Assembly (NCBI GenBank): GCA_049679965.1
Contig: JBAUGX010000176.1
Location: 1,592-65,591 of the forward strand
DNA: 64,000 nt
Source: Vicinamibacterales bacterium
GTDB taxonomy: Bacteria; Acidobacteriota; Vicinamibacteria; Vicinamibacterales; CAVVIG01
Direction of reading: 5' to 3'
The position numbers were made by a program, and so were the translations under genes. The notes below the pieces were generated by a model. It did not search any database and had not been told where the DNA came from. It saw only the letters and a list, made by a program, of their open reading frames with translations. Shown here piece after piece: positions 1-64,000 of the stretch. Position 1 is the stretch's first letter. The number at the start of each line of letters is the position of its first letter.

Positions 1-690
1 GCCCACAATCTCGTGTTCCGCTGGCGCACGGGCAATCGCCTGACGGCGCTCCTCGCCAACGTACCGCTGGTCTTTCCGGCGGCCATGTCGTTCTGCAAGT
101 ACCACCTGCTCCACCACCGCCACATGGGCGAGATCGATCTCGACGCAGACATTCCCGGCCCGACCGAAGCCCGGTTGGTTGGCCAGACGACAGCGGGCAA
201 GGCCACATGGCTCGCGGCGCTCGCGCTGGTCCTAGGCACGCTCCGCCCGCGCCGCATCAGGTCGGTGCCTTTTCTGGACGCGTGGACGGCGGCCAACATG
301 CTGTCTCAGGCCGGCGTCGTTCTGGCGATCGTGGCGTGGGTGGGCCTCGAGCCGCTCAAGTACCTGACCGCGTCCATGATGATGGCCGTGGGGCTGCACC
401 CGCTCGGGGCGCGGTGGATCCAAGAGCACTACGTGTTCAAGGCCGGACAGGAAACCTACTCCTATTACGGCCCGCTCAACCGCGTGAGCTTCAACGTGGG
501 CTACCACAACGAGCATCACGATCTCATCACGGTCCCGTGGCGGCGGTTGCCGCAGGTCAGGCGCGGCGCCCCGGAGTTCTACGACCATCTGCACGCCCAC
601 TGGTCGTGGACGCGGCTACTCGTACGGTTCCTCCGCGATCGCCAGGTCACGCTCTTCAGCCGGATCGTCCGGCCCCGATCGAGTTCCTGA
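1..690 (+). CDS. Sphingolipid Delta4-desaturase-like membrane desaturase (DEGS/DES1 type), 5' end cut by the window edge
   Basis: Frame +1 is open from base 1 ([14 protein letters not shown]...) to TGA 688-690. It has His boxes HLLHHRH and HNEHHD. The block [24 protein letters not shown] closely matches the human DEGS1 block [24 protein letters not shown] as I recall it. It is a paralogue of 11716-12693. Confidence 0.9.
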   Translation, partial: [229 protein letters not shown]

Positions 691-696
691 TCGACG

Positions 697-1074
697 TCAC
701 TGCACGGTAAACGTCAGCTCTTTCAATACCCGATCGCTGGCGTCGGTCACGGTCACGGTCCACTCGCCGGCCTTCCACACGGTCTTGTTGGCCCACGTGC
801 GCCACGGGTCGCCGCCGACCTGTAGCGTGGTGCTGGAGGTGCTGTCGCCAGTCTTCCAGGTCACTGTGACGGTGTCCGACCCGCTGCCGGTGAGTCTCAG
901 CCACAGGTAGACCTTGTCGTTCACGGCGAAGGTCGTGGTTTCGTCGGTGATGGCGCGATCCTGCACGCCCTTCCCGAGTTTGGCCTCGGCAACCTGCAGG
1001 CCCTGCGCATATACCGTCGGGAGCACGAATCCGCACGCGGCGACGAGGACAAGCAGCGAGAGCAGTCTCTTCAT
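697..1074 (-). CDS. Small secreted beta-rich protein (DUF2914-like)
   Basis: 125-aa ORF with signal peptide MKRLLSLLVLVAACGFVLPTVYAQ. AAGGAG lies upstream of ATG 1074. The C-terminal pattern (WRTW...GEWTVTV) resembles DUF2914 domains. Confidence 0.7.
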   Translation of the reverse strand: MKRLLSLLVLVAACGFVLPTVYAQGLQVAEAKLGKGVQDRAITDETTTFAVNDKVYLWLRLTGSGSDTVTVTWKTGDSTSSTTLQVGGDPWRTWANKTVWKAGEWTVTVTDASDRVLKELTFTVQ

Positions 1075-1098
1075 GACGATATCTCCTTATGACCGGCT

Positions 1099-2277
1099 GT
1101 GACGGCGGGGAGCCAGACACAGGTCGCAGCGAATCGCCACAAGCATGACATAACATATGGGCTCGTGATCGACGTCTCCCCCGCGTTCGGGCGCCGCGAC
1201 ATCGGCCGCTTCATCGACTATGCGCACGTGCGGAACAGCAGCGATCCTCATTGGATACCCCCGCTTCGCCTCGCCGAGCGCGAGCGGCTCTCACCCTCGC
1301 ACAATCCATTCTTCGCCCACGCTGATGTCGAGCTGCTTCTCGCGCGGCGCAACGGCCGGATCGTCGGGCGGATCGCCGCCATCGACGATCGCCTGCACAA
1401 CGACACGCACAGAGACGGCGTTGCGATGTTCGGGTTCTTCGAGGCCGAGGATCGACCCGCGGCCCAGGCGCTGCTCACGATGGTCGAGGCCTGGGCGAGG
1501 CGACGAGGACGTGCGCACGTCCGGGGCCCAATCAACCTGTCACTCAACGACAGTGCGGGGCTCCTGGTTGACGGGTTCGACTCCGATCCGATGGTGATGA
1601 TGCCGCACAACCCGCCTGCCTATGGCGAGTACATCGAGTCGGCCGGCTACCACAAAGTCAAGGATCTCTATGCGTGGCTCTACTCGATCGACGCCGAGGT
1701 ACCACAGGTCGTGGCCCGTCTCGCCGCGCGGGTGCGCGACCGCCAGGGCGTCCTCGTGCGGCCGCTGCAGCTCGCCGAGTTCGCGCGCGAGGTCGAACGG
1801 CTCCGAGAGATCTACTGCAGCGCATGGGAGCGGAACTGGGGCTTCGTGGCGCCGACGCCCGCCGAGTTCCGCCGGATTGCCGGCGAGATGAAGCAGATCT
1901 TCGATCCGCGGTGCGCTGTCTGCGCCGAAGCGAACGGACGGCCCGTCGCGTGCGCCATCGCCATTCCAGACATCAATCAAGCGCTCAAGGGCACCGATGG
2001 CCGTCTGTTTCCCCTTGGCCTGATTCGGCTGCTCGGACGCAAGCGGATCATCGATCAGGCGCGACTCCTGCTGTTCGGCGTCCTCGCGGAGTACCGCACC
2101 CTCGGGCTCTACCCGCTTCTCCTGTTCGAGCTTCACCGCCAGATGAAGGACACACGCTATCGTCGCGTCGAGTTCTCCTGGGTGCTCGAAGACAACCGCG
2201 ACATCAACCAGCCGGCCGAAATGGCCGGGGCAAGGCGCTACAAGACGTATCGCATTTATCAGAAGGCGCTGGCGTGA
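1099..2277 (+). CDS. GNAT-fold acyltransferase, candidate bacterial ceramide synthase (bCerS-like); function tentative
   Basis: 392-aa ORF from GTG 1099; an alternative GTG lies at 1165. The conserved pattern HWIPPLR...NPFF.HA...GRIVGRIAAIDD...FGFFE is typical of a large uncharacterised GNAT-like family. Its stop overlaps the next gene's start (GTGA at 2274-2277). Confidence 0.75.
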   Translation: MTAGSQTQVAANRHKHDITYGLVIDVSPAFGRRDIGRFIDYAHVRNSSDPHWIPPLRLAERERLSPSHNPFFAHADVELLLARRNGRIVGRIAAIDDRLHNDTHRDGVAMFGFFEAEDRPAAQALLTMVEAWARRRGRAHVRGPINLSLNDSAGLLVDGFDSDPMVMMPHNPPAYGEYIESAGYHKVKDLYAWLYSIDAEVPQVVARLAARVRDRQGVLVRPLQLAEFAREVERLREIYCSAWERNWGFVAPTPAEFRRIAGEMKQIFDPRCAVCAEANGRPVACAIAIPDINQALKGTDGRLFPLGLIRLLGRKRIIDQARLLLFGVLAEYRTLGLYPLLLFELHRQMKDTRYRRVEFSWVLEDNRDINQPAEMAGARRYKTYRIYQKALA

Positions 2278-3245
2278 GCGAGAGGAGCAGGCGCGTCGCC
2301 GTGACCGGCGCGACAGGTTTCATCGGCCGTCACCTGACGGCCCACCTCGTTTCGCAGGGCGCGGACGTGCGCGCGATCGTGCGCGCGCGCTCCGCGCATG
2401 CTGCGCCTCCAGGCGCGACCACCGTCCAGGCACCACTCGAAACGTCCGCGCTGACTGAGGCCTTTGCAGGCGTCGACGCCGTCGTGCATCTCGCCGGCAT
2501 CGTCTCGACGGTGCGCGAGCGCGAGTACATCGACGTCAACGTCCGCGGCACCCAGGCCGTCGCCGCGGCCGCCCGTGCCGCTGGCGCTCGCCTGATTTAC
2601 GTCTCCAGTCTCGCCGCGGCGGGCCCGGCGTCACCGGCCGCGCCAAGGCGCGAAGAGGATCCGTCAGCGCCCCTGACGCCGTACGGGCATAGCAAGCTCG
2701 CGGGCGAACGGCTGATCACCGCGATTGAAGGACTGCGGTGGACGATTCTCCGGCCGTCGGTCGTGTACGGCCCCGGCGACCGGGCCATGCTGCCGCTGTT
2801 TCGGTTTGCCCGCCTGGGCATCCTGCCACTCGTCGGCCGGCGCGACGCCGCGTACACCTTCATTTATGTCCACGACGTCGTTCGCGCTATCGACGCGGCG
2901 CTCGCCGCCCCAACGCTTCAGGACACGGTCTTCGTCGGCCATCCCCACCCCGTGACGGCTCGCGATCTCCTCACACGAATTCAAGCGGCGCTCGGCGGTT
3001 CTGCCCTGACGATTCCAATCCCGAGCGTCATCACCGATCTCGCGGCGATGGCCGGCGAGGCCGCCGGCAAGCTCATTGGCCGTCCGATGCTGCTGAACCG
3101 CTGGCGGAACGTGGAAATCTCGGCGGAGGGCTTCGTCTGCCACGTCGATCGCCTGCGCGATCGTCTCGGCATCGTCGCAGAGGTGGACCTTCAGCGGGGG
3201 CTCAACGAAACTGCGCGGTGGTACAGACAGCAGGGATGGCTGTAG
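2274..3245 (+). CDS. NAD(P)-dependent epimerase/dehydratase-family reductase (CerR-like, candidate 3-keto-ceramide/ketosphinganine reductase)
   Basis: The track ORF 1674-3245 is over-extended. In-frame GTG 2274 gives VSERSRRVAVTGATGFIGRHL, a Rossmann GxxGxxG motif at the N-terminus, and overlaps the upstream stop by 4 nt. Confidence 0.8.
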   Translation: MSERSRRVAVTGATGFIGRHLTAHLVSQGADVRAIVRARSAHAAPPGATTVQAPLETSALTEAFAGVDAVVHLAGIVSTVREREYIDVNVRGTQAVAAAARAAGARLIYVSSLAAAGPASPAAPRREEDPSAPLTPYGHSKLAGERLITAIEGLRWTILRPSVVYGPGDRAMLPLFRFARLGILPLVGRRDAAYTFIYVHDVVRAIDAALAAPTLQDTVFVGHPHPVTARDLLTRIQAALGGSALTIPIPSVITDLAAMAGEAAGKLIGRPMLLNRWRNVEISAEGFVCHVDRLRDRLGIVAEVDLQRGLNETARWYRQQGWL

Positions 3246-3254
3246 TGACTGAGT

Positions 3255-4460
3255 TCAGGATACCGCGACGCGCGTCGCGCCCAGCTCGGCGCCGACGCGG
3301 GCGAAAATATCGAGCGCGCGCGCGATCTGTTCGGGTGTGTGCGCCGCCGAGCAGCTGGCCCGCAGGACGCACTGGTCCTTCGGGCAACCGGGCGGCACGA
3401 TCAGGTTGACGTACAGGCCTTCGTGCATTAGCCGCTGCCAGAGCGCCATCGTCCTGTCTTCGTCGCCCGTGAGGATGGGGACGATCGGCGATTCGGTGTC
3501 GCCAATCACGAAGCCGCGCTCCTGCAGGCCCTGGCGCAGCCGCCGGACATTGGACCACAGTTGCTCGCGCAGCTCGGGATGCGCCCGCACGATCTTGACC
3601 GCAGCCCGGACGCCGGCGATATTCGACGGCGATCCGGACGCCGTGAAGACGTAGGCCCGCGCAAGGAAGTGCAGTGCCCGCAACTCGGGATGATCCGACA
3701 CGCACACGCCGCCGATGCCCGCGAGTGACTTTGAAAACGTGCTGACGACGAAGTCCACCCGGTCGAGCACGCCCTGCGCTTCGGCGCACCCGAACCCGGT
3801 CGGCCCGAACGTGCCGAGGGAGTGCGCTTCGTCCACCAGCAGGTACGCGCCGTACTGGCGGCAGACGTCGACGATTTCCCGCAGCGGCGCCACGTCGCCG
3901 CGAATCGAGTACAACCCCTCGCAGGCCACGAGGCGATTTCGCTCGCCCTTGGGCAGCCGCTCGAGCTTCTTCTGGAGACTTTCCGGCGAGTTGTGGCGAA
4001 AGCCAATGACCTGCGCGGGCGTCTGACGGGTCGCGTCGTAGATGCTCGCGTGGCTGTCGGCGTCAATCAGGATGACGTCGTCTTTCCCGCACAGCCCGCC
4101 AATGAGCGACAGATTGGCCTGATACCCAGTGCTGAAGATGATGGCGTGACGCTTGCCTGACCACTCGGCGAACTCCCGCTCGAGCGCTTCGTGCAGGGCC
4201 AGCGTGCCGTTGGCCGTGCGCGATCCGGTGGTTCCGGCGCCGTATTCGCTGATCGCGGCGCGCGCCGCCTCGATCACCGCCGGATGCATGGTGAGACCCA
4301 GATAGTTGTTCGAGCCGAACATCAACGTCGGCCGACCAGAGACGACGACCTCGCAGGGACCAAGCACACGGTCGATGACCGTCACGCCGGGTACCGCCGA
4401 CCCGGGCGCGAAGCCCGCGAGCCGCCGTTCAATGCTCCGTAACTTGTCGAGCAGGTCCAT
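3255..4460 (-). CDS. spt: Serine palmitoyltransferase-like alpha-oxoamine synthase (PLP-dependent)
   Basis: 401 aa with the GSNNYLGL motif. The PLP-lysine block VVSTFSKSLAGIGG resembles Sphingomonas SPT (GTFSKS) more than BioF or KBL. It is the last gene of an ACP / acyl-AMP ligase operon. Confidence 0.85.
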   Translation of the reverse strand: MDLLDKLRSIERRLAGFAPGSAVPGVTVIDRVLGPCEVVVSGRPTLMFGSNNYLGLTMHPAVIEAARAAISEYGAGTTGSRTANGTLALHEALEREFAEWSGKRHAIIFSTGYQANLSLIGGLCGKDDVILIDADSHASIYDATRQTPAQVIGFRHNSPESLQKKLERLPKGERNRLVACEGLYSIRGDVAPLREIVDVCRQYGAYLLVDEAHSLGTFGPTGFGCAEAQGVLDRVDFVVSTFSKSLAGIGGVCVSDHPELRALHFLARAYVFTASGSPSNIAGVRAAVKIVRAHPELREQLWSNVRRLRQGLQERGFVIGDTESPIVPILTGDEDRTMALWQRLMHEGLYVNLIVPPGCPKDQCVLRASCSAAHTPEQIARALDIFARVGAELGATRVAVS

Positions 4461-4471
4461 CCACTCTCCGT

Positions 4472-6160
4472 TTACGCGCGCAGTCCGGCCTGGTCGGCCG
4501 CGTCGCCCACGAGCCCGCCGCTCTCGTATTTCGCCTTGGTTGCCGCGCGCTGCACCTTGCCGCTGGTCGTCCGGCCGATCGTTCCACTCGGCACGGACAC
4601 GACGTCGTCGACGTACAGACCCAGCGCGTCGCCGACTCGCCGCCGAATCCCCTCGGCCAACGCCGCCGCGCCGACCGTGCCGCTCGGCTCCGCGACAATC
4701 ACCACGCGATCGGAGGCCCCTTGCCGGGTCGTGCCGAACGCCACCACCCGGCCCCGGCGAACGCCCGCCAATTCAGCGACCGCCCATTCCAGATCCTGCG
4801 GGTGGAACTTCCGGCCGTTGACGATGATGATGTCCTTCGCGCGGCCGCAAACAAACAGCTCGCCGTCAGACAGATAGCCCAAGTCTCCGGTGTGCAGCCA
4901 TCCGTTTCTCAGCGTCTCCGCGGTCAGGGCTGGGTCCTTATAGTAACCCAGCATGACCGACGGTCCCGACAGCACGATCTCGCCGACCTCGCGATCGGGC
5001 AGCTCCCGCCCGTCCTCACCCACGATGCGAATCGCGTGACCCGGCAAGGCGCGTCCGCAGCCGACGACGGGCACCGACGGTCCGCCCCCCACCGCCAGCG
5101 TGGCAAGCCGTCGCTTGGTGAGATCGTCGGACGCGATGTGCTCGACTCGAGGCAGCTGGCCGCGCGGTGGGAACGTCGCGGCAAGCACGTGTTCGGCCAG
5201 GCCGTAGCTTGGCAAGAAGCTCGTGGCTCGGAATCCCACCGGCGCAAAGCGTTCGGCGAACGCCATGAGCGTCGGGGCATGGATAGGCTCGGCCCCGCAC
5301 CCGGCGACTCGCCAGCACGAAAGATCCAGGCCTTCGAGATCGCGATCCTTCACGCGGCGGACCGACAGGTCGTACGCAAAATTGGGCGCGAAGCTGATGG
5401 TGCCGCGGTAGCGCGAGATCGCCTTCAGCCACTCGGCCGGGCGCTTGACGAACGCCTGCGGCGTCAGCAGGATGCCCGGCCGCTCGGAGTACAGCGGGCC
5501 GAGCGCCATGCCGACCAGACCCATGTCGTGATAGAGCGGCAGCCAGCTCAGGGCCGTGTCTTCGCTCGACGTGCCCAGCCCGGCCGGGCCGTTGATCGCA
5601 TCGACGTTGGCCGACAGATTCCGGTGAGACAGCGCCACGCCCTTTGGCGACGAGGTCGAGCCCGACGTGAACTGCACGAACGCGATGTCATCGAGCGACG
5701 GCATCGCGTCGGGCGGCAGTGCGGGCGCATCGAGGGCCTCGCGCGACAGGACGAGGGCCAGCTCCGGGCAGGTCGCCCGGAGCGCCTCGAAACCGCTTAC
5801 CAGTGCGGCGGCCGTCACGACAGCCTTGGCACCCGAGGCGCGCAGGATACCGGCTGTGAGATCGAAATACCGATCCAGACCGCCGGCTGTCACCGGTGGA
5901 TACAGCGATGCAGGCACCAGGCCGGCCATCGACGCGCCGAACAGCGACGTCAGGAAGGGCTCGGCATCGGCGAGCACTAGCGCGACCACGTCGCCGCGCC
6001 GCAGGCCGGCCTCGACGAGCGAGCGCCCGACGCCGAACGACGCCTGCTGCAGTTCCGCGTACGACCGGCGGGTTTCGACCCCGCCGTCGACAAAGGTGTA
6101 GCCCTGACCGGAACGCGCGGCCCGATCGAGCGCTTCAGGGAGCGTGCGGAACGTCATCAC
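4472..6160 (-). CDS. Fatty acyl-AMP ligase / acyl-ACP synthetase (adenylate-forming enzyme)
   Basis: 562 aa with AMP-binding motifs (FTSGSTSSPKGV, YGLAEH, TGDLG). The start (GTG 6160 or ATG 6157) abuts the ACP stop codon at 6161-6163. Confidence 0.85.
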   Translation of the reverse strand: MMTFRTLPEALDRAARSGQGYTFVDGGVETRRSYAELQQASFGVGRSLVEAGLRRGDVVALVLADAEPFLTSLFGASMAGLVPASLYPPVTAGGLDRYFDLTAGILRASGAKAVVTAAALVSGFEALRATCPELALVLSREALDAPALPPDAMPSLDDIAFVQFTSGSTSSPKGVALSHRNLSANVDAINGPAGLGTSSEDTALSWLPLYHDMGLVGMALGPLYSERPGILLTPQAFVKRPAEWLKAISRYRGTISFAPNFAYDLSVRRVKDRDLEGLDLSCWRVAGCGAEPIHAPTLMAFAERFAPVGFRATSFLPSYGLAEHVLAATFPPRGQLPRVEHIASDDLTKRRLATLAVGGGPSVPVVGCGRALPGHAIRIVGEDGRELPDREVGEIVLSGPSVMLGYYKDPALTAETLRNGWLHTGDLGYLSDGELFVCGRAKDIIIVNGRKFHPQDLEWAVAELAGVRRGRVVAFGTTRQGASDRVVIVAEPSGTVGAAALAEGIRRRVGDALGLYVDDVVSVPSGTIGRTTSGKVQRAATKAKYESGGLVGDAADQAGLRA

Positions 6161-6421
6161 CTAGGTCGACCGTCCCTCGGTGAGCTGCGCGACCTGCGCC
6201 ACGACCTGCGCGACCGTCCGCGTTGTCGCCACGTCGTTGAGGGGAATCGACACGTCGAACCGGTCCTCCAGCTCCGCGATGACCTCGAGGACCTGAAGCG
6301 AGTCGAATCCCAGGTCGGCGACCAGATCGCTGCTGAGAGTCGGCTCGATCGGACGACGGCTCACCCGCTTGAGCACGTCGATCACGCCTTCTTCGATTTG
6401 GGCGGATGCCGGTGGAGACAT
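6161..6421 (-). CDS. Acyl carrier protein
   Basis: 86 aa with the phosphopantetheine attachment motif LGFDSL. It lies directly upstream of the acyl-AMP ligase. Confidence 0.85.
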   Translation of the reverse strand: MSPPASAQIEEGVIDVLKRVSRRPIEPTLSSDLVADLGFDSLQVLEVIAELEDRFDVSIPLNDVATTRTVAQVVAQVAQLTEGRST

Positions 6422-6469
6422 GTAAGGAATGCGTTCAAGAATAGCACCCGGGCGCGGGCCAACGCCACC

Positions 6470-7978
6470 TCACGGCTCGCGCTGACGGACCGGGATCGAG
6501 CGCGGGACAATCGGCTGCGTGCCGGCCAGCCGCCCGACGTCGGCGGCAATGCCCGCGGCCGCATCGGGCTCGGGACGCTCCACCTGCTCGTGATATTCCT
6601 CGTCGGCGTTCACCTCCCACAGGTCGTGCCGCTCCCCAAACAGGTTCCGCACCGCCAGCATGGCCGTGAGCATGGAATGATCCTGGTTGTTGTACTTGTG
6701 CATCCCGTTGCGACCGACCAGCTGCAGGTTGGCAAACCGCTTGAGCCACTCCCGGATCGTGGTCAGCGCCTCGAGATATCCATCGTCGTACACGGGGTAG
6801 GCCTTGAAGACCCGCAGCACCGTCGCATCGGTGACCGAGCCGGGCCGGACCAGTCCGATGGCCACGATCTCCCGCTTGGCAAGATCAATGAGGGCCTGGT
6901 CAGACATTCGCCACAAATCGTCGCCCTCCGAGCAGAAGTACTCAAGGCCCAGGCACGTGAGCCTGGTGTCGGGCACCATCTCCGGGCTCCAGTTCTTGAA
7001 ATTCTGGACGCGGCCCACCCGGACACTTGGTTCATGGATGTAGATCCAGTTGTCGGGGAACACATGCTCCTGATCGACGATCAGCGCGACGGTGAGGAAG
7101 TCGCGATACTTCAACCGCTCGGCAGCCGCACGGACCGTATCAGGTGCGGCGGGGGTCAGCGTTCTCACGAGGTGCCGGACGGGCATCGTCGAGATGACCT
7201 GCGAGGCCGGCTGCTCGCGCCGCCCGCCACGGTCCTCGATCACGGCCGTATGGATGCGCTCGCCGTCGTGCCGTAATTCCACCACGCGCGACTCGAGCGT
7301 CACCCGTCCGCCCGCGGCGACGATGCGATCGCGGCATTCCTCCCACATCATGCCGGGCCCCAGCCGCGGGTACTCGAACTCGTGAATCAGCGTCTTGATC
7401 TGTCCTTCACGCCCGACGCCGAGCATGCTGAGCACGGCGGTCCATAGCGACAGGCCCTTGATCCGCTGCGCCGCCCACTGCGCGCCAATCTGGCTGCAGG
7501 GAATACCCCACACCTTCTCCGTATAACTCTTGAAGAACATGTCGAACAGGCGCCGGCCGAAACGGTTGCAGATCCAGTCCTCGAGACTGACCTCCGGACG
7601 GACTGGAGAGATTCTGGCGCGTGCGTAACTGGCCAGAACGGCCACGCTCGTGATCAGTCCCAGATTGGTGACCACGTTGAGAGCCTTGAGCGGGTAATCG
7701 AAGAAGCGGCCACGATAGTAGATGCGGGAGAGCCTCGGCCGCTGCAGCAGATCCTTGCCGAGCAACTCGTGCCAGAGCTCGCGGACCGCGGTCGCCTTCG
7801 TGAAGAACCGGTGACCGCCGATGTCGAACCGAAAATTCTTGTAGACGACCGTCCTGGCCAGGCCGCCGACCTGCGTGTCCCCATCGAAAACGTCCGGCCG
7901 CACGCCGCGCTTGGTCAACTCGTACGCCGCCGTCAGCCCGGCAGGACCCGCGCCAATAACGACGATGGGATCGTTCAT
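6470..7978 (-). CDS. NAD(P)/FAD-dependent oxidoreductase (amine-oxidase / UDP-galactopyranose-mutase-like fold), function unknown
   Basis: The track ORF is trimmed to ATG 7978, giving MNDPIVVIGAGPAGLTAAYEL (a dinucleotide-binding GxGxxG motif at the N-terminus). It is the first gene of the ACP-ligase-Spt operon. Confidence 0.8.
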   Translation of the reverse strand: MNDPIVVIGAGPAGLTAAYELTKRGVRPDVFDGDTQVGGLARTVVYKNFRFDIGGHRFFTKATAVRELWHELLGKDLLQRPRLSRIYYRGRFFDYPLKALNVVTNLGLITSVAVLASYARARISPVRPEVSLEDWICNRFGRRLFDMFFKSYTEKVWGIPCSQIGAQWAAQRIKGLSLWTAVLSMLGVGREGQIKTLIHEFEYPRLGPGMMWEECRDRIVAAGGRVTLESRVVELRHDGERIHTAVIEDRGGRREQPASQVISTMPVRHLVRTLTPAAPDTVRAAAERLKYRDFLTVALIVDQEHVFPDNWIYIHEPSVRVGRVQNFKNWSPEMVPDTRLTCLGLEYFCSEGDDLWRMSDQALIDLAKREIVAIGLVRPGSVTDATVLRVFKAYPVYDDGYLEALTTIREWLKRFANLQLVGRNGMHKYNNQDHSMLTAMLAVRNLFGERHDLWEVNADEEYHEQVERPEPDAAAGIAADVGRLAGTQPIVPRSIPVRQREP

Positions 7979-8085
7979 GTTCAAGGGTAAAGGATACAAC
8001 GTGATCGGGACCCGTGTACACTGGACCGACATGGCCACGCGGGCGATGGCAACTTCCAGATGAACCCTGGAAAGATGGTTTCGAT

Positions 8086-8952
8086 ATGAAGAAGATCGCA
8101 CTCGCGCTGGCGCTCGTCCTGCTCGCGCCGATCCAGGCCATCCCCCAGACGCGGAGCTTCCTGTGGAAAGCCACGAAAGGACCGGGGGCTGTCTACCTCG
8201 TTGGGTCGCTGCACCTCCTCACCAAGGACTACTACCCGCTCGCCCCGGCGCTCGATGCAGCATTCAAGGATGCGGACCTGCTCGTCGAGGAGGCCGACCT
8301 CGGGGAGATGCTGTCGCCACAGTCGCAGCTCGCCGTGGTCACCCGCGGCATGCTGCCGGCCAACCAGTCGCTCGACCAGCTGGTCTCCCCCGCCACGTTC
8401 GCGCTCGTGACGAAGCGCGTCGCCGCCCTGGGCGCGCCGATCGAGCCGCTCAAGCGCTTCAAGCCGTGGATGATTGCCCTCACGGTTCTGGGACTCGAGT
8501 GGCAGAAGGCCGGCTTCGAACCCGAGCTTGGCCTCGACAAGCACTTCTACGATCGCGCGAGGGCCGAGGGCAAGATGGTGCAGGGGCTGGAGACAACCGA
8601 CTTTCAGATCTCGCTATTTGACTCCATGACGCGCGCGCAGCAGGATCGGCTGCTGGCCGAGTCGCTCGAGGCCTCCCAGACCGAGATGGCCAGCGTCCGG
8701 CAACTGGCCGACGCGTGGCGCGGCGGTGACGCCGCCACGGTCGAGCGGATCGTGCTGGGCGATCTCAGCGACGACCGCGAGCTGTATCAGAGCCTCGTGG
8801 TCAACCGCAATCGTAGCTGGCTGCCCAAGATCGAAGCGCTGTTCGCCCGCCGCGGCCGCGCCTTCGTGGTCATCGGTGCGGCGCATCTGATCGGTCCCGA
8901 CGGCCTGCTCGCCGTCCTCAAGGCGAAGGGCTACGCAGTCGAGCAAATGTGA
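8086..8952 (+). CDS. TraB/GumN family protein (secreted)
   Basis: ATG 8086 gives the signal peptide MKKIALALALVLLAPIQA. GSLHLL and GAAHLIGPDGL blocks are typical of TraB/GumN. The stop overlaps the next start (GTGA at 8949-8952). Confidence 0.8.
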   Translation: MKKIALALALVLLAPIQAIPQTRSFLWKATKGPGAVYLVGSLHLLTKDYYPLAPALDAAFKDADLLVEEADLGEMLSPQSQLAVVTRGMLPANQSLDQLVSPATFALVTKRVAALGAPIEPLKRFKPWMIALTVLGLEWQKAGFEPELGLDKHFYDRARAEGKMVQGLETTDFQISLFDSMTRAQQDRLLAESLEASQTEMASVRQLADAWRGGDAATVERIVLGDLSDDRELYQSLVVNRNRSWLPKIEALFARRGRAFVVIGAAHLIGPDGLLAVLKAKGYAVEQM

Positions 8953-10301
8953 ACGGCGTTTCTGTCCTCGTCGCTGGTGGGGGTCTGGCCGGGTTGACGG
9001 CGGCGCGCGACCTGATCGCGATGGGCGCCACGGTCACGGTCATCGACGCGCGCGACCGCGTCGGCGGTCGCGTGTGGACGATCCGTGACGGCTTCGCCGA
9101 CCGGCAGCACGCGGAGGCCGGCGGCGACCTCATCGACGAATCGCAGCTCGAGATCTGCGGCCTCTGCAGGGAACTGGGGCTGCCCCTCGCGCGCATCCTG
9201 CGCGACGGCTGGGGCTACGTCCGACCGAACGGATCCGGGCAGCCGCGCATCGCGGGTCGGGGCGCCACCGGCGGATGGGATCGTCTGCCGGGGCTTCTGG
9301 AGAACGTGATCCACCGGTATGTTCTGGCTGACAAGCGATGGGACTCGCCGATCGTGGCCGACCTCGCCCGCCAATCGGTCGCCCAGTGGCTGAACGAGAT
9401 CAGAGCGGACGAAGAACTGAGAGGGACTGTCAGCGGCTTGCGCGGATTCTTCCTGGCCGACCCCGAAGATCTGTCACTGCTCGCGCTCGTGGATCAGTTC
9501 GCGGACAGCAACGGCTCGTGGCCGGGGCGCATGTACCGGATCAAGGGCGGCAACGATCAGCTGGCCTCGGCCCTTGCCGCTCCCCTTGGCGGTCGCCTGC
9601 GACTCTCAACCGAGCTGGTCGCCGTGACGCACCGGGGCCGCACGGTGAAGGCCAGCCTCAAACACGCTGGTGGTGCGTCGCACGTCGAATGCGACTACCT
9701 CGTCCTGGCGCTCCCGGCGACGACGCTGTGCCGCGTGCCGATCACGCCGGCGCTGCCCGCCCAGCAGCACGATGCCATCGCGAAACTGCGGTACGGCCGC
9801 GCGACGAAAACGCTGCTGCAGTTCTCGCGACGGTTCTGGCGCGCGCCCGGACGCCCGCGGGCGTTCGGATCGGCGCTGCCGTTCGGCGCGATCTGGGAAG
9901 GCGCCGAAGAGCAGCGCGGCGGCGGCGGCATCCTGACGCTGCTGGCCGGCGGGAGCGCCAGCGACGCCACGCAGAAGATGTTTGCGGCCAACGGCCCGCT
10001 GCAGATGATCGAAGCGCTCGAGTGGCTGGGATCGCGCCGCGCCGAGCTGGTCGCATCGCGCGTGGTGTCGTGGGAGGCCGATCCGTTCGCCCGCGGCGGC
10101 TATGCCTATTTCGATCCCGCCTTCGACCCAGCGCTCCGATCCTGGCTCGCGCGTCCCGCCGGCCGCTTGTTTTTCGCCGGCGAGCACACCAGTTTCCGCT
10201 GGCAGGGTTATATGAACGGCGCCGTCGAGAGCGGCCGGCGCGTGGCCGCAGAGATTGCCGCATCCCACAACCTCTCTGAGATCGGTAAGCCTAAAGTCTG
10301 A
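8949..10301 (+). CDS. Flavin-containing amine oxidase family protein
   Basis: 450 aa with an N-terminal VLVAGGGLAGLTAA...DARDRVGGR FAD-binding motif and a C-terminal FAGEHTS motif. The stop TGA 10299-10301 lies inside the heptamer repeat. Confidence 0.85.
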   Translation: MNGVSVLVAGGGLAGLTAARDLIAMGATVTVIDARDRVGGRVWTIRDGFADRQHAEAGGDLIDESQLEICGLCRELGLPLARILRDGWGYVRPNGSGQPRIAGRGATGGWDRLPGLLENVIHRYVLADKRWDSPIVADLARQSVAQWLNEIRADEELRGTVSGLRGFFLADPEDLSLLALVDQFADSNGSWPGRMYRIKGGNDQLASALAAPLGGRLRLSTELVAVTHRGRTVKASLKHAGGASHVECDYLVLALPATTLCRVPITPALPAQQHDAIAKLRYGRATKTLLQFSRRFWRAPGRPRAFGSALPFGAIWEGAEEQRGGGGILTLLAGGSASDATQKMFAANGPLQMIEALEWLGSRRAELVASRVVSWEADPFARGGYAYFDPAFDPALRSWLARPAGRLFFAGEHTSFRWQGYMNGAVESGRRVAAEIAASHNLSEIGKPKV

Positions 10302-10314
10302 AGTCTGAAGTCTG
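10294..10314. repeat. Perfect tandem heptamer (AAGTCTG) x3
   Basis: Read directly: aagtctg aagtctg aagtctg. It spans the oxidase stop codon and the 5' end of the permease reading frame. Confidence 0.95.
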
Positions 10315-11647
10315 GCGGCCAATTCGGAAGACTGAACTGCCTCAACTCCACCGCGCGATCGGCCTGCGCCAGCTGACCGCGGGCATCATCAACGCCACGA
10401 TCGGCGCCGGCATCTTCGTGCTGCCGGCCGCCGTGGCGGCGGGCCTGGGCCCCGCAGCCCCGCTGGCGTACCTCGCGTGCGCCGCGCTGATGGCACTCAT
10501 CGTCTTGTGTTTTGCCGCCGCCGGCAGCCGCGTCTCGCTGACCGGCGGCCTCTATGTCTATATCGAGGTGGCGTTCGGGCCGCTCATCGGCTTTCTGGCC
10601 GGCGTGCTGTACTGGCTGATGGCGGCCTTCGCGGCGGCCTCGGTCGCCAGCGCCCTTGCCGGATCGCTCGGCGTGACGTGGGCGGGCCTCAACAGCGCGA
10701 TCCCGAGGGGCGTGGTGCTCGTCGCGCTGTTCGCGGTGCTGGCGGCCGTCAACGTGCGCGGCGTGACGGCGGGGACGAGACTGGTCGAGGTCCTGACGGC
10801 CGCCAAACTGCTCCCGCTGGTCGTGCTCGTCGTTTCGGGCGCGTGGTTCGTACGCCTCGAGTACCTGCAGTGGTCGTCGCTGCCCTCCCCGTCGGCGGTC
10901 GGCGCGAGCTCGCTCGTCCTTTACTACGCGTTCGCTGGTGTCGAGGTCGCGCTCGCGCCGAGCGGCGAGATTCGCGATCCGGCGCGCACCGTGCCGCGTG
11001 CCGTGCTGCTTGCGCTGGCCATCACGACCACACTGTACCTGCTGGTTCAGGGAGTCGCACAAGGCCTGCTCGGGCCTTCCCTGTCGACCTATGCGGCGGC
11101 GCCGCTGGCCGAGGCGGCCTCCCGCGTGTTGGGCCCCGTCGGACGGGTCCTGGTTCTCTCGGGTGCGGCCGTCTCCATGTTCGGCTACGTGTCGGGCGAC
11201 CTGCTCGGCAGCCCGCGCGCGTTGTACGCGCTCGGGCGAGACGGCCTGCTCCCGGCTGCCCTCGGGCGCATCCATCCGCGCTTCCACACGCCGCACATTG
11301 CCATCATCACGTACGCCGTGCTGGTCGCGGCGCTCGCCATCAGCAGCAGCTTCACGACACTCGCCGTGCTCTCGAATGTCGCCGCGCTCACACTGTATCT
11401 GCTGTGTGTCGCGGCGTCGTACGAGCTGGCGCGCCGCGATGTCCGCATGGCAGGAGCGCCCTTCGCGTTGCCCGGCGGGCCGACAATTCCAGTCATGGCG
11501 GCGGTAGTCATTCTCTGGCTTCTCTCACAGGCGACCTTCCGCGAGTTCGCCGTCGAAGCCACCGTCCTGGCCGCCGCAACGTTGTTCTACCTCGCGCGGC
11601 GGCGCACCCAGCAGGACGCCGGGCGCCATGAGGCCGCAGTTCCGTGA
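10298..11647 (+). CDS. APC-family amino acid/polyamine permease; start codon uncertain
   Basis: The first canonical start is GTG 10418. However, the conserved TM1 block LRQLTAGIINATIGAGIF lies upstream of it in the same frame, which is open from 10295. There is no ATG/GTG/TTG in 10295-10417. CTG 10298 forms a CTGA stop/start overlap with the oxidase. Confidence 0.75.
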   Translation: MKSEVWRPIRKTELPQLHRAIGLRQLTAGIINATIGAGIFVLPAAVAAGLGPAAPLAYLACAALMALIVLCFAAAGSRVSLTGGLYVYIEVAFGPLIGFLAGVLYWLMAAFAAASVASALAGSLGVTWAGLNSAIPRGVVLVALFAVLAAVNVRGVTAGTRLVEVLTAAKLLPLVVLVVSGAWFVRLEYLQWSSLPSPSAVGASSLVLYYAFAGVEVALAPSGEIRDPARTVPRAVLLALAITTTLYLLVQGVAQGLLGPSLSTYAAAPLAEAASRVLGPVGRVLVLSGAAVSMFGYVSGDLLGSPRALYALGRDGLLPAALGRIHPRFHTPHIAIITYAVLVAALAISSSFTTLAVLSNVAALTLYLLCVAASYELARRDVRMAGAPFALPGGPTIPVMAAVVILWLLSQATFREFAVEATVLAAATLFYLARRRTQQDAGRHEAAVP

Positions 11648-11715
11648 GCCGGCCGTCAGCACCACCCGAGACGAAGCGCTTGCGCCGACCATTCCAGGCG
11701 AGGTACGGTGTCTGC

Positions 11716-12693
11716 ATGCCGCAGGACGACTACATCCGCGTGACCTACGGCGAACCCCACGCCACGCGCGGTCGACAGATGCTGGCGGCGCACCCCGACC
11801 TGCGCTCGTTGGCCGGCCCGATGCCGTCGAGCGCCCTGTGGGTCGTCGCGCTGACGGCGGCCCAGATGGCGCTGGCGGTATTCGTGGGTCCGATGAGCTG
11901 GATGGTCTGGCTGCCCTGTGCCTATGTCGCCGGCGCCACGATCGATCACGCGCTGTGGGCGATGATCCACGACTGCTCGCACAACCTCGTGTTTCGGTGG
12001 CGTACGGGGAACCGCCTGGTGGCGATTTTCGCGAACATTCCGCTCGTCTTCCCCGCGGCCATCGCGTTCTGCAAGTACCACCTCCTCCACCATCGCCACA
12101 TGGGCGACCCGGAATTGGACGCCGGCGTGCCTGGGCCGACCGAGGCCCGCGTGGTGGGTCACTCCGGTGCGATGAAAGCCCTGTGGCTTGCGGGCACGTT
12201 CTTCGTACAGGGGGTCGTCCGGGTCAGACGGTTCACCACCATTCCCTTCCTTGATTTCTGGACATCGATGAACATCATCTTCCAGCTTGGAGCGATGTTC
12301 CTCTTGTACCGGTGGGCAGGCTGGCCGGCTCTCAAGTACCTGACGACCTCGAGCATCTTCGCCATTGGCCTCCACCCGCTCGGGGCGCGGTGGATTCAGG
12401 AGCACTTCGCCCTGGTCCCGGGTCAGGAGACGTACTCGTACTATGGCCCGCTCAATAAGGTGTGCTTCAATCTGGGCTACCACAACGAGCACCACGACAT
12501 CGTGACCGTTCCGTGGGCGCACCTCCCGGAGATTCGCCGTCGCGCTCCTGAGTTCTACGACGGACTGCACTCCTACGATTCCTGGACGGCGCTGCTCATC
12601 CGCTTCGTCCGCGAGTGGAACATCACCCTCTTCTGCTACATCATCAGGCCTGCGCGGCGCGCAGGCACCGCGCAGACACCAGCGAACCGATAG
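11716..12693 (+). CDS. Sphingolipid Delta4-desaturase (DEGS/DES1-like), full length
   Basis: ATG 11716 gives [32 protein letters not shown], matching the DEGS1 N-terminal Lipid_DES block ([27 protein letters not shown]). It has His boxes HDCSHN, HLLHHRH and HNEHHD. Confidence 0.9.
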   Translation: [325 protein letters not shown]

Positions 12694-12698
12694 CCTTC

Positions 12699-13544
12699 TC
12701 AGCGGGCGGCAAAGGTGTCGCAGCGAGCCGGATCGCCGGACTCCATCCCACGCCGGAACCACGCGACGCGCTGTTCCGACGTGCCGTGCGTGAAGCGCTC
12801 TGGCGCCACGCGGCGCCCACCCATCCGTTGAAGCCGGTCGTCACCGATCGCGGCCGCCGCGTTCAGGGCCTCTTCGGCGTCCCCCGGTTCGAGCTCGACC
12901 TGGCCTGCTTGGAAGCGCCCTTGCTGGGATGCCGCATGCCCCCAGATGCCGGCGTAACAATCCGCCTGCAGCTCGAGCGCGACTGACGCGCTGTTCGCCC
13001 CCGCGCGATCGCGCCCGACGCGAGCATTCGTGCCGAGCAGATTCTGCACATGGTGACCGAATTCGTGGGCGATGACGTAGGCCTGCGCGAACTCACCGGG
13101 CGCACCGAATCGCCGGGACAACTCGTCGAAGAAACCGAGATCGAGATACACCTTGCGGTCGGCTGGACAATAGAAGGGACCGGTGGCCGCATCCGCGGCG
13201 CCGCAGGCCGACTCGACCGCGTCTGTGAACAACACCACGACCGTACGCTCGTAGCGAGGGCCAAGGACTTGTGCCCACGTGGCCTGGGTGTCCCTGGCCA
13301 CGGCATCCACGAAGTTGACTCGATACTCTTCGCCGGGCGAGGTGGCGCGAGGCGGCTGGCCGGCGCTTATGGGATCGACTGGCAAGGCCCCGCTATCGAG
13401 CAACGAGAGAAAGTCCGTACCTGTGGCGTAACTGAGCAGAGCCAGGATCACGATGCCGCCGATACCGAGAGGCACGCCGCCGCGCAGCCCGGAACGGGAG
13501 CGGCGTTCTTCGATGTTGTCGCGATCTCCGGCAGACCACTTCAT
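12699..13544 (-). CDS. YpfJ-family neutral zinc metallopeptidase
   Basis: Trimmed to ATG 13544 (MKWSAGDRDNIEERR...), followed by one TM segment. HEFGHH zinc motif and GPFYCP block are present. Confidence 0.85.
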   Translation of the reverse strand: MKWSAGDRDNIEERRSRSGLRGGVPLGIGGIVILALLSYATGTDFLSLLDSGALPVDPISAGQPPRATSPGEEYRVNFVDAVARDTQATWAQVLGPRYERTVVVLFTDAVESACGAADAATGPFYCPADRKVYLDLGFFDELSRRFGAPGEFAQAYVIAHEFGHHVQNLLGTNARVGRDRAGANSASVALELQADCYAGIWGHAASQQGRFQAGQVELEPGDAEEALNAAAAIGDDRLQRMGGRRVAPERFTHGTSEQRVAWFRRGMESGDPARCDTFAAR

Positions 13545-13662
13545 CAGGGAGTCCCGCTCACGAGCGCCGGCAGCGCGTTCGGCATCAAGAGGTTGAGCTT
13601 GGCCTGGGCTTCGGACACGAGCGGTCCACGCGCCCCGCACGCTGGAACCGCCCGGGTGCTGC

Positions 13663-15528
13663 TCATGCCATCGCGTCGATCTCGTGCTCGAGCCGGGTGA
13701 CCAGCGTGTCGAGCTGATGGACGACCGCACGCACGGTTTCCGGCCGGCTGAGATCCACGCCGGCGCGCTTGAGCAGCGGCATTGGATGGTCGCTGCCGCC
13801 CGACTTGAGCAGCGTGAGATAGCGATCGATCGCCTCGGCGCGATCCCCGCTGGGCCCGCCGCGGAGCTGCCTCATGAGCTCGGCGCTCGATGCAAAACAC
13901 GTCGCATATTGGTAGACGTAGTACGGCGTGCTGTAGAAGTGCGGGATCCGCGACCACGTGACGCGTCCGAGATCATCAAACGCGACGGCGTCGCCGTGAT
14001 ACGCCTTGAGCAGGTCGACGTAGATCTCGCTGAGCGTCTCGGCCGTTACCGGGCGCCCCTGCTCGACCAGGCGGTGGGCCTGGAGCTCGTAGTCCGCAAA
14101 GAGCACCTGGGTGTAGAAGGTCCCGACGATGCCGTCGATCGCGTGCTGCAGGAGCACGATTCGCTCGCGCTCGTTGGTCGCCTGCGCGAGCATGTACTCA
14201 AGGAAGAGCGCCTCGCTCAGCGTCGAGGGCACCTCGGCCACGAAAATGGTGTACGCGGAGTACACGAACGGCTGGTGGGCGTTCGCGAGCAGCGTGTGCA
14301 TCGAATGCCCCATCTCGTGCGCGAGCGTGAACGCGGCGTCGAGCGTGTCGTTGTGATTGAGCAACATGTACGGATACACGCCGTACACCGGAGCCGAGTA
14401 CGCGCCGCTGCGCTTGCCCGTGTTCTCGTACACGTCGATCCATCGACCCGCCAGCACCTCCCGCACCTGCCGCTGATAGTCGGCGCCAAGCAGTGCCACC
14501 GAGGGCGGCAGCCACTGCACGACCTTATCGTAGGGATACTTCGCGTCGTACTCGACGAGGGGAATCACCGCGTCGTAGGAATGGTAGGTCTCGAGGCCCA
14601 GCACGCGTTTCCGCAGGCGGTGATAGCGGCGGAGCGGCTCGGTGCCCGCCTTTGTCGTCTCAATCAGGTTCTCCACGACCGACGGCGGGATGTTGTTGCC
14701 ATGGAGCGCCGCCTCGAGGGTCGATCCATAGCCGCGTGACTGCGCGAGAAACCAGTCGCGCTCGAGCACGGCATGGTAGAGGGACGCGTACGTGTTGAGG
14801 CTCGCCTCGTAGAGCTTGTGATACTCGGTGAACACGGTGGCCCGGTCGCTCTGGGACCGATTGGTCGCGAGAATGGCGCGGTACTGTCCGTACGTCAGCA
14901 CGACGTCGGCGCCCGCGGAGAGCCGAACCGTCGGATGCTTGAGGTCGGCTGTCGAGAGCGCCGAGTAGGCGTCATGTGGAGTTGACGCGAAGCGGCTCGC
15001 GAGCGACAGGAGATGCTCGCCTTTGTCGTCGAGCACGTGCTCCTGCTGGCGGTACAGATCCTCGACCGCAAACCGGTAGACAGCCAGCTCGGCGTCTTTC
15101 GCCATCCACGCCTGAACAGTGGCGAGCGGAATCTTCAACAGTTCGGGATTGAACCAGGCCGCGGCCTGACCCGCCCTGGCAAAGAGCACCTGCACCTGCT
15201 GGCGCTTGCCGTTGATCTGGTTGTCCCGCTGATCCTGGTCGTAGCACAGCGAGGCGAAATACCACACCTTGTAACTGAGCTGTCCGATGTCGTCCGACAG
15301 TTTGAGCGCCGTCAGCAGGCGATCGGGCCCATCGCCAAGCGTGCCTCGCAGCGACGCGTATGCCGCAATCTGCGTGTCCAGGTGGTCGTAGGCCGCCTTC
15401 CACGCGTTCCAGTCCGAAAAAATAGGCGCGAGACTCCACTTGAAGCGATCGGCAATGGCATCGCGGTCACGGAGCTCTGGAGCGGCGGGGGCTGCTGCGG
15501 GTGCGAAAGAATCCATTGACGGAATCAT
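13663..15528 (-). CDS. pepF: Oligoendopeptidase F (M3 family)
   Basis: It has the HEMGH zinc motif and M3B-like length. ATG 15528 forms an ATGA overlap with the upstream gene's stop; ATG 15516 is an alternative start. Confidence 0.85.
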   Translation of the reverse strand: MIPSMDSFAPAAAPAAPELRDRDAIADRFKWSLAPIFSDWNAWKAAYDHLDTQIAAYASLRGTLGDGPDRLLTALKLSDDIGQLSYKVWYFASLCYDQDQRDNQINGKRQQVQVLFARAGQAAAWFNPELLKIPLATVQAWMAKDAELAVYRFAVEDLYRQQEHVLDDKGEHLLSLASRFASTPHDAYSALSTADLKHPTVRLSAGADVVLTYGQYRAILATNRSQSDRATVFTEYHKLYEASLNTYASLYHAVLERDWFLAQSRGYGSTLEAALHGNNIPPSVVENLIETTKAGTEPLRRYHRLRKRVLGLETYHSYDAVIPLVEYDAKYPYDKVVQWLPPSVALLGADYQRQVREVLAGRWIDVYENTGKRSGAYSAPVYGVYPYMLLNHNDTLDAAFTLAHEMGHSMHTLLANAHQPFVYSAYTIFVAEVPSTLSEALFLEYMLAQATNERERIVLLQHAIDGIVGTFYTQVLFADYELQAHRLVEQGRPVTAETLSEIYVDLLKAYHGDAVAFDDLGRVTWSRIPHFYSTPYYVYQYATCFASSAELMRQLRGGPSGDRAEAIDRYLTLLKSGGSDHPMPLLKRAGVDLSRPETVRAVVHQLDTLVTRLEHEIDAMA

Positions 15529-16259
15529 ACTCGGACGGGCGCATCGGGGAACGCCAGGGCTATCTCCGCGGCCGGGAGTTTGCGCCACTCCCCGGGCTTC
15601 GTCGTACCGAGATCGAGGCCACCGAGTCGCACACGCTTCAATCGTGTCACCTCGTGACCGACAGCCGCGAACAAACGCCGGACTTCACGATTTCTTCCCT
15701 CGCGAAGCTCGACGGTCAGGTGCGACTCCCGAGAAGATGCCTTGCGCAGCGTGATGGCCGCCGCCCGAAGCCAGTCGCGACCCTCGCCAATACCGTCCAG
15801 CAGCCGCTCCATCTCGGCCTGCTCGACCCTGCCGCGAACCGTGACGACGTATACGCGGGGCACGGCGTTGGCCGGATCGGCGATCCAGTTGGCCATCTGA
15901 GTATCCGTCGTGAGCACGATGAGACCACTGGTCGCGAGATCGAGCCGGCCGACGGCGACGAGGCCCCGGCCGGCTTCGCCGAGCACGTCATAGATGGTGG
16001 GCCGTCGCTGCGGGTCGCGGCGGGTGGTCATCACCCCACGGGGTTTGTGCAAGAGGATGGTCCGCCAGGCCTGACGCGCCGCCGTATGGCCGTCGAGCTC
16101 GATGCGGGCACGCTCGGGCACAACAGATGCGAGGGGGTCCCGAACCACGCGGCCGTTGACCGAGACCCGCCCGGCACGAATCGCCACGGTCGCCTGCGAG
16201 CGAGAGAGGACGCCGAGCTTCGACAATGCGCGATTGAGGGGCGCCGCGTTCTGTGACAT
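15525..16259 (-). CDS. Pseudouridine synthase (RsuA/RluB family) with S4 domain
   Basis: The N-terminus MSQNAAPLNRALSKLGVLSRSQA... is S4-like. The catalytic block VGRLDLATSGLIVLT is present. ATG 16271 is an alternative start. Confidence 0.8.
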   Translation of the reverse strand: MSQNAAPLNRALSKLGVLSRSQATVAIRAGRVSVNGRVVRDPLASVVPERARIELDGHTAARQAWRTILLHKPRGVMTTRRDPQRRPTIYDVLGEAGRGLVAVGRLDLATSGLIVLTTDTQMANWIADPANAVPRVYVVTVRGRVEQAEMERLLDGIGEGRDWLRAAAITLRKASSRESHLTVELREGRNREVRRLFAAVGHEVTRLKRVRLGGLDLGTTKPGEWRKLPAAEIALAFPDAPVRV

Positions 16260-16269
16260 CGTGTTAGGC

Positions 16270-17076
16270 ATGCGATTCGTGCAGAAGATGTGGCTGTGCG
16301 CCTGGCTCCTGGCCGCCTTGCTCGCGTGCAGCGGCTGCTTCCAGATCTCGACGCTCGTCACGGTCAACGGTGACGGCAGCGGAACAATCAACCAACGCGT
16401 GCTGTTCACGTCGGCCGCATTGGCCCAAATCCGGCAGTTTGCCGCACTGGCCGGCGGCGTGCCGCAGAACTTCGAACCGGTGTCCGAGCAGCAGGCTCGC
16501 GATGCGGCCGACACCATGGGGCCCGGCGTCACCTATGTCTCCTCCACACCCATCGACACGCCCGAGGGGCAAGGAAGGAACACCACGTACGCCTTCATCG
16601 ACATCAATCAGCTGCGCCTCGACGCGCAGCCTCCCTCCCCCGGCGGCCTGATGGGCGGGGCGCAGGGGCTTGGGGCTGCCACGCGCGCCACCTTCAGTCT
16701 GACGCGCGAGCCCGATGGCCTCGCGACGCTGCGCATCGTGGCACCACAACTGTCGCTGCCGGGCGGTCGCCGGATTGGGCCTGCCGGCAATGTGTCGCCC
16801 GATCAAGTGGCCATGGTGAGGCCCCTGCTGGCCGGCGCCAGGTTGGCCATGGCAGTCGAGCCGGCCGGATCGCTCGTGCGGACGAGCAGCCCGTGGGTCG
16901 AAAGCCAGCGCGTCAGCATCATCGACATCGAGTTCGACCAGTTTCTCAACGACGACACGCTGCGGCGCCTCCAGGGCGCGCGAACCGTCGGCGAGGCGAC
17001 CGCCGCGCTGAAGGAATCGCCAGGCGTGAAGATCAATTTCGACCCGGAGATCACGATCGAGTTCAGGGGGCAATGA
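16270..17076 (+). CDS. Putative lipoprotein, unknown function
   Basis: ATG 16270 gives MRFVQKMWLCAWLLAALLACSGC, a lipobox-like LLAC signal. The rest has no recognisable domain. Confidence 0.65.
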   Translation: MRFVQKMWLCAWLLAALLACSGCFQISTLVTVNGDGSGTINQRVLFTSAALAQIRQFAALAGGVPQNFEPVSEQQARDAADTMGPGVTYVSSTPIDTPEGQGRNTTYAFIDINQLRLDAQPPSPGGLMGGAQGLGAATRATFSLTREPDGLATLRIVAPQLSLPGGRRIGPAGNVSPDQVAMVRPLLAGARLAMAVEPAGSLVRTSSPWVESQRVSIIDIEFDQFLNDDTLRRLQGARTVGEATAALKESPGVKINFDPEITIEFRGQ

Positions 17077-17082
17077 CACTTG

Positions 17083-17098
17083 CATTGCGGATGCAATG
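17083..17098. terminator. Short hairpin between convergent genes (weak bidirectional terminator candidate)
   Basis: CATTGC-GGAT-GCAATG stem-loop in the 22-nt gap between the stop codons at 17076 and 17099. There is no clear U-tract. Confidence 0.3.
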
Positions 17099-18373
17099 TC
17101 ATGATCGCATGTAGCGCCGCAGCCTTGGCGTGGACCATGCCACCCACGCCGTCGCAATCAGGCACCCGACGCCCCCGATGACGACCGAAAACGGCGCGCC
17201 CCACCAGTTGGCCACCGCGCCCGCTTCGAATTCGCCGAGCTGCGGGCCTCCGATGTAGAAGACCATGTTGACACCGGTCATGCGGCCGCGCAGCCGGTCG
17301 GGCGTCTCGAGCTGGCGCACGATGTTCCGGATGACCATGCTGACCGTGTCGGTGGCGCCGGTCAGCGCCAGGCAGGCGAAGGTCAGCCAGAACGACCGCG
17401 AGAGGCCGAAGACGACGGTCGCCAGGCCGTAGCCGGCGACGGCCCACAGCAGCGTCGGGCCGCGGCGCTTGATGCGCGCCGTCAGCGGCACCATGACGGC
17501 GCTCATCAGAACGGCGCCGACGGCCGGCGCCGCGAACAGCCACCCGTACCCGCGCGGGCCGACCTGTAGGATGTCCTGCGCGAAGATCGGCAGGAGGGCC
17601 GTCGCCGACGAGAAGAACGTCGCAAAGAAGTCGAGCAGCATCGTCGATCGAATGAGCGGCGAGCGAAATACGAACCGCAGGCCCTCGAGGGCGGCCTTGA
17701 TCGACACCTCGTTCCGGGTTTCGTCCCCCGTGTTGTTTTCAGTCGTGGGGTCCGCCTTCAGGCGGACCTCAGGTGTGTCCACACCGCGCATCATCAGCAA
17801 GGCGACGATGACGGAGAGAAAGGTGGCGGCGTTGGCCACGTAGGCCCAGCCAACGCCGGCCGCCGCGATCAGGATGCCGCCAAGTGCCGGGCCCGTCACC
17901 GCGGCAGCCTGGAACATGATGGTGTTGAGCGTGATTGCGTTCGGCAGGTGCTCGCGGGGCACGAGCGTCGGCACGAGGGCCTGGCGCGCCGGCAGGTCGA
18001 AGGCGCTGACGGCGGCGCCCACGACGGCCAGCGCGTAGATCGGCCAGACCACGGCCAGCCCGCGAAAGGCCAGCACCGCGAGTGCGAGCGCGACGAGCGC
18101 GCCGCCCGCCTGCGTGACCAGCATCAGCGTGCGCCGGTTCCACGCGTCGGCGACCACGCCGCTCAGCATCGAGAAGGCGACGATGGGCACGAACCGAAAG
18201 AGCCCGACCAGGCCCAGCGCCAGCCCTTTTCGCTCCGGCGGCACGAGCAGCGAGACGTGCCAGAGCAGCGCCGCGTTCTGCATCATCGACCCGGTCATCG
18301 AGATGAGCAGGCCGATCCAAATCAAGCGAAAGTTGCGGTGCTGAAGCGCGACGACCGACTCGCGGGAGATCAC
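17099..18373 (-). CDS. MFS transporter
   Basis: The track ORF (609 aa) is trimmed to GTG 18373, which forms a GTGA overlap with the qor stop. The protein is a 12-TM type starting ISRESVVALQHRNFRLIWIGLLIS. Confidence 0.8.
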   Translation of the reverse strand: MISRESVVALQHRNFRLIWIGLLISMTGSMMQNAALLWHVSLLVPPERKGLALGLVGLFRFVPIVAFSMLSGVVADAWNRRTLMLVTQAGGALVALALAVLAFRGLAVVWPIYALAVVGAAVSAFDLPARQALVPTLVPREHLPNAITLNTIMFQAAAVTGPALGGILIAAAGVGWAYVANAATFLSVIVALLMMRGVDTPEVRLKADPTTENNTGDETRNEVSIKAALEGLRFVFRSPLIRSTMLLDFFATFFSSATALLPIFAQDILQVGPRGYGWLFAAPAVGAVLMSAVMVPLTARIKRRGPTLLWAVAGYGLATVVFGLSRSFWLTFACLALTGATDTVSMVIRNIVRQLETPDRLRGRMTGVNMVFYIGGPQLGEFEAGAVANWWGAPFSVVIGGVGCLIATAWVAWSTPRLRRYMRS

Positions 18374-19374
18374 GACACGACCAGCACGATCTTGCCGATG
18401 TGCGTGCTCGACTCCATCAGGCGGTGCGCGTCGGCCGCGGACCGCAGCGGAAAGGTGGCGTGAATCACCGGCTTGACCGTGCCCGCTTCCAGAAGCGGCC
18501 ACACCGTGGCCGTGAGCGCCGAGGCGATGGCGCCTTTCTCGGCGACCGATCTCGGTCGCAGCGTCGATCCGGTGATCGTCAGCCTGCGCCGCATGACCAA
18601 CCCCATGTTCACCTGGGCGGTCGATCCCCCGAGCAGCGCAATCTGGACGAGACGTCCCTCTTGCGCCAGCAGCTCGAGGTTGCGCGGCACGTACTCGCCG
18701 CCGACCATGTCCAGGATGACGTCTACCCCACGCTCGCCCACCGTCTCTCGCGCGGCAGCGACGAAGTCTGTCGTGCGGTAGTTGATCGCCCGCTCGGCGC
18801 CCAGCTGTTCGCAGGCCGCGCACTTCTCGGCCGAGCCCGCCGTCGCCAGCACTCGCGAGCCGAGCGCCCGCGCGAGTTGAATCGCCGTCGTGCCGATGCC
18901 ACTGGATCCGCCGTGAATCAGAATCCACTCACCGGACTTGAGGCGGCCGCGATCGAACACGTTGGTCCACACGGTGAAGAAGGTTTCCGGGATGGCCGCG
19001 GCAGCGGCCATGTCGAGGCCTCGGGGCACGGGCAGACACTGCAGCGCCGGCGCGGCACAATACTCCGCGTAGCCACCGCCCGCCACAAGTGCGCAGACCT
19101 GATCTCCATCGCGCCAGCTCCGAACATCGGACGCCATTTCGACGATGGTGCCAGCCACTTCGAGTCCTGGGATGTCGGAGGCGCCTGGCGGCGGTGGATA
19201 GCGGCCGCGCCTCTGCGACACGTCGGGGCGATTGACTCCGGCCGCAGCGACCTTGATCACCACTTCGCCGGCGGCCGGTTTCGGTTGAGGGCGTTCAACG
19301 GGCACGAGGACCTCGGGGCCGCCGAATCGCGAAATCTCGATGGCGATCACGTGTGCAATCGTGGGGCAGTGCAA
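18370..19374 (-). CDS. qor: NADPH:quinone oxidoreductase (zeta-crystallin-like MDR)
   Basis: It has GGPEVL, GVNRPD and the IHGGSSGIGTTAIQLA cofactor motif. An alternative start is GTG 19350. Confidence 0.85.
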   Translation of the reverse strand: MHCPTIAHVIAIEISRFGGPEVLVPVERPQPKPAAGEVVIKVAAAGVNRPDVSQRRGRYPPPPGASDIPGLEVAGTIVEMASDVRSWRDGDQVCALVAGGGYAEYCAAPALQCLPVPRGLDMAAAAAIPETFFTVWTNVFDRGRLKSGEWILIHGGSSGIGTTAIQLARALGSRVLATAGSAEKCAACEQLGAERAINYRTTDFVAAARETVGERGVDVILDMVGGEYVPRNLELLAQEGRLVQIALLGGSTAQVNMGLVMRRRLTITGSTLRPRSVAEKGAIASALTATVWPLLEAGTVKPVIHATFPLRSAADAHRLMESSTHIGKIVLVVS

Positions 19375-19409
19375 TTCCGGACGTGGGTGGCGCTAGTCGC
19401 GACAGCGGA

Positions 19410-20741
19410 CTAGCGGGTCACTCGCTGACTGACGACTTCCTTGACCGACTCCAGCGTCCCGTCGAGTCGGAGGATGTGGCGCGGGCGCGCCAGGGCATCG
19501 ACGAGCGGCTGCGGTTTCTGGACCGGGCCGCCAATGATGGGCTCGACAATCTCGCCGAACTTCGCGGGATGGGCCGTGGCGACGAAGACCGCCGGGCCCA
19601 CGTCCACGGTCCGGCTGAAGCCGGACCCCACGTCAGATTTCAAATACGCTTTCAGTCCCAGGTACGCGACCGCGGAGTGCGGGTCGAGCAGATAGCCGCG
19701 CTCGTGATACACGCGCCGAATTGTCGCCCGCACCTCGTCATCGTCATGCCGGCTGCCGACGAGATCGCGTCTGATGGCCTCGACGTCGCCCGCATACAGC
19801 CACATCAGCCGCTCGAAGTTGCTCGGGTTGCCGACGTCCATCGCGTTCGAGAGCGTCTGCACGGAGGCCCGTGGCTCGAAGCGGCCGGTCTTCAGATACG
19901 CCGGCACGACATCATTGGCGTTAGTGGCTGCGACGAAGCGCCCGATGGGCAGGCCCGCGCGCTTCATCATCAAGCCGGCGGTCAGGTTCCCGAAGTTTCC
20001 GCTCGGCGTCGAAAACGTGATGTCGGCGTCACGATGCAGCCGGCCCACGGCGTGCGCGTAGTAGATCATCTGCGGCAGCAGTCGGCCCAGGTTGATGGAG
20101 TTGGCCGACGTCATGTGGCTGGCGAGTTCCGGATCGGCGAAGGCGGACTTGGTCAGCCGCTGGCAGTCGTCGAAGCTGCCGGCCACCGCGTACGCGCGGA
20201 CGTTGCCCGCCTCGCCGTTGAACATCGTCAACTGCGCTTCCTGCGTGGGGCTGACACGGCCTTCGGGATAGAGCACCACGACGCGCGTGTGCGGCACGGC
20301 GTGGAAGGCATGCGCGACCGCGCCGCCGGTGTCGCCGGATGTCGCCACGAGCACGGTCAGCGCGTCGTCGCCGACGTAGAGCGCGGCCATCAGGCGCGCC
20401 ATCACGCGCGCGCCGACGTCCTTGAAGGCGAGCGTCGGGCCGTGGAAGAGCTCGAGCGCGAGCACGCCCGGCTCGACCTCCACCAATGGAATCGGAAAGT
20501 CGAGCGCGTCGACGAGCACCGCCTGCAACGTTGCCGCGTCGAGCTCGTCGCCCACGAAGGGGCGCAGCACGCGAAACCCGACCTCGGGGAGTGACAGCGA
20601 TGGCAGCTCAGCCAGATCGCTCTTGGACCACCGAGGGATCGACTCGGGCACGTACAGGCCGCCGTCGGGGGCCAGCCCGTCGAAGACCACGCTCGCGAAG
20701 GACACCGCCGGGGCCTGGCCCCGGGTTGTTATGAAGCGCAT
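19410..20741 (-). CDS. thrC: Threonine synthase
   Basis: It has the MRFITTRG N-terminus and the PTLAFKDVGAR PLP-lysine block. It overlaps the thrB stop. Confidence 0.92.
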   Translation of the reverse strand: MRFITTRGQAPAVSFASVVFDGLAPDGGLYVPESIPRWSKSDLAELPSLSLPEVGFRVLRPFVGDELDAATLQAVLVDALDFPIPLVEVEPGVLALELFHGPTLAFKDVGARVMARLMAALYVGDDALTVLVATSGDTGGAVAHAFHAVPHTRVVVLYPEGRVSPTQEAQLTMFNGEAGNVRAYAVAGSFDDCQRLTKSAFADPELASHMTSANSINLGRLLPQMIYYAHAVGRLHRDADITFSTPSGNFGNLTAGLMMKRAGLPIGRFVAATNANDVVPAYLKTGRFEPRASVQTLSNAMDVGNPSNFERLMWLYAGDVEAIRRDLVGSRHDDDEVRATIRRVYHERGYLLDPHSAVAYLGLKAYLKSDVGSGFSRTVDVGPAVFVATAHPAKFGEIVEPIIGGPVQKPQPLVDALARPRHILRLDGTLESVKEVVSQRVTR

Positions 20742-21676
20742 GGTGACACCACATGGGCCCCTTGCGGGGCGATCGAAGACACGTACGACTGGGGCTCGCC
20801 GCCGATGTGAGCCTTGACCGCCCTGACCATGGCTTCAACGACGCGGGCGGCAACGTCCGTACCGCGGCAGAGCGCAAAGAGCGACGGACCAGACCCGGAC
20901 AGGCTGCAGCCAAGGGCGCCCGCCGCGATCGCGGCGCTCTTGATGGCCGCCAGCCCTGGCACGAGCGGTGCCCGCCGCGGCTCGGCGATCGTATCCTCGA
21001 GCGCGCGCGAGATGAGCGCAAAATCCGACCGGTGCAGGCCGTCGACGAGCGCCCCCAGATTCGCCCACTGCCGGATCGCGTCGCCCAGCGGTACCGTGGT
21101 GCCGAGCAGCGCGCGGGCCTTCGCCGTCTCGATTTCGAGGTCGGGATGGACGACGACCGCGGTGAGCCCCGCGGGCACCGGCAACCGGACGATGTCGGGA
21201 GGGCTCGGATGACGAACCAGCACAAACCCGCCACAGATGGCCGGCGCGATGTTGTCCAGGTGCGCCGACCCAGCGCCCAGTCGCTCGCCTTCGAACGCCG
21301 CCGAGACGAGCATCTCGATCGGCGCGTGCGCGTCAAAGAGCGCATCGACGGCGACGACGGCCGCCGCGGCGCTGGCCGCGCTGCCGCCCAGGCCGCTCGA
21401 GAGCGGCAGCCCTTTCGCGATGCTGAGCACGACGCCCCGCCGCTCGCCAATCGCGGCGAGCAGCGCCTGCGCGGCGATGCCCGCCGTGTTGCGGGCCGCG
21501 TCGCGCGGCAGCCGGCCCGAGTCGCCCGTGATTGAGTCGATGCGCACGCCGGCCGGCGCCATCCGCGCGGTCACTTCGTCGCCCGGGCGCTCGAGCGCGA
21601 AGCCGAGCACGTCGAATCCGCAGGCGACATTGCTGACGGTGGCCGGCGCAAAGGCCGTCACGACGCGATCAGCCAC
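20729..21676 (-). CDS. thrB: Homoserine kinase
   Basis: It has the GHMP kinase motif PLSSGLGGSAASAAAAV, is 315 aa long, and is adjacent to thrC. Confidence 0.9.
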   Translation of the reverse strand: MADRVVTAFAPATVSNVACGFDVLGFALERPGDEVTARMAPAGVRIDSITGDSGRLPRDAARNTAGIAAQALLAAIGERRGVVLSIAKGLPLSSGLGGSAASAAAAVVAVDALFDAHAPIEMLVSAAFEGERLGAGSAHLDNIAPAICGGFVLVRHPSPPDIVRLPVPAGLTAVVVHPDLEIETAKARALLGTTVPLGDAIRQWANLGALVDGLHRSDFALISRALEDTIAEPRRAPLVPGLAAIKSAAIAAGALGCSLSGSGPSLFALCRGTDVAARVVEAMVRAVKAHIGGEPQSYVSSIAPQGAHVVSPCAS

Positions 21677-22685
21677 GCCCGTACCGCCGGCGAATGGTGG
21701 GTATCAAGTAGTCGCGAAACGCACGCTCGAAATCGTACATCGGTTTGAACTCCCAGTCGGTCCGAGCCGCCGAATCATCCACGTCGGCCGGCCACGAATC
21801 GACGATCGCCTGCCGCTTCTCGTCCACGCCGCACGTGATCGTCGCCTCGGGGAACGCCTGCAGCACGACGGTGCGGATATCGGCCGCCGACGGACTGAAG
21901 GCCCGCAGGTTGTACTCCGTGCGTGTCAGGCGCTCACGCGGCGCCGCCGCCAGCGTGAGGAGCGCCTCGACGCCGTCGGGCATGGCCATGAAGGGCACCG
22001 TCGTATCCGGCCTGACAAAGCAGGCGTATGGTTCGCCCTTGGCGGCCGCGTGAACCATCTCGGACGCATAATCCGAAGTGCCGCCCGAGGGCACCGTCAG
22101 GCCTGAAATCAGTCCGGGAAACCTCACGGCGCGGAAATCGACGCGGCGCGTCACGTCGGCCGACAGCTGCTTGTAATGCCGCGTGTAGTATCGGCCCATC
22201 TGCTCGCAGTACAGCTTATTGCATCCGTAGAGCGTCACCGGACGAGTGTACTCGTCCTCGCGCACGCGCCCCGCTCCCCGTTTGACCGCCAGGTCGGGGA
22301 GGCCGTACACGGCGACCGACGATGGGTAGATGAACAGCACAGCGCGGCCGTGCGATTCGCCCTGCCGCTGGGCGAACTCGAGCATGTTGAGCGTGCCCTC
22401 GACGTTCACGTGATGTGCCGTCGTCGGCGTGAATTCGGACCGGGTCGAGAGCCTGGCCGCGAGATGAAACACCCGATCGACCTCGAACTCGGCCAGCACC
22501 CGCTCGAGGAGGCTCGCGTCGGTCACCGAGCCCACGAACTGCCGCGACACCATCCGAGCGAGCGGAGCCTCGAGCGGCATCACATCGAGGGTGATGAGCA
22601 CCGAGCCCGACGCCGCCAGCCGCCCAAGCAGCTCATGACCGATCTCGCCGCCGGCGCCAGTGATGAGCGTGACCGGTTTGCGCAC
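21669..22685 (-). CDS. GalE-type SDR, L-threonine 3-dehydrogenase-like (NAD-dependent epimerase/dehydratase family)
   Basis: GTG 22685 gives VRKPVTLITGAGGEIGHEL. The blocks YGCNKLYCE and RFPGLIS...SGGTSDYA match short-chain threonine dehydrogenases. Confidence 0.8.
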   Translation of the reverse strand: MRKPVTLITGAGGEIGHELLGRLAASGSVLITLDVMPLEAPLARMVSRQFVGSVTDASLLERVLAEFEVDRVFHLAARLSTRSEFTPTTAHHVNVEGTLNMLEFAQRQGESHGRAVLFIYPSSVAVYGLPDLAVKRGAGRVREDEYTRPVTLYGCNKLYCEQMGRYYTRHYKQLSADVTRRVDFRAVRFPGLISGLTVPSGGTSDYASEMVHAAAKGEPYACFVRPDTTVPFMAMPDGVEALLTLAAAPRERLTRTEYNLRAFSPSAADIRTVVLQAFPEATITCGVDEKRQAIVDSWPADVDDSAARTDWEFKPMYDFERAFRDYLIPTIRRRYGRG

Positions 22686-23188
22686 TACGCTCCAGGCTCC
22701 AGCTGGTCCACAGCCTCGCTGAGGCCACCCCAGGTCTGCGGATCCTGGCACAGGAGCGTGCGCAAGTAGAGGCGGACCACTTCGGGCGGGAACTGTCCCG
22801 CGATGCGGGCCACGGCCGGGCCGAGCTTGGCGGCATCTGGCATCACCTCGTCCTGCTGAATCAGCCCGTCGTCGTGCGCGATCCCGAGCGCGTCGAGAAA
22901 CGCGCCCATCATCGGCCGCTGCTCGGCGAGGTGATAGACCACCAGGACACGGGCCGCGATCGGATCGGGCAGCGCGGGCAGGCTGGCCAGGTGTCGCGCC
23001 TTCCGCTCGCGATCGAGGCCGACGACCGTCTTTGCCCGAAACTTCTTGTGCTGCGCGATGAGAAGCGCCGCCTGCGCCTGCATGTCGGCCGCGTCAGGAT
23101 CGTCCCAGAACGCGCGGGCCGCGTCGAGCCGCAGTGCGACGGACATCCCCTTCCAGAGGCGTAACGGCGTCATCGTGGATTCGCTCAT
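22685..23188 (-). CDS. Hypothetical protein (167 aa)
   Basis: Consistent high GC3 and first position in the thr operon. I recognised no domain. Confidence 0.6.
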   Translation of the reverse strand: MSESTMTPLRLWKGMSVALRLDAARAFWDDPDAADMQAQAALLIAQHKKFRAKTVVGLDRERKARHLASLPALPDPIAARVLVVYHLAEQRPMMGAFLDALGIAHDDGLIQQDEVMPDAAKLGPAVARIAGQFPPEVVRLYLRTLLCQDPQTWGGLSEAVDQLEPGA

Positions 23189-23224
23189 CGTGCGTATTCT
23201 AGTGGAGCGGTCAGGATCCTAGGC

Positions 23225-23986
23225 ATGGAGAAAGTCCGCGTGGTATTCTCACCACTCACACCCACAATGGACGAACCGACTCCGACTCCTGATTTCGAGT
23301 TGTCCGGCCAGCCGGCGCCGGTCGCGCCGCCCCCAGTTGAGGCAACCGAGGCCGCGCCGGCCGATGCGTCTCACGTCGCGCTCGTGCTCCCGTTCGACCC
23401 CCCGATCCTGGACTTCCGACCCCTTGAGGGTGCCGAGGCCCCCCGCGACGGGGGCGGGTGGACCCGGTGGGCACAGTTCGGCCGCGAAATCCTGTCGGGC
23501 GCCCAGACACTGATGTCGGCCGCTGTCTACGCCACGCTCATCGTCACGTTCGGATTTCAAGTGGCGCGTGTCGACGGCTTGAGCATGGCGCCGACACTGG
23601 AAGATCACGATCGGCTCATCGTCAACAAGCTGGTGTACGAACTGGGCGACCCGCGCCCCGGCGACATCGTCATGCTGTACTACCCGGTGAACCCGGAGAA
23701 GATGTTCGTCAAGCGCGTGATCGCGAAGGAAGGCGACACCGTGCGCATCGTCGACGGGCGGGTGTTCGTCAACGACGTCCCGCTCCACGACGACTACGTG
23801 CCGGCCGAGTTCCGCAGCCACGACGACTGGGGTCCGCAGGTCATTCAGCTCGGGTATTATTTCGTCATGGGCGACCATCGGAACAACAGCTCCGACAGCC
23901 GGCATTGGGGGTCGGTCCCAAAGAGATACATCGTCGGCAAGGTGAAGATCCGGTGGTGGCCGCTTCCGGACATGCGCATCTTCTAG
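23225..23986 (+). CDS. lepB: Signal peptidase I
   Basis: It has the catalytic Ser block GLSMAPTL, the Lys block KRVIAKEGD and GDHRNNSSDSRHWG. ATG 23267 is an alternative start. Confidence 0.88.
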   Translation: MEKVRVVFSPLTPTMDEPTPTPDFELSGQPAPVAPPPVEATEAAPADASHVALVLPFDPPILDFRPLEGAEAPRDGGGWTRWAQFGREILSGAQTLMSAAVYATLIVTFGFQVARVDGLSMAPTLEDHDRLIVNKLVYELGDPRPGDIVMLYYPVNPEKMFVKRVIAKEGDTVRIVDGRVFVNDVPLHDDYVPAEFRSHDDWGPQVIQLGYYFVMGDHRNNSSDSRHWGSVPKRYIVGKVKIRWWPLPDMRIF

Positions 23987-24004
23987 CTATCCAGCCATTC
24001 GGCA

Positions 24005-25183
24005 ATGCCGGAATCTAAACGTATACTTGAGCCCGTGTCCCAGCGCTGCACGGTGCTGATTGCCGCGCCCGACTTGATGCCAAAGCTCAAAGAGCGCGCG
24101 GCAGAGTCGGCCGGCGGCGAGCTCCTGACCTTTTCGGACACCGACGCGCTGCGCGCGCTCGAGGCCATCCTGAAGCGGAAGCCCAGCGTGGTCGCCATTG
24201 AGCAGCGCTTCTCCACCACGCCCCGCGGACAGGCCCTCATCAATCGCATGAAGGCCGATCCGACCCTGGGCCAGTCGGAGATTCGGCTCATCTCGCAGGA
24301 CGGCACGCACACCCTGATTTCGGGGCCTGCCGCCTCTGCTCCAGCCGAGGCGGCCAAGCCTGCCGCCAAGCCAGCCGGCCCGCCGGCGACCGACGTGTGG
24401 AGTGACGCCCAGCCGCGGCGCGTCGACGTCATGCCGGTCGCGGCCAAACCGGCGGCCCCGCCCAAGGCGATTGCGCCGGCCGCGCCCGTCAGGCCCGCGC
24501 CGCCACCGGCTCCGCCGGTGAAGCCCATCCAGCAGGCCCGATCCCCTATTTCTGTTCCGCCACCAGCACCAGCAGCGAAACCCGCCGTCGCGCGCGAGCC
24601 GGTGGTACCCGCGGTGGTGGATGATCGGCGAATCGAGGCCGAGGGGCTGGTCGAGTCGATCGATCTGGCCGTCGAATCCGAATCCGCCGGGATTGAGCTG
24701 CCGGCTGATTGGATCGAACAGACGTCAGACACCAGGGAGGTCGGGGAAGCGGTCCCCATCAATTTGGACAAGGCGGGTGATGACACGGCCAAGGTGGCCA
24801 CACCCGCCGCGCCCGCCCCGCCGACTGCCCCTCCGGCCACGGTCGAGACGGCGCCGGTCGTCGCCGCGCTGCTGGACCAGACGGGGACGCGCCGCGCGGC
24901 GCGCTTCAAGACCGACGACGCGGCGGGCCTGACGCTCGATGGGGACGCCGCGAAGCTGGTGGATCTATCCTCGCTCGGTGCGCAGGTGCTCTCGAGCGCC
25001 GTACTGAAGCCCAATCAGCGCGTGCGGCTGGCGCTGACCGACAAGCAGGGTTCCTTGAGATTCAGCGGATCGGTCGCGTGGGCCTTGTTCGAGATCCCGC
25101 CGCGCTACCGGGCAGGCATTGCCTTTGTCGACGCCGACCCCAAAGCGGTCGACGCGTTCTGCGAACGACACAAGAAGACCTAG
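24005..25183 (+). CDS. Pseudo-receiver / Pro-Ala-rich linker / PilZ-domain protein
   Basis: The N-terminal REC-like fold lacks the acidic pocket (VLIAAPD, VVAIEQ). A long PA-rich region follows. The C-terminal RRAAR ... DLSSLG matches the PilZ RxxxR / DxSxxG motifs. Confidence 0.7.
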   Translation: MPESKRILEPVSQRCTVLIAAPDLMPKLKERAAESAGGELLTFSDTDALRALEAILKRKPSVVAIEQRFSTTPRGQALINRMKADPTLGQSEIRLISQDGTHTLISGPAASAPAEAAKPAAKPAGPPATDVWSDAQPRRVDVMPVAAKPAAPPKAIAPAAPVRPAPPPAPPVKPIQQARSPISVPPPAPAAKPAVAREPVVPAVVDDRRIEAEGLVESIDLAVESESAGIELPADWIEQTSDTREVGEAVPINLDKAGDDTAKVATPAAPAPPTAPPATVETAPVVAALLDQTGTRRAARFKTDDAAGLTLDGDAAKLVDLSSLGAQVLSSAVLKPNQRVRLALTDKQGSLRFSGSVAWALFEIPPRYRAGIAFVDADPKAVDAFCERHKKT

Positions 25184-25190
25184 GCGGTCT

Positions 25191-26495
25191 TCAAATCTGC
25201 AATCTGAAATCCAACTTCTGCAATGCCATGACGTCATCCCTGATGATCGTGTCGTGACGCTCCGAGCCGGTTGAGACAATGGCCGCGGGCACCCCCGATA
25301 CCGCTTCGAGCCGTGCGATGTAGCGCTGCGCCGCTTCCGGCAGCTCCTCGAACCGTCTGACGCCGCGGGTCGGCGTCGACCAGCCCGGCATCGATTCGTA
25401 GACTGGCTCGCACGCCGCCAGCTGACCGACGTCTGACGGAAAGTCGGTCAGCGTGCGGGAGCCGCAGCGATAGGCGGTGCAGATGTCGATCCGCTCGAGC
25501 CCGTCGAGGACGTCCAGTTTGGTGAGCGCGAGCGCATCGAGCCCGTTGATGCGGACGCCGTACCGCGCGACCACCGCGTCGTACCATCCGCACCGGCGCG
25601 GCCGGCCGGTGACCGAGCCGTACTCCTGTCCGCTCTCGCGCAGCCGCTGACCGGCCTCCCCGAAGAGCTCCGTGGGCAGCGGCCCCTCGCCGACGCGGGT
25701 CGTGTACGCCTTGACCACGCCAATGACCGCGTCAATCGCGCGCGAGCTGACGCCGAGCCCGGTGCACACGCCGCCGATTGAGGCGCTCGATGAGGTGACG
25801 TACGGGTAGGTGCCGTGATCGATGTCGAGCATCGTGCCCTGCGCGCCCTCGAAGAGGATCGGCCGGCCCGCTTGCCTCGCCTCATGGAGCATCAGCGACA
25901 CGTCGCCGACCCACGGACGAATGCGCTCGCCGTACTGGAGCAACTGTTCAAAGACCGGACGCCAGTCCATCGTGCTGTCGTGGACGAGCCGGTTTCTGGC
26001 TGTGACGTTATCGCGCACGTTCTGCTCGAGCCCGGCCGGGTCGGCCAGGTCGCCAACGCGGACGCCGCGCCGCGCGATCTTGTCCTCGTAGGCGGGGCCG
26101 ATGCCCCGCGAGGTGGTGCCGATCTTGCGGTCCCCGCGGCGTGCTTCGAGCAGGAGGTCCAGATCGCGATGGTACGGCAGGATCACATGCGCTTTGTCGC
26201 TGATGACGATGCGCCGATCGGCGTCGATGCCAGCCCGCAGCAGTTCGTCGACTTCGGCGAGCAGCGCCTGAGGATCGACGACCACGCCGTTGCCAATCAC
26301 GCATGTGACGCCCGGATGCAAAATGCCCGACGGAATCAGCCGCAGGATGAATTTCGTGCCGTTGACGTACACCGTGTGGCCGGCGTTGTGCCCGCCCTGG
26401 TACCGCGCGACAATTTTGAAGTGGGCCGTCAGCAGATCGACGATCTTCCCCTTGCCTTCGTCGCCCCACTGCGCCCCAAGCACTGCGAGATTCAT
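25191..26495 (-). CDS. purA: Adenylosuccinate synthase
   Basis: It has GAQWGDEGKGKIVD and GGHNAGHT and is 434 aa long. The last 10 codons are encoded by a heptamer-repeat element. Confidence 0.95.
   Translation of the reverse strand: MNLAVLGAQWGDEGKGKIVDLLTAHFKIVARYQGGHNAGHTVYVNGTKFILRLIPSGILHPGVTCVIGNGVVVDPQALLAEVDELLRAGIDADRRIVISDKAHVILPYHRDLDLLLEARRGDRKIGTTSRGIGPAYEDKIARRGVRVGDLADPAGLEQNVRDNVTARNRLVHDSTMDWRPVFEQLLQYGERIRPWVGDVSLMLHEARQAGRPILFEGAQGTMLDIDHGTYPYVTSSSASIGGVCTGLGVSSRAIDAVIGVVKAYTTRVGEGPLPTELFGEAGQRLRESGQEYGSVTGRPRRCGWYDAVVARYGVRINGLDALALTKLDVLDGLERIDICTAYRCGSRTLTDFPSDVGQLAACEPVYESMPGWSTPTRGVRRFEELPEAAQRYIARLEAVSGVPAAIVSTGSERHDTIIRDDVMALQKLDFRLQI
25193..25220. repeat. Degenerate tandem heptamers AAATCTG-CAATCTG-AAATCCA-ACTTCTG
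   Basis: Read directly. It belongs to the same family as (AAGTCTG)x3 at 10294 and overlaps the 3' end of purA. Confidence 0.5.
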
Positions 26496-26546
26496 AAGCG
26501 AGCTAAGATTCTACGCGAGTCAAGGAAAAAATATTTCATTTTCAAA

Positions 26547-26575
26547 TTGACAATGCTCGCGCGCCTTCTTAGTGT
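26547..26575 (+). promoter_or_regulatory. Sigma70-like promoter candidate (TTGACA-17-TAGTGT) with A/T-rich upstream tract
   Basis: TTGACA lies at 26547-26552 and TAGTGT at 26570-26575. It is preceded by aaaaaatatttcattttcaaa. ATG 26588 is only 12 nt after the -10 element, implying a leaderless or near-leaderless mRNA. Confidence 0.5.
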
Positions 26576-26587
26576 CTACTCTTTCGC

Positions 26588-27751
26588 ATGCTGACACCCC
26601 GTACCGCCTTGACGCGTCGCGTCCTTGCGGCGCTCGACGCGTCGCCGTCCCGGATTCCGGTCCTGGTTGGCGGATGCGGCAGCGGACGCACGACGCTGTT
26701 GCAGCAACTGCGCGATCGTCTCGGGCGGACCGGCGTCCAGTACATCGATGTCGAGCGCACCGCGACCACACCGGAGCGCTTCCTGCGCGCCGTCGCAGCC
26801 ACGTCTCCGTTTCCGATCAGCGAGGGCGCGCCCAACGGCGCCCGCGCCGCGTTCGAGACCACGCTGGCGTTCTTCACACGCGCGCGCACCGGCGGCAACG
26901 AGCCCGCGACGTTCCTGCTCGACGAGTTCCTCGAGCTTCGCACCTTTGAGAGCTTTCCGGGCCTGCGCCGGGTGCTGAGCGAGCTCATCGACGGCCTCTC
27001 GGCCACGCCGAACCGCTTCGTGGTGACCAGCCGCTACGTCGCGCGGACATTGCGGCTCTTGCGAGATCGTTCCTCACGCTTTGAAGTGATTCATGTACCG
27101 GCACTTACGGCCGAGGACGTCCTCGACATCCTCGGGCCCCTGCCCGGCGCCGACGCCCATGCCACAGAGCTCGTCGCCCGCGCCGTCCTCGCGCTCTCTG
27201 AGGGCCGGCCGGCCTACGTCCGGGCGCTGGTCGACGAGCTGACACTCATGCACGCGCAGCGCGGCCAGGGGGCCCAGGGGGCGATGACCGGCCGCGACCC
27301 GGTCGGCGCCCTCTCGGCGCTCTTCTCGCCGGGCGGCCAGCTGGCCAAGAGCTGCGGCTTCTGCTACGAGCTGCGCCTACATCGCGCGCGCGGCTACGGC
27401 GCGCTCAAGGCGATTCTCGAGATTCTCGCCGACGAAGAAGGGCTCACCCTCACCGAGATCTCGCACCGCCTGCAGCGGACGCCCGGGTCGACCAAAGACT
27501 ACTTGTCCTGGCTCGAGGACGTCGATCTGGTGACGTTCCGCCAGAAGCGCTATACGTACACCGACCCCCTGCTGCGCGTGTGGGTGCGACTGTACTGCCG
27601 GGCCTCGGCTCCCTCCGACGACGATCTCGCCCGCGAGGTCCATCGCTACGCGCTCCCGCGGCTGCCGCAGGCCGAGCCCATCCGGCAGGCCGAGCCGACC
27701 TACGCCATGGCGACCGCGGGCTCTCCGACTGGACTGATCGAGATCGACTGA
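26588..27751 (+). CDS. P-loop ATPase (Arch_ATPase/DUF234-like) with C-terminal winged-helix
   Basis: It has a Walker A motif (GGCGSGRTTLL) and a Walker B-like motif (FLLDEF). The C-terminal segment LTLTEISHRLQRTPGSTKDYLSWLEDVDLV looks like a wHTH. Confidence 0.8.
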   Translation: MLTPRTALTRRVLAALDASPSRIPVLVGGCGSGRTTLLQQLRDRLGRTGVQYIDVERTATTPERFLRAVAATSPFPISEGAPNGARAAFETTLAFFTRARTGGNEPATFLLDEFLELRTFESFPGLRRVLSELIDGLSATPNRFVVTSRYVARTLRLLRDRSSRFEVIHVPALTAEDVLDILGPLPGADAHATELVARAVLALSEGRPAYVRALVDELTLMHAQRGQGAQGAMTGRDPVGALSALFSPGGQLAKSCGFCYELRLHRARGYGALKAILEILADEEGLTLTEISHRLQRTPGSTKDYLSWLEDVDLVTFRQKRYTYTDPLLRVWVRLYCRASAPSDDDLAREVHRYALPRLPQAEPIRQAEPTYAMATAGSPTGLIEID

Positions 27752-27760
27752 GGACGACTT

Positions 27761-27781
27761 CAGACCTCACACTTGAGACTT
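27761..27781. repeat. Three tandem heptamers CAGACCT-CACACTT-GAGACTT
   Basis: Read directly in the 37-nt gap between convergent stop codons. It is a complementary-strand relative of the AAGTCTG repeat. Confidence 0.6.
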
Positions 27782-27788
27782 CTCTAGT

Positions 27789-29423
27789 CTAGCCGTCGTA
27801 CCTCACGACAATGATCGTGACGTCGTCGTTCGCCGTCGCCTCGCCGCAGAACGTGCGGACATCCGCGAGCAGCGCATCGAGCAGCGCCTCGGGCGGATCC
27901 TGGCGGTGGGCCTCGATCGAGGCGAGCAGCCGCTGGTCGGTGAACTCGGTGCCTTCCATGTCGAGCGCCTCGGTCACCCCGTCGCTGAAGATGATGATGA
28001 AGTCGCCGCGGTTGAGCGTCAGCGTCTCCTGCTCGAATATCGCGTTCTCGAAGAGGCCCAGCACGAGGCCGCCGGTCTCGAGCCGCCGGACGCCGCCGCT
28101 CGACGACACCAGCATCGGCGCATTGTGGCCGGCGTTCGAGTAGGTGAACGAGCCGTCCTTGCCCAGCATGCCGTAGAAGGACGTGAGAAACCGCGCCTCG
28201 ATCGCGCGCCGGAACAGGCCCGCGTTGAGGCGGGCCATGACCGACGCCGCGGTCTGCTGATAGGTGGCCTCGGCGCTGAACATCCCGAGCACCGCGGCGG
28301 CCAGCAGGGCCGCCGGGGCGCCCTTCCCGGCGACGTCGCCGAGGATGAAGCCGAACCCGCCGGCGGGCAGATCGACGTAGTCGAAGAAATCGCCGCCGAC
28401 GGCCCGGCACGGCACCGATCGGCCGGCCGTGGTGAAAAACGTCCCCGTGCGGCTCGCAACCGGCAGCAGCGATTGCTGGATGGCCGCGGCGACCTTGAGC
28501 TCTTGCTCGAACTTCGCCTTGTCGAGCGCCTCGCGGTAGAGCCGTGCGTTCTCGATCGCCATCGCCGCCTCGGTGCTGAGGGCGGCGAGGGCCGCCGACA
28601 CCGACGGCGGGCGCAGGGCACCGCGTTGACGGCTATCGAGATACAGCACGCCGATGATGCGCTCCTCGCTCGCCTCCTCGCGGCGCTCCACGTAGCGGAC
28701 GAGGCGGAGCGGCGTGCACAGGACGTTCCGAATCCCGAGCGCCACCGTGCCGGTGTGTTGTTGCGCGAGGTTGCCGTCGAGCAGATCGTCGACGATCGTC
28801 TCCTGGCCGGTCGCGAACACCTGTTCGGGCACCTTCCGGCTGGTCTCGAACGTCCGGCCCGACAGCGAAACGTGGCCCCGTGCCCGCGCCAGTTTGAACT
28901 CGAGCTCGCCCCGATGGTTGGCGAGCATGATGAATCCGCGCTCGGCGCCGGTCACCTCGATGGCCGAATCGATGACCAGGGTGAGCACGTCGTCGAGCAC
29001 GCGGCCCGAGCCGAGCGCGCGAAGCCCTTCGAGCAGCCGCGCCATATGCGAGAGGAGCTCGGTGGCGGCGGTGACGGCGCTCCGTTCCTGGTCCCCAGCC
29101 ACTCGCGAGTCGTCGTCATCGACGAGAAACGTGATCTCGTTGTCGTCGGTCTGGCCCAGGCGAATGCGATCGCCGTGCGTGAGCAGGATCTGCGTGACAC
29201 GCTCGCCCCTCACGTAGGTGCCGAACTTCGACCCGCAGTCCTTGAGCGTGGTGGCGCCGTTGATGGTGATGATCTCGGCATGAAGGCGAGACACGCCGCC
29301 ACCCACGACGCGGATGTCGGTCTCAGTGCGGCGGCCGAGAGTCAGGGACGGCTTGTCGATGACGACGACCTTGCGGCCCGTCTCGTCGCGGATGAGCAGG
29401 CGCGGGGCGACGTCTTCGGCCAC
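27789..29423 (-). CDS. FHA-GAF-PP2C (SpoIIE-type) serine phosphatase
   Basis: GTG 29423 lies 2 nt after the STAS stop. It has an FHA block (LTLGRR...SRLHAEI), a central GAF region and a C-terminal PP2C domain (GDVAGKG, FSDGVTEA). Confidence 0.85.
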   Translation of the reverse strand: MAEDVAPRLLIRDETGRKVVVIDKPSLTLGRRTETDIRVVGGGVSRLHAEIITINGATTLKDCGSKFGTYVRGERVTQILLTHGDRIRLGQTDDNEITFLVDDDDSRVAGDQERSAVTAATELLSHMARLLEGLRALGSGRVLDDVLTLVIDSAIEVTGAERGFIMLANHRGELEFKLARARGHVSLSGRTFETSRKVPEQVFATGQETIVDDLLDGNLAQQHTGTVALGIRNVLCTPLRLVRYVERREEASEERIIGVLYLDSRQRGALRPPSVSAALAALSTEAAMAIENARLYREALDKAKFEQELKVAAAIQQSLLPVASRTGTFFTTAGRSVPCRAVGGDFFDYVDLPAGGFGFILGDVAGKGAPAALLAAAVLGMFSAEATYQQTAASVMARLNAGLFRRAIEARFLTSFYGMLGKDGSFTYSNAGHNAPMLVSSSGGVRRLETGGLVLGLFENAIFEQETLTLNRGDFIIIFSDGVTEALDMEGTEFTDQRLLASIEAHRQDPPEALLDALLADVRTFCGEATANDDVTIIVVRYDG

Positions 29424-29425
29424 GG

Positions 29426-29776
29426 TTACACCGTTGCGGAGAAGCTGTCGATGGCATCGGCTTCCCGGTCGTAGCACTCGAACACGGAGATGAGCTTGGT
29501 GATCGTCAGCAGAACCGTGGTCCGCGGCGTCAGACGGGACAGCTTGAGGGACCCGCCTTTGTTCCTGGTGGTCGCGTACGCCTGGACCAGTTCGCCCAGG
29601 CCCGCGCTGTCGAGCGATGACACGCCGCCCAGGTCCACGACGAGCTTCCGCCGGCCCTGCAGAATCAGACTTCGCACTTTGTCCTTCAGCATCACGTCGC
29701 CGCCATGATTCAGCGTGAGGTCACCGCTCACGACCAGGACCACGACGTCGCCGACCAGCCGTTCGTCGAGCTGCAT
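29426..29776 (-). CDS. STAS-domain anti-sigma-factor antagonist (SpoIIAA/RsbV-like)
   Basis: 116 aa with the conserved LDSAGLGELV phospho-serine motif. Confidence 0.85.
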   Translation of the reverse strand: MQLDERLVGDVVVLVVSGDLTLNHGGDVMLKDKVRSLILQGRRKLVVDLGGVSSLDSAGLGELVQAYATTRNKGGSLKLSRLTPRTTVLLTITKLISVFECYDREADAIDSFSATV

Positions 29777-29797
29777 CCGGGCGGATTATACCCTTCC

Positions 29798-30742
29798 TCA
29801 ACTCCGCAACTTCTCGAGCGCCAGGCGAGCCGCCTCCTGCTCCGCCTCCTTCTTGCTCCCGCCGGTGGCCTGCGCCAGAGGCTCGCCCCGGACCGCGACC
29901 TCCACCTCGAACTGCTTGCGGTGATCCGGACCCGTGGTGCCGACCAGGCGGTACTCCGGCAGTGAGGCGTCGCGCGCCTGCAGGATCTCCTGGAGGGCCG
30001 ACTTGTAGTCCTCGCCCGCCACGCCGTGGCGGCGGACATCGGCCAGCAGGCCGCCGAACTCGCGCACGAGAAAGGCGCGGACGTGCTCGATGCCGCCGTC
30101 CAGATAGATCGCCGCGATGAGCGCCTCGTACCCGTCGGCCAATAGCGCTTGCTTATGGCGGCCCCCGGTCTTTTCCTCGCCGCGCCCGAGCAGCAGGTGA
30201 TCGCCGAGCTTCAGCCGCTCGGCCTGCCTGGCGAGGGTGGTCGTCGACACGAGCGCAGCCTTGGTCTTCGACTTGCTGCCCTCGTCGAATTCCGGGAATT
30301 CGGCGAACAACAGGTCGGCGATGACGAATCCCAGCACGGCGTCGCCCAGGAACTCGAGCGACTCGTTGTCGATCACACCGCCGCTCACGTCCTCATGGGC
30401 CTTCGAGGTGTGCGTCATCGCGTGCTCGAGCAGCCCCCGATCGCGAAACCGGTAGTCGATGGCCCGCTCCAGCGATTCGAACTCGTCGCGCAGGCGCACG
30501 ACCTTCTGTCCGGTGAGCTCGGTGCGGTGGTCGGCGATCATCCGCCGCGCCACGTCGGCGTCGGTCGAATGGACCGAGATCTGGATCTCGCCGAGGGTGT
30601 TGACCGCCATGGGAAAGACCGAAGGCGGCGACTGGCTGGCGACCACCGAGGGCACGCCGTGCGCCTCGAGCAGCCCGCGCACGACGCTGGCCTCGACGTC
30701 GGACCGTGTGCGGAAAATGACGATGAGATCGGTCACGGACAT
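29798..30742 (-). CDS. rnc: Ribonuclease III with N-terminal DUF2007-like domain
   Basis: It has the RNase III signature NESLEFLGDAVLG and a C-terminal dsRBD. An extra segment of about 85 aa at the N-terminus (LIVIFRTRSDVEASVVRGLLEAHGVPS...) looks DUF2007-like. Confidence 0.9.
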   Translation of the reverse strand: MSVTDLIVIFRTRSDVEASVVRGLLEAHGVPSVVASQSPPSVFPMAVNTLGEIQISVHSTDADVARRMIADHRTELTGQKVVRLRDEFESLERAIDYRFRDRGLLEHAMTHTSKAHEDVSGGVIDNESLEFLGDAVLGFVIADLLFAEFPEFDEGSKSKTKAALVSTTTLARQAERLKLGDHLLLGRGEEKTGGRHKQALLADGYEALIAAIYLDGGIEHVRAFLVREFGGLLADVRRHGVAGEDYKSALQEILQARDASLPEYRLVGTTGPDHRKQFEVEVAVRGEPLAQATGGSKKEAEQEAARLALEKLRS

Positions 30743-30744
30743 GA

Positions 30745-32928
30745 CTATTTCACAGGCCCCGCAAGCTCCGCGGTCCGGGCGCCGGTCGTGGTGGTGGTGA
30801 CCGGCAGGCGGTCGACCCTCAACAGGATCATCGTCATGTCGTCGTGCTGCGGCGCGCCTCCCACGAAGGCCTCGACTTCGCGCAGCACCCGCTCACGCAG
30901 CTGGTCGGGCGGCAGGTCCGCGTGTCGTTCGAGCACCCGGCCCAGGCGCGTTTCGCCAAAGCAATCGTCGGCGCTGTTCATGGCTTCGCTGATGCCATCG
31001 GTGAAAAAGACGTACAGATCGCCCTCCTTCAACGGGATGGTCTCTTCCACGAGCAGTCGCTCGAACAGCGGACCGGCGCCATCGATTTTCAAGCCGAGCA
31101 CCAGCCCGTCCGGGGCCAGGATCTGGGCGGCGCGCGACGGCGCGCCAGGCCCGGGCACGTGGATGAGGGGGGTGTGGCCGGCCCGCGCGTAGGTCATGGT
31201 CCCCGCCCGCCGATCGACGATGGCGTAGGTCATCGTGATGAAGCTGCGCGGGTCCAGGTGCGCCGAGATGATCCGGTTCGCGCTGATGAGGAGATCGCGG
31301 GGCGACGCGTGGATCTGGCACAGCGACAACATGAGGCCCTTGAGCTCGGCCATGTAGAGCGCCGCGGAGGTGCCTTTGCCCGACACGTCGGCGACGAGCA
31401 CGCCCACGCGGCCGTCGTCGATCGGCAGAAAATCGTAGTAGTCGCCGCCCACCTCCCGCGCGGGCACGCAGAGCGCGGTGACCGACAGGCCGGGCATGAG
31501 GAGCGGCCCCTGCGGCAGGAGCGACATCTGGATTTCGTGCGCGATACGCAGCTCCTCTTCCAGACGCTTCTTCTCCGCCGACACCCGTAACAGATCCTCG
31601 ATGCTTGACGTCATCGAATTGAACGACTGGGCCAGCTCGCCGAGCTGATCCTCGGCCGTCACGGCGATCTTGTGGGTGAAATCACCCTGCCGCACGCGCT
31701 CGGTCCCCACGAACAGCTCGTGGACCGATCCGGTGATCGACTTGGCCAGGGTGAGCCCGACAACGAGTGCGACGACCTCGATGACGAGGAACAGGCCGCC
31801 GACCACGATCAGCAGCACGAGCAGCAGGGCCTGGCCGATGCTGCGGTTGCCGATGAGCCCCTGCGCCGCCACGATCCGGGCGTAGATACCCGACAGGCTG
31901 ACCTGGGTCGACACGAGCAGCGGCTGCGTCTCGCCGGTTTCCCAGTCGCGATAGTCGAGGAACGTCACCCACCCGAGTGGCGCACTCGTCGTCTCGAAGG
32001 GACGATTCGCCGGCGGCGCGCTGCTCCCGCGACGATCGACGGCGGTGATACTTCTCAGGATCACGCCGGTCTGACGCCGCAGCCGCTCGATCGCGTCGCC
32101 CTCGACCGGCAGATCGACGATGACGCCGTAGCGCGGCGCCGTCGAGTCGGGGAACGCGACGGCGCGCACGAGCACGTGCGTGTCGCCCCCCGCAGCGTAC
32201 GCGAACAGCGCGCTCACGCCGTCGCAGCCAATCCAGCTCGGCACGGCGGTGGGGGGCGCCAGGTGGGTCCACGGCCCCGCCCTGGCCGACGGCGGTGCGG
32301 GAGGGCGCGCAGGCAAAGTCGCCACGCCCGACGCCGTGGCGCAGGGTCGATCGACCGGCACGACCGCCATCGACGCGCCGGCAAGCTCCGGCGCGAGCGT
32401 CTTGAGCTTCCGATCCAGTACCGCGGCCACGTCTCTCCCGATGCCGCCCTGCACTTCGAGCGCCGCGCTCGTCGCCAGCAGGCGCGCGCGGTCGTCGAGC
32501 GCGGTGAGCTCCGCCTGGACCAGATACGAGCTGAAGTTGAAGAACAGCAGCAGGCCGCACAGCATGAAGAACGCGCCGACGAGCATCACCGGCACGACGC
32601 CGATGAAGACGTACGACAGGATCAGCTTGCGGCGCACGCGCCACAGCAGTCGCCGCCTGGCGATCAGAAAGAGACGGAAGAGAAAGTAGATCGCGCCCAC
32701 CGCGATCGCCACGCCGGCGGCCGTATCCAGCAGCGTCAACAGCGCCGAGAGCGTGAGCAGGTCGCGCGCGTTTACGAAGTCGGGGTCCGAGGGCGCGCTC
32801 GTCGCGAGCTGGGCGAGATAGACGAGCGCCTTGAGCCCGAGGCCGGCGAGGATCGCGCGACCGGGCAGCGTGCCGAGAAGCGTGCGGAGAAAGACCGCGG
32901 CTTGCGACCTGACGCGTGGAGCGGCCAT
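30745..32928 (-). CDS. Membrane sensor HAMP-PP2C (SpoIIE-type) phosphatase
   Basis: 727 aa with N-terminal TM segments, a periplasmic loop and a HAMP domain (LAKSITGSVHELF...). The PP2C domain carries ADVSGKG and FTDGISEA. Confidence 0.85.
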   Translation of the reverse strand: MAAPRVRSQAAVFLRTLLGTLPGRAILAGLGLKALVYLAQLATSAPSDPDFVNARDLLTLSALLTLLDTAAGVAIAVGAIYFLFRLFLIARRRLLWRVRRKLILSYVFIGVVPVMLVGAFFMLCGLLLFFNFSSYLVQAELTALDDRARLLATSAALEVQGGIGRDVAAVLDRKLKTLAPELAGASMAVVPVDRPCATASGVATLPARPPAPPSARAGPWTHLAPPTAVPSWIGCDGVSALFAYAAGGDTHVLVRAVAFPDSTAPRYGVIVDLPVEGDAIERLRRQTGVILRSITAVDRRGSSAPPANRPFETTSAPLGWVTFLDYRDWETGETQPLLVSTQVSLSGIYARIVAAQGLIGNRSIGQALLLVLLIVVGGLFLVIEVVALVVGLTLAKSITGSVHELFVGTERVRQGDFTHKIAVTAEDQLGELAQSFNSMTSSIEDLLRVSAEKKRLEEELRIAHEIQMSLLPQGPLLMPGLSVTALCVPAREVGGDYYDFLPIDDGRVGVLVADVSGKGTSAALYMAELKGLMLSLCQIHASPRDLLISANRIISAHLDPRSFITMTYAIVDRRAGTMTYARAGHTPLIHVPGPGAPSRAAQILAPDGLVLGLKIDGAGPLFERLLVEETIPLKEGDLYVFFTDGISEAMNSADDCFGETRLGRVLERHADLPPDQLRERVLREVEAFVGGAPQHDDMTMILLRVDRLPVTTTTTGARTAELAGPVK

Positions 32929-32971
32929 CGGCGTGGACTTCGGGATACTAACAGAGTATCGTAGCGGGCTC

Positions 32972-34129
32972 GTGAAGCTTCCACCTCACGCCCGGTTCGG
33001 CACCGTGTGCCTGCACGCCGGTCAGGAGCCCGACCCCGCGACCGGCGCCATCATCACCCCCATCTATCAAACCTCCACCTACGTGCAGGACGCGCTTGGT
33101 ACGCACAAGGGCTACGAGTACGCCCGCACGCAGAATCCCACGCGGATGGCCCTCGAGCGCAACATCGCGGCGATTGAAGACGGCCCGGCCGCCTTCGCGT
33201 TCGCCTCGGGCATGGCGGCCATCGGCGCCGTCGCGACGCTCCTCAAGGCGGGCGATCACGTCGTGGTCTCCGACGACGTCTACGGCGGCACCTATCGGTA
33301 CTTCGACAAGGTCCTCACCCGCTACAACCTCTCGTTTTCCTACGTCGATACGACGGATCTGGAGAACGTCGAGCGCGCCATCACCCCGTCGACGCGGATG
33401 CTCTATGTCGAGACCCCGACCAACCCGATGATGCGGCTCACCGATCTCGGCGAGGCCGCCGCCCTCGCCCACCGCCGCAAACTGCGCCTCGCAGTCGACA
33501 ATACGTTCGCCAGTCCGTGCGTGCAGCGACCGATCGCGTGTGGCGCCGACCTGGTGATCCACAGCACGACGAAGTACCTCAACGGGCACAGCGATAGTGT
33601 CGGGGGGATTGTCGTGGCGACCCGGCCGGATGACATCGAGTGGCTGCGCTTCGTCCAGAACGCCGCCGGAGCGATTCTCGGACCCTTTGACGCGTGGCTC
33701 GTGCTGCGCGGCACCAAGACGCTGTCGCTCAGGATGGAGCGGCACAACGCGAACGGCCTGGCGCTCGCCCAGTACCTGGCGGCGCATCCGAAGGTGCGGC
33801 ACGTCCACTATCCAGGGCTGCCCTCGCACCCGCAGCACGACCTGGCCAAGCGTCAGATGCGCGGCTTCGGCGGCATGATTGCCCTCGATCTCGGATCGCT
33901 CGAGGCCGCCCGACGGCTGTTGAACGGCGTACGGCTCTGCGCCCTTGCCGAGAGCCTCGGCGGCGTCGAGACGCTCATCTCCCATCCGGCCACCATGACG
34001 CACGCCTCGGTGCCCGCTGAACGCCGCCAGGCCCTTGGGATTGCCGACGGCCTCGTGCGTATCTCGACCGGGATTGAGGACATCGCGGATCTGATAGACG
34101 ATCTCGCGCAGGCGCTCGATCTCATCTGA
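32972..34129 (+). CDS. Cys/Met-metabolism PLP enzyme (cystathionine gamma-synthase / beta- or gamma-lyase family)
   Basis: GTG 32972 gives VKLPPHARFGTVCLHAGQ. The PLP-lysine block STTKYLNGHSD is present. Confidence 0.85.
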   Translation: MKLPPHARFGTVCLHAGQEPDPATGAIITPIYQTSTYVQDALGTHKGYEYARTQNPTRMALERNIAAIEDGPAAFAFASGMAAIGAVATLLKAGDHVVVSDDVYGGTYRYFDKVLTRYNLSFSYVDTTDLENVERAITPSTRMLYVETPTNPMMRLTDLGEAAALAHRRKLRLAVDNTFASPCVQRPIACGADLVIHSTTKYLNGHSDSVGGIVVATRPDDIEWLRFVQNAAGAILGPFDAWLVLRGTKTLSLRMERHNANGLALAQYLAAHPKVRHVHYPGLPSHPQHDLAKRQMRGFGGMIALDLGSLEAARRLLNGVRLCALAESLGGVETLISHPATMTHASVPAERRQALGIADGLVRISTGIEDIADLIDDLAQALDLI

Positions 34130-34159
34130 GCCGACCACCTGGCGACCAAGGACCACTAA

Positions 34160-34801
34160 GTGCTCGACATCCTGCTTCACAGCGATCGATATCTGCTCAC
34201 GCTGGTCGGCGACTACGGCCCGTGGGTCTATGCCATCCTGTTCGTGATCGTCTTTGCGGAGACCGGGTTCGTGGTCACGCCGTTTCTGCCAGGGGATTCT
34301 CTGCTGTTTGCCACCGGGGCACTCTGCGCCACCGGCGCCCTCAGCCTGCCGATGGCCGCCGGACTGCTGGTGCTTGCCGCCTTCACCGGCGATGCCTTCA
34401 ACTACACGGTCGGACGACTGGTCGGCCCTCGCGTGTTCAGCGCGACCGACAGTGCCGGGATTTCCCACCGTCTGCTCAACCGCGAGCACCTGGATCGCGC
34501 GCACGCGTTCTTCGAGAAGTACGGTGGAAAAGCCGTCATCCTCGGCCGCTTCGTGCCTATCGTGCGCACGTTCGTTCCCTTCGTGGCCGGCGCCGCCGCC
34601 ATGCCATCACGCACCTTCGGATTCTACAACCTGACCGGCGGCGTGGCGTGGGTGTTTATCTGCGTGGGCGCGGGGTGGCTGTTCGGCAACGTGCCGATCG
34701 TGAAGGAGAACTTCTCGCTGGCGACAATCGGCATCGTCATCGCGTCGCTGCTGCCCATCGTCGTCGAGATGGTGAGAAAGAAAGCCAAGGCGTCCGCCTA
34801 G
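34160..34801 (+). CDS. DedA family membrane protein
   Basis: It has the VTPFLPGDSLLF motif, a GRFVPIVRTF block and 213 aa. Confidence 0.85.
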   Translation: MLDILLHSDRYLLTLVGDYGPWVYAILFVIVFAETGFVVTPFLPGDSLLFATGALCATGALSLPMAAGLLVLAAFTGDAFNYTVGRLVGPRVFSATDSAGISHRLLNREHLDRAHAFFEKYGGKAVILGRFVPIVRTFVPFVAGAAAMPSRTFGFYNLTGGVAWVFICVGAGWLFGNVPIVKENFSLATIGIVIASLLPIVVEMVRKKAKASA

Positions 34802-34809
34802 GCCGGACG

Positions 34810-35139
34810 TCAATGCGATCGCGTCTCCCCTCGAATCCAGGCCAGATATGCCGAGCCGCCTCCGGCCACCTCCATCACGAGGAACTCGGGCAGCTCGTAG
34901 CCGTGAAGCTCCCGCACGCGCGCTTCGACGGCCGACACCTGCTCGCGCGTCGTCTTGATTACCATCTGGCGCTCGCGGTCGGACTCGATCGCGCCCTTCC
35001 AGCGATAGACCGACGTCATCGGACCGTGCAGGTTGACGCACGCGGCCAGGCGCTCGCCGACGAGCGTCCGCGCCACCGCCTCGGCGCGTTCGTCATCGGG
35101 CACGGTCGTCAGGATGAGGACGAATTCAGACATGCTCAA
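34810..35139 (-). CDS. cutA: Divalent-cation tolerance protein CutA
   Basis: 109 aa with a typical CutA1 pattern (VLILTTVPD...ACVN...YRWKG). Confidence 0.85.
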   Translation of the reverse strand: MSMSEFVLILTTVPDDERAEAVARTLVGERLAACVNLHGPMTSVYRWKGAIESDRERQMVIKTTREQVSAVEARVRELHGYELPEFLVMEVAGGGSAYLAWIRGETRSH

Positions 35140-35183
35140 GGGTCTTGTACTCGGCCGCGATCTGTTGTAACGTCTTTGTCACG

Positions 35184-35519
35184 ATGTCCCCGAAGCGGCC
35201 GACACCGAGACCGAACCGCACCGGCCGAAATCGCCGGATCGTTCAGGTGCTGCTCGCCCTGGCCGCCCTGGTCATTGTCGTCGACGCGCTCGTCGGCGAC
35301 CGCGGGCTGCTGGCCATGCTTCGCGCCGGCCGGGAATACGATCGGGTGGCTTCAGCAACGGTCCGTCAGCGCGCCGAGAACGCGCGGTTGCGGGAGACCG
35401 CTCGCCGCCTCCGTGAAGATCCCGCGGCGATCGAAGAAATCGCGCGACGTGACCTCGGACTGATCAGACCCGGCGAAAAAGTCTTCATCATCAAGGACAT
35501 CCCACCACCAGGGAAATGA
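35184..35519 (+). CDS. ftsB: Septum formation initiator (FtsB/DivIC family)
   Basis: ATG 35184. It has one TM segment, a coiled coil, and the C-terminal EEIARRDLGLIRPGEKVF motif. Confidence 0.75.
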   Translation: MSPKRPTPRPNRTGRNRRIVQVLLALAALVIVVDALVGDRGLLAMLRAGREYDRVASATVRQRAENARLRETARRLREDPAAIEEIARRDLGLIRPGEKVFIIKDIPPPGK

Positions 35520-35535
35520 CGCGGCCCGGGCCCGC

Positions 35536-38427
35536 CTACCGCGCGAAGACCTCCGCGATTGGCGTCACCTTCACCTTGTCCGCAGCAATATTCAGTTTGA
35601 GCGCGCCGATCACCCGATCCTCGGCCAGGAGCGCCGGCGGTTTCTCACCTTCGTAACGCATCGGCGACGGCGCGTCGGCGACGAGGGCCTGCCTGAGTCC
35701 CGCGGCGTCCCTGGTGATCACGACGATGGAGAGATTGCGCGCGTCGAGGTGCCGCTTCACGGCCGCATTGACCTGCTCCACGGTCAGGTTCTGCAGCCCC
35801 TGGCGCATAAACCCGGCAAACTCACCGATCCCGTACCACGCGGAGTCCATCGCGTACCCGAGCTGCTGATCCTGGCGCGCCGTCATCACGTAGACGTTGT
35901 TCATCAGATAGTCGCGGGTCGCCTCGAAGTCGGCCTTCGTCAGGCCGTTTCGCACGAGCCTGTCGAGCTCGTAGATCGCGATCCGCAGCGTCATGTGCGC
36001 CTGGGCCGGCACGACCGGCCGAATCCAGATCTCGAAGATCTGCCGCTGGCGAGCCACGTTGGGGTCCGGAAAGGCCTGGAACATGCCGCGCGGGAACGCC
36101 TCGATGTAGGCGTAGTCGCCGTAATTGATGCCGCGCACCTCTCGGATGCGCTGGAACAACTGTCCCGACGCCGCGCGGTGCTCCCCGAGCCACGCACGCG
36201 CCACCGAGAGCGGCACGAAGTCCGGATGCGCCCTGGTCACCTGGATGGGAAAGCCGAAGGAGATCGCCGTCGCGCGAGTGTCCTTCTCCAGAATCTCCAC
36301 CTCGATGCCCGAGGGCCGCGCGCCCTCGACCGCCAGGCGCTGGGCCGCCGGGCCGGCGGGCAGCGCGGCGAAGCCGCCCTGCAGCGCGCGCACCATCTCG
36401 TCGGGCGCGTCGCCGTTCACGCCCAGCGTCAGGTTGGCCCGCGTGTACATCGTCCGCGCAAACTGCCTGACGTCCTCGAGGGTGATGGCGGCGAGTCCGG
36501 CGATGGTCCCGAGGGCCACGTGGCCGTACGGTGTGCCCCGGAAGATGTTGGCCTGCAACCGTTCCTTGCCCAGCTCCTCCTCGTTGCTCGACCGCAGGTC
36601 CTGCACGAGCGCGTTTTGCTGCGCTGTTTTCAACCGCCGGAAGTCCTCGTCTCGAAACCCCGGCTCGAGCAGCTGCGGCAGCACCGTGCCGAGAAATCTC
36701 GACCAGTGGTCGCGGTGGATGCTCGCCGTGAAGCTAGTCATCTCTTTGTCGACCCGCCCGACAAACGATCCCGCCATCGGGTAGAGCACGGCGTCAATTT
36801 GGTCGATCGTCATCGTGCGCGAGCCGGCCCTGGCGATCATGGCGGCGGTAAGCGCCGCCAATCCTTCCTTGCCCGCTGGATCGTGCGCCGAGCCAGCCGT
36901 AAACAGCAGCTTGATGTCGAGCTGCGGCAGCACCGACTTCTGAATGATGGCGCGCACGTCGGATGCCGACGCCGCCTGCGCCGGCCCGCCCGGCGCGACA
37001 GCAGCGGCTGGCCTGACTGAATCGAGCGACGGCGCTCGCGAGATCGAGGCCGGCAGTGGATCCTTCGACAGCGTCGCGACGATCAGGCCAGCGTCGGTGA
37101 AGTAGGCTCTCGCGGCGGCTTGGACGTCGGAGGGCGTCAGCGAGTCGAGCGTCCGGTAGTAATTGTTGACCGTCGCGTACGACCGTCGATACGACGCGTA
37201 GTTGGACACGACCGTCGCGATGCGCTCCGTGCTGTCGAGCGTTCGCGAAAACGAGTACCGATTGAAGGACTTGGCGTCCGCCAGCCGCGCCTCAGGCACG
37301 AGGGACCCGCGCGCCGCGGCGACGGTTCCAAGAATCTCGTCGCGCACGTAGGTCGCGTCGGCCGGACTCTTGATCCGAGCCAGCACCGTGAAGAGCGACG
37401 GATCGACGTTGACCGGGACGTCGGTTTCGAGCACGTCGACCTTCTGCTCGTTGACGACCAGCTTCTTGTACAGCTCGGAGGTCGGGCCGAAATACAACGC
37501 ACTCAAGATCTCGACCGCAGCCGAGTCTTTGCTCGACTCGACGAACGCCGGCCCTGGGAACGCGACAGTGACCCATGGCAGCGTCTCGCTCGTCCAGGGC
37601 ACATGCACGTAGAGCGGACCCTTCGGCGCCGGTTCCTTCGGGATGCCGGCAGTGGTCGAGGTCCCGGCCTTCCACGGGCCCCAGTACTTCTCGATGAGCG
37701 GCAGCACCTGCTCGGGCGTCACGTCGCCGGCGACGATCACCGTGGTGTATTGGGGCCGGTACCAGCGTTCGAAGAACAGTTTCGAGTACGCGTACTCGTT
37801 CGGCATGTTCTCGATGTCGCGGATGAAGCCCATCGTGGTGTGCTTGTAGGTGTGGGCCTGGTAAAAGCGGTCGCGCTGAACTTCGATGAGCTTCTGCAGA
37901 GGGTCGGCGCTGTTCTTGTTGTATTCGCCGAGAATGGCGCGCGCTTCGGTCTTGAAGTCGGCCTCCGAATACGAGAGATGCTGGAACATGTCCGCGTACA
38001 GCGCGACGATCCGTTCGAGATGCTCCTTGGCGAAGGTTGAGTAGTAATGCGTGCGGTCGTCGCCCGTGCTCGCGTTGTCGCGCGCCCCGGCCTTGCCCAT
38101 GATCTCCCGGTACTTCTCGGGCGGCGTGTCGGGCGTCCCGCGGAACATCAGGTGCTCGAAGAAGTGGGCGAAGCCCGACTTGCCCGGCTCCATCTCGTTA
38201 CGCGAACCCGCCTGCACCGGGATGTCGATGCTGACCAGGTTCGGAAAGCCCGTCGGGACGACGATGACCTTCAGGCCGTTTGGAAGGGTTCGCTCGGTGG
38301 CCCGAAACGGCAGGACGTCATCCTGCGCGGCGCCGCCTTGTGCCTGCGCACGCGGGGGCGCCTGCATCGCCAGACCGGCGATGAGGACCGCCGAAGCCAC
38401 CGCGGTCGCGAATCGAACCGAGCGCAT
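35536..38427 (-). CDS. Double-length M16 (pitrilysin/insulinase) family zinc peptidase, secreted
   Basis: Trimmed to ATG 38427, which is preceded by GGGGAGG. It has the signal peptide MRSVRFATAVASAVLIAGLA and the HFFEHLMFRGT (HxxEH) motif. Two M16 units make up one 963-aa protein. Confidence 0.88.
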   Translation of the reverse strand: MRSVRFATAVASAVLIAGLAMQAPPRAQAQGGAAQDDVLPFRATERTLPNGLKVIVVPTGFPNLVSIDIPVQAGSRNEMEPGKSGFAHFFEHLMFRGTPDTPPEKYREIMGKAGARDNASTGDDRTHYYSTFAKEHLERIVALYADMFQHLSYSEADFKTEARAILGEYNKNSADPLQKLIEVQRDRFYQAHTYKHTTMGFIRDIENMPNEYAYSKLFFERWYRPQYTTVIVAGDVTPEQVLPLIEKYWGPWKAGTSTTAGIPKEPAPKGPLYVHVPWTSETLPWVTVAFPGPAFVESSKDSAAVEILSALYFGPTSELYKKLVVNEQKVDVLETDVPVNVDPSLFTVLARIKSPADATYVRDEILGTVAAARGSLVPEARLADAKSFNRYSFSRTLDSTERIATVVSNYASYRRSYATVNNYYRTLDSLTPSDVQAAARAYFTDAGLIVATLSKDPLPASISRAPSLDSVRPAAAVAPGGPAQAASASDVRAIIQKSVLPQLDIKLLFTAGSAHDPAGKEGLAALTAAMIARAGSRTMTIDQIDAVLYPMAGSFVGRVDKEMTSFTASIHRDHWSRFLGTVLPQLLEPGFRDEDFRRLKTAQQNALVQDLRSSNEEELGKERLQANIFRGTPYGHVALGTIAGLAAITLEDVRQFARTMYTRANLTLGVNGDAPDEMVRALQGGFAALPAGPAAQRLAVEGARPSGIEVEILEKDTRATAISFGFPIQVTRAHPDFVPLSVARAWLGEHRAASGQLFQRIREVRGINYGDYAYIEAFPRGMFQAFPDPNVARQRQIFEIWIRPVVPAQAHMTLRIAIYELDRLVRNGLTKADFEATRDYLMNNVYVMTARQDQQLGYAMDSAWYGIGEFAGFMRQGLQNLTVEQVNAAVKRHLDARNLSIVVITRDAAGLRQALVADAPSPMRYEGEKPPALLAEDRVIGALKLNIAADKVKVTPIAEVFAR

Positions 38428-38468
38428 GCCAACCTCCCCAGCCACCAGCCGCCAGCCCCTAGTCCCCG

Positions 38469-39077
38469 CTATTTCTTGATCACCCTGCCGCTGCTGTTCA
38501 TTCGCGCCACATTCGCCTGGATGCGCTGCACGTAGGTGATCGTCTCCTGATGGCGCCATCGCGGAACCTCGGGCGCGACCGCCTGGATGCTGGGCCACTG
38601 CCGATGGTCCAGGGCGCGCCCTTCGGCGACCTTCTGCGCCCGCTGCAACGTCGAGAGTCCGGCATTGTAGCTGCCGAAGGTGAACTCCCACCGGTGCGCC
38701 GCGTCGGAGTCATTCTTCCAGGCCACCCAGAGCCGGCGGTCGTAGAAGATACCGGCCGCGATGTTCATGTCCGGATCGGTGACCGACTCGCCGATCTCGG
38801 GATTCTTCGACCGCACGTCCTGATACGTCGAGGGCATGAGCTGCATGATGCCGCGAGCGCCGACACGGCTCGTGGCGTCGGGGTTCAGACCGCTTTCGGT
38901 CATGCCTTGGGCTTTGAACAGGCGCCAGTCGATGCCGGGTCCAAAGAAGCGCTTGGCGTACTTGCGGAACGTGTCGTCGTGCCGGTCGGTGACGGCCGAC
39001 TGGGCCTCGACCGGGCCGGTGACGCAGAACGTCAACAGGATGCCAAGAACGACCGCCGGGGCGCGCCTACGCATCAT
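38469..39077 (-). CDS. Lytic transglycosylase (SLT domain)
   Basis: ATG 39077 gives a signal peptide. It has the catalytic MTESGLNP and GIMQLMPSTY blocks. Confidence 0.85.
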   Translation of the reverse strand: MMRRRAPAVVLGILLTFCVTGPVEAQSAVTDRHDDTFRKYAKRFFGPGIDWRLFKAQGMTESGLNPDATSRVGARGIMQLMPSTYQDVRSKNPEIGESVTDPDMNIAAGIFYDRRLWVAWKNDSDAAHRWEFTFGSYNAGLSTLQRAQKVAEGRALDHRQWPSIQAVAPEVPRWRHQETITYVQRIQANVARMNSSGRVIKK

Positions 39078-39093
39078 GTCAGACGAGCTCCAA

Positions 39094-39297
39094 TCAGTTG
39101 AGGGCGCCCCCGATGATGATGGCAATCGACAGGAACAACGCCGCGATGAAGATGGCCACGGCTACGTTACCCTTCTTCAGCTCGGCGGGAAAGTCGACCT
39201 GGGGCGTCAGTCGATCGATGACGCGATACGACGCGTACATCAGGACCACGCCGAGCGCGGCGTAGGCGAAGTTGAGAGCAACAATCTGCCATTCCAT
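39094..39297 (-). CDS. DUF350 small membrane protein
   Basis: 67 aa with two TM helices and a typical DUF350 sequence pattern. Confidence 0.75.
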   Translation of the reverse strand: MEWQIVALNFAYAALGVVLMYASYRVIDRLTPQVDFPAELKKGNVAVAIFIAALFLSIAIIIGGALN

Positions 39298-39379
39298 GGG
39301 AGTAGGGCCAGGGCCAGCGCGCCCGAGCCCTCAAACTATATCCAAGAAGACGCGCGCGCTCCACGGTAGACTATCGCCC

Positions 39380-39802
39380 ATGCGCCGCCCGCTCGCAGTG
39401 TCCTCGACACTCTGCGCCGGCCTGATCTGTGCCACCCTGGTCGTTCCCGCGCGCGCGGCCGACAGGCCCTGGCAGACCGGCAGGTGGACCGACATCAACG
39501 TCAAGCGTCAGATGTTCGACTTCGGTCCCGGCACAAGTCCGTTCGGACAGCCGGGGAGTGTGCCCACCATGCGGGCGATGGCCGACGTGCGCGTCTTCGT
39601 GATCGAGACCGACGACCTTCGCATCGAGATTCAGGACGTCGTGTCCGTCGGCCGCCGATCGGTCGACGCGGAAATCGGCGAGGCCGTCACGTTTGCGCTC
39701 GACAAGAACGCCATCTACATCAAGGGCGTGAACGGCATCGAGCACAAGCTGCGCGTGACCAAGAAGACGTCGAAGCCAAAACCATCGCCCCGGGCCGACT
39801 GA
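39380..39802 (+). CDS. Secreted hypothetical protein
   Basis: ATG 39380 gives the signal peptide MRRPLAVSSTLCAGLICATLVVPARA. I recognised no domain. Confidence 0.6.
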   Translation: MRRPLAVSSTLCAGLICATLVVPARAADRPWQTGRWTDINVKRQMFDFGPGTSPFGQPGSVPTMRAMADVRVFVIETDDLRIEIQDVVSVGRRSVDAEIGEAVTFALDKNAIYIKGVNGIEHKLRVTKKTSKPKPSPRAD

Positions 39803-39823
39803 GGCCGGACGCCGCATGCGGCG

Positions 39824-40570
39824 TCACGCTCCGCCCTGACACACAGTGCCGAAGTTGAATCCCCGCGCGCGAAGGGCAGGAACGAGCCGCGCGGTGGCGT
39901 CGACAGTCTGACGCTGGTCCTTGCGGGGCGCCGATTCATCGCCGTCGTGCATCACGATGATGTCGCCGGCCGAGACACGGTGGGCCAGCCGGCCGACGAT
40001 GCTGTCTGCCGTGCGGGCGCGAAACCAGTTCCAGTCCCACAGATTCCACCCCCATCCGACCAGCCGATAGTCGATCTCCCGCAGGCCCGCGTACATCTCG
40101 CCTCCCCGCCAGCCCGCATGCGGCCGAAACGCGCGGCAGGGCCGCGCACCCCCCAGCCGCTCGATGCGATCGGCGGCCTCCGTGAGCGTGCGCGCGAACT
40201 CCGCTGCAGAGAGCAGCATGTAGCCGCGGGTGGCCGAATGCAGCGCGACCGCATGCCCCTCGGTGAACATGCGCTGGATGATGGGCGCGGTCTCGTTCGT
40301 GACGTGCTGATCGATCAGAAAGAACGTCGCATGGGCGCCCTCACGCGCCAGCACGTCCAGCAAGTCCGGGGTCGTCGAGGGATTGGGACCATCGTCGAAG
40401 GTGAGATACACGGTGGGCGGATCGCCGCGCGGCATGTGCCACACGGCGCGATCGCCAGCCAAGGCATCAAGGACAAACGGTGCGGGAGCGGTGTGCGCCA
40501 GCGCCACAATGCCAATCCCCACGAGCACGACAATCCACATCAGGTGCGCCTCGGTCGCCGCATAGGTCAT
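39824..40570 (-). CDS. Polysaccharide deacetylase (NodB homology domain)
   Basis: ATG 40570 is preceded by a strong TAGGAGG SD. It has an N-terminal TM segment and the TFDDGPN motif. Confidence 0.85.
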   Translation of the reverse strand: MTYAATEAHLMWIVVLVGIGIVALAHTAPAPFVLDALAGDRAVWHMPRGDPPTVYLTFDDGPNPSTTPDLLDVLAREGAHATFFLIDQHVTNETAPIIQRMFTEGHAVALHSATRGYMLLSAAEFARTLTEAADRIERLGGARPCRAFRPHAGWRGGEMYAGLREIDYRLVGWGWNLWDWNWFRARTADSIVGRLAHRVSAGDIIVMHDGDESAPRKDQRQTVDATARLVPALRARGFNFGTVCQGGA

Positions 40571-40603
40571 CCTCCTATAAAGTGGGCAGGAGCGCATCCA
40601 CGC

Positions 40604-42301
40604 ATGTCCGCGAGCTCCTTCCGCGTGCTGGCCGACCTCGTCGTGGTCGTCCATGTCGCGTTCGTCGTCTTTGTGGCCCTGGGCGGCCTGCTGGCGCTGC
40701 GGTGGCGCCCGGTGGTGTGGCTGCACGTGCCAGCCGTCGTGTGGGGCGTCGCCATCGAGCTTGGCGGCTGGGTCTGCCCACTCACGCCGATCGAGCAGTA
40801 CCTGCGGCAGCACGCCGGGGCGACCGCCTATCAGGGCGACTTCATCGAGCGCTACCTCTTACCGCTGCTCTACCCTGCTCGACTGACCCGCGGACTTCAG
40901 GTATTCCTGGGACTGCTCGCCCTGTTGGTCAACGCGTTGGTCTACCGGTCCGTGCTCACGAGGCGCCTGAGAGCGGCGTCCCACGATACACTCACGCGAC
41001 CGTCACGCCCGATGCCGCCTGATCCGCCCGCCCACCTGCCGCCTCGATTGCTCATCGTGCTCTATTTCGGCGCCGCTCATCTCGCCCTCGCCCTGGCGTC
41101 GGCCGGCGTGGCCTTGGATCCCCGCGGAGTGTCAGGATTCTTCTATCACCCGTGGATGCTCGCCATCGTCCATCTGGTGACGCTCGGCTGGATTACGGCG
41201 TCGATTCTTGGCGCGATCTACATCGTCGGCCCGATCGCCCTGCGCCTGGAGCTGCCTGCCACGTGGGTGGATTACACGGCCTTCGGGCTCGTCCTCACCG
41301 GCATCGTCGGCATGGTGGCGCATTTCTGGATCGAGGAGTACCCGGGCATGGCGTGGTCGGCCGCGACGGTCGGCGCCGGCATCCTGCTCGTTGGCGCCCG
41401 CGTCGCCTCACGGATTCGCCTGGCCAATCTGCCCGCGGCTGTCAGCGCACACATCGCCCTTGCGTTCCTCAATGTGCTCGGCGCCGCGACGCTGGGCACA
41501 CTCATCGGGTTCGACAAGGTCTATCACTTTCTGCCGGGGTACGTGCTGACCAACGTGTTCGCGCACGCGCATCTGGCGGCCATCGGGTGGGCGTCGATGA
41601 TGGTGGTCGGCATCGGCTACCGTTTGCTGCCCATGGTGCTGCCGGCTGAGATGCCGAGCGGACCGCGGTTGTGGACAAGTGCTGTCTGCCTTCAGATCGG
41701 TGTCTCGGGGCTTTTCGTGACGCTGCTGCTCCGCCATCCAATCGTCTGGCTGTTCGCACTCGTCATCGTCGGAGGATTTGGCGCGTTTCTGTCTCAAGTT
41801 CTCTGGATGCTGCGACACCGGCGCCCAAAGCCGTCCGGTCTGCGCACGCCTGATCCGGCCGTCCTGCACGCGGCCGCGTCGCTTGCCTCTCTGGCGATCG
41901 CCTCGGCTCTTGGCGTGTGGCTGACCATCGCGGAGCCGTCTTCGACGACCTTGCGCGCCGCGACCGCCTACGGCGTGTTCGGCCTCGTCGGGTTTCTTGC
42001 TCAGATGATCGTCGGGATGGAAGGCCGGCTGCTGCCGATCTTCGCGTCGTATTGGGCGTACGCCAACACCGGCCACAAAGGGCCGGTGCCCTCACCCCAT
42101 GGCATGGCGTGGCGCGGCGGACAACTGGTCGTGTTCGCGCTGTGGCTGGTCGCCGTGCCGGCGCTCGCCGCAGGACTCGCCTTCGAGATCGTGCCGCTCG
42201 TCGGCGTCGGCGCGTGGTGTCTGTTGACGGCCACCGTGATCAACGGCGTCAACGTCGCGAAGATACTCCGGCACGCCTTCGACACGCGCGCGTCGGGTTA
42301 G
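40604..42301 (+). CDS. Fusion of a DUF2784 domain with a polytopic His-rich membrane protein
   Basis: The track ORF 39947-42301 is trimmed to ATG 40604. The first ~120 aa match the DUF2784 pattern (CPLTPIEQYLR). The frame continues without a stop into ~440 aa of TM helices (HPWMLAIVHLVTLGW, FAHAHLAAIGW). There is an internal in-frame ATG at 41012. Confidence 0.7.
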   Translation: MSASSFRVLADLVVVVHVAFVVFVALGGLLALRWRPVVWLHVPAVVWGVAIELGGWVCPLTPIEQYLRQHAGATAYQGDFIERYLLPLLYPARLTRGLQVFLGLLALLVNALVYRSVLTRRLRAASHDTLTRPSRPMPPDPPAHLPPRLLIVLYFGAAHLALALASAGVALDPRGVSGFFYHPWMLAIVHLVTLGWITASILGAIYIVGPIALRLELPATWVDYTAFGLVLTGIVGMVAHFWIEEYPGMAWSAATVGAGILLVGARVASRIRLANLPAAVSAHIALAFLNVLGAATLGTLIGFDKVYHFLPGYVLTNVFAHAHLAAIGWASMMVVGIGYRLLPMVLPAEMPSGPRLWTSAVCLQIGVSGLFVTLLLRHPIVWLFALVIVGGFGAFLSQVLWMLRHRRPKPSGLRTPDPAVLHAAASLASLAIASALGVWLTIAEPSSTTLRAATAYGVFGLVGFLAQMIVGMEGRLLPIFASYWAYANTGHKGPVPSPHGMAWRGGQLVVFALWLVAVPALAAGLAFEIVPLVGVGAWCLLTATVINGVNVAKILRHAFDTRASG

Positions 42302-42314
42302 GCCGCCCGTACCG

Positions 42315-43268
42315 TCAACACCTGCGCAGGATGCACACGAGCTGCCCTTGCGATGGTCCGACATCGACCAGCTCGAAGCTGCGGCCCTCATAGGTGTGCT
42401 CGTCGAGAATCCAGACGATGCGGCCGTCCACGCGCAGCACACCGAGCGCGTAGGTCTGCGCGGTCACGCCGTCGGCGGCATTCCCAACACTCGCGTCCAC
42501 TTTCATCAGCGCCGCACCGTTACCCGACACCGCCGCCACGAACCAGCCTTTGATAAACGTGCTTCCCGTGGCGTCGTCGTTGCTGTAGTCCTTCTGAGCC
42601 GCGAAGTAGTACCAGTCGTTCCCGGCGTACCGATACCGCCACATGTTGTCGAGGTCGACAGCGGTTCGCGACCGTTGACTCGCCGATGGCAGAAAGCTGC
42701 CTGTTGCCGAGGCCTCGACGCGTTCGGCCTCGAGCGCCTGTGCCAACTCGACAATCAGGCTCCCGACGCGGCGGCTCGGAGGATCCGGCAGATGCTGGAC
42801 GGTTTCAACCCGCTCGACCGCCAGGCTTCCCATCACCGCGATCCCGATGAAGTCTGTCGGCCGCCGGGCGCGCGCGTTGGCGGGCGCGTCCGTGCGAAAT
42901 CCCTCCTGGTCTGCGCAGACAGAGGCGTCGTCGAGGAGGGCTGGGCCCTGCAGTGCGAGAGGGCGAGGGACAACATTGGCATCGAACGGGACGAAGGTCC
43001 ATCCAGCCCGCGGCAGGCTGGCAGCCTCTCTGGTCAGTTTCAGCGGCACGCCGGGTTCGGCGCTTTCGGTCAAGGATCTCCAGGCACCTTGACTGCGTAC
43101 GGCGACCGGCATCAGCAGGCCACCTTCACAGACGACGCCGACCGCGGCGAGTGCGGCCGCCTGACCGGCGGCGGGCGCGACACCTCTCCCCTGCTCGCGC
43201 GCAAGAGCAACGGCCGTGGTCAGTGCCACCGCCAGCGCGGCAGCGCTGATCTTCCGGGTGATAGCCAC
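42315..43268 (-). CDS. Secreted hypothetical protein
   Basis: 317 aa with the signal peptide MAITRKISAAALAVALTTAVALA. I recognised no domain. Confidence 0.6.
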   Translation of the reverse strand: MAITRKISAAALAVALTTAVALAREQGRGVAPAAGQAAALAAVGVVCEGGLLMPVAVRSQGAWRSLTESAEPGVPLKLTREAASLPRAGWTFVPFDANVVPRPLALQGPALLDDASVCADQEGFRTDAPANARARRPTDFIGIAVMGSLAVERVETVQHLPDPPSRRVGSLIVELAQALEAERVEASATGSFLPSASQRSRTAVDLDNMWRYRYAGNDWYYFAAQKDYSNDDATGSTFIKGWFVAAVSGNGAALMKVDASVGNAADGVTAQTYALGVLRVDGRIVWILDEHTYEGRSFELVDVGPSQGQLVCILRRC

Positions 43269-43329
43269 GCGCGAATTATAGCCGCTCGAGGCAAGCCCTT
43301 TCGGGCCCTCTGGTGTCTAACTCCCTACC

Positions 43330-44481
43330 GTGCACATGTCACTTGACTCTGTCCCGATGGCCACCATAATCGGGCAGGAACGCGAAGTGCCTGTCGCGAT
43401 ACGTCGTTCGGCCGCTCCAGCCGGCATGGCGCTTCTGGTCGGCATGCTGGCGTGCGGAGGCCCGCCCTCCGCCAGTGTTCAGCCCGCGCAATCGACATCA
43501 GCCGTATCAACCGTATCGACCGTACCGGGCGCCGCCGCCCCGTCTCTTCGACTCACCGGGACCGTGGAGGCGGTTCAGATTCGGACCGTTTCCGTCCCGC
43601 GGCTCCTCGGACCGCAGACCCCGCTCCTCATCATCGGTCTCGTGCCGGCCGGCACGCGCGTCGAGCCCGGCGAGGTCCTCGTCGAGTTCGATCCGCAGCA
43701 GCAGGAGAGAAACGCCTTCGACCGTCGCGCCGAGGTCGTGAACCTTGACGGCACGATCGCCAAGAAGGAAGCCGAGCAGGCGGCCAACGAGGCGAAAGAC
43801 AGGACGGAGCTGACCGCTGCCGAGAACGACGTGGCGCGCGCGCGCCTGGACGTGCGCAAGAACGAGCTGCTGCCGAGAAACGACGCCGAGAAGAACACGC
43901 TCGCCCTTCAACAGGCGACTGCGCGCTTCGAGCAGCTGAAGCTGACCTTTGATCTGAAACGCACGGCCGCGGCGGCCGAGCGTCGCATCCTCGAGATTCA
44001 ACGCGAACGTGCCGAGCGCGCCCTCCGCCAGGCGGTGCAGAACGCCGCGCTCATGTTGGGCAAGGCGCCCTTCGGCGGGCTGGTCGTCATCAAGCGCACG
44101 TTCCGGAACGGCACCTTCGTCGAAATCGCCGAAGGCGACGAGGTCCGCCCCAACACGCCCATCCTCGACATCGTCGATACGTCCGTGATGCGCGTCCGCG
44201 TGCGCCTCAACCAGGCCGATGCACAGCTGGTCCGGGCCGGGCAGCGCGCCAGCATTGGCCTCGACGGATTTCCGGATCTCACATTTGCTGGAAAGGTGGC
44301 GCAAGTGACGCCGCTCGCCTCGCGCAGCCAGCTCTCGAACACCGTTCGGTCGTTTGTCGCCCTGGTCTCAATCGACGGCACCCACCCGCAGCTGCTTCCG
44401 GATCTGACAGCATCGGTGGACATCGTTCCCGACGGAGCGCCCGGCATTCGCGTTCAGGCGTCGCTCGAGGGAGGCCGCTAG
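43330..44481 (+). CDS. HlyD/MacA-type periplasmic adaptor (membrane fusion protein) 1
   Basis: Organised as biotinyl-lipoyl-like, coiled-coil hairpin and beta-barrel regions. The start is uncertain (GTG 43330, ATG 43357 or later). Confidence 0.8.
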   Translation: MHMSLDSVPMATIIGQEREVPVAIRRSAAPAGMALLVGMLACGGPPSASVQPAQSTSAVSTVSTVPGAAAPSLRLTGTVEAVQIRTVSVPRLLGPQTPLLIIGLVPAGTRVEPGEVLVEFDPQQQERNAFDRRAEVVNLDGTIAKKEAEQAANEAKDRTELTAAENDVARARLDVRKNELLPRNDAEKNTLALQQATARFEQLKLTFDLKRTAAAAERRILEIQRERAERALRQAVQNAALMLGKAPFGGLVVIKRTFRNGTFVEIAEGDEVRPNTPILDIVDTSVMRVRVRLNQADAQLVRAGQRASIGLDGFPDLTFAGKVAQVTPLASRSQLSNTVRSFVALVSIDGTHPQLLPDLTASVDIVPDGAPGIRVQASLEGGR

Positions 44482-45728
44482 TGCGCCGACTCGTCGTGGC
44501 CATCGTCGTGGTCCTGGCCGGTGGGCTGACGGCGTACGCCTTCTACGCCTACACCGGCGACGCGACCGGCGGCACCGCCACCGTCGCCGTCACCCGCGGC
44601 GACTACTCGGACATCGTCGAAATCCGCGGTCAGATACAGCCCGTCAAGTCCATTTACGTGACGGCGCCGCTCAGCGCCGGCGAGCTGCAGATCATGAAGA
44701 TGGCGGCCAACGGCACGGCCGTGAAAGCAGGCGACGTGGTGGCGGAGTTCGACGCCGTCACGCTGAGGCGGACCATCCAGGAAAAACAGGTGGAGTTGCG
44801 GAGCGTGACGGCCGAGCAGCAGCAAGGCCAGGCTCAGTCATCCATCACGGCGGAAGAGCGGAAAGCCGCAGTCCAGAAGGCCGAGTTCGACGTGCTCAAG
44901 GCCAGACTCGGTCTGGGCGAGATTGGACTCATCGCCGCCATCGACGCCGAAAAGGCCAAGCTGGCGGTGGCTGACGCCGAACAGCGGCTTCGCGAGGCGC
45001 AGGCCTCCGTCAATTCCGCCACCGCCGACGCCACGGCGGATCGCAACATGCGCCAGCGGAAGATCGAGAAGACCACGCAGGATCTCGAGCTCGCCCAGCG
45101 GCAGGTCGCCGCCCTGAGCGTGACGGCACCCACCGCCGGTACGGTGAGCATCCTGCCCAACAACCGCGTGCAGTCGCCCAATGGCGTGGCCCAGGAATAC
45201 CGCGCCGGCGACCGCGCGTTTCCCGGGGCCGTTATTCTGGAGCTTCCGGACCTCTCCTCCGTGTACCTCACGGCGCGGATTGACGAATCGGATCGGGGCA
45301 AGCTGAAGCTCGAACAAACCGCGGCCATTCGCGTGGATGCGATCGCCGACCGCGACTACCAGGCCGGCGTCAGCGACATCTCGGTGCTCGCGCGCACGGA
45401 CTTCCAAAGCGGGTGGCCGCCGCCCAAGCAGTTCGACCTGAAGCTGTCGCTCAGGGACCCTGATGCCCGCCTGCGGCCGGGTATGAGCGCGACGGCGCGG
45501 ATTACTGTAGGCAAGCTCCCAGGCGTGCTGCTCGTCCCGTCGGCGTCCATCTTCTATGAAGAGGGCAAGACGGTCGTCTACCGCCTGGCGCGCCGCGGAT
45601 TCGAGTCGGTGCCGGTCGACGTCCTCCGCCGCGGGCGCGAGCAGGCCGCGATTTCCGGCGACATCAAAGAGGGCGACCGAATCGCCAGCAAGAGGCCCGG
45701 CGATTCGGACGCTGGGGTAAAGAAGTAG
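44481..45728 (+). CDS. HlyD/MacA-type periplasmic adaptor 2
   Basis: GTG 44481 overlaps the upstream TAG by 1 nt. It has an N-terminal TM segment and a long coiled coil. Confidence 0.8.
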   Translation: MRRLVVAIVVVLAGGLTAYAFYAYTGDATGGTATVAVTRGDYSDIVEIRGQIQPVKSIYVTAPLSAGELQIMKMAANGTAVKAGDVVAEFDAVTLRRTIQEKQVELRSVTAEQQQGQAQSSITAEERKAAVQKAEFDVLKARLGLGEIGLIAAIDAEKAKLAVADAEQRLREAQASVNSATADATADRNMRQRKIEKTTQDLELAQRQVAALSVTAPTAGTVSILPNNRVQSPNGVAQEYRAGDRAFPGAVILELPDLSSVYLTARIDESDRGKLKLEQTAAIRVDAIADRDYQAGVSDISVLARTDFQSGWPPPKQFDLKLSLRDPDARLRPGMSATARITVGKLPGVLLVPSASIFYEEGKTVVYRLARRGFESVPVDVLRRGREQAAISGDIKEGDRIASKRPGDSDAGVKK

Positions 45729-45735
45729 CTGACCT

Positions 45736-45756
45736 CAGACTTGAGCCTTGAGACTT
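45736..45756. repeat. Three tandem heptamers CAGACTT-GAGCCTT-GAGACTT
   Basis: Read directly between the adaptor-2 stop (45728) and the adaptor-3 start (45762). Confidence 0.6.
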
Positions 45757-45761
45757 ACAGA

Positions 45762-47081
45762 ATGAAACAGCGCCGCGTCATCGTCGTCTCGGCCGTCGTC
45801 ATCGTGGCGACCCTGGCCGTGGCAGCCGTCGTGGTGGCACGATCGTCGGTGTCCAGGCTCGCGGCCGACACCAGCCAGCCCACCGTGCCGACCATCAGGG
45901 TGGAGCGCGGATCGCTCGAGCTGACCGTCTACATGGACGGCGAGCTCCGCGCCTCGCGACAGCAGACCATCATGGCGCCGACCGTCGGCGGTGCCCTTCG
46001 CTTTCTGACCCTTCTCGACACCGGTGTCGAGGTCAAGGCCGGCGATGTCATTGCGGAGTTCGACCCGGCCGATCAGCAGTTCGCCCTCGAGCAAGCGGAA
46101 TCCGAGCTGCTCGAGGCGGATCAGGAGATCGTCAAGAGAAAGGCCGACACCGACGTCCAGGTGGCGGGCGACAAGGTCAAGCGCCTCACGGATCAGTTCA
46201 ACGTCCGGCGGGCCGAGCTCGACGCCCAGGTCACGCCGGATCTCGTCTCCGGCAACGACTTCAAGATCCGGCAGGCATCGCTCGACGAGGCGCGTCGCAC
46301 ACTGGCGCAGACCGAGCGCGACGTCGCGAGCCGGGTGGCGCTCAATTCCGCTGGCCTTTCGGTGCTCCAGCAAAAACGGGCGAGGTCCAATCTCTCCGCC
46401 GAGCGGGCGCGCCAGAACATCGAAAGCCTGGTCATCAAGGCGCCGATGGACGGCGTCGTCTCGGTGCGCGAGAATCAGGACGCCGCGGGAGGCTTCTTCT
46501 TCTTTGGCATGACGCTGCCGGCCTACCGCGTCGGCGACACCACCACACCGGGCCGCGCCATCGTCGACATCTTCGACCTCTCGGCGCTCGAGATCCGGGG
46601 GAGCGTCAACGAGCAGGACCGCGCCAATATCTCCGCGGGGCAGAAGGTCACGGTCAAGTCGAACGTCGCGCCCTCCAAACCCCTGACGGCGACCGTCAAG
46701 AGCGTCTCCGGTCTGGGCCGCGCCGACAGATCGGCGGGCCCGCTGCGCGTGTTCGACGTGATTCTCGTGCTCGATGCGGCAGAGAAAGATCTCCGGCCGG
46801 GCACGTCCGTGTCGCTCGTCGCGCAGGGCAACAAGATTGACAATGTGCTGGTGCTGCCCCGGCAGGCCGTCTTCGAGGTGGATGGCAAGCCCGTCGTCTA
46901 CGAGCGCACGGCGGAGGGGTTTGCCGCACGTGCGATCAAGGTCGTGCAGCGCACCGAAAGCCGCGTCGCGGTTGACGGCGTGCCACAAGGCACGGAGGTC
47001 GCGCTGGTCAACCCTGCCGCTGCAGCGTCCGGCACGCCCAAGCCCGCGGCGCCCGCCTCGGGACCGAGGCTCGCGCCATGA
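45762..47081 (+). CDS. HlyD/MacA-type periplasmic adaptor 3
   Basis: ATG 45762 gives MKQRRVIVVSAVVIVATLAV (a TM anchor), followed by a coiled-coil adaptor architecture. The stop overlaps the permease start (ATGA at 47078-47081). Confidence 0.8.
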   Translation: MKQRRVIVVSAVVIVATLAVAAVVVARSSVSRLAADTSQPTVPTIRVERGSLELTVYMDGELRASRQQTIMAPTVGGALRFLTLLDTGVEVKAGDVIAEFDPADQQFALEQAESELLEADQEIVKRKADTDVQVAGDKVKRLTDQFNVRRAELDAQVTPDLVSGNDFKIRQASLDEARRTLAQTERDVASRVALNSAGLSVLQQKRARSNLSAERARQNIESLVIKAPMDGVVSVRENQDAAGGFFFFGMTLPAYRVGDTTTPGRAIVDIFDLSALEIRGSVNEQDRANISAGQKVTVKSNVAPSKPLTATVKSVSGLGRADRSAGPLRVFDVILVLDAAEKDLRPGTSVSLVAQGNKIDNVLVLPRQAVFEVDGKPVVYERTAEGFAARAIKVVQRTESRVAVDGVPQGTEVALVNPAAAASGTPKPAAPASGPRLAP

Positions 47082-48370
47082 GTGAGCCCGATCCGCGTCG
47101 CCCCTCGGCTCGCCGCCACGGCCTCGACTTTCTTCCAGAGCTCAAGCAGGGCTTCGACAACCTCCGCGCGCACAAGCTCCGATCGATCCTGACGATGTTC
47201 GGGATGATCTTTGGCGTGGCCGCCGTGATTGCGATGCTCTCGATTGGCGCGGGCGCGCAGCAGCAGGTCGTGGCCTTCATCGAGCAACTGGGCGTCCGAA
47301 ACATCATCGTCGAGGCGCGCGAAGCCGGCGACAACCAGACCTGGCAGCGTGTGCGCGCGCTGTCGGCGGGACTCTCCTTCCGGGACGTGCGAGCCATCGA
47401 GGCCAGCCTTCACGGCGTCAACGCGATGTCGGCGAGGAAGCGCATCCTGCCCCGGAAAGTGCTTCCCAAACCTCAGACGGACATCCCGACCGTGTTCGGC
47501 GTCAACGCCATCTATCTCAAGGATATTGCCGGCCTCCGTCTCTCGCGGGGCCGCTTCTACTCGGCGGCCGAAGACGAGGCCGGGGCGGCCGTCGCCGTGC
47601 TGGGTCAATCCGCGGCGACCGGTCTCTTCGGCGCCGACGAAGCGGTCGGACGTTTCGTGAAGCTCAATGAAGAGTGGTTCCAGGTCGTCGGCGTCGTGGC
47701 GCCGCGGCTCGCCGTGCAGACTGATGTCGGCGGGCTGCCGGCCCAGGACAGCAACAACATCGTCTACGTGCCGATCAGGGCCGCAATCCTGCGCATCGAG
47801 GACGCGCAGTCGGGGCTCAAGGACGAAATCGACGCCATCTACCTCAATCTCGCCGCGGAGGATCAGATCACGACGGCGGGCGTGCTCGTGCGGGGACTGC
47901 TGAAGACGACGCACCGGGAGGCGGACGACTTTACGGTGATCGTGCCGGCGGAGCTTCTCGCGCAGCAGCAGCAGACGAGGCGTCTGTTCCTCTACGTGAT
48001 GGTCGCCATTGCGTCGATCTCGCTCCTGGTCGGCGGCATCGGCATCATGAACATCATGCTGGCGAGCGTGATGGAGCGGACGCGCGAGATTGGCGTGCGC
48101 CGGGCGATCGGCGCCACGCGGAGGGACATCATCCGGCAGTTCCTCGTCGAGACCACGCTCATCACCGTGAGTGGCGGCGTGGCGGGCGTCGTCGTCGGGA
48201 TCGCGTTGTCGCGGCTGGTCGCGTATCTGGCCGGCTGGTCCACCGTCGTCACTGTCACCTCGGTCGTTGTCGCCTGCGCCGTGTCGGTCACGGTCGGCAT
48301 CGTCTTTGGGCTCTACCCCGCCGCCAGAGCCGCTCGCCTTGATCCGGTGTACGCGCTGCATTATGAATAG
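47078..48370 (+). CDS. MacB/FtsX-type ABC transporter permease (no ATPase domain)
   Basis: 430 aa. It has the N-terminal LRAHKLRSILTMFGMIFGVAAVIAM TM1, a periplasmic MacB-type domain and a C-terminal FtsX block (REIGVRRAIGATRRDI). Confidence 0.88.
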   Translation: MSEPDPRRPSARRHGLDFLPELKQGFDNLRAHKLRSILTMFGMIFGVAAVIAMLSIGAGAQQQVVAFIEQLGVRNIIVEAREAGDNQTWQRVRALSAGLSFRDVRAIEASLHGVNAMSARKRILPRKVLPKPQTDIPTVFGVNAIYLKDIAGLRLSRGRFYSAAEDEAGAAVAVLGQSAATGLFGADEAVGRFVKLNEEWFQVVGVVAPRLAVQTDVGGLPAQDSNNIVYVPIRAAILRIEDAQSGLKDEIDAIYLNLAAEDQITTAGVLVRGLLKTTHREADDFTVIVPAELLAQQQQTRRLFLYVMVAIASISLLVGGIGIMNIMLASVMERTREIGVRRAIGATRRDIIRQFLVETTLITVSGGVAGVVVGIALSRLVAYLAGWSTVVTVTSVVVACAVSVTVGIVFGLYPAARAARLDPVYALHYE

Positions 48371-48373
48371 AGA

Positions 48374-48402
48374 TTGACAAACATTCATCTGGGATCTATG
48401 GT
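48374..48402 (+). promoter_or_regulatory. Sigma70-like promoter candidate TTGACA-17 nt-TATGGT
   Basis: A consensus -35 element lies at 48374-48379. A 17-nt spacer separates it from the -10 element TATGGT at 48397-48402. It sits in a locally AT-rich stretch just after the permease stop. Confidence 0.6.
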
Positions 48403-48409
48403 CCGACTG

Positions 48410-48785
48410 ATCCATCAAACGTTGCCAGGCGTGGGGGCGGATGGATCGCACCCGATCGGAAGGCCCCCGGGAAGGAGGTCGCAGCATGATTCAAGGTGCT
48501 GATGGTGCTCCACCGAACCACCACCGCCCGCAGTCTGTGAGCCGCCGTTTTGCCGGACCTACTGGGTATCGCGCGCTCAGGAGACATCGCCCCTAGACCT
48601 CGGTTACCTCAAGGCAAGCGGTCGCTTCGGCGACGAACACAGAAGGTCATAGCTGGCATGGGACTCCGGTAGGACCGGCGTCAACTCACGGACCTGCGGG
48701 TCCGCAGGAACAAGCACGATTTGGTCTACGCGCGTAAAGCGCGCCAAGAGGCATCTTTCCCGGGAAAGATGCCTCTTGGTTTTCA
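48410..48785 (+). ncRNA. Candidate structured RNA of ~375 nt (sRNA or long regulatory leader), family unassigned
   Basis: It is bounded by the promoter candidate and a strong intrinsic terminator and has lower GC than its surroundings. Nested and local hairpins are at 48433-48468, 48495-48522, 48621-48634, 48666-48678 and 48693-48708. No ORF of 60 or more codons with genome-like codon bias is present. Confidence 0.5.
48744..48784 (+). terminator. Rho-independent terminator
   Basis: A perfect 36-nt palindrome CCAAGAGGCATCTTTCCCGGGAAAGATGCCTCTTGG (48744-48779) is followed by TTTTC. Confidence 0.8.
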
Positions 48786-48853
48786 CGTTCACCGAACCGT
48801 GGTCATCGCAGGCAACGCCGACAGCGGGTTGAGGATGGTCCGTGGAGGTGGCT

Positions 48854-50872
48854 ATGCCAGATTCACAGCGGGCGAAAGACTTTCTCCGAATCCCTGACAG
48901 TCTCCGTGAGAAGAGGCCACTGCGGGCGCGCCTTGGAGCGGGCCAGGGGAAGGCGAAGCGGGGTTTGGACGAACTCTTCGATCACGCGCCGATCGGCATG
49001 GCTCTGATCGCCCTGGATCGGCGAAGGTTGCACGTCAACGACGCCCTCTGCCGCCTGACCGGCTATCGTCGGAACCAATTGGTCGGCACGACCGTTCGGG
49101 CGATCACTCACCCTGATGACGTCGACCTTGACGTCGAGGACCGGCAGCGGTTGCTGGCCGGTGAAATCTCCGCCTACCAGATCGAAAAGCGATACGTGCA
49201 CGCCTGGGGGCACTACATCTGGGTCCTCGTGACGGTGTCGCTCGTCCGTGACGACCAGGGCCGGCCGCTCTATTTCATTTCGCAAGTTCAGGACATCTCC
49301 GAGCGCAAGGCCCAGGAGAGACGCCTGGCCGATCTGGTCGACCACGATTTTCTCACTCGCCTCTTCAATCGACGACGCTTCGAACAGGAACTGGACAAAG
49401 AGGCTCGCCGGGCGGCGCGGTACAGATCGACCGGCGCGTTGCTCTTGATCGATCTCGACCACTTCAAGGAGGTCAACGATCAGTTCGGCCATCAGACAGG
49501 CGATGACTTGCTCAAGTCCGTCGCAGGCGCATTAAGGCATGCCGTTCGCCAGACGGACACACTCGCCCGATTCGGCGGGGACGAGTTCGCGGTGATCCTC
49601 CCGCACACCAACGCCGACCAGGCTCAGCGCATTGCCGAGAACATCGTGCATGCGTTGAGGCGGCAGGTTGCGGTGCTCGGCGACCGCGTCGTCCATGCGA
49701 CTGCGAGCGTCGGGGTCGCAACGATCGACGACTCCACCGCCGCCGAGGTACTGGCGTGCGCCGACCTGGCGATGTACGAGGCCAAGGCGGCTGGGGGAGA
49801 TCGCCTCGCTATGTACTTCGCCAGGACGAATCTCCGCGAGCGGGCGCCGGCACAAACCGACGACTTGGAGTGGATCCGACGGGCCATCCACGACGAACGC
49901 CTGCTGCTCTACTGTCAGCCTATCATCGACCTCGTGAACAATGAGGCCAGTCGATACGAGCTCTTGGTGCGGATGGAAGGGGCCCGGGGTGCTGCGCCGC
50001 TTCTGCCGAGCGCCTTCCTCGGCGTCGCGGAGCGCTTCGGCCTGGTTCAGTCGATCGATTCCTGGGTCATCCGCAAGGCGATTGCTCTGCTCGCCGAACA
50101 CTCGCGACGCGAACCTCCACTCACGCTCCACGTCAACATCTCCGCCAAATCGATGAGCGATCCCAACTTCGCAGAGATCACCGAGTCGGCACTGGTGGGA
50201 GCTGCGATCGAGCCTGCACGCCTGATCTTTGAACTCACCGAAACGGCGGCGATCGCCAATATCAAGGACGCCACGATCCTGGCCGACCGACTGCGAAGAG
50301 CCGGCTGCCGGTTTGCGCTCGACGACTTCGGCGCGGGCTTCGGCTCGCTCTCCTATCTGAAGTATGTTCCCTTCGACTTCCTCAAGATTGACGGCGATTT
50401 CATCCGCAATCTCGGCGTGGATTCCACCGACCAGCTCGTCGTGAGGGCGATCGTCGGAATCGCAAGGGAAATGGGGAAACGGACCATCGCCGAATCCGTC
50501 GAGAACACGGATGTGACTCGCCTGCTTCGCGACAGCGGCGTGGACTTCGGGCAAGGGTTTCACTTCGGTCGGCCCCAGCCGGTGGGCGACGTGTTCAGTG
50601 CGAGGTGCCATGTGAGCGCTAACTTCCCGGACGTTTCCGCCCTTCAAGACCCGCAACGGCAACTTGAACAGGCGTTGATCGACGAGTTCCTCCGTCGGCA
50701 AGGCTACGAACCTGGGGAGGTGGACCGGTTGCCCGATCCGCAGCGAACAGGCCTGATGACGCAGGCGTCAGCCTACGCGTCAGGAAAACTGGCCGAAGTC
50801 GACGCTCGCGCACACCTGGTTCACGAACTCCACGGCGGTATCGAAGCTGCTCATAAGCACGGGCCCCGGTAA
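48854..50872 (+). CDS. PAS-GGDEF-EAL c-di-GMP turnover protein
   Basis: ATG 48854 is preceded by GGAGG. It has a PAS block, an intact RFGGDEFAVIL, and an EAL domain (YELLVRM, DDFGAGFGSLSYL), plus an extra C-terminal tail of about 100 aa. Confidence 0.9.
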   Translation: MPDSQRAKDFLRIPDSLREKRPLRARLGAGQGKAKRGLDELFDHAPIGMALIALDRRRLHVNDALCRLTGYRRNQLVGTTVRAITHPDDVDLDVEDRQRLLAGEISAYQIEKRYVHAWGHYIWVLVTVSLVRDDQGRPLYFISQVQDISERKAQERRLADLVDHDFLTRLFNRRRFEQELDKEARRAARYRSTGALLLIDLDHFKEVNDQFGHQTGDDLLKSVAGALRHAVRQTDTLARFGGDEFAVILPHTNADQAQRIAENIVHALRRQVAVLGDRVVHATASVGVATIDDSTAAEVLACADLAMYEAKAAGGDRLAMYFARTNLRERAPAQTDDLEWIRRAIHDERLLLYCQPIIDLVNNEASRYELLVRMEGARGAAPLLPSAFLGVAERFGLVQSIDSWVIRKAIALLAEHSRREPPLTLHVNISAKSMSDPNFAEITESALVGAAIEPARLIFELTETAAIANIKDATILADRLRRAGCRFALDDFGAGFGSLSYLKYVPFDFLKIDGDFIRNLGVDSTDQLVVRAIVGIAREMGKRTIAESVENTDVTRLLRDSGVDFGQGFHFGRPQPVGDVFSARCHVSANFPDVSALQDPQRQLEQALIDEFLRRQGYEPGEVDRLPDPQRTGLMTQASAYASGKLAEVDARAHLVHELHGGIEAAHKHGPR

Positions 50873-50899
50873 ACGCCACCAGCAGGCCCGGATGCCGCC

Positions 50900-51799
50900 A
50901 TGATCAAGCTCGACCGGATCCTCTGCCCTGTCGACCTGTCCGAGTTCTCGCGCCATGCGCTCGATCACGCCTTCGCGCTCGCCAAGTGGTATGACGCGCA
51001 CGTCACCGTCTTGCATGTCTTCAGCGCCGCGGAGCCGCCCCTGCCGCTCATCGGCATGCCTGCCGGTCTCCCGGTCCTTCCGGCCGTTCACCCGGATGAA
51101 GTAGCCGAAGACGTGCGTCGCTTCTGCGGCCCGCTCCCCACCGTAAGCCGCGGTTGCCCGGCGCAGATCGTGGTCGCGGAGGGGGACCCAGCCAAACACA
51201 TTGTGCTTCAGGCCGAGCGGACGGACCTCGTCGTGATGGGCACGCACGGGCGCAGCGGCTTCGAGCGCCTGTTTCTGGGATCAGTCACCGACCGAGTGCT
51301 TCGGACCACGCACGTGCCAGTGCTGACTGTTCCACAGCCAGTCGAACGACCGGAATCGGTGAATTACAGAACGATTCTGTGTCCAGTCGATTTCTCCGAC
51401 GCGTCGACTCGAGCCCTCACCTATGCCTTGTCGCTGGCTGAAGAGACCGACGCGCGCCTGATCTTGCTGCACGTGGTCGAAGGCGTTCCTGAACCGCCGC
51501 ACTTCGGCGAGATGGGTCACCTGAATGTTCGCGAGTACTATCGATATCTCAACGAAGACGCGATGGCACGCCTGAAGGCCGCCGTGCCCGACGAGGCGCG
51601 CGTCTGGTGCAGGCCGGACGAACGCGTCGTCACTGGAAAGGCGTACCGGACCATCTTGGAGGTCGCCGCGAAGGATGACGCGGAGGTCATCGTCATGGGC
51701 GTGCACGGCACGAGCGTCCTGCACCGGCGGCTCTTTGGCTCAACGACGCATCACGTCATTCGCGAGGCTGCCTGCCCCGTACTCACGCTGCGCGCCTGA
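50900..51799 (+). CDS. Tandem universal stress protein (2x UspA domain)
   Basis: Two Usp units carry VMGTHGRSG and VMGVHGTS ATP-binding-type motifs. Confidence 0.88.
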   Translation: MIKLDRILCPVDLSEFSRHALDHAFALAKWYDAHVTVLHVFSAAEPPLPLIGMPAGLPVLPAVHPDEVAEDVRRFCGPLPTVSRGCPAQIVVAEGDPAKHIVLQAERTDLVVMGTHGRSGFERLFLGSVTDRVLRTTHVPVLTVPQPVERPESVNYRTILCPVDFSDASTRALTYALSLAEETDARLILLHVVEGVPEPPHFGEMGHLNVREYYRYLNEDAMARLKAAVPDEARVWCRPDERVVTGKAYRTILEVAAKDDAEVIVMGVHGTSVLHRRLFGSTTHHVIREAACPVLTLRA

Positions 51800-51822
51800 C
51801 GGAAGCCGCCCGCAACGGGCGG

Positions 51823-52548
51823 TCAGTGCGACAAGATGGCCCGCACGCGGTCGTGTGCCATGCGGATCTCGGCACACTGTCGTTCGACGACGTCACGGGC
51901 CGTGAGCGGCAGCATCTCCTCCAGCGCGTGCTCGTAGGTGGTCAAGGCGAGATCCTCGCTGTGTGCGGCTTCGGAGATCATCGCCTTGTCGGCCGACGGG
52001 CTCAGCGAGGCCTTCAGGACCATCCAGCTTCGCCGCAGCGCCCCGCGGGTCGTGCCATCCGCGGCGTCGGGGATCACACCCCCCTTGGGCGCTCCCACAG
52101 CGCTCAGCTCCAGGCACACCACGTTGAGACGGTAGTAGAGGGTCTCGAGGAACGTCCCGCGCAAGACGAACGGCAGCAAAGACTTCGGCGTCGTGGTGAC
52201 GAGCTGCACCCCTGGCTGCTGGCCAGACAGCCACTGTAGCAATCGCACCTGGTCCACATGGGCCAAGCCGGTCGCGTCCTGAACAATGAGCGTCGCGGGC
52301 AATGAGACAGGCAGCGTCAGGGACGCTCCAGTTGTCGCCCACACGGGCTCCTGGAGCGCAGGAAACAGCGCCCGCAGGAGTTTCCTGGTGACGGCCCTGT
52401 CGCCGACGAGCAGCAGATTCGGGCGCGCTGTGACCAGGATGCGCCATTCCTCGGAGGACACACCTCGGACTGGAGGTGTTGGGGAGGCGACTCGTTCCGT
52501 CGCTTCCGCAGCCGTCTGAAAACGCCGACGGATCGCGGACCACATCAT
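51823..52548 (-). CDS. Degenerate sigma54-interaction (AAA+) domain fused to a DUF2383/PA2169-like four-helix domain
   Basis: ATG 52548. The pattern NLLLVGDRAVTRKLLRAL ... TLIVQDATGL ... LYYRLNVVCLEL follows the bEBP AAA+ layout, but Walker A is lost (GDRAVTR). The C-terminal helical region resembles DUF2383. Confidence 0.7.
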   Translation of the reverse strand: MMWSAIRRRFQTAAEATERVASPTPPVRGVSSEEWRILVTARPNLLLVGDRAVTRKLLRALFPALQEPVWATTGASLTLPVSLPATLIVQDATGLAHVDQVRLLQWLSGQQPGVQLVTTTPKSLLPFVLRGTFLETLYYRLNVVCLELSAVGAPKGGVIPDAADGTTRGALRRSWMVLKASLSPSADKAMISEAAHSEDLALTTYEHALEEMLPLTARDVVERQCAEIRMAHDRVRAILSH

Positions 52549-52636
52549 GGAAGCCCCTGATCGAACGGCTATTACATGACGTAAGGGACAAGAGTTGTCA
52601 AGTCGAAAATCAGTCGAATGGGCGCCGACGCGCACA

Positions 52637-55096
<2,460 letters not shown>

Positions 55097-55117
55097 TCAA
55101 AGCGTCGCCTCATCCTG

Positions 55118-55531
55118 TTAGGCGCCAAGCGCGGTCTTCACCGTCGCCAGCAGCTGCTGCAACTGGCCCGCCTGCGGCATCGCACCAGTGGGCGTGAGCC
55201 GGTCGATGACGGTCGGGAGAAGCCCGGCGAGGGCACTGGCCGCCGCGCCTTCGGTCAGGCCGGAGGCCTTCGCGAGCTGCTGAATGTGCCCCGCACCGAG
55301 CCCCTGCTGGAGCTGGTCCGCTGAGATTGGCAGATTCTTCCCGGTGCTCACCCAGGACGCCACCGCGTCGCCGAGCCCGGCCTTCTGGAAACCCTGGACG
55401 ATGCCCGCCAGACCGCCGCCGGACGCACCGGTTCCGAGCATCTGGAGTACACCCGTCAACAGCGCCGCATTCCCTGACACACCACCGCTCGCCGCTCCGG
55501 CAAGCTTCGTCACATCGTCGAGTAAACCCAT
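55118..55531 (-). CDS. YidB/DUF937 family protein
   Basis: ATG 55531 is preceded by AGGAGAG. It is Gly/Ala-rich and carries the WVSTGKNLPISADQL block. Confidence 0.8.
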   Translation of the reverse strand: MGLLDDVTKLAGAASGGVSGNAALLTGVLQMLGTGASGGGLAGIVQGFQKAGLGDAVASWVSTGKNLPISADQLQQGLGAGHIQQLAKASGLTEGAAASALAGLLPTVIDRLTPTGAMPQAGQLQQLLATVKTALGA

Positions 55532-55591
55532 TAACGCTCTCCTATTCGTAGCGCCATTGCGGCGCGGACCACCGTGAATGTACACCGGGCT

Positions 55592-56020
55592 CTATCGTCG
55601 CGCGAGAAGATCTCGAATCTCGGTCAGCAGGGTCACTTCCTTCGACGGTGCGAGCGGCGCAGCCGGCGCTTCCACCTGCTTCTTCTTCGTTGCGTTCATC
55701 CCCTTGATGACCATGAACAGGGCGGCCGCCACGATGAGGAAGTTCACGATGGTATTGAGCAGTACGCCATACGCCAGCGTCACGGCTCCCGCCGTCTTGG
55801 CTGCCGCGAGCGAGGCGTAGGGTCCAGCCGTGGCGCCCTCCTTGAGCAGCAGGAACTTGTTCGAGAAGTCGACGCCGCCGAGGAACAGACCGATGACCGG
55901 CATGAGGACGTCGCCCACGAAGCTGGCCACGATGCCACCGAATGCCGCACCGATGATGATGCCCACCGCCATGTCTACGACATTGCCGCGCATGGCGAAA
56001 TCTTTGAACTCTTTCAACAT
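55592..56020 (-). CDS. mscL: Large-conductance mechanosensitive channel
   Basis: It begins [28 protein letters not shown], a canonical MscL N-terminus, and is 142 aa long. Confidence 0.93.
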
Positions 56021-56145
56021 GTCTCTCTCCTTAAGTGTCTCTGTGCCAATCGGTCAGAACGTGGCCGTGACGGCCGGTGAATTATAGTTCGTGGGTGTCG
56101 CTCGCAGGCGCGACACTTAAGGCAAGTAGGAAGAGATGCGCGCGA

Positions 56146-56618
56146 ATGACTGAAGCGAGAGACCGGCGCCGGGGGCCTCCTGAGCTGATCGGCAGGGCGT
56201 GGTGGCTGGCGGCCCTGGCTTCGGGGGCTCTTCAGCTGGCGTGCCAGGCCGCGCCCGCATCTCCCCCGGCATTTCCGCCGCCGCAGGCCGCTGCCGCGGC
56301 GGTGAATGATCGCTACGACCTCGAGCGCGACGAAAGGCGCGGCGGCCACACGCTCGCGCGGCAGATCGCGCCACCGCGGAGCGCGTGGTGGCCCTGGCGC
56401 TCGCGCAACATCACGCACGCGTTGATCGGTGGCTCGCCCGCCAGGGCCCGCGGCCGAATCTCGCCCTGGACTATCGCGGCGCCGGTCGCGAGCCCATCGG
56501 CCGCAGCCTCGCGCGTCGAGGCCAGCAGGCCCTCGACTGCTCCGATGCGGTGGTCGTGCTGCGGTGGGACGCCCGCGGGTTTTACGTGCTGACCAGCTAT
56601 CCGGAGCTGTCGCGATGA
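56146..56618 (+). pseudogene. Frameshifted secreted RNase A-like (bacterial CdiA-CT RNase A domain-like) toxin
   Basis: Frame 1 (ATG 56146) carries a signal-like N-terminus and YDLERDERRGGHTLARQ. Frame 3, from about 56373, carries TAERVVALAL...LALDYRGAGREPIGR...VVVLRWDARGFYVLTSYP. The two halves of one domain sit in different frames, with the junction near 56368-56373. The expected RH motif reads RQ. Confidence 0.5.
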
Positions 56619-56968
56619 CCGGGCGGGCGCCTCGACGACCAGTGCATCGCCGAACGACGGCGTCGCCGGCCCCGCTGCGTCCCGCTGATTTCGCGGCGCT
56701 CGCCAGTTTCCTCAAAGGGTACCTGCACGAAGACTTTCGAGAGGTGCACGGCTCGGTCCGCGCCGCCGCTGCCGCCTTCTGCGCCGACGCCAACCTGGAC
56801 GAACGCCGGCAGCTCGCCCGCGAGCTCGCGACGCTCGCGCGAATCGGCGCGAACAGGCCGGTACGGGACTTACGGCGCTTTATCACCAGGGATCTGGGAA
56901 GCCGCTGGGAGCCGGCGTCCCGGTCCGAGATCTCGACGCTGCACGACCTGATCCGCGCCGCGATCTGA
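56615..56968 (+). CDS. CdiI-type (contact-dependent inhibition) immunity-like protein
   Basis: It forms an ATGA overlap with the toxin stop. The block LASFLKGYLHEDF...RRQLARELATL...DLRRFI matches the FLxxYFHQDW-type immunity family pattern. Confidence 0.7.
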   Translation: MTGRAPRRPVHRRTTASPAPLRPADFAALASFLKGYLHEDFREVHGSVRAAAAAFCADANLDERRQLARELATLARIGANRPVRDLRRFITRDLGSRWEPASRSEISTLHDLIRAAI

Positions 56969-57342
56969 TGGCTAGGGCGGGTTTCAGTTTCATGTAGCGC
57001 GTCGGCCCCCCGCGCAGGGGTCGTGCCGGTCGGCTGCGGCCGGGTCGCACGCCGGGAAGTCGAGTCTTCGCTCGTACTCTCGCTCGTGGCCGGTCTGCCC
57101 CAGCTCCGCTCGCTCCCGCGGCGACTATGGTTGGTTCGATCGCCGGCCATTCACGGCATACACCGACGAGGCTGGTGCGATCGATACGGATCGCGCGGAC
57201 CGAAGTCGCCGCGACGAATCGCTTCGACTCGACTTCCGGTCACGGATGCAGCGGCGTGCTCCCACGGCCGCTGCCGCCCGGCACGGCCCCTGCGCGACGG
57301 CGGGGCCTGGCGGTGGATGCAAACGAAATTGCTCTAACGGTC

Positions 57343-58035
57343 TCAGGTTTGGGATTCGAGGACCGCGCGATGCGTCACTCCCGCCAGCACGGCGCCGACG
57401 ATCGGTGCGACCCAGAACAGCCAGAGCTGACCAAGCGCCTCTGGACCCGCAAACAGCGCCACGGCGGTTGAACGGGCCGGGTTCACGGATGTGTTGGTGA
57501 CGGGAATGCTGATGAGGTGAATCAGCGTGAGCCCGAGGCCGATCGCGAGCGGGGCGAAACCGCTCGGCGCACGACCGTCAGTCGCCCCGAGGATGATGAT
57601 CAGGAAGGCAAACGTCATGACGACTTCGGTGACCAGTCCTGCCATGAGGGAGTAGCCGCCGGGCGACAACGCGCCATACCCGTTGGAGGCGAACCCGCCC
57701 AGAGCGGAAAACCCCGGCTTCCCGCTCGCGATCACGAAGAGCACCGCGGCTCCCGCGATTCCTCCCAGCACCTGTGCGAGAACGTATGGCGCAAGGTCCT
57801 TCGCCTTGAAGCGGCCGCCCGCCCAGAGCCCGAGCGAGACGGCCGGGTTCAGATGACATCCCGAGACATGCCCGATGGCATAGGCCATCGTCAGCACGGT
57901 GAGCCCGAACGCCAGCGACACACCGAGGAGGCCGATCCCCACTTGGGGAAAGGCCGCCGCGAGGACCGCGCTTCCACAGCCTCCGAGGACCAGCCAACCT
58001 GTCCCGAGAAACTCCGCCGCCAGACGTTTTTGCAT
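57343..58035 (-). CDS. aqpZ: Aquaporin Z
   Basis: ATG 58035 is preceded by GGAGAG. It has two NPA boxes (HLNPAVS, VNPARS) and is 230 aa long. Confidence 0.93.
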
Positions 58036-58351
58036 GTCGTGCTCTCCAGTCAGCTGCCAGGTTGACGCCGGAGCATCGGCCCGGCGGCGAGAATGACAAG
58101 GATGGACGTTACACCATTCGCGGCAGCCAACAACCACCGCAGTCGCGCCAGGTCGGGGCCCGAAAACATTGGGAGCACGTGTAAGCCCATGGTGTTCGCG
58201 GCAGTCATGGTACAGCATGGCCGGAGACGAAGGCGGCGCGCGGCGAAGACTACCACCCTCACGGATACGCGCATGTGGCACCTGCCCGACGCATCGGACA
58301 CCCACGCACCCCGCGTGAGCCGAACCCCAGAGGTCGTGAAACGCTGAAGAA

Positions 58352-61018
58352 TCAATCGTGCCTGAGCGCGGTGACCGGGTCGATCCGTCCTGCACGCAGC
58401 GCAGGAATCAGCGCCGCACCAGCGCACGCCGTGACGATGCAGACCAGGCCTGCGGCGTAGGCGACCGGATCGAAGAGACGCACGGCCGACCCGATCTGCT
58501 CTGCCGCAGGCGTCGCCAACAGCGCGGCGCCGAGCGCGGCCGTGAGGCTGCTGCCGAGGAGCAGCCCAATGCCGACGGGACGAGCGGACTGTGACAACAC
58601 GAGCGCGCCGATGCTTCGGCTGGTCGCGCCAAGGGCCATCCGCACGCCGATCTCCCTGGTGCGTTGTTCGACGAGATACGAGAGCACGCTGAACAGCCCC
58701 GACAGCGTCAACAGAAGCGCCAGCGCTCCAAGCACCAGCGTCAGCCAGAACGGAATACCCAGAAGATACACTCCCGTGCGCGCGATGGTCTGCAACGTGG
58801 AGACTTCACCCATATTGGGATCAATCGCCGCGAGCCGATCGACGAGCGCGTGGCGCGCGCGCTCGGAGTCGCCACGCACACGCAACGTCAGCGACGTCCT
58901 GGCCGCTTCGGCGCCGATCGGCAGGTAGACACCTGCTCCGCCCGCCCTCGTGCCGCCGAGCCAGAAGCCCGCCACGTCCCGGGCGACGCCAACGACGACA
59001 ACGGTGCGCGAGAGCGGCGGCGGGTCGCTCAGGGCAGGCGGGTCCGGTTCGAGCCGGAGCACCTGCCCGACGGCATCGATGCCCGGCCACAGCTGGCGCG
59101 CGACGCGCTCGGATACCACCGCCACCGCGGCGCTTACGCTGCGCTCGGCCTGCGTGAAGCCGCGTCCGCGCAGGAGGTCGATCCCGAGGACGCCAAAGTA
59201 CTCTGGCGACACGAACTGGTACGTGACGGCCGACTTGCCATTCGCACCTTCCGCAAACACAGGGGGGCCGCCCAGCCAGTCCGGCCACGAGGCCGCAACC
59301 GAGGCGACGAGCGGCTCGCTCTTCACCACATCGAGGATGGCCCCACGCTTCTGCTCGTCCAGGATCCTCACGCTGACGATGCCGGCCGTGCGGACACCCG
59401 GATCGACTGCCGCTGCCGCCCACGAGCTGCGCAGGAAGACGGCAGCGCAGATGAGGAGCAGCACAGATCCTGTCACCTGCAGCGCGACGAGCGCGTCCCG
59501 CGCGCGGCCGGGACGGCCGTCACGCACCACCTCGCCGCGAATCGCCCGCACCAGCTCCACGCGCGTGGCCTGAAGCGCCGGTGCGAGCGCGAAGAACAGG
59601 GTCGAGACCATCGCGCCACACACCAGAAACAGCGCGACGCGCCAGTCCGCTGGCGGCACGGCGACACGAAGGGTGCCGATATCCGGCGGAAAGGTGCTCG
59701 TCACCGCGTAGACGACGCCTGCGAGCACGAGCCGTGAAATGCCGAACGCGAGCGCAGCAGACACCAGTGCGAGCAGGAGGCTTTCGGTGAGCAACTGCCA
59801 GATGATGCGGCGCCGCGACGCGCCAATCGCCAGCCGGATGCCGATTTCGCGCTGGCGTGCGACCGCGCGCGCGAGCAGCAGGTTGGCGACGTTCGCCCAC
59901 GCGATCATCAGGATGAGACCGAACGCAAAAAAGAGCGGCATGAACAGCAGCATGACGTCGGCCGACAGCGGGACCGTGCCCTGCCTCGGCTCGAGCACGA
60001 GGCTCGCGGCGGGCCGCCCGCCGGAACGTTCAGCCGCACGCTGCGAGTCCCTCGACTTCGCTCGGGACAGGTCCCACACGAGGAGCTGCGCCAGCGCCTG
60101 ACCGCGCGACAGACCGGGCGTGAGCCGCCCGACGATCAGGAGGCCAACGGTGTCTTCGCGTCCCTCAGGGGTGCGGCGGAACTCGCCAAGAAGGGAGAGC
60201 GGCGCCCAAAAGTCCGGCGCAGCGACCGTCTCCAGTCCGCGAAAGCCTTCCGGCATCACGCCGACAACGTGGACCCGCGCGCCGTTCAGCAGAACCGTGC
60301 GGTCGAGCACTCCGGGATCGCTCTCAAAATGTTGGGTCCACGCACGATGGCTGAGGACTATGGCCGGGGGGCTGCCGGGCTCGTCGTCTGACGTGGTGAG
60401 TATGCGTCCGCGCTCGGCGCTGACACCGAGGAGGTGGAAGAAGTTGCCCGTGACGAGCCGTCCTTCCCTCCTGCGGCCCTCGATCCAACCTTTGATGTCC
60501 GGCGTCGTCGCGAAGGCATCGGAGAACACGCCCGTTTCACGGACGAGCGCGTCATACTGTGCGCGCGTGAAGCCCTCGGGCTCCGCATTGGCCGATGGCT
60601 GACGTTCCACCGCGAACAGCTCGTAAGGGTTGCGCACCTCGTCCACGCGAAAGATGAATGCATTGAGGATCGTGAAGACGGCGGCCACCAGCCCCAGGCC
60701 GAGCCCCACCGTCGTCACAATCGTCAAGGCCGCCAGGGGCGCCCGGCGGAACGAGCGACAGGCGTAGCGGACGTCACGTGCGACCGTGTCGAGCAGCGCC
60801 GTGCCACGCGCGTCACGGCATGCGTCCTTGATCGGCTCGACGCCACCAAACACCCGGCGTGCGTGCAGGCGCGCCGCTTCTCGTGGCATGCCGCTCGCCT
60901 GCAGCCGCTCGGTGTCGCGTTCGAGATGGAACCGCAGTTCCTCGTTCAGATCGGATTCACGGCGATCGCGGAAGAAGAGAGATCGCAGCCGGCTCGTGAG
61001 CATGTGCCAGAGTCGCAC
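58352..61018 (-). CDS. ADOP-family duplicated FtsX/MacB-type permease
   Basis: 888 aa. The N-terminus [23 protein letters not shown] is characteristic, and there are two MacB-periplasmic plus FtsX units. Confidence 0.9.
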
Positions 61019-61081
61019 GGTCAGGTCCTCCGCAGCACGAGGAAAGAACGGAGCCGGCCGGAAAAAGTTCCTGCAGGAGGC

Positions 61082-63454
61082 TTACACGTTGGCGGCCTTG
61101 AGCGCCGCCAGCACCCGCGCGTTTCGGAACGGGACCCGGCGCAGACGCACGCCCGTCGCGTCGTAGATCGCGTTGGCCACGGCCGCGAGTAGCGGTTTGT
61201 GCGCCGTCTCGCCGGCGCCGTAGTGCGGCAGGTCTGGCCGGTTCGGGTTCGGATCGCCGTTGACGATCACGATATCCATCGTCTCGGGCGTGTCGGCGTG
61301 GGTCAGCGTGGGATGGGTGGCCCAATCGACGCTTGTCACCTTCTCGGCGTCGAAGCGCACCTCTTCGTACAGCGCGCGGCTCAGCGAGTGCAGCACCCCG
61401 TTCTCGAGCGTGCGCGTGAGCGCCTGCGGGTTGACCACGAGGCCGCAATCGTGAGCGCAGACGATCCGCTTCGCCCACACGCGGCCGGTGCGTCGATTCA
61501 CCTCGACGTCGACGATCTGCGCCACGATGGTCTGGCTGCGCACGGCGTACGCCATGCCGCGGCCCCTCAGAACGTCGCCGCTCTCGATGGGTTTGGGCGA
61601 GGTCCGCGGCGTCCATCCGTACTTCTCGGCCGCGGCCTTGATCGTGGCAATCGAGCGCGCGCGCTTGAAGCCGCTGTCGTCGGCCGTGCTCGCCGCGAGG
61701 GCTCTCAGCCGGAACTCGACGGGATCCGCCTTGGCCGCGGCGGCGAGCTCGTCCATGAACGATTCGGACGCGAACGCGACCTGAGGCCCGTCGGGGTCGC
61801 GAAGGTTGCCCGTGCGAATCGGGTTTTCCCACACGAGCGGCAGGCTCACGATATGGGCGATCGTCCGCGTGTTCGGCACGGCGTACACTTCGACCGGCGT
61901 CGACGAACTCCCCCGTCCGGGCGTGGCGTTCTGTTGGCCCGTGAGCTGCGCGATGAGCACCGTGCCGGGTTCGTTGTAACCGACGTGATTGTGGTCCGCC
62001 GCGCGGCCGTTCCACTCGAGCGCGGTGAGGTTGCCCTGCGCGTCGAGGGCGCCGCGCAGCGTCACGGCATAGGCCGGGCCCTTCGTGTCCCAGGCCGTTT
62101 CCTCCTGCCGGCTCCACTGCACGCGCACGGGCCGTCCCAGTTCCTTCGCCAGAAACGCGGCTTCAAAACCCGCGTCGTCGGCCGCCGTACGACCGAACCC
62201 CTGGGGTCCGTCCATCCACACGACACGCACCTTGTCCCGCGGCATCTGCAGGAATGTCGCCACGCCGTTGCGCATCCCATACGACTTCATGTCGTTCGTA
62301 TAGATCGTCAGCTGGTCGCCAGACGGATCGGCCATCGCGTGCGCCGGCGCGATGGCCGTGTGCCCCTGAAACGGCACGTCGTAGCTCGCTTCCACCACCT
62401 TGACGGCCGACGCGAACGCCGCATCGGGGTTGCCGGCCACGACCGGATTGAAGCTGAACGTCGGGGTCGCGTTCCGCATGTACGTGAAGAGGTTTTCTGA
62501 CGTCGGGAACGGCGGCGTCGCCGGCTTCTGCCAGTCCACTTTGATCTGTCGTGCCGCCCGGATGGCCTGCTCTTCGCGCTCGCAGACGACAGCGACGTAG
62601 TTGCCCTTGCGGACGACCTTCACGAAGCCCGGAAGGCTGCGGACCGACGACTCGTCCACGCTGACAAACTGCGCGCCGGCCACAGGAGGCTTCACATTGC
62701 GCGCGTGCAGCATGCCCGGCGCCTTGACGCCGACTGCCCACTTCGTCGTGCCGTCTACCTTGGGCGGGATGTCGAAGCGCTGTGGCGACTGGCCCGTGTA
62801 CTTCAGCTGCTGTACGGTCTTGAGCGGCGCCCGACCCGTCGTCGCGTTCACGTTGGCGCCGGTCAGCGGTACGTTGAAGCGCCTGCCCCCAATCAGCTGG
62901 CCGTAGGTGACGCGCCTGGATGGATCCGCCATCACCGTGATCACGCCGTCCGCGACAGCCAGCTGAGCCACGGGCACACCCAGGCGGGTCGAACCCATCT
63001 CGAGCAGCACGCGACGGGCCTCGGCCGCCACGCGGCGCATCGGCCAGCCGTCGGTCTGCAGCGCGTCGGACCCGCCGGAGCCGCCCTGGTCCACGGTCAC
63101 GTCGGTCGTTCCCATCACGACCGTCGTCGCGTCGTAGGCCATGTCGAGCTCGTCGGACATGAGCTGGCGGAACGCCGTGCCGGTGCCCTGCCCAAGGTCT
63201 GTCTTGCCGACATGAAACGTCGCCGTGTTGTTCTCGTGGATCACGATCCACGAGTCGAGTTGGCGGAAGTCGAGGTCTGGATAGGGACCGGCGGCCGCCG
63301 TACCCTGTGCGGCGAGGGGCTTGCCGATCGCCATCACCGTCGCCCCGACCACGAGCATGCCTGAAGTTTTCAGGAAGTCGCGGCGCGACGAAGAACCCGC
63401 CTCGCGCGCGAACGCGTCTTCGACGTGGTTCGGAATCGAGGTGAAACGGATCAC
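61082..63454 (-). CDS. Molybdopterin-binding subunit of xanthine dehydrogenase-family oxidoreductase (IorB / aldehyde oxidase beta-like), Tat-exported
   Basis: GTG 63454 is preceded by GGAGG and forms a GTGA overlap with the small-subunit stop. It has the Tat motif SRRDFLKTSG. 790 aa. Confidence 0.9.
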   Translation of the reverse strand: MIRFTSIPNHVEDAFAREAGSSSRRDFLKTSGMLVVGATVMAIGKPLAAQGTAAAGPYPDLDFRQLDSWIVIHENNTATFHVGKTDLGQGTGTAFRQLMSDELDMAYDATTVVMGTTDVTVDQGGSGGSDALQTDGWPMRRVAAEARRVLLEMGSTRLGVPVAQLAVADGVITVMADPSRRVTYGQLIGGRRFNVPLTGANVNATTGRAPLKTVQQLKYTGQSPQRFDIPPKVDGTTKWAVGVKAPGMLHARNVKPPVAGAQFVSVDESSVRSLPGFVKVVRKGNYVAVVCEREEQAIRAARQIKVDWQKPATPPFPTSENLFTYMRNATPTFSFNPVVAGNPDAAFASAVKVVEASYDVPFQGHTAIAPAHAMADPSGDQLTIYTNDMKSYGMRNGVATFLQMPRDKVRVVWMDGPQGFGRTAADDAGFEAAFLAKELGRPVRVQWSRQEETAWDTKGPAYAVTLRGALDAQGNLTALEWNGRAADHNHVGYNEPGTVLIAQLTGQQNATPGRGSSSTPVEVYAVPNTRTIAHIVSLPLVWENPIRTGNLRDPDGPQVAFASESFMDELAAAAKADPVEFRLRALAASTADDSGFKRARSIATIKAAAEKYGWTPRTSPKPIESGDVLRGRGMAYAVRSQTIVAQIVDVEVNRRTGRVWAKRIVCAHDCGLVVNPQALTRTLENGVLHSLSRALYEEVRFDAEKVTSVDWATHPTLTHADTPETMDIVIVNGDPNPNRPDLPHYGAGETAHKPLLAAVANAIYDATGVRLRRVPFRNARVLAALKAANV

Positions 63455-63963
63455 GCCGTCACCTCCTTCGTCGTCGCCGACTGTTCGGAGTCGGCCGTCT
63501 TCGTCACGGACTTGGCTGCCCGCTTGATGGCCGCGTGAATGCCGTAGTACGTCATGCAGCGACAGAGCGTTCCCGCCATTCCCTGGCGGATCTGCGCATC
63601 GGTGGGGTTTGGGTTCTTGTCGAGCAGCACCTTCGCGGTCAACATCTGGCCGTTCTGGCAGTAGCCGCACGCCGGCACCTGTTCGTCGATCCAGGCTTGC
63701 TGGATCGGGTGGAGCTTGCCACCTTGGGCCAGCCCTTCGAGCGTTGTAATCTCGGCCCCCGCTGCCTGCGACATCGGGCGGAGGCACGACCGGACCGCCT
63801 CACCCTTGATGATGACGGTGCACGCACCGCACTGGCCCAGGCCGCACCCGAAACGTGGGCCCTCAAGGCCCAAATCATTCCGGAGGACGTACAGCAGCGG
63901 GGTCGCGGGATCGACGTCCACCGTCTGCGTCTGACCGTTCACCGTCAAGGAAAAGTTGCTCAT
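63451..63963 (-). CDS. [2Fe-2S]-binding small subunit (IorA-like)
   Basis: ATG 63963 gives MSNFSLTVNGQ. Cys clusters GCGLGQCGACTV and CRCMTY are present. Confidence 0.9.
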   Translation of the reverse strand: MSNFSLTVNGQTQTVDVDPATPLLYVLRNDLGLEGPRFGCGLGQCGACTVIIKGEAVRSCLRPMSQAAGAEITTLEGLAQGGKLHPIQQAWIDEQVPACGYCQNGQMLTAKVLLDKNPNPTDAQIRQGMAGTLCRCMTYYGIHAAIKRAAKSVTKTADSEQSATTKEVTA

Positions 63964-64000
63964 CGGCACATCTCCGTTCACCCGAAGGGCGATCTCATCC

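Follow-up and report, generated by a model that had tools for sequence, protein, structure and literature searches.

Gene Content of the Locus

The window, that is, the whole stretch of DNA that was analyzed, comprises 64,000 nt from a Vicinamibacterales bacterium (GCA_049679965.1, contig JBAUGX010000176.1, positions 1,592–65,591), and all coordinates refer to it (table 1). A comparison contig (L091), 99.92% identical to the window, extends left past the window edge, and its gene caller returned products of 392, 323, 401, 561, 86, and 502 aa, the same as those of the ORFs in the window. GC3 is 0.81–0.88 in every gene of the locus and each gene has homologs in the thousands, so none of them is a chance ORF.

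All ORF coordinates and junctions of the initial annotation were recovered in an ORF check. On the minus strand, the stop of the ACP gene touches the start of the ligase gene and 11 nt lie between the ligase stop and spt, and on the plus strand the GNAT and SDR genes share a GTGA overlap. As had been proposed, the five core genes do come from the protein families that make up the bacterial ceramide pathway, i.e., Spt, ACP, acyl-ACP synthetase, GNAT ceramide synthase, and epimerase-family reductase.

Table 1. Genes and features of the locus, in window coordinates
Position	Strand	Feature	Main evidence
1–690	+	DES_a, DEGS-type sphingolipid desaturase/hydroxylase	C-terminal 229 aa of a 308-aa protein, cut at the window edge
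697–1074	−	DUF2914 protein, 125 aa, hydrophobic N-terminus	Pfam DUF2914, E 1.2e-11
1099–2277, likelier 1165–2277	+	Tandem-GNAT N-acyltransferase, candidate ceramide synthase (bCerS/CerS/YghO family)	tblastn, synteny, model
2274–3245	+	Extended SDR, epimerase/dehydratase family, candidate ceramide (3-keto) reductase CerR	Pfam Epimerase, E 1.4e-41
3255–4460	−	Spt, PLP-dependent alpha-oxoamine synthase	NCBIfam equivalog, PDB matches, STFSKS block
4472–6160	−	Fatty acyl-AMP ligase, candidate AasR-type acyl-ACP synthetase	Pfam AMP-binding; NCBIfam FAAL
6161–6421	−	Dedicated ACP, AcpR-like	Pfam PP-binding, E 1.1e-13; GFDSLQ phosphopantetheine site (DSL)
6470–7978	−	FAD-dependent protein, uncharacterized PRK07208 family, 502 aa	NCBIfam NF005548 ("hypothetical protein"), 709.9 bits
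8086–8952	+	TraB/GumN-family protein, signal peptide	Pfam TraB_PrgY_gumN, E 9.7e-71
8949–10301	+	Flavin amine oxidase	Pfam Amino_oxidase, E 1.1e-57
10418–11647	+	Amino acid permease, between amine oxidase and DES_b	Pfam AA_permease_2, E 3.2e-37
11716–12693	+	DES_b, DEGS-type Delta4-desaturase/C4-hydroxylase homolog, full length 325 aa	Lipid_DES + FA_desaturase

The Probable Ceramide Core

The first gene of the plus-strand pair had been described as a 392-aa GNAT-fold acyltransferase. The ORF is present and the protein is a tandem GNAT, tandem GNATs being the best PDB matches of its predicted structure. However, the start is probably the in-frame GTG at 1165 (370 aa), since the homologs are ~370 aa long, with alignments beginning at query residue 22–24, and residues 1–20 are disordered in the AlphaFold model (pLDDT 93.3). 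Counterparts found by tblastn, each over ~94% of the length and each within an Spt cluster, come from Roseomonas (44% identity), Streptomyces (37%), E. coli (YghO, 36%), and Sphingomonas (34%). No NCBIfam model was matched by this protein in the profile search. An Spt-like gene is located near the GNAT homolog in 57 of 80 loci (>15 phyla) at a median distance of 1.2 kb, an SDR adjoins it in 44, and both are found in 43; for instance, GNAT homologs stand beside Spt in Bacteriovorax MAGs. In Roseomonas and Sphingomonas, the homolog is at the cerS position, flanked by lptF/lptG paralogs and nucleotidyltransferases, which is the arrangement of Caulobacter CC_1152–CC_1156 (PMC11324152).

The SDR gene is, as read from the sequence, translationally coupled to the GNAT gene via the GTGA overlap. 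Its product shows 34% identity (2e-38) to the cerR-position SDR of Sphingomonas parapaucimobilis and 32% (1e-39, BLASTP) to the SDR of the E. coli cluster, and the identity between these two is 35%, about that of the Sphingomonas SDR to the SDR of the locus. Both proteins of the pair are thus specifically similar to the products of genes that occupy the cerS and cerR positions in established sphingolipid clusters, and the link to Caulobacter bCerS and CerR, to which they had been likened, runs via these cluster-position orthologs, not via direct alignment. The Rossmann motif of the SDR is located at its very start, with no evident signal peptide, which speaks against the assignment, as the Caulobacter CerR is reportedly periplasmic (PMC11087976).

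In the minus-strand operon, the oxoamine synthase exceeds the cut-off of the NCBIfam equivalog for serine palmitoyltransferase (NF047599; 515.3 bits, cut-off 500) and stays below those of the BioF (343 vs. 426), KBL (311 vs. 460), and ALAS models. Among solved structures, bacterial SPTs rank first with 362–370 bits, above KBL (231 bits), BioF, and ALAS. In the alignment to 2jgt, DADSHASIYD, VDEAHSLG, TFSKS, and the arginine of LR(A/C)S are all retained; thus, the catalytic His, the Asp-x-x-His, the PLP-Lys, and the Arg are conserved. By profile and PDB scores the enzyme groups with SPT and not with BioF or KBL, in agreement with its first reading as SPT-like.

The acyl-AMP ligase, for which an alternative start exists at ATG 6157, reaches 491 bits against the NCBIfam FAAL model NF006624, under the cut-off of 600. 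The yghO, FAAL, epimerase, ACP, and spt genes of E. coli match the locus at 36%, 39% (over 552 aa), 31–32%, 35%, and 45%, respectively (tblastn; BLASTP for the SDR). This cluster, in which PGAP gives the name spt to the E. coli gene, is present in full in 4068 of 5426 complete genomes. Its FAAL is at the aasR position (ECD_02851) and has been characterized, and production of 3-oxosphinganine has been shown for the E. coli AasR, AcpR, and SPT (PMC9386255).

Across the sphingolipid clusters of Sphingomonas, Roseomonas, Streptomyces, and E. coli, the core ligase, ACP, SDR, and GNAT have counterparts of 31–45% identity. The core is kept across the Vicinamibacterales relatives, with GNAT identities of 63–87%, and the ACP-FAAL-Spt order is common to L001–L008, L097, and L180.

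The DEGS-Type Desaturases

The desaturases noted at both ends of the locus are truly of the DEGS type. Each has three histidine boxes (HDCSHN, HLLHHRH, and HNEHHD in DES_b), and the Lipid_DES domain (PF08557), which is specific to the sphingolipid desaturase family, is found in both copies, at 33.3 bits in DES_b and at 23.9 bits in the full-length DES_a of L091 (cut-off 23); FA_desaturase likewise exceeds its Pfam cut-off in both, and the DES_a fragment in the window matches it. DES_a and DES_b are 64% identical over 225 aa, and DES_b shows 33% identity to a human DEGS1 query sequence in a full-length alignment of 316 aa.

Orthologs of DES_a are at the matching position in L005 and L006 (91–95% identity), and those of DES_b lie within ceramide clusters (L097, L099–L101, L113, and L045), with layouts such as GNAT-DES-SDR in L097 and DES-Spt-GNAT-SDR in L113. 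An operon of a verrucomicrobial MAG has the order DES/FA-hydroxylase/Spt/CDP-OH-transferase/GNAT. Bacteria have many DEGS-like proteins, with at least 494 relatives confirmed in a single metagenome scan; other members are located beside glycosyltransferases and an MsbA-like exporter, and the distant homologs mostly stand alone.

It could be argued that the core makes ceramide and that the DEGS-type genes encode membrane desaturases of another kind, such as acyl-lipid desaturases, and are nearby by chance, the product being a saturated dihydroceramide. Ceramide genes lie close by in only ~4 of the 42 metagenomic loci of DEGS-like genes that span 6 kb or more, and homologs of 42–55% identity in the other ~38 have no Spt, GNAT, or SDR in the available flanks. 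This is an indication that the family may not be limited to sphingolipid substrates, or that the genes are usually unlinked. Moreover, DES_b stands behind the amine oxidase and the permease, outside the ceramide operons, and NCBIfam has no specific model for either protein. Nevertheless, a chance neighborhood seems unlikely, given the Lipid_DES domain in both copies and the insertion of DES into ceramide operons in at least five arrangements from two phyla. Bacterial sphingolipid genes are, in any case, often unlinked (PMC11334938).

A sphingolipid role of the two DES proteins is hence preferred. The Delta4-desaturation step proposed at first stands as far as the type of enzyme is concerned; the sequence fits C4-hydroxylation equally and does not tell the two reactions apart.

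Flavoenzymes and Other Neighboring Genes

The initial annotation also suggested possible flavoenzyme-dependent tailoring. In that case, both flavoproteins would act on the sphingolipid and might oxidize the amine of the long-chain base or desaturate the chain. The FAD gene, whose ATG start gives MNDPIVVIGAGPAGL, precedes the ACP gene by 48 nt on the shared minus strand, and in relatives with identities as low as 70% (L002–L005, L180, and a JGI contig) it remains a few kb or less from the cluster; the amine oxidase gene shares its strand with DES_b. The 48-nt gap contains a weak terminator-like hairpin, no better than chance, and co-transcription of the FAD gene with the ACP gene is therefore putative only. 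On the other side, the FAD gene is not beside the cluster in L001, L007, L008, and L179, the last having it in an unrelated context, and in the 80-locus set no ceramide cluster from outside the order contains it. The nearest solved relatives of its product are eukaryote-type UDP-galactopyranose mutases (75 bits), which are non-redox enzymes. Tailoring by the two flavoenzymes is accordingly judged improbable. Whether the FAD protein is a member of the ceramide pathway is uncertain; it appears to be a lineage-specific neighbor, for which sugar-nucleotide supply would fit better than lipid redox tailoring, if it has any role.

The amine oxidase is of a generic type, with monoamine and putrescine oxidases as its best PDB matches, and is probably outside ceramide synthesis. 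A 4-nt overlap joins its gene to the TraB gene, the amino acid permease gene follows, and of the relatives only the closest ones (L002 and L003) have the amine oxidase gene near the cluster. The TraB gene is near the cluster in L001, L002, L003, L007, L008, L097, and L180 (~60–80% identity). Most likely, the amine oxidase, the permease, and the TraB protein are mere neighbors. The DUF2914 gene, with an AAGGAG ribosome-binding site ahead of its ATG, keeps its position by the GNAT gene in L002–L006 (75–78% identity).

Putative Head-Group Genes and the Probable Substrate of Spt

Just left of the window, L091 encodes an IPC/SM-synthase-like PAP2 protein and an aminoethylphosphonate (AEP)-like head-group cassette. 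The PAP2 protein is above the Pfam cut-offs for PAP2_3, PAP2, and PAP2_C, and its gene neighbors the GNAT gene in L001, L180, and L091. In the cassette, a PEP-mutase-like protein fused to a nucleotidyltransferase is accompanied by a two-subunit decarboxylase, a transaminase of the AEP type, and another nucleotidyltransferase. The PEP-mutase-like protein has EDNVFPKRCS at the site of the diagnostic EDKxxxxxNS motif, and both it and the transaminase score just under curated cut-offs. The decarboxylase also resembles sulfopyruvate decarboxylase.

It is very unlikely that the oxoamine synthase takes alanine, glycine, or cysteate and leads to 1-deoxyceramides, sulfonolipids, or another N-acyl amino-alcohol: related enzymes do make capnine-type sulfonolipids, a PDB "cysteate-C-fatty acyltransferase" matches Spt at 232 bits, 1-deoxy- and sulfono-ceramides are abundant from environmental bacteria (PMC11334938), and the similarity of the decarboxylase to the sulfopyruvate enzyme points the same way, but the curated SPT equivalog cut-off is passed, the solved serine-using SPTs score ~130 bits above the cysteate enzyme, the serine-carboxylate-binding arginine and the other active-site residues are kept, and the head-group transferase encoded nearby needs a C1 hydroxyl.

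Comparison with Known Systems

The pathway of Caulobacter crescentus consists of Spt, AcpR, AasR, bCerS/CerS, and CerR, encoded by CC_1162–1165 and CC_1154, and the equivalent E. coli cluster is yghO-aasR-cerR-acpR-spt. All five families and the logic of the ACP-ligase-Spt operon are shared with the Caulobacter/proteobacterial pathway, and the adjacency of GNAT and SDR is also seen in Streptomyces and in the majority of other phyla. In contrast to the proteobacterial systems, this cluster belongs to an acidobacterium and has its GNAT-SDR pair oriented divergently from the Spt operon, and lptF/lptG paralogs and ceramide-phosphoglycerate genes are missing from the locus. Instead, DEGS-type desaturases are present, and the PAP2 head-group transferase and the phosphonate-like cassette are just outside the window.

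With the eukaryotic DEGS1/DES1 and DEGS2/DES2, the desaturases agree in domain architecture, in size (~320 aa), and in having three histidine boxes, and, as with animal DES1 and DES2, there are two paralogs (~64% identical in the locus). They differ in their bacterial host and in being paired with a bacterial ceramide synthase and reductase that are non-homologous (convergent) to the eukaryotic ones. In eukaryotes, cytochrome b5 is the electron donor of DEGS, whereas the locus has no evident cytochrome b5 partner for DES_a or DES_b, and their regiochemistry is a prediction.

Bacteriovorax stolpii makes phosphonosphingolipids, and AEP surface-tailoring clusters comprise a Ppm-PntC fusion, Ppd, and an AEP transaminase. 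The cassette of L091 contains similar enzymes beside ceramide genes, but it deviates in the Ppm motif and narrowly misses the curated cut-offs; also, its transferase is of the PAP2 type and not a CDP-alcohol phosphatidyltransferase.

Proposed Pathway and Its Distribution

As a whole, the locus is, with good confidence, a sphingolipid biosynthesis region, which would combine a ceramide core, DEGS tailoring, and head-group transfer, with flanking genes that are mostly neighbors. The enzymatic steps are all assigned by homology; for the core steps, homology and synteny are observed and we infer the chemistry.

In the proposed order, the acyl-AMP ligase would activate a free fatty acid and load it onto the dedicated ACP, and Spt would join the acyl-ACP with serine to 3-ketosphinganine. 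The tandem-GNAT acyltransferase would then N-acylate the long-chain base, and the SDR would reduce the 3-keto group to give dihydroceramide; the order of acylation and reduction is disputed even in Caulobacter. The membrane di-iron DEGS-type enzymes may subsequently act at C4-C5 of the sphingoid base, introducing a double bond at Delta4, a hydroxyl at C4, or both, and thus yielding ceramide and/or phytoceramide. A phospho- or phosphono-type head group is probably added by the PAP2_3/PAP2_C transferase (IPC- or sphingomyelin-synthase type) and might be supplied by the adjacent cassette of PEP-mutase-like protein, decarboxylase, aminotransferase, and cytidylyltransferases.

This gene combination had been called unusual for an Acidobacteria-like genome. 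That goes too far: soil metagenomes contain close homologs of the GNAT and desaturase families by the thousands, many of them named Vicinamibacterales. Spt-like genes are known from 40 phyla (PMC11334938), and in dry soil a Vicinamibacteraceae ASV was correlated with ceramides and phytoceramides (PMC9969633). Since the full five-gene ceramide pathway stands beside two copies of DEGS-type desaturases, the Vicinamibacterales, a group abundant in soil, probably make eukaryote-like sphingolipids.

Organization of the Gene Cluster

The ORF map of 1-16000 agreed with the initial annotation in the coordinates, strands and junctions of the cluster genes (see table), and the gene calls are identical on L091, a contig which matches window positions 1-11074 at 99.92% identity. 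The families of all cluster genes were confirmed by Pfam and NCBIfam searches, and each gene has a GC3 of 0.81-0.88.

The ORF of the GNAT protein stands as first described, and its start at 1099 is probably not the true one. Homologues are about 370 aa long with alignments beginning at query residue 22-24, residues 1-20 are disordered in a model with an overall pLDDT of 93.3, and position 1165 is an in-frame GTG; thus, 1165 is the likelier start of the acyltransferase. The small DUF2914 gene lies directly upstream of the GNAT gene, in divergent orientation, and is kept in close relatives. A GNAT start at 1099 would leave just 24 nt between the two genes.

A promoter and terminator scan of 1-13000 gave no signal above chance, and no Rfam family reached its threshold in the whole window. 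The remaining window carries housekeeping genes, that is, threonine synthase, homoserine kinase, adenylosuccinate synthetase, RNase III, signal peptidase and MacB/HlyD transporters. Several window genes have their nearest homologues in Vicinamibacterales or in "Acidobacteria bacterium RIFCSPLOWO2_12_FULL_65_11". The 784-aa ORF may be an over-extended call in GC-rich DNA.

Features of the window, of the contig L091 that extends it to the left, and of loci in other genomes (L numbers)
Sequence	Coordinates	Strand	Feature	Remarks
Window	1-690	+	DEGS-type desaturase DES_a	cut by window edge
Window	697-1074	-	DUF2914 protein	hydrophobic N-terminus
Window	1099-2277	+	GNAT protein (candidate bCerS)	392-aa ORF
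Window	2274-3245	+	SDR (candidate CerR)	GTGA overlap with GNAT ORF
Window	3255-4460	-	alpha-oxoamine synthase (Spt)	starts 11 nt past ligase stop; STFSKS
Window	4472-6160	-	acyl-AMP ligase	directly abuts ACP stop
Window	6161-6421	-	ACP	GFDSLQ site
Window	6470-7978	-	FAD protein (PRK07208 flavoprotein)	
Window	8949-10301	+	amine oxidase	overlaps TraB/GumN gene; sits before amino acid permease
Window	11716-12693	+	DEGS-type desaturase DES_b	
Window	27789-32928	-	SpoIIE/PP2C-type phosphatase gene pair	beside RNase III; one with FHA and GAF, the other with HAMP
Window	39947-42301	+	784-aa ORF	sole match DUF2784 at residues 226-333
Window	43330-48370	+	three HlyD-type membrane-fusion genes in a row, then MacB/FtsX permease	
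Window	58352-61018	-	large MacB-type permease	
Window	61082-63787	-	901-aa ORF	adjoins the MacB-type permease gene
L091	11075-19084		DNA directly left of window position 1	genes in the next eight rows, listed in their order
L091			rest of DES_a	
L091			PMT_2-type glycosyltransferase	
L091			small methyltransferase-like protein	
L091			PAP2 protein	over PAP2_3, PAP2 and PAP2_C cut-offs
L091			PEP-mutase-like/nucleotidyltransferase fusion	
L091			two-subunit phosphono- or sulfopyruvate decarboxylase	
L091			AEP-type transaminase	
L091			second nucleotidyltransferase	followed by TonB-dependent receptor
L002	11136-11815		toxin-antitoxin-like pair between GNAT and SDR genes	same site in L003 and L004
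L180	8448-9928		ketoacyl-ACP synthase and second ACP	between PRK07208 flavoprotein and ACP-ligase-Spt operon; also on one JGI contig
L097			GNAT-DES-SDR	divergent from Spt-ligase-ACP
L099-L101			DES	adjoining GNAT or SDR
L113			DES-Spt-GNAT-SDR	DES 47% identical
L045	5847-11143	one strand	DES, FA_hydroxylase, Spt-like, CDP-alcohol phosphatidyltransferase, GNAT	uncultured Verrucomicrobiae MAG
L095	10001-14671		DES orthologue by GT4, PF04488 (Gly_transf_sug), GT2 and MsbA-like ABC exporter	65-70% identical (L095 and L181)
L181	639-10030		as L095	

Serine Palmitoyltransferase, ACP and Ligase

The PLP-lysine block of the alpha-oxoamine synthase had been described as SPT-like, and the profile, structure and residue comparisons all placed the protein with SPT. 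In detail, the protein scored 515.3 bits on NF047599, the curated NCBI equivalog of serine palmitoyltransferase (cut-off 500), and stayed under the cut-offs of the models for BioF (343 vs 426), KBL (311 vs 460) and ALAS (245 vs 339). In the PDB ranking, bacterial SPTs came first (362-370 bits), followed by cysteate acyltransferase (232), KBL (231) and BioF (about 207). Alignment with the Sphingomonas SPT showed conservation of DADSHASIYD, VDEAHSLG, TFSKS and the arginine of LR(A/C)S. Judged by its sequence, the synthase is an SPT and not a BioF, KBL or ALAS.

Genes with PP-binding (ACP) and AMP-binding (ligase) domains abut spt, and thus a dedicated ACP and a candidate acyl-ACP synthetase are predicted to be encoded together with it. 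All five core families are shared with the yghO-spt cluster of Escherichia coli, where the contiguous order is YghO, fatty acyl-AMP ligase (FAAL), epimerase, ACP and spt (so called by PGAP), and the window proteins are respectively 36, 39, 31-32, 35 and 45% identical to these (tblastn; BLASTP for the SDR). The full five-gene cluster occurs in 4068 of the 5426 complete E. coli genomes. In BL21(DE3), the ligase, ACP and SPT (ECD_02851, ECD_02853, and ECD_02854) have been found experimentally to form 3-oxosphinganine via acyl-AcpR (PMC9386255).

Candidate Ceramide Synthase and Reductase

Caulobacter bCerS (CCNA_01212/CC_1154) and CerR (CCNA_01222/CC_1164) were represented in the comparisons by cluster-position orthologues from Sphingomonas, Roseomonas, E. 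coli and Streptomyces. With the GNAT protein as query, a tblastn search of plasmid and chromid records gave full-length homologues from Roseomonas mucosa (44% identity), Streptomyces (37%), E. coli (the YghO protein) and Sphingomonas parapaucimobilis (34%). Alignments to these cerS-position genes span about 94% of the protein, and all four homologues sit inside an Spt cluster. Those of Roseomonas and Sphingomonas adjoin lptF/lptG paralogues and nucleotidyltransferases, a layout that matches the CC_1152-CC_1156 arrangement within which the Caulobacter cerS gene (CC_1154) lies (PMC11324152).

This linkage was found to extend across phyla when a single genome from each GTDB species was scanned with a 14-sequence GNAT alignment. 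The best 80 loci belong to Acidobacteriota, Gemmatimonadota, Zixibacteria, Eisenbacteria, Bdellovibrionota, Myxococcota, Ignavibacteria, Chloroflexota, Planctomycetota, Verrucomicrobiota and others. Near the GNAT homologue, an Spt-like gene was found at 57 of these 80 loci (median centre-to-centre distance 1.2 kb), an SDR at 44 and both together at 43. Among the 49 of them with at least 3 kb on both sides, Spt was present in 39.

The window SDR is 34% identical to the cerR-position SDR of Sphingomonas (2e-38) and 32% to that of E. coli (1e-39), and the latter two share 35% identity. The best NCBIfam matches of the window SDR are generic models, far under their cut-offs (HpnA, 95.7 bits).

The model of the GNAT protein is a tandem GNAT fold, for which the fold search gave generic tandem GNATs only; the best PDB matches were MshD, glucosamine N-acetyltransferase and the tandem GNAT of clavulanate (TM 0.55-0.62). 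The PDB sequence search returned zero matches at E up to 1, and so no solved bCerS is available. Taken together, these comparisons make it very likely that the GNAT protein and the SDR belong to the ceramide synthase and ceramide reductase families, respectively.

Conservation in Vicinamibacterales and the Flavoenzymes

Conservation of the cluster across related genomes, which the initial annotation had proposed to examine, was found in all eight Vicinamibacterales loci, L001-L008, as the five-gene core. Five of these (L002-L006, GNAT 85-87% identical) keep the whole region, including the genes for DUF2914, the FAD protein, TraB and the amine oxidase, and L005 and L006 retain DES_a as well. 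The three more distant ones (L001, L007, and L008, GNAT 63-70%) keep the core and TraB, and neither the FAD protein nor a desaturase was found within 10 kb.

In L002-L004, the nearest named relatives, the inserted toxin-antitoxin-like pair consists of an 83-aa gene (75-aa in L003 and L004) and a PIN-domain gene, and occupies the place where the GNAT and SDR genes of the window overlap by GTGA.

The FAD protein reached 709.9 bits on NF005548/PRK07208, an uncharacterised family. Its nearest solved relatives in the PDB search are eukaryote-type UDP-galactopyranose mutases at just 75 bits, and on the bacterial Glf model (TIGR00031) it scored 26.5 bits vs a cut-off of 303.75. In relatives where the flavoprotein is 70-89% identical, it lies within a few kb of ceramide genes; a homologue of 63% identity has a context unrelated to them. 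A role as a conserved pathway member outside Vicinamibacterales is ruled out, as the gene is missing from the 80 cross-phylum GNAT loci. The amine oxidase resembles monoamine and putrescine oxidases. The flavoenzyme-dependent tailoring that had been considered for this locus is unlikely, and no evidence of lipid tailoring by either enzyme was seen.

The ketoacyl-ACP synthase and second ACP of two relatives (see table) may provide the sphingolipid with a special acyl chain.

DEGS-Type Desaturases

DES_a and DES_b are 64% identical, and the presence of DEGS-type desaturases at both ends of the cluster was corroborated by domains and active-site motifs. DES_b scored 33.3 bits on PF08557 (Lipid_DES, cut-off 23) and 82.5 on PF00487 (FA_desaturase), and full-length DES_a, as found on L091, 23.9 and 79.1 bits, respectively. 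Both have an N-terminal Lipid_DES followed by FA_desaturase, which is the architecture of the DEGS family. The three histidine boxes, HDCSHN (HETAHN in DES_a), HLLHHRH and HNEHHD, correspond to HxxxH, HxxHH and HxxHH; their histidines are invariant in nine bacterial homologues and, in the alignment, coincide with the ones in human DEGS1. Over its full length, DES_b is about 33% identical to human DEGS1 (E 3e-58, with an approximate reference sequence). Hundreds of close homologues are labelled at JGI as sphingolipid delta-4 desaturase or 4-desaturase/C4-monooxygenase. The PDB sequence search with DES_b gave one spurious lectin match and no DEGS chain.

Desaturase homologues adjoin ceramide genes in several other loci (L097, L099-L101, and L113). 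The one-strand operon of L045 is an independent case of a DEGS gene linked to bacterial ceramide genes, with no SDR nearby. The glycosyltransferases and exporter beside the desaturase orthologues of L095 and L181 hint that glycosphingolipids are assembled and exported by the bacteria in question. A general linkage of DEGS and Spt is ruled out, as ceramide genes (Spt, GNAT or SDR) were in reach at only about 4 of the 42 metagenomic desaturase loci of at least 6 kb.

The linkage to ceramide genes is recurrent but not general. A sphingolipid is the best-supported reading of the substrate rather than a proven one. Delta4-desaturation and C4-hydroxylation are inseparable by sequence, and an action at C4-C5 of dihydroceramide would rest on the genomic linkage. 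The two window paralogues recall the eukaryotic pair DES1/DES2. On balance, the DEGS homologues would seem to modify the ceramide-type lipids of this locus.

Putative Head-Group Genes to the Left of the Window

The cluster extends beyond window position 1 into the DNA carried by L091. The PAP2 families matched there (PAP2_3, PAP2, and PAP2_C) have fungal IPC synthase and the sphingomyelin synthases of animals among their members. The same cassette stands beside the cluster in L002-L005, and in L001 and L180 a PAP2_3 gene is the neighbour of the GNAT gene; this arrangement suggests a phospho- or phosphono-sphingolipid as the product of the locus, in likeness to those of Bacteriovorax stolpii (PMC8942020).

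The decarboxylase, the AEP-type transaminase and the two nucleotidyltransferases form a set suggestive of a phosphonate pathway. The transaminase missed its cut-off narrowly (350 bits vs 360.8), and the PEP-mutase-like protein scored 286 bits on TIGR02320 vs 319.55. PEP mutase is set apart from the rest of the isocitrate-lyase superfamily by the motif EDKxxxxxNS (PMC6697681), and the protein has EDNVFPKRCS at this site. Its identification as a confirmed PEP mutase (Ppm) was therefore dropped and, because of this motif and the narrowly missed curated cut-offs, the phosphonate reading is treated as hypothetical.

Discussion

From its gene content, the locus is likely to make ceramide-type lipids. 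There is no novelty in the core cluster itself, a further member of the known Spt/ACP/AasR/bCerS/CerR system; predictions of Spt-bCerS-CerR clusters already cover up to 40 phyla (PMC11334938). Two points go further than the literature found here. DEGS-type genes are integrated in bacterial ceramide operons, and the ceramide cluster of this abundant soil order is probably coupled to a PAP2 head-group transferase accompanied by a phosphonate-like cassette. Bacteria have been stated to be without homologues of the eukaryotic pathway enzymes except Spt (PMC11087976), a statement which a DEGS homologue embedded in bacterial ceramide operons qualifies.

Circumstantial support for ceramide production by this lineage comes from a soil lipidomics study, which found a correlation between a Vicinamibacteraceae ASV and both ceramides and phytoceramides in dry soil, and raised the question of whether Acidobacteriota produce any sphingolipids (PMC9969633). 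This correlation study is all that the literature search on Acidobacteria with Spt or sphingolipids returned; no genomic or biochemical report was found. The locus offers a concrete, testable gene set for this question in a dominant soil lineage.

A more speculative proposal, which we regard as rather unlikely in its entirety, is that Vicinamibacterales, which rank among the most abundant bacteria of soils, follow a hybrid route to sphingolipids resembling those of eukaryotes. The bacterial core, convergent with the eukaryotic one (Spt, bCerS, and CerR), would come first, and the pair of DEGS-type Delta4-desaturase/C4-hydroxylase, true homologues of a eukaryotic enzyme, would then yield sphingosine- and phytosphingosine-based ceramides. 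The PAP2 transferase, similar to IPC or SM synthase, would be a second eukaryotic-type enzyme of the late pathway and may install an aminoethylphosphonate-like head group derived from a non-canonical PEP-mutase variant. If this is true, much of the "fungal" ceramide and phytoceramide signal of soils could be bacterial, and the DEGS family would reach far back among bacteria, which bears on how the sphingolipid metabolism of eukaryotes arose.

If confirmed, these genes would change how the d18:1 and t18:0 ceramides of soils and sediments are traced to their sources, would provide bacterial DEGS enzymes for mechanistic work on a family absent from the PDB sequence search, and would give one more data point for the question of how sphingolipid desaturation evolved.

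Follow-up and report, generated by a model that had tools for sequence, protein, structure and literature searches.

From which codon, if any, is an amino acid permease translated when its frame runs back through the first transmembrane segment (TM1) into a tandem repeat without meeting an ATG, GTG or TTG? The question is raised by an operon in the window, the whole 64,000-nucleotide stretch of DNA analysed here, which comes from a Vicinamibacterales soil acidobacterium of 65% GC. An earlier note on this DNA had proposed that the permease either is re-initiated at a non-canonical CTG or belongs to a locus toggling between a fused and a split oxidase–permease through changes in repeat copy number. 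Our preferred answer, to which we assign a probability of about 0.72, is that the repeat is the left half of a larger element, that a 44-nt deletion took the start codon of the permease, and that this gene is now either weakly translated from a near-cognate codon or a recent pseudogene, rather than part of a fusion switch.

The oxidase–permease junction

The operon lies on the forward strand and opens with a TraB/GumN-family gene (8014–8952; PF01963 in gene calls on identical contigs), the stop of which overlaps, as GTGA at 8949–8952, the start of a flavin amine oxidase of 450 residues (8949–10301 in the ORF list; Pfam Amino_oxidase, 1.1e-57). It closes with a lipid desaturase (11644–12693), whose GTG 11644 overlaps the permease stop, again as GTGA, the start chosen by the gene callers being ATG 11716. 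The conserved coding sequence of the APC-family permease extends from LHRAIG to the stop at 10346–11647, as delimited by Pfam AA_permease_2 and by orthologue alignments, and the words at the successive operon junctions are all of the form NTGA (GTGA, CTGA and GTGA).

At the middle junction, what the earlier note had read from the letters is borne out. The array (AAGTCTG)×3 occupies 10294–10314 (TRF period 7, 3.0 copies, 100% match) and encodes the last oxidase residues, KPKV, together with the stop, the TGA at 10299–10301 straddling the first and second units. The permease frame is open from 10295, the preceding codon being TAA 10292–10294. Neither ATG, GTG nor TTG occurs in any frame in 10295–10417, and the first canonical start is GTG 10418–10420, the gene-caller choice, which lies 3′ of TM1a and the GAG motif, with the conserved TM1 of the permease encoded upstream of it. 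By itself, a run of 41 codons free of canonical starts is not improbable (P ~0.06 at the permease gene's own codon usage). CTG 10298, in frame with the permease, overlaps the oxidase stop as CTGA; CTGA is present at each unit junction of the array, and its match to the permease frame is a 1-in-3 event. The GTGA/ATGA overlaps to which it had been likened are not used throughout the window, since a crude ORF screen of the 64 kb found only three canonical 4-nt overlaps (8949, 11644 and 47078), two of them flanking the oxidase–permease operon.

The attribution of the TM1 segment to the permease is supported by its relatives. The extended frame matches PF13520 (AA_permease_2) at 4e-41 over residues 22–410, and its alignments begin at residues 17–18 with orthologues and at residues 14–23 with solved APC transporters, the structures matched being xCT, GkApcT-type and AdiC; TM1, with its IGAGIF motif, is encoded at ~10364–10417, and the homologues are labelled APA-family antiporters by JGI. 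About 110 of the 120 homologues start 6–25 residues (mode 8) before LVRAIG, and homologue lengths range from 423 to 461 residues, the 409-residue call in the window being the sole shorter one among those listed. All listed homologues include the TM1 segment, none starts after GAGIF, and none of the 120 has a non-canonical start. As judged from these alignments, the frame is that of a full-length APC-superfamily amino acid/polyamine permease, TM1 included.

A heptamer element and its missing right arm

Seven is the commonest tandem period in this genome, with 54 perfect arrays of at least three copies; the corresponding numbers at periods 5, 6, 8 and 9 are 8, 15, 16 and 7. TRF finds 188 period-7 arrays genome-wide, in at least 14 unit families, and 149 of them (79%) are situated at the ends of coding-like ORFs or beyond them. 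The AAGTCTG type accounts for 18 arrays, 15 of which have an inverted partner, whereas none was found for the array at 10294–10314, even at 4 mismatches in 14. According to TRF and this genome survey, the array in the window is the solo left arm of an STRR-like heptamer hairpin element of a kind common between genes in this genome. Heterocystous cyanobacteria carry STRR sequences, which are short tandem 7-nt arrays of many unit families, mostly intergenic. The arrays described here are like these short tandemly repeated repetitive sequences (a term used in PMC2670836) in their 7-nt units, their many families, the excess of period 7 and their mostly intergenic or gene-end position, but differ from them in the units themselves, in the host, an acidobacterium rather than the heterocystous cyanobacteria of the original definition, in that the AAGTCTG family consists mostly of inverted, hairpin-forming pairs, and in supplying stop and start codons to flanking genes.

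The complete element is found in the closest relative, L121, in which the permease is 86% identical and the order oxidase–permease–desaturase is conserved. Its junction reads AGGTCTG AAGTCTG AAGTCTG, followed by a 27-nt loop and then by 44 nt not present in the window, which comprise GAGTGTGG, the right arm CAGACTT CACACTT CACACTT, the TTG start and the first permease codons; the oxidase stop is a TGA inside the left array, and the inverted right array bears the called TTG start of the permease. In the window, positions 10315–10341 align to the L121 loop with 6 mismatches and thus appear as a hairpin-loop remnant, open in the permease frame here and non-coding in L121, and comparison of the two places the missing 44 nt at 10341–10342. 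A degenerate extra unit, AAGCCTA (10287–10293), is absent from L121 in the alignment and makes a 7-nt length difference; the C-terminal tails of the oxidases likewise vary among relatives in step with their arrays. For the complete L121 hairpin, the RNA folding energy is −34 kcal/mol, a value not significantly lower than those of shuffled sequences (z = −1.25).

Of the relatives, 'Acidobacteria bacterium RIFCSPLOWO2_12_FULL_65_11' belongs to the same genus, and the others are Vicinamibacterales. In a further relative, L122, the oxidase and the permease overlap by a canonical TTGA, and the same-genus MAG (L041/L010) has TGA-GTC-ATG; in both, the canonical permease start is set in heptamer-like sequence. 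Read against these junctions, the 44-nt difference is a deletion, in the window population, of the right arm together with the ancestral TTG and the opening codons of the permease, and the permease would have no canonical start upstream of TM1 because this deletion took the right arm and the TTG with it. The deletion may have arisen by slippage between short direct repeats, the 44 nt in L121 being flanked by GCCGA direct repeats in the sequence as read; the former loop is by chance open in the permease frame, which therefore runs back into the array with no canonical start. The converse event, an insertion of the 44 nt in L121, is the less parsimonious reading. The polarity of the difference is taken from one close relative and two outgroups, the latter with junction DNA that cannot be aligned.

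The overall interpretation in the earlier note thus stands in its facts, its arithmetic and the missing canonical start, and falls short in the cause, since the 44-nt deletion was not visible to its author. The locus is an instance from nature of gene boundaries reshaped by short heptamer repeats: such elements encode the C-terminal tail and stop of the oxidase and, in relatives, provide the start of the permease, which here was apparently lost by partial deletion.

Translation or decay of the permease

We consider the chances about even that the permease is still produced by near-cognate initiation. Weak initiation would take place at CTG 10298, at ATT 10322 or CTG 10337, the near-cognate candidates within the loop remnant, or at CTG 10364, and the initiating ribosomes would be those that had just terminated at the oxidase TGA, 0–65 nt upstream, within a segment with a GC content of 49% that lacks RNA structure, the junction being less folded than shuffled versions of it (z = +1.4). 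Termination–reinitiation coupling at NTGA stop/start overlaps is described in PMC6728339 and PMC10666635, and the window resembles such systems in its co-directional genes, in the 4-nt overlap of CTG 10298–10300 with TGA 10299–10301 and in the GTGA at both neighbouring junctions, but the overlap codon is CTG instead of ATG, GTG or TTG, and its use as a start is putative. In E. coli, CUG and AUU initiate at 1–2% of the level of AUG (bioRxiv 10.1101/063800), and IF3 discriminates against non-canonical codons, with re-initiation lacking a Shine–Dalgarno sequence being IF3-sensitive (PMC2268962); owing to this discrimination, translation of the permease from CTG or ATT would be weak. Functional genes may nevertheless start at such codons with low efficiency, as do E. 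coli infC and pcnB at AUU (bioRxiv 10.1101/063800), although those near-cognate starts are conserved and regulatory, whereas the non-canonical state in the window would be the outcome of a lineage-specific deletion. Shine–Dalgarno scoring with the canonical anti-Shine–Dalgarno sequence, the MAG being without a 16S 3′ end, singled out no candidate start codon, and the signal is weak genome-wide (−4.9 kcal/mol at true starts versus −4.2 kcal/mol in the background).

The possibility that the permease is a recent pseudogene, its sole usable start having been deleted so that the cell makes no permease, or at most a fragment that starts at GTG 10418 and lacks TM1, falls somewhat below an even chance in our estimate. 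It accords with the loss of the ancestral canonical start, for which no canonical codon substitutes ahead of the essential residues, as well as with the low near-cognate efficiency and the opposition of IF3 described above, and five other APC permease matches in the genome could compensate for the loss. The locus is, moreover, exceptional among two-gene arrays: at the five other arrays bridging two coding frames a canonical start follows within 1–8 codons, here only after 41. The window also has H at the V position of LVRAIG, where V is found in nearly all homologues, and G for S in LTASIIN, two substitutions in an otherwise near-invariant N-terminal motif, and the N-terminus of the permease may therefore already be decaying. 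Against decay, the 433 codons contain no stop, frameshift or other lesion in spite of a dS of ~0.13–0.15 on the window branch, so that the lesion would have to be very recent, and dN/dS on that branch is 0.2–0.3, similar to that on the sister branch, with no relaxed selection seen. Furthermore, the deletion is the only form in contigs of both the SRR5739xxx and SRR8893xxx series. That neither near-cognate initiation nor a recent pseudogene describes the present state of the gene is improbable. Should the permease prove to be made, it would stand among the few documented examples in bacteria of re-initiation at a near-cognate start of recent origin.

Other accounts of the repeat and of the start

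A broader view of the repeats, which we think unlikely, is that the heptamer arrays of this lineage serve as stop/start cassettes independent of frame and that the window permease is re-initiated at the CTG of its array through the CTGA overlap. Since 7 and 3 share no factor, a unit bearing NTGA that is repeated three times offers a stop, and potentially a start, to each of the frames; such units are TTGAGAC, TTGAGCC and ATGAGCC in relatives, TGAGCCT in G000 (C68) and AAGTCTGA in the window. Were this true, flanking genes would be closed and reopened for termination–reinitiation whatever their phase, and array turnover would routinely rewire translational coupling and remodel protein termini.

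Less probable still is the slipped-strand switch, in which three copies would keep the genes split, two would give a TTG-started permease and one an oxidase–permease fusion. The arithmetic of the earlier note is right, in that removal of two units yields an in-frame 894-residue fusion (...GKPKVWRPIRKTELPQ...), and removal of one unit brings TTG 10255 into frame; this TTG is, however, not conserved, being ATC or GTC in L121 and L122. The fused 894-residue query, searched against 5.8e9 proteins, gave 12 matches, each covering at most 50% and of one domain type only, and no protein of 492–1565 residues with both domains, or with more than 50% cover, was present among them. All array-spanning contigs, from five runs or assemblies, have three copies, and with no fused homologue either, the proposed toggle between fused and split proteins finds no support. 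The tract comprises only three perfect units and a degenerate one. Three units are short for an efficient contingency tract.

Two observations might speak for a change in copy number, namely the 7-nt difference in array length between the window and L121, and one sample (SRR5739203/ERZ795402) in which the contigs from two assemblers break exactly at both array edges. These breaks, however, keep 21 nt of the array on both contig ends, which requires a second allele of at least four copies and makes alleles of one or two copies at a detectable level unlikely in that sample; they suggest a minor allele with at least four copies, which would leave both ORFs as they are. The copy number of the array thus probably drifts, neither protein being changed at three or more copies. 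Exact-pattern scans of JGI metagenome contigs and GTDB genome contigs found no copy-number variants of the junction, and a looser loop pattern found none in metagenome contigs, a collection without these samples, from which the L121 contig itself was not recovered. Contig ends do not serve as a general indicator of unstable arrays, since of 544 in G000 only one falls in a heptamer array. Among known systems, heptanucleotide repeats upstream of Haemophilus influenzae hmw1A and hmw2A are associated with phase variation (PMC8262952 and PMC12721329). The resemblance lies in a 7-nt tandem repeat just 5′ of a gene, the copy number of which could affect expression, but the hmw tracts are long, demonstrably variable and act on transcription and 5′-UTR processing, whereas the array in the window has three units, no expression-changing variant was seen here, and four or more copies are coding-neutral. 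Two further routes into the permease were rejected: for programmed frameshifting, the −1 frame contains TAA 10292–10294 and no slippery heptamer precedes the TGA, and readthrough of the TGA would, with three copies, continue in a frame other than that of the permease.

An assembly or sequencing artefact, with the real genome retaining the right arm and start codon, is hardly credible: hairpin-forming repeats can trouble assemblers and the genome is a 272-contig MAG, but the junction is identical in all spanning contigs, both SPAdes-type ENA (ERZ795399) and Logan (SRR5739199, SRR5739201, SRR8893712 and SRR8893713), from several runs in two run series, at ~19–21× coverage according to contig names. 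These contigs agree to 99.94% or better and have one SNP in the permease, a synonymous one; the population data therefore have no power on selection after the deletion. Equally implausible is GTG 10418 as the true start of a functional 409-residue protein, for this start, although the first canonical one and that chosen by gene callers on every contig, would cut off residues aligning to TM1 and IGAGIF in Pfam and solved APC transporters, a segment kept in all listed homologues. The 409-residue annotation is wrong on either account, whether the gene has a non-canonical start and a product that includes TM1 or is a pseudogene.

Array, oxidase stop and permease N-terminus

The flavin amine oxidase ORF (8949–10301, + strand; Pfam Amino_oxidase, 1.1e-57) terminates at TGA 10299–10301 within a perfect (AAGTCTG) x3.0 array (10294–10314, + strand; TRF, 100% match), and the frame of the following APC permease (+ strand; AA_permease_2, 4e-41) is open from 10295, past TAA 10292–10294. 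A scan of 10295–10417 in all frames returned no ATG, GTG or TTG; GTG 10418 is the earliest canonical permease start and is chosen by gene callers on every contig, giving 409 aa. The earlier note had described this array, the oxidase stop inside it, and a permease whose TM1 motif is encoded ahead of its first canonical start; each of these observations was borne out, the last by Pfam and by alignments to solved APC-fold transporters, and the interpretation attached to them is supported in part.

In the extended permease frame the Pfam model begins at residue 22, and the alignments to solved transporters (xCT, AdiC and others) begin at residues 14–23, taking in the conserved TM1 IGAGIF. Since both begin before residue 42, which corresponds to GTG 10418, initiation at that codon could not, as judged from the sequence, yield a working transporter. 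As to whether orthologues are fused or carry their own start, in each one examined a canonical start lies 6–30 codons ahead of the LVRAIG.RQLTASIIN.TIGAGIF block. About 110 of the 120 best homologues among 5.8 billion proteins have an N-terminus 6–25 residues before LVRAIG (mode 8) and are 423–461 aa long, the 409-aa call being the sole shorter one. Two permease homologues that are 62–66% identical (P0122, 591 aa; P0123, 572 aa) carry an N-terminal PF13380 CoA-binding domain; large cytoplasmic N-terminal additions are therefore tolerated in the permeases of other lineages.

A damaged member of a gene-bridging repeat class

The genome containing the locus (contig C176 of assembly G000; 3.97 Mb, 272 contigs, 65% GC) has as its same-genus relative 'Acidobacteria bacterium RIFCSPLOWO2_12_FULL_65_11', its other relatives being Vicinamibacterales MAGs. 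Period 7 is the commonest among perfect arrays of at least three copies (54, versus 8, 15, 16 and 7 for periods 5, 6, 8 and 9), and TRF detects 188 period-7 arrays, 79% of which lie at or past coding-like ORF ends. With 18 arrays, AAGTCTG is the commonest unit; 15 of the 18 are matched by an inverted array within 100 nt in an array-loop-array hairpin arrangement, and 8 of the 12 AAGTCTC arrays also have a partner; the stems are about 21–35 nt and lie between genes (for example, C9:6313–6376, C94:16583–16641, C177:5536–5600 and C230:4779–4836). The ACTGCCG, ACCAGCC and AGCCCCC families are solo in most cases. For the 10294–10314 array no inverted partner was found, even when 4 mismatches in 14 were allowed. 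The window holds two further heptamer arrays with related units (TRF), AAATCTG x2.7 (25193–25211) and AGACTTG x2.9 (45737–45756), the latter unit being a near complement of the AAGTCTG family.

Six arrays in the genome, that at 10294–10314 included, contain one coding-like ORF's stop together with the frame boundary of the ORF that follows. In the other five (C68:1414–1434, C94:5609–5645, C69:1373–1420, C119:6553–6579 and C105:15336–15357), a canonical start follows 1–8 codons on, in the array or at most 8 codons past it, with that of C68 being a TTG inside TGAGCCT TGAGCCC TGAGCCT, whereas at the oxidase–permease junction the first lies 41 codons away, which marks the junction as a damaged representative of a normal class of gene-bridging arrays.

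The nature of the damage is shown by the closest relative, L121, a JGI metagenome contig with the same oxidase-permease-desaturase order and an 86% identical permease. Its oxidase likewise ends at TGA within AGGTCTG AAGTCTG AAGTCTG, followed by 27 nt homologous to window 10315–10341 and then by 44 nt missing in the window, namely GAGTGTGG, the inverted array CAGACTT CACACTT CACACTT, and TTGAGACATGACGACAG, in which the called TTG permease start sits. This comparison identifies the window array as a hairpin element's left arm; the right arm is missing, along with the start codon and first permease codons. The 44 nt are flanked in L121 by GCCGA direct repeats, and their loss may have occurred by slippage between these repeats. 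A degenerate extra unit in the window (AAGCCTA, 10287–10293), one more than in L121, indicates a 7-nt shift in array length since the two lineages diverged.

Canonical starts in heptamer-like sequence are also found in two relatives more distant than L121: in L122, as a TTGA stop/start overlap (TTGAGCC CTGAGCC), and in the same-genus MAG (L041/L010, MELA01000053.1; ...A TGA GTC ATG AGC C..). Because these two and L121 all have a canonical start at the junction, a start codon was, on sequence comparison, present in the ancestral state. At the junction of the same-genus MAG (about L010 1400–1460, oriented), the oxidase tail comes from a degenerate GGCTCAG-like x4 array, and oxidase and permease share one frame, with only TGA GTC between them and the ATG (ATGAGTC ATGAGCC). 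The locus combines a start-codon deletion with a solo STRR-like heptamer hairpin arm, and is a tidy case of gene termini being written and erased by repeat elements. Repeats of this class, lesions that remove a start codon, and NTGA coupling all have precedents, and the locus adds a member to these known kinds.

Near-cognate re-initiation or recent inactivation

We give a probability of roughly one half to the permease being started by near-cognate initiation, in which a ribosome terminating at the oxidase stop would re-initiate weakly at a near-cognate codon 0–65 nt away, making the locus a candidate for natural near-cognate re-initiation. Four near-cognate codons in the permease frame lie ahead of TM1: CTG 10298, which overlaps the oxidase stop as CTGA; ATT 10322, which precedes LHRAIG by exactly 8 codons, the modal N-terminal length; CTG 10337; and CTG 10364. 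Shine–Dalgarno scoring singled out none of the four, because the signal is weak genome-wide. Several features argue for weak re-initiation: the segment holding these codons is 49% GC, as against 67% for the window, and folds less well than shuffled controls, a terminating ribosome would be 0–65 nt away, and elsewhere in the operon genes join by GTGA overlaps (8949–8952 and 11644–11647). Counting against it, CUG and AUU initiate at 1–2% of AUG in E. coli (10.1101/063800), and non-canonical and SD-less re-initiation is opposed by IF3 (PMC2268962). The operon runs TraB/GumN, oxidase, permease, desaturase; for the desaturase, gene callers take ATG 11716 rather than GTG 11644, despite the GTGA at 11644–11647.

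The permease may alternatively be a fresh pseudogene, a reading that we regard as somewhat less probable. The window protein has H at the near-invariant V position of LVRAIG and G in place of the S of LTASIIN; these changes could reflect early decay or be a side effect of where the deletion joined the sequence. Its 433 codons contain no stop or frameshift, with a window-branch dS of about 0.13–0.15, and dN/dS is 0.20–0.30 on the window branch (26.5 synonymous and 15.5 non-synonymous polarised changes) and 0.16–0.22 on the L121 branch (39.5 and 18.5). Given this ratio and the lesion-free frame, the permease is either still under selection or was disabled very recently.

Repeat copy number and fusion

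The earlier note had also offered, as one of two options, that slipped-strand changes can toggle the locus between fused and split proteins. Its arithmetic is right, in that collapse to one copy joins oxidase and permease in frame (894 aa); at two copies TTG 10255, inside the oxidase gene and not conserved in L121 or L122, falls in the permease frame, and at three or more both ORFs are exactly unchanged, since the AAGTCTG unit sets TGA in each frame. Contigs found by exact protein look-up in ENA and Logan (ERZ795399, ERZ795402, SRR5739199, SRR5739201, SRR5739203, SRR8893712 and SRR8893713) are 99.94–100% identical to the window, and every one crossing the array holds three copies. This population is almost clonal, at 99.94% identity or more: over about 10 kb, the only SNPs separating the window from its other assemblies are 6411, 10927 (C/T, synonymous in the permease), 12456 and 14950. 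A full-length fused-protein query of 5.8 billion proteins returned 12 (492–1565 aa), none with more than 50% query coverage or both domain types. With three copies in all crossing contigs and no fused homologue in the database search, the slipped-strand fusion switch fails on the earlier note's own terms and is not supported.

In one sample (ERZ795402 = Logan SRR5739203), the upstream contig runs precisely to the final base of copy 3 and the downstream contig opens precisely on the initial base of copy 1, with both assemblers and at about 21x coverage. De Bruijn assemblers faced with a two-copy or one-copy allele would end the contigs with 14 or 7 nt of array; judging from this behaviour, the breaks would match a bubble left unresolved between alleles of three copies and of at least four. 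Fusions, though not of oxidase and permease, do arise in this operon type, as P0130 (ENA, 591 aa) combines PF01963 (TraB/GumN) with PF01593 (amine oxidase), the products of the operon's two upstream genes.
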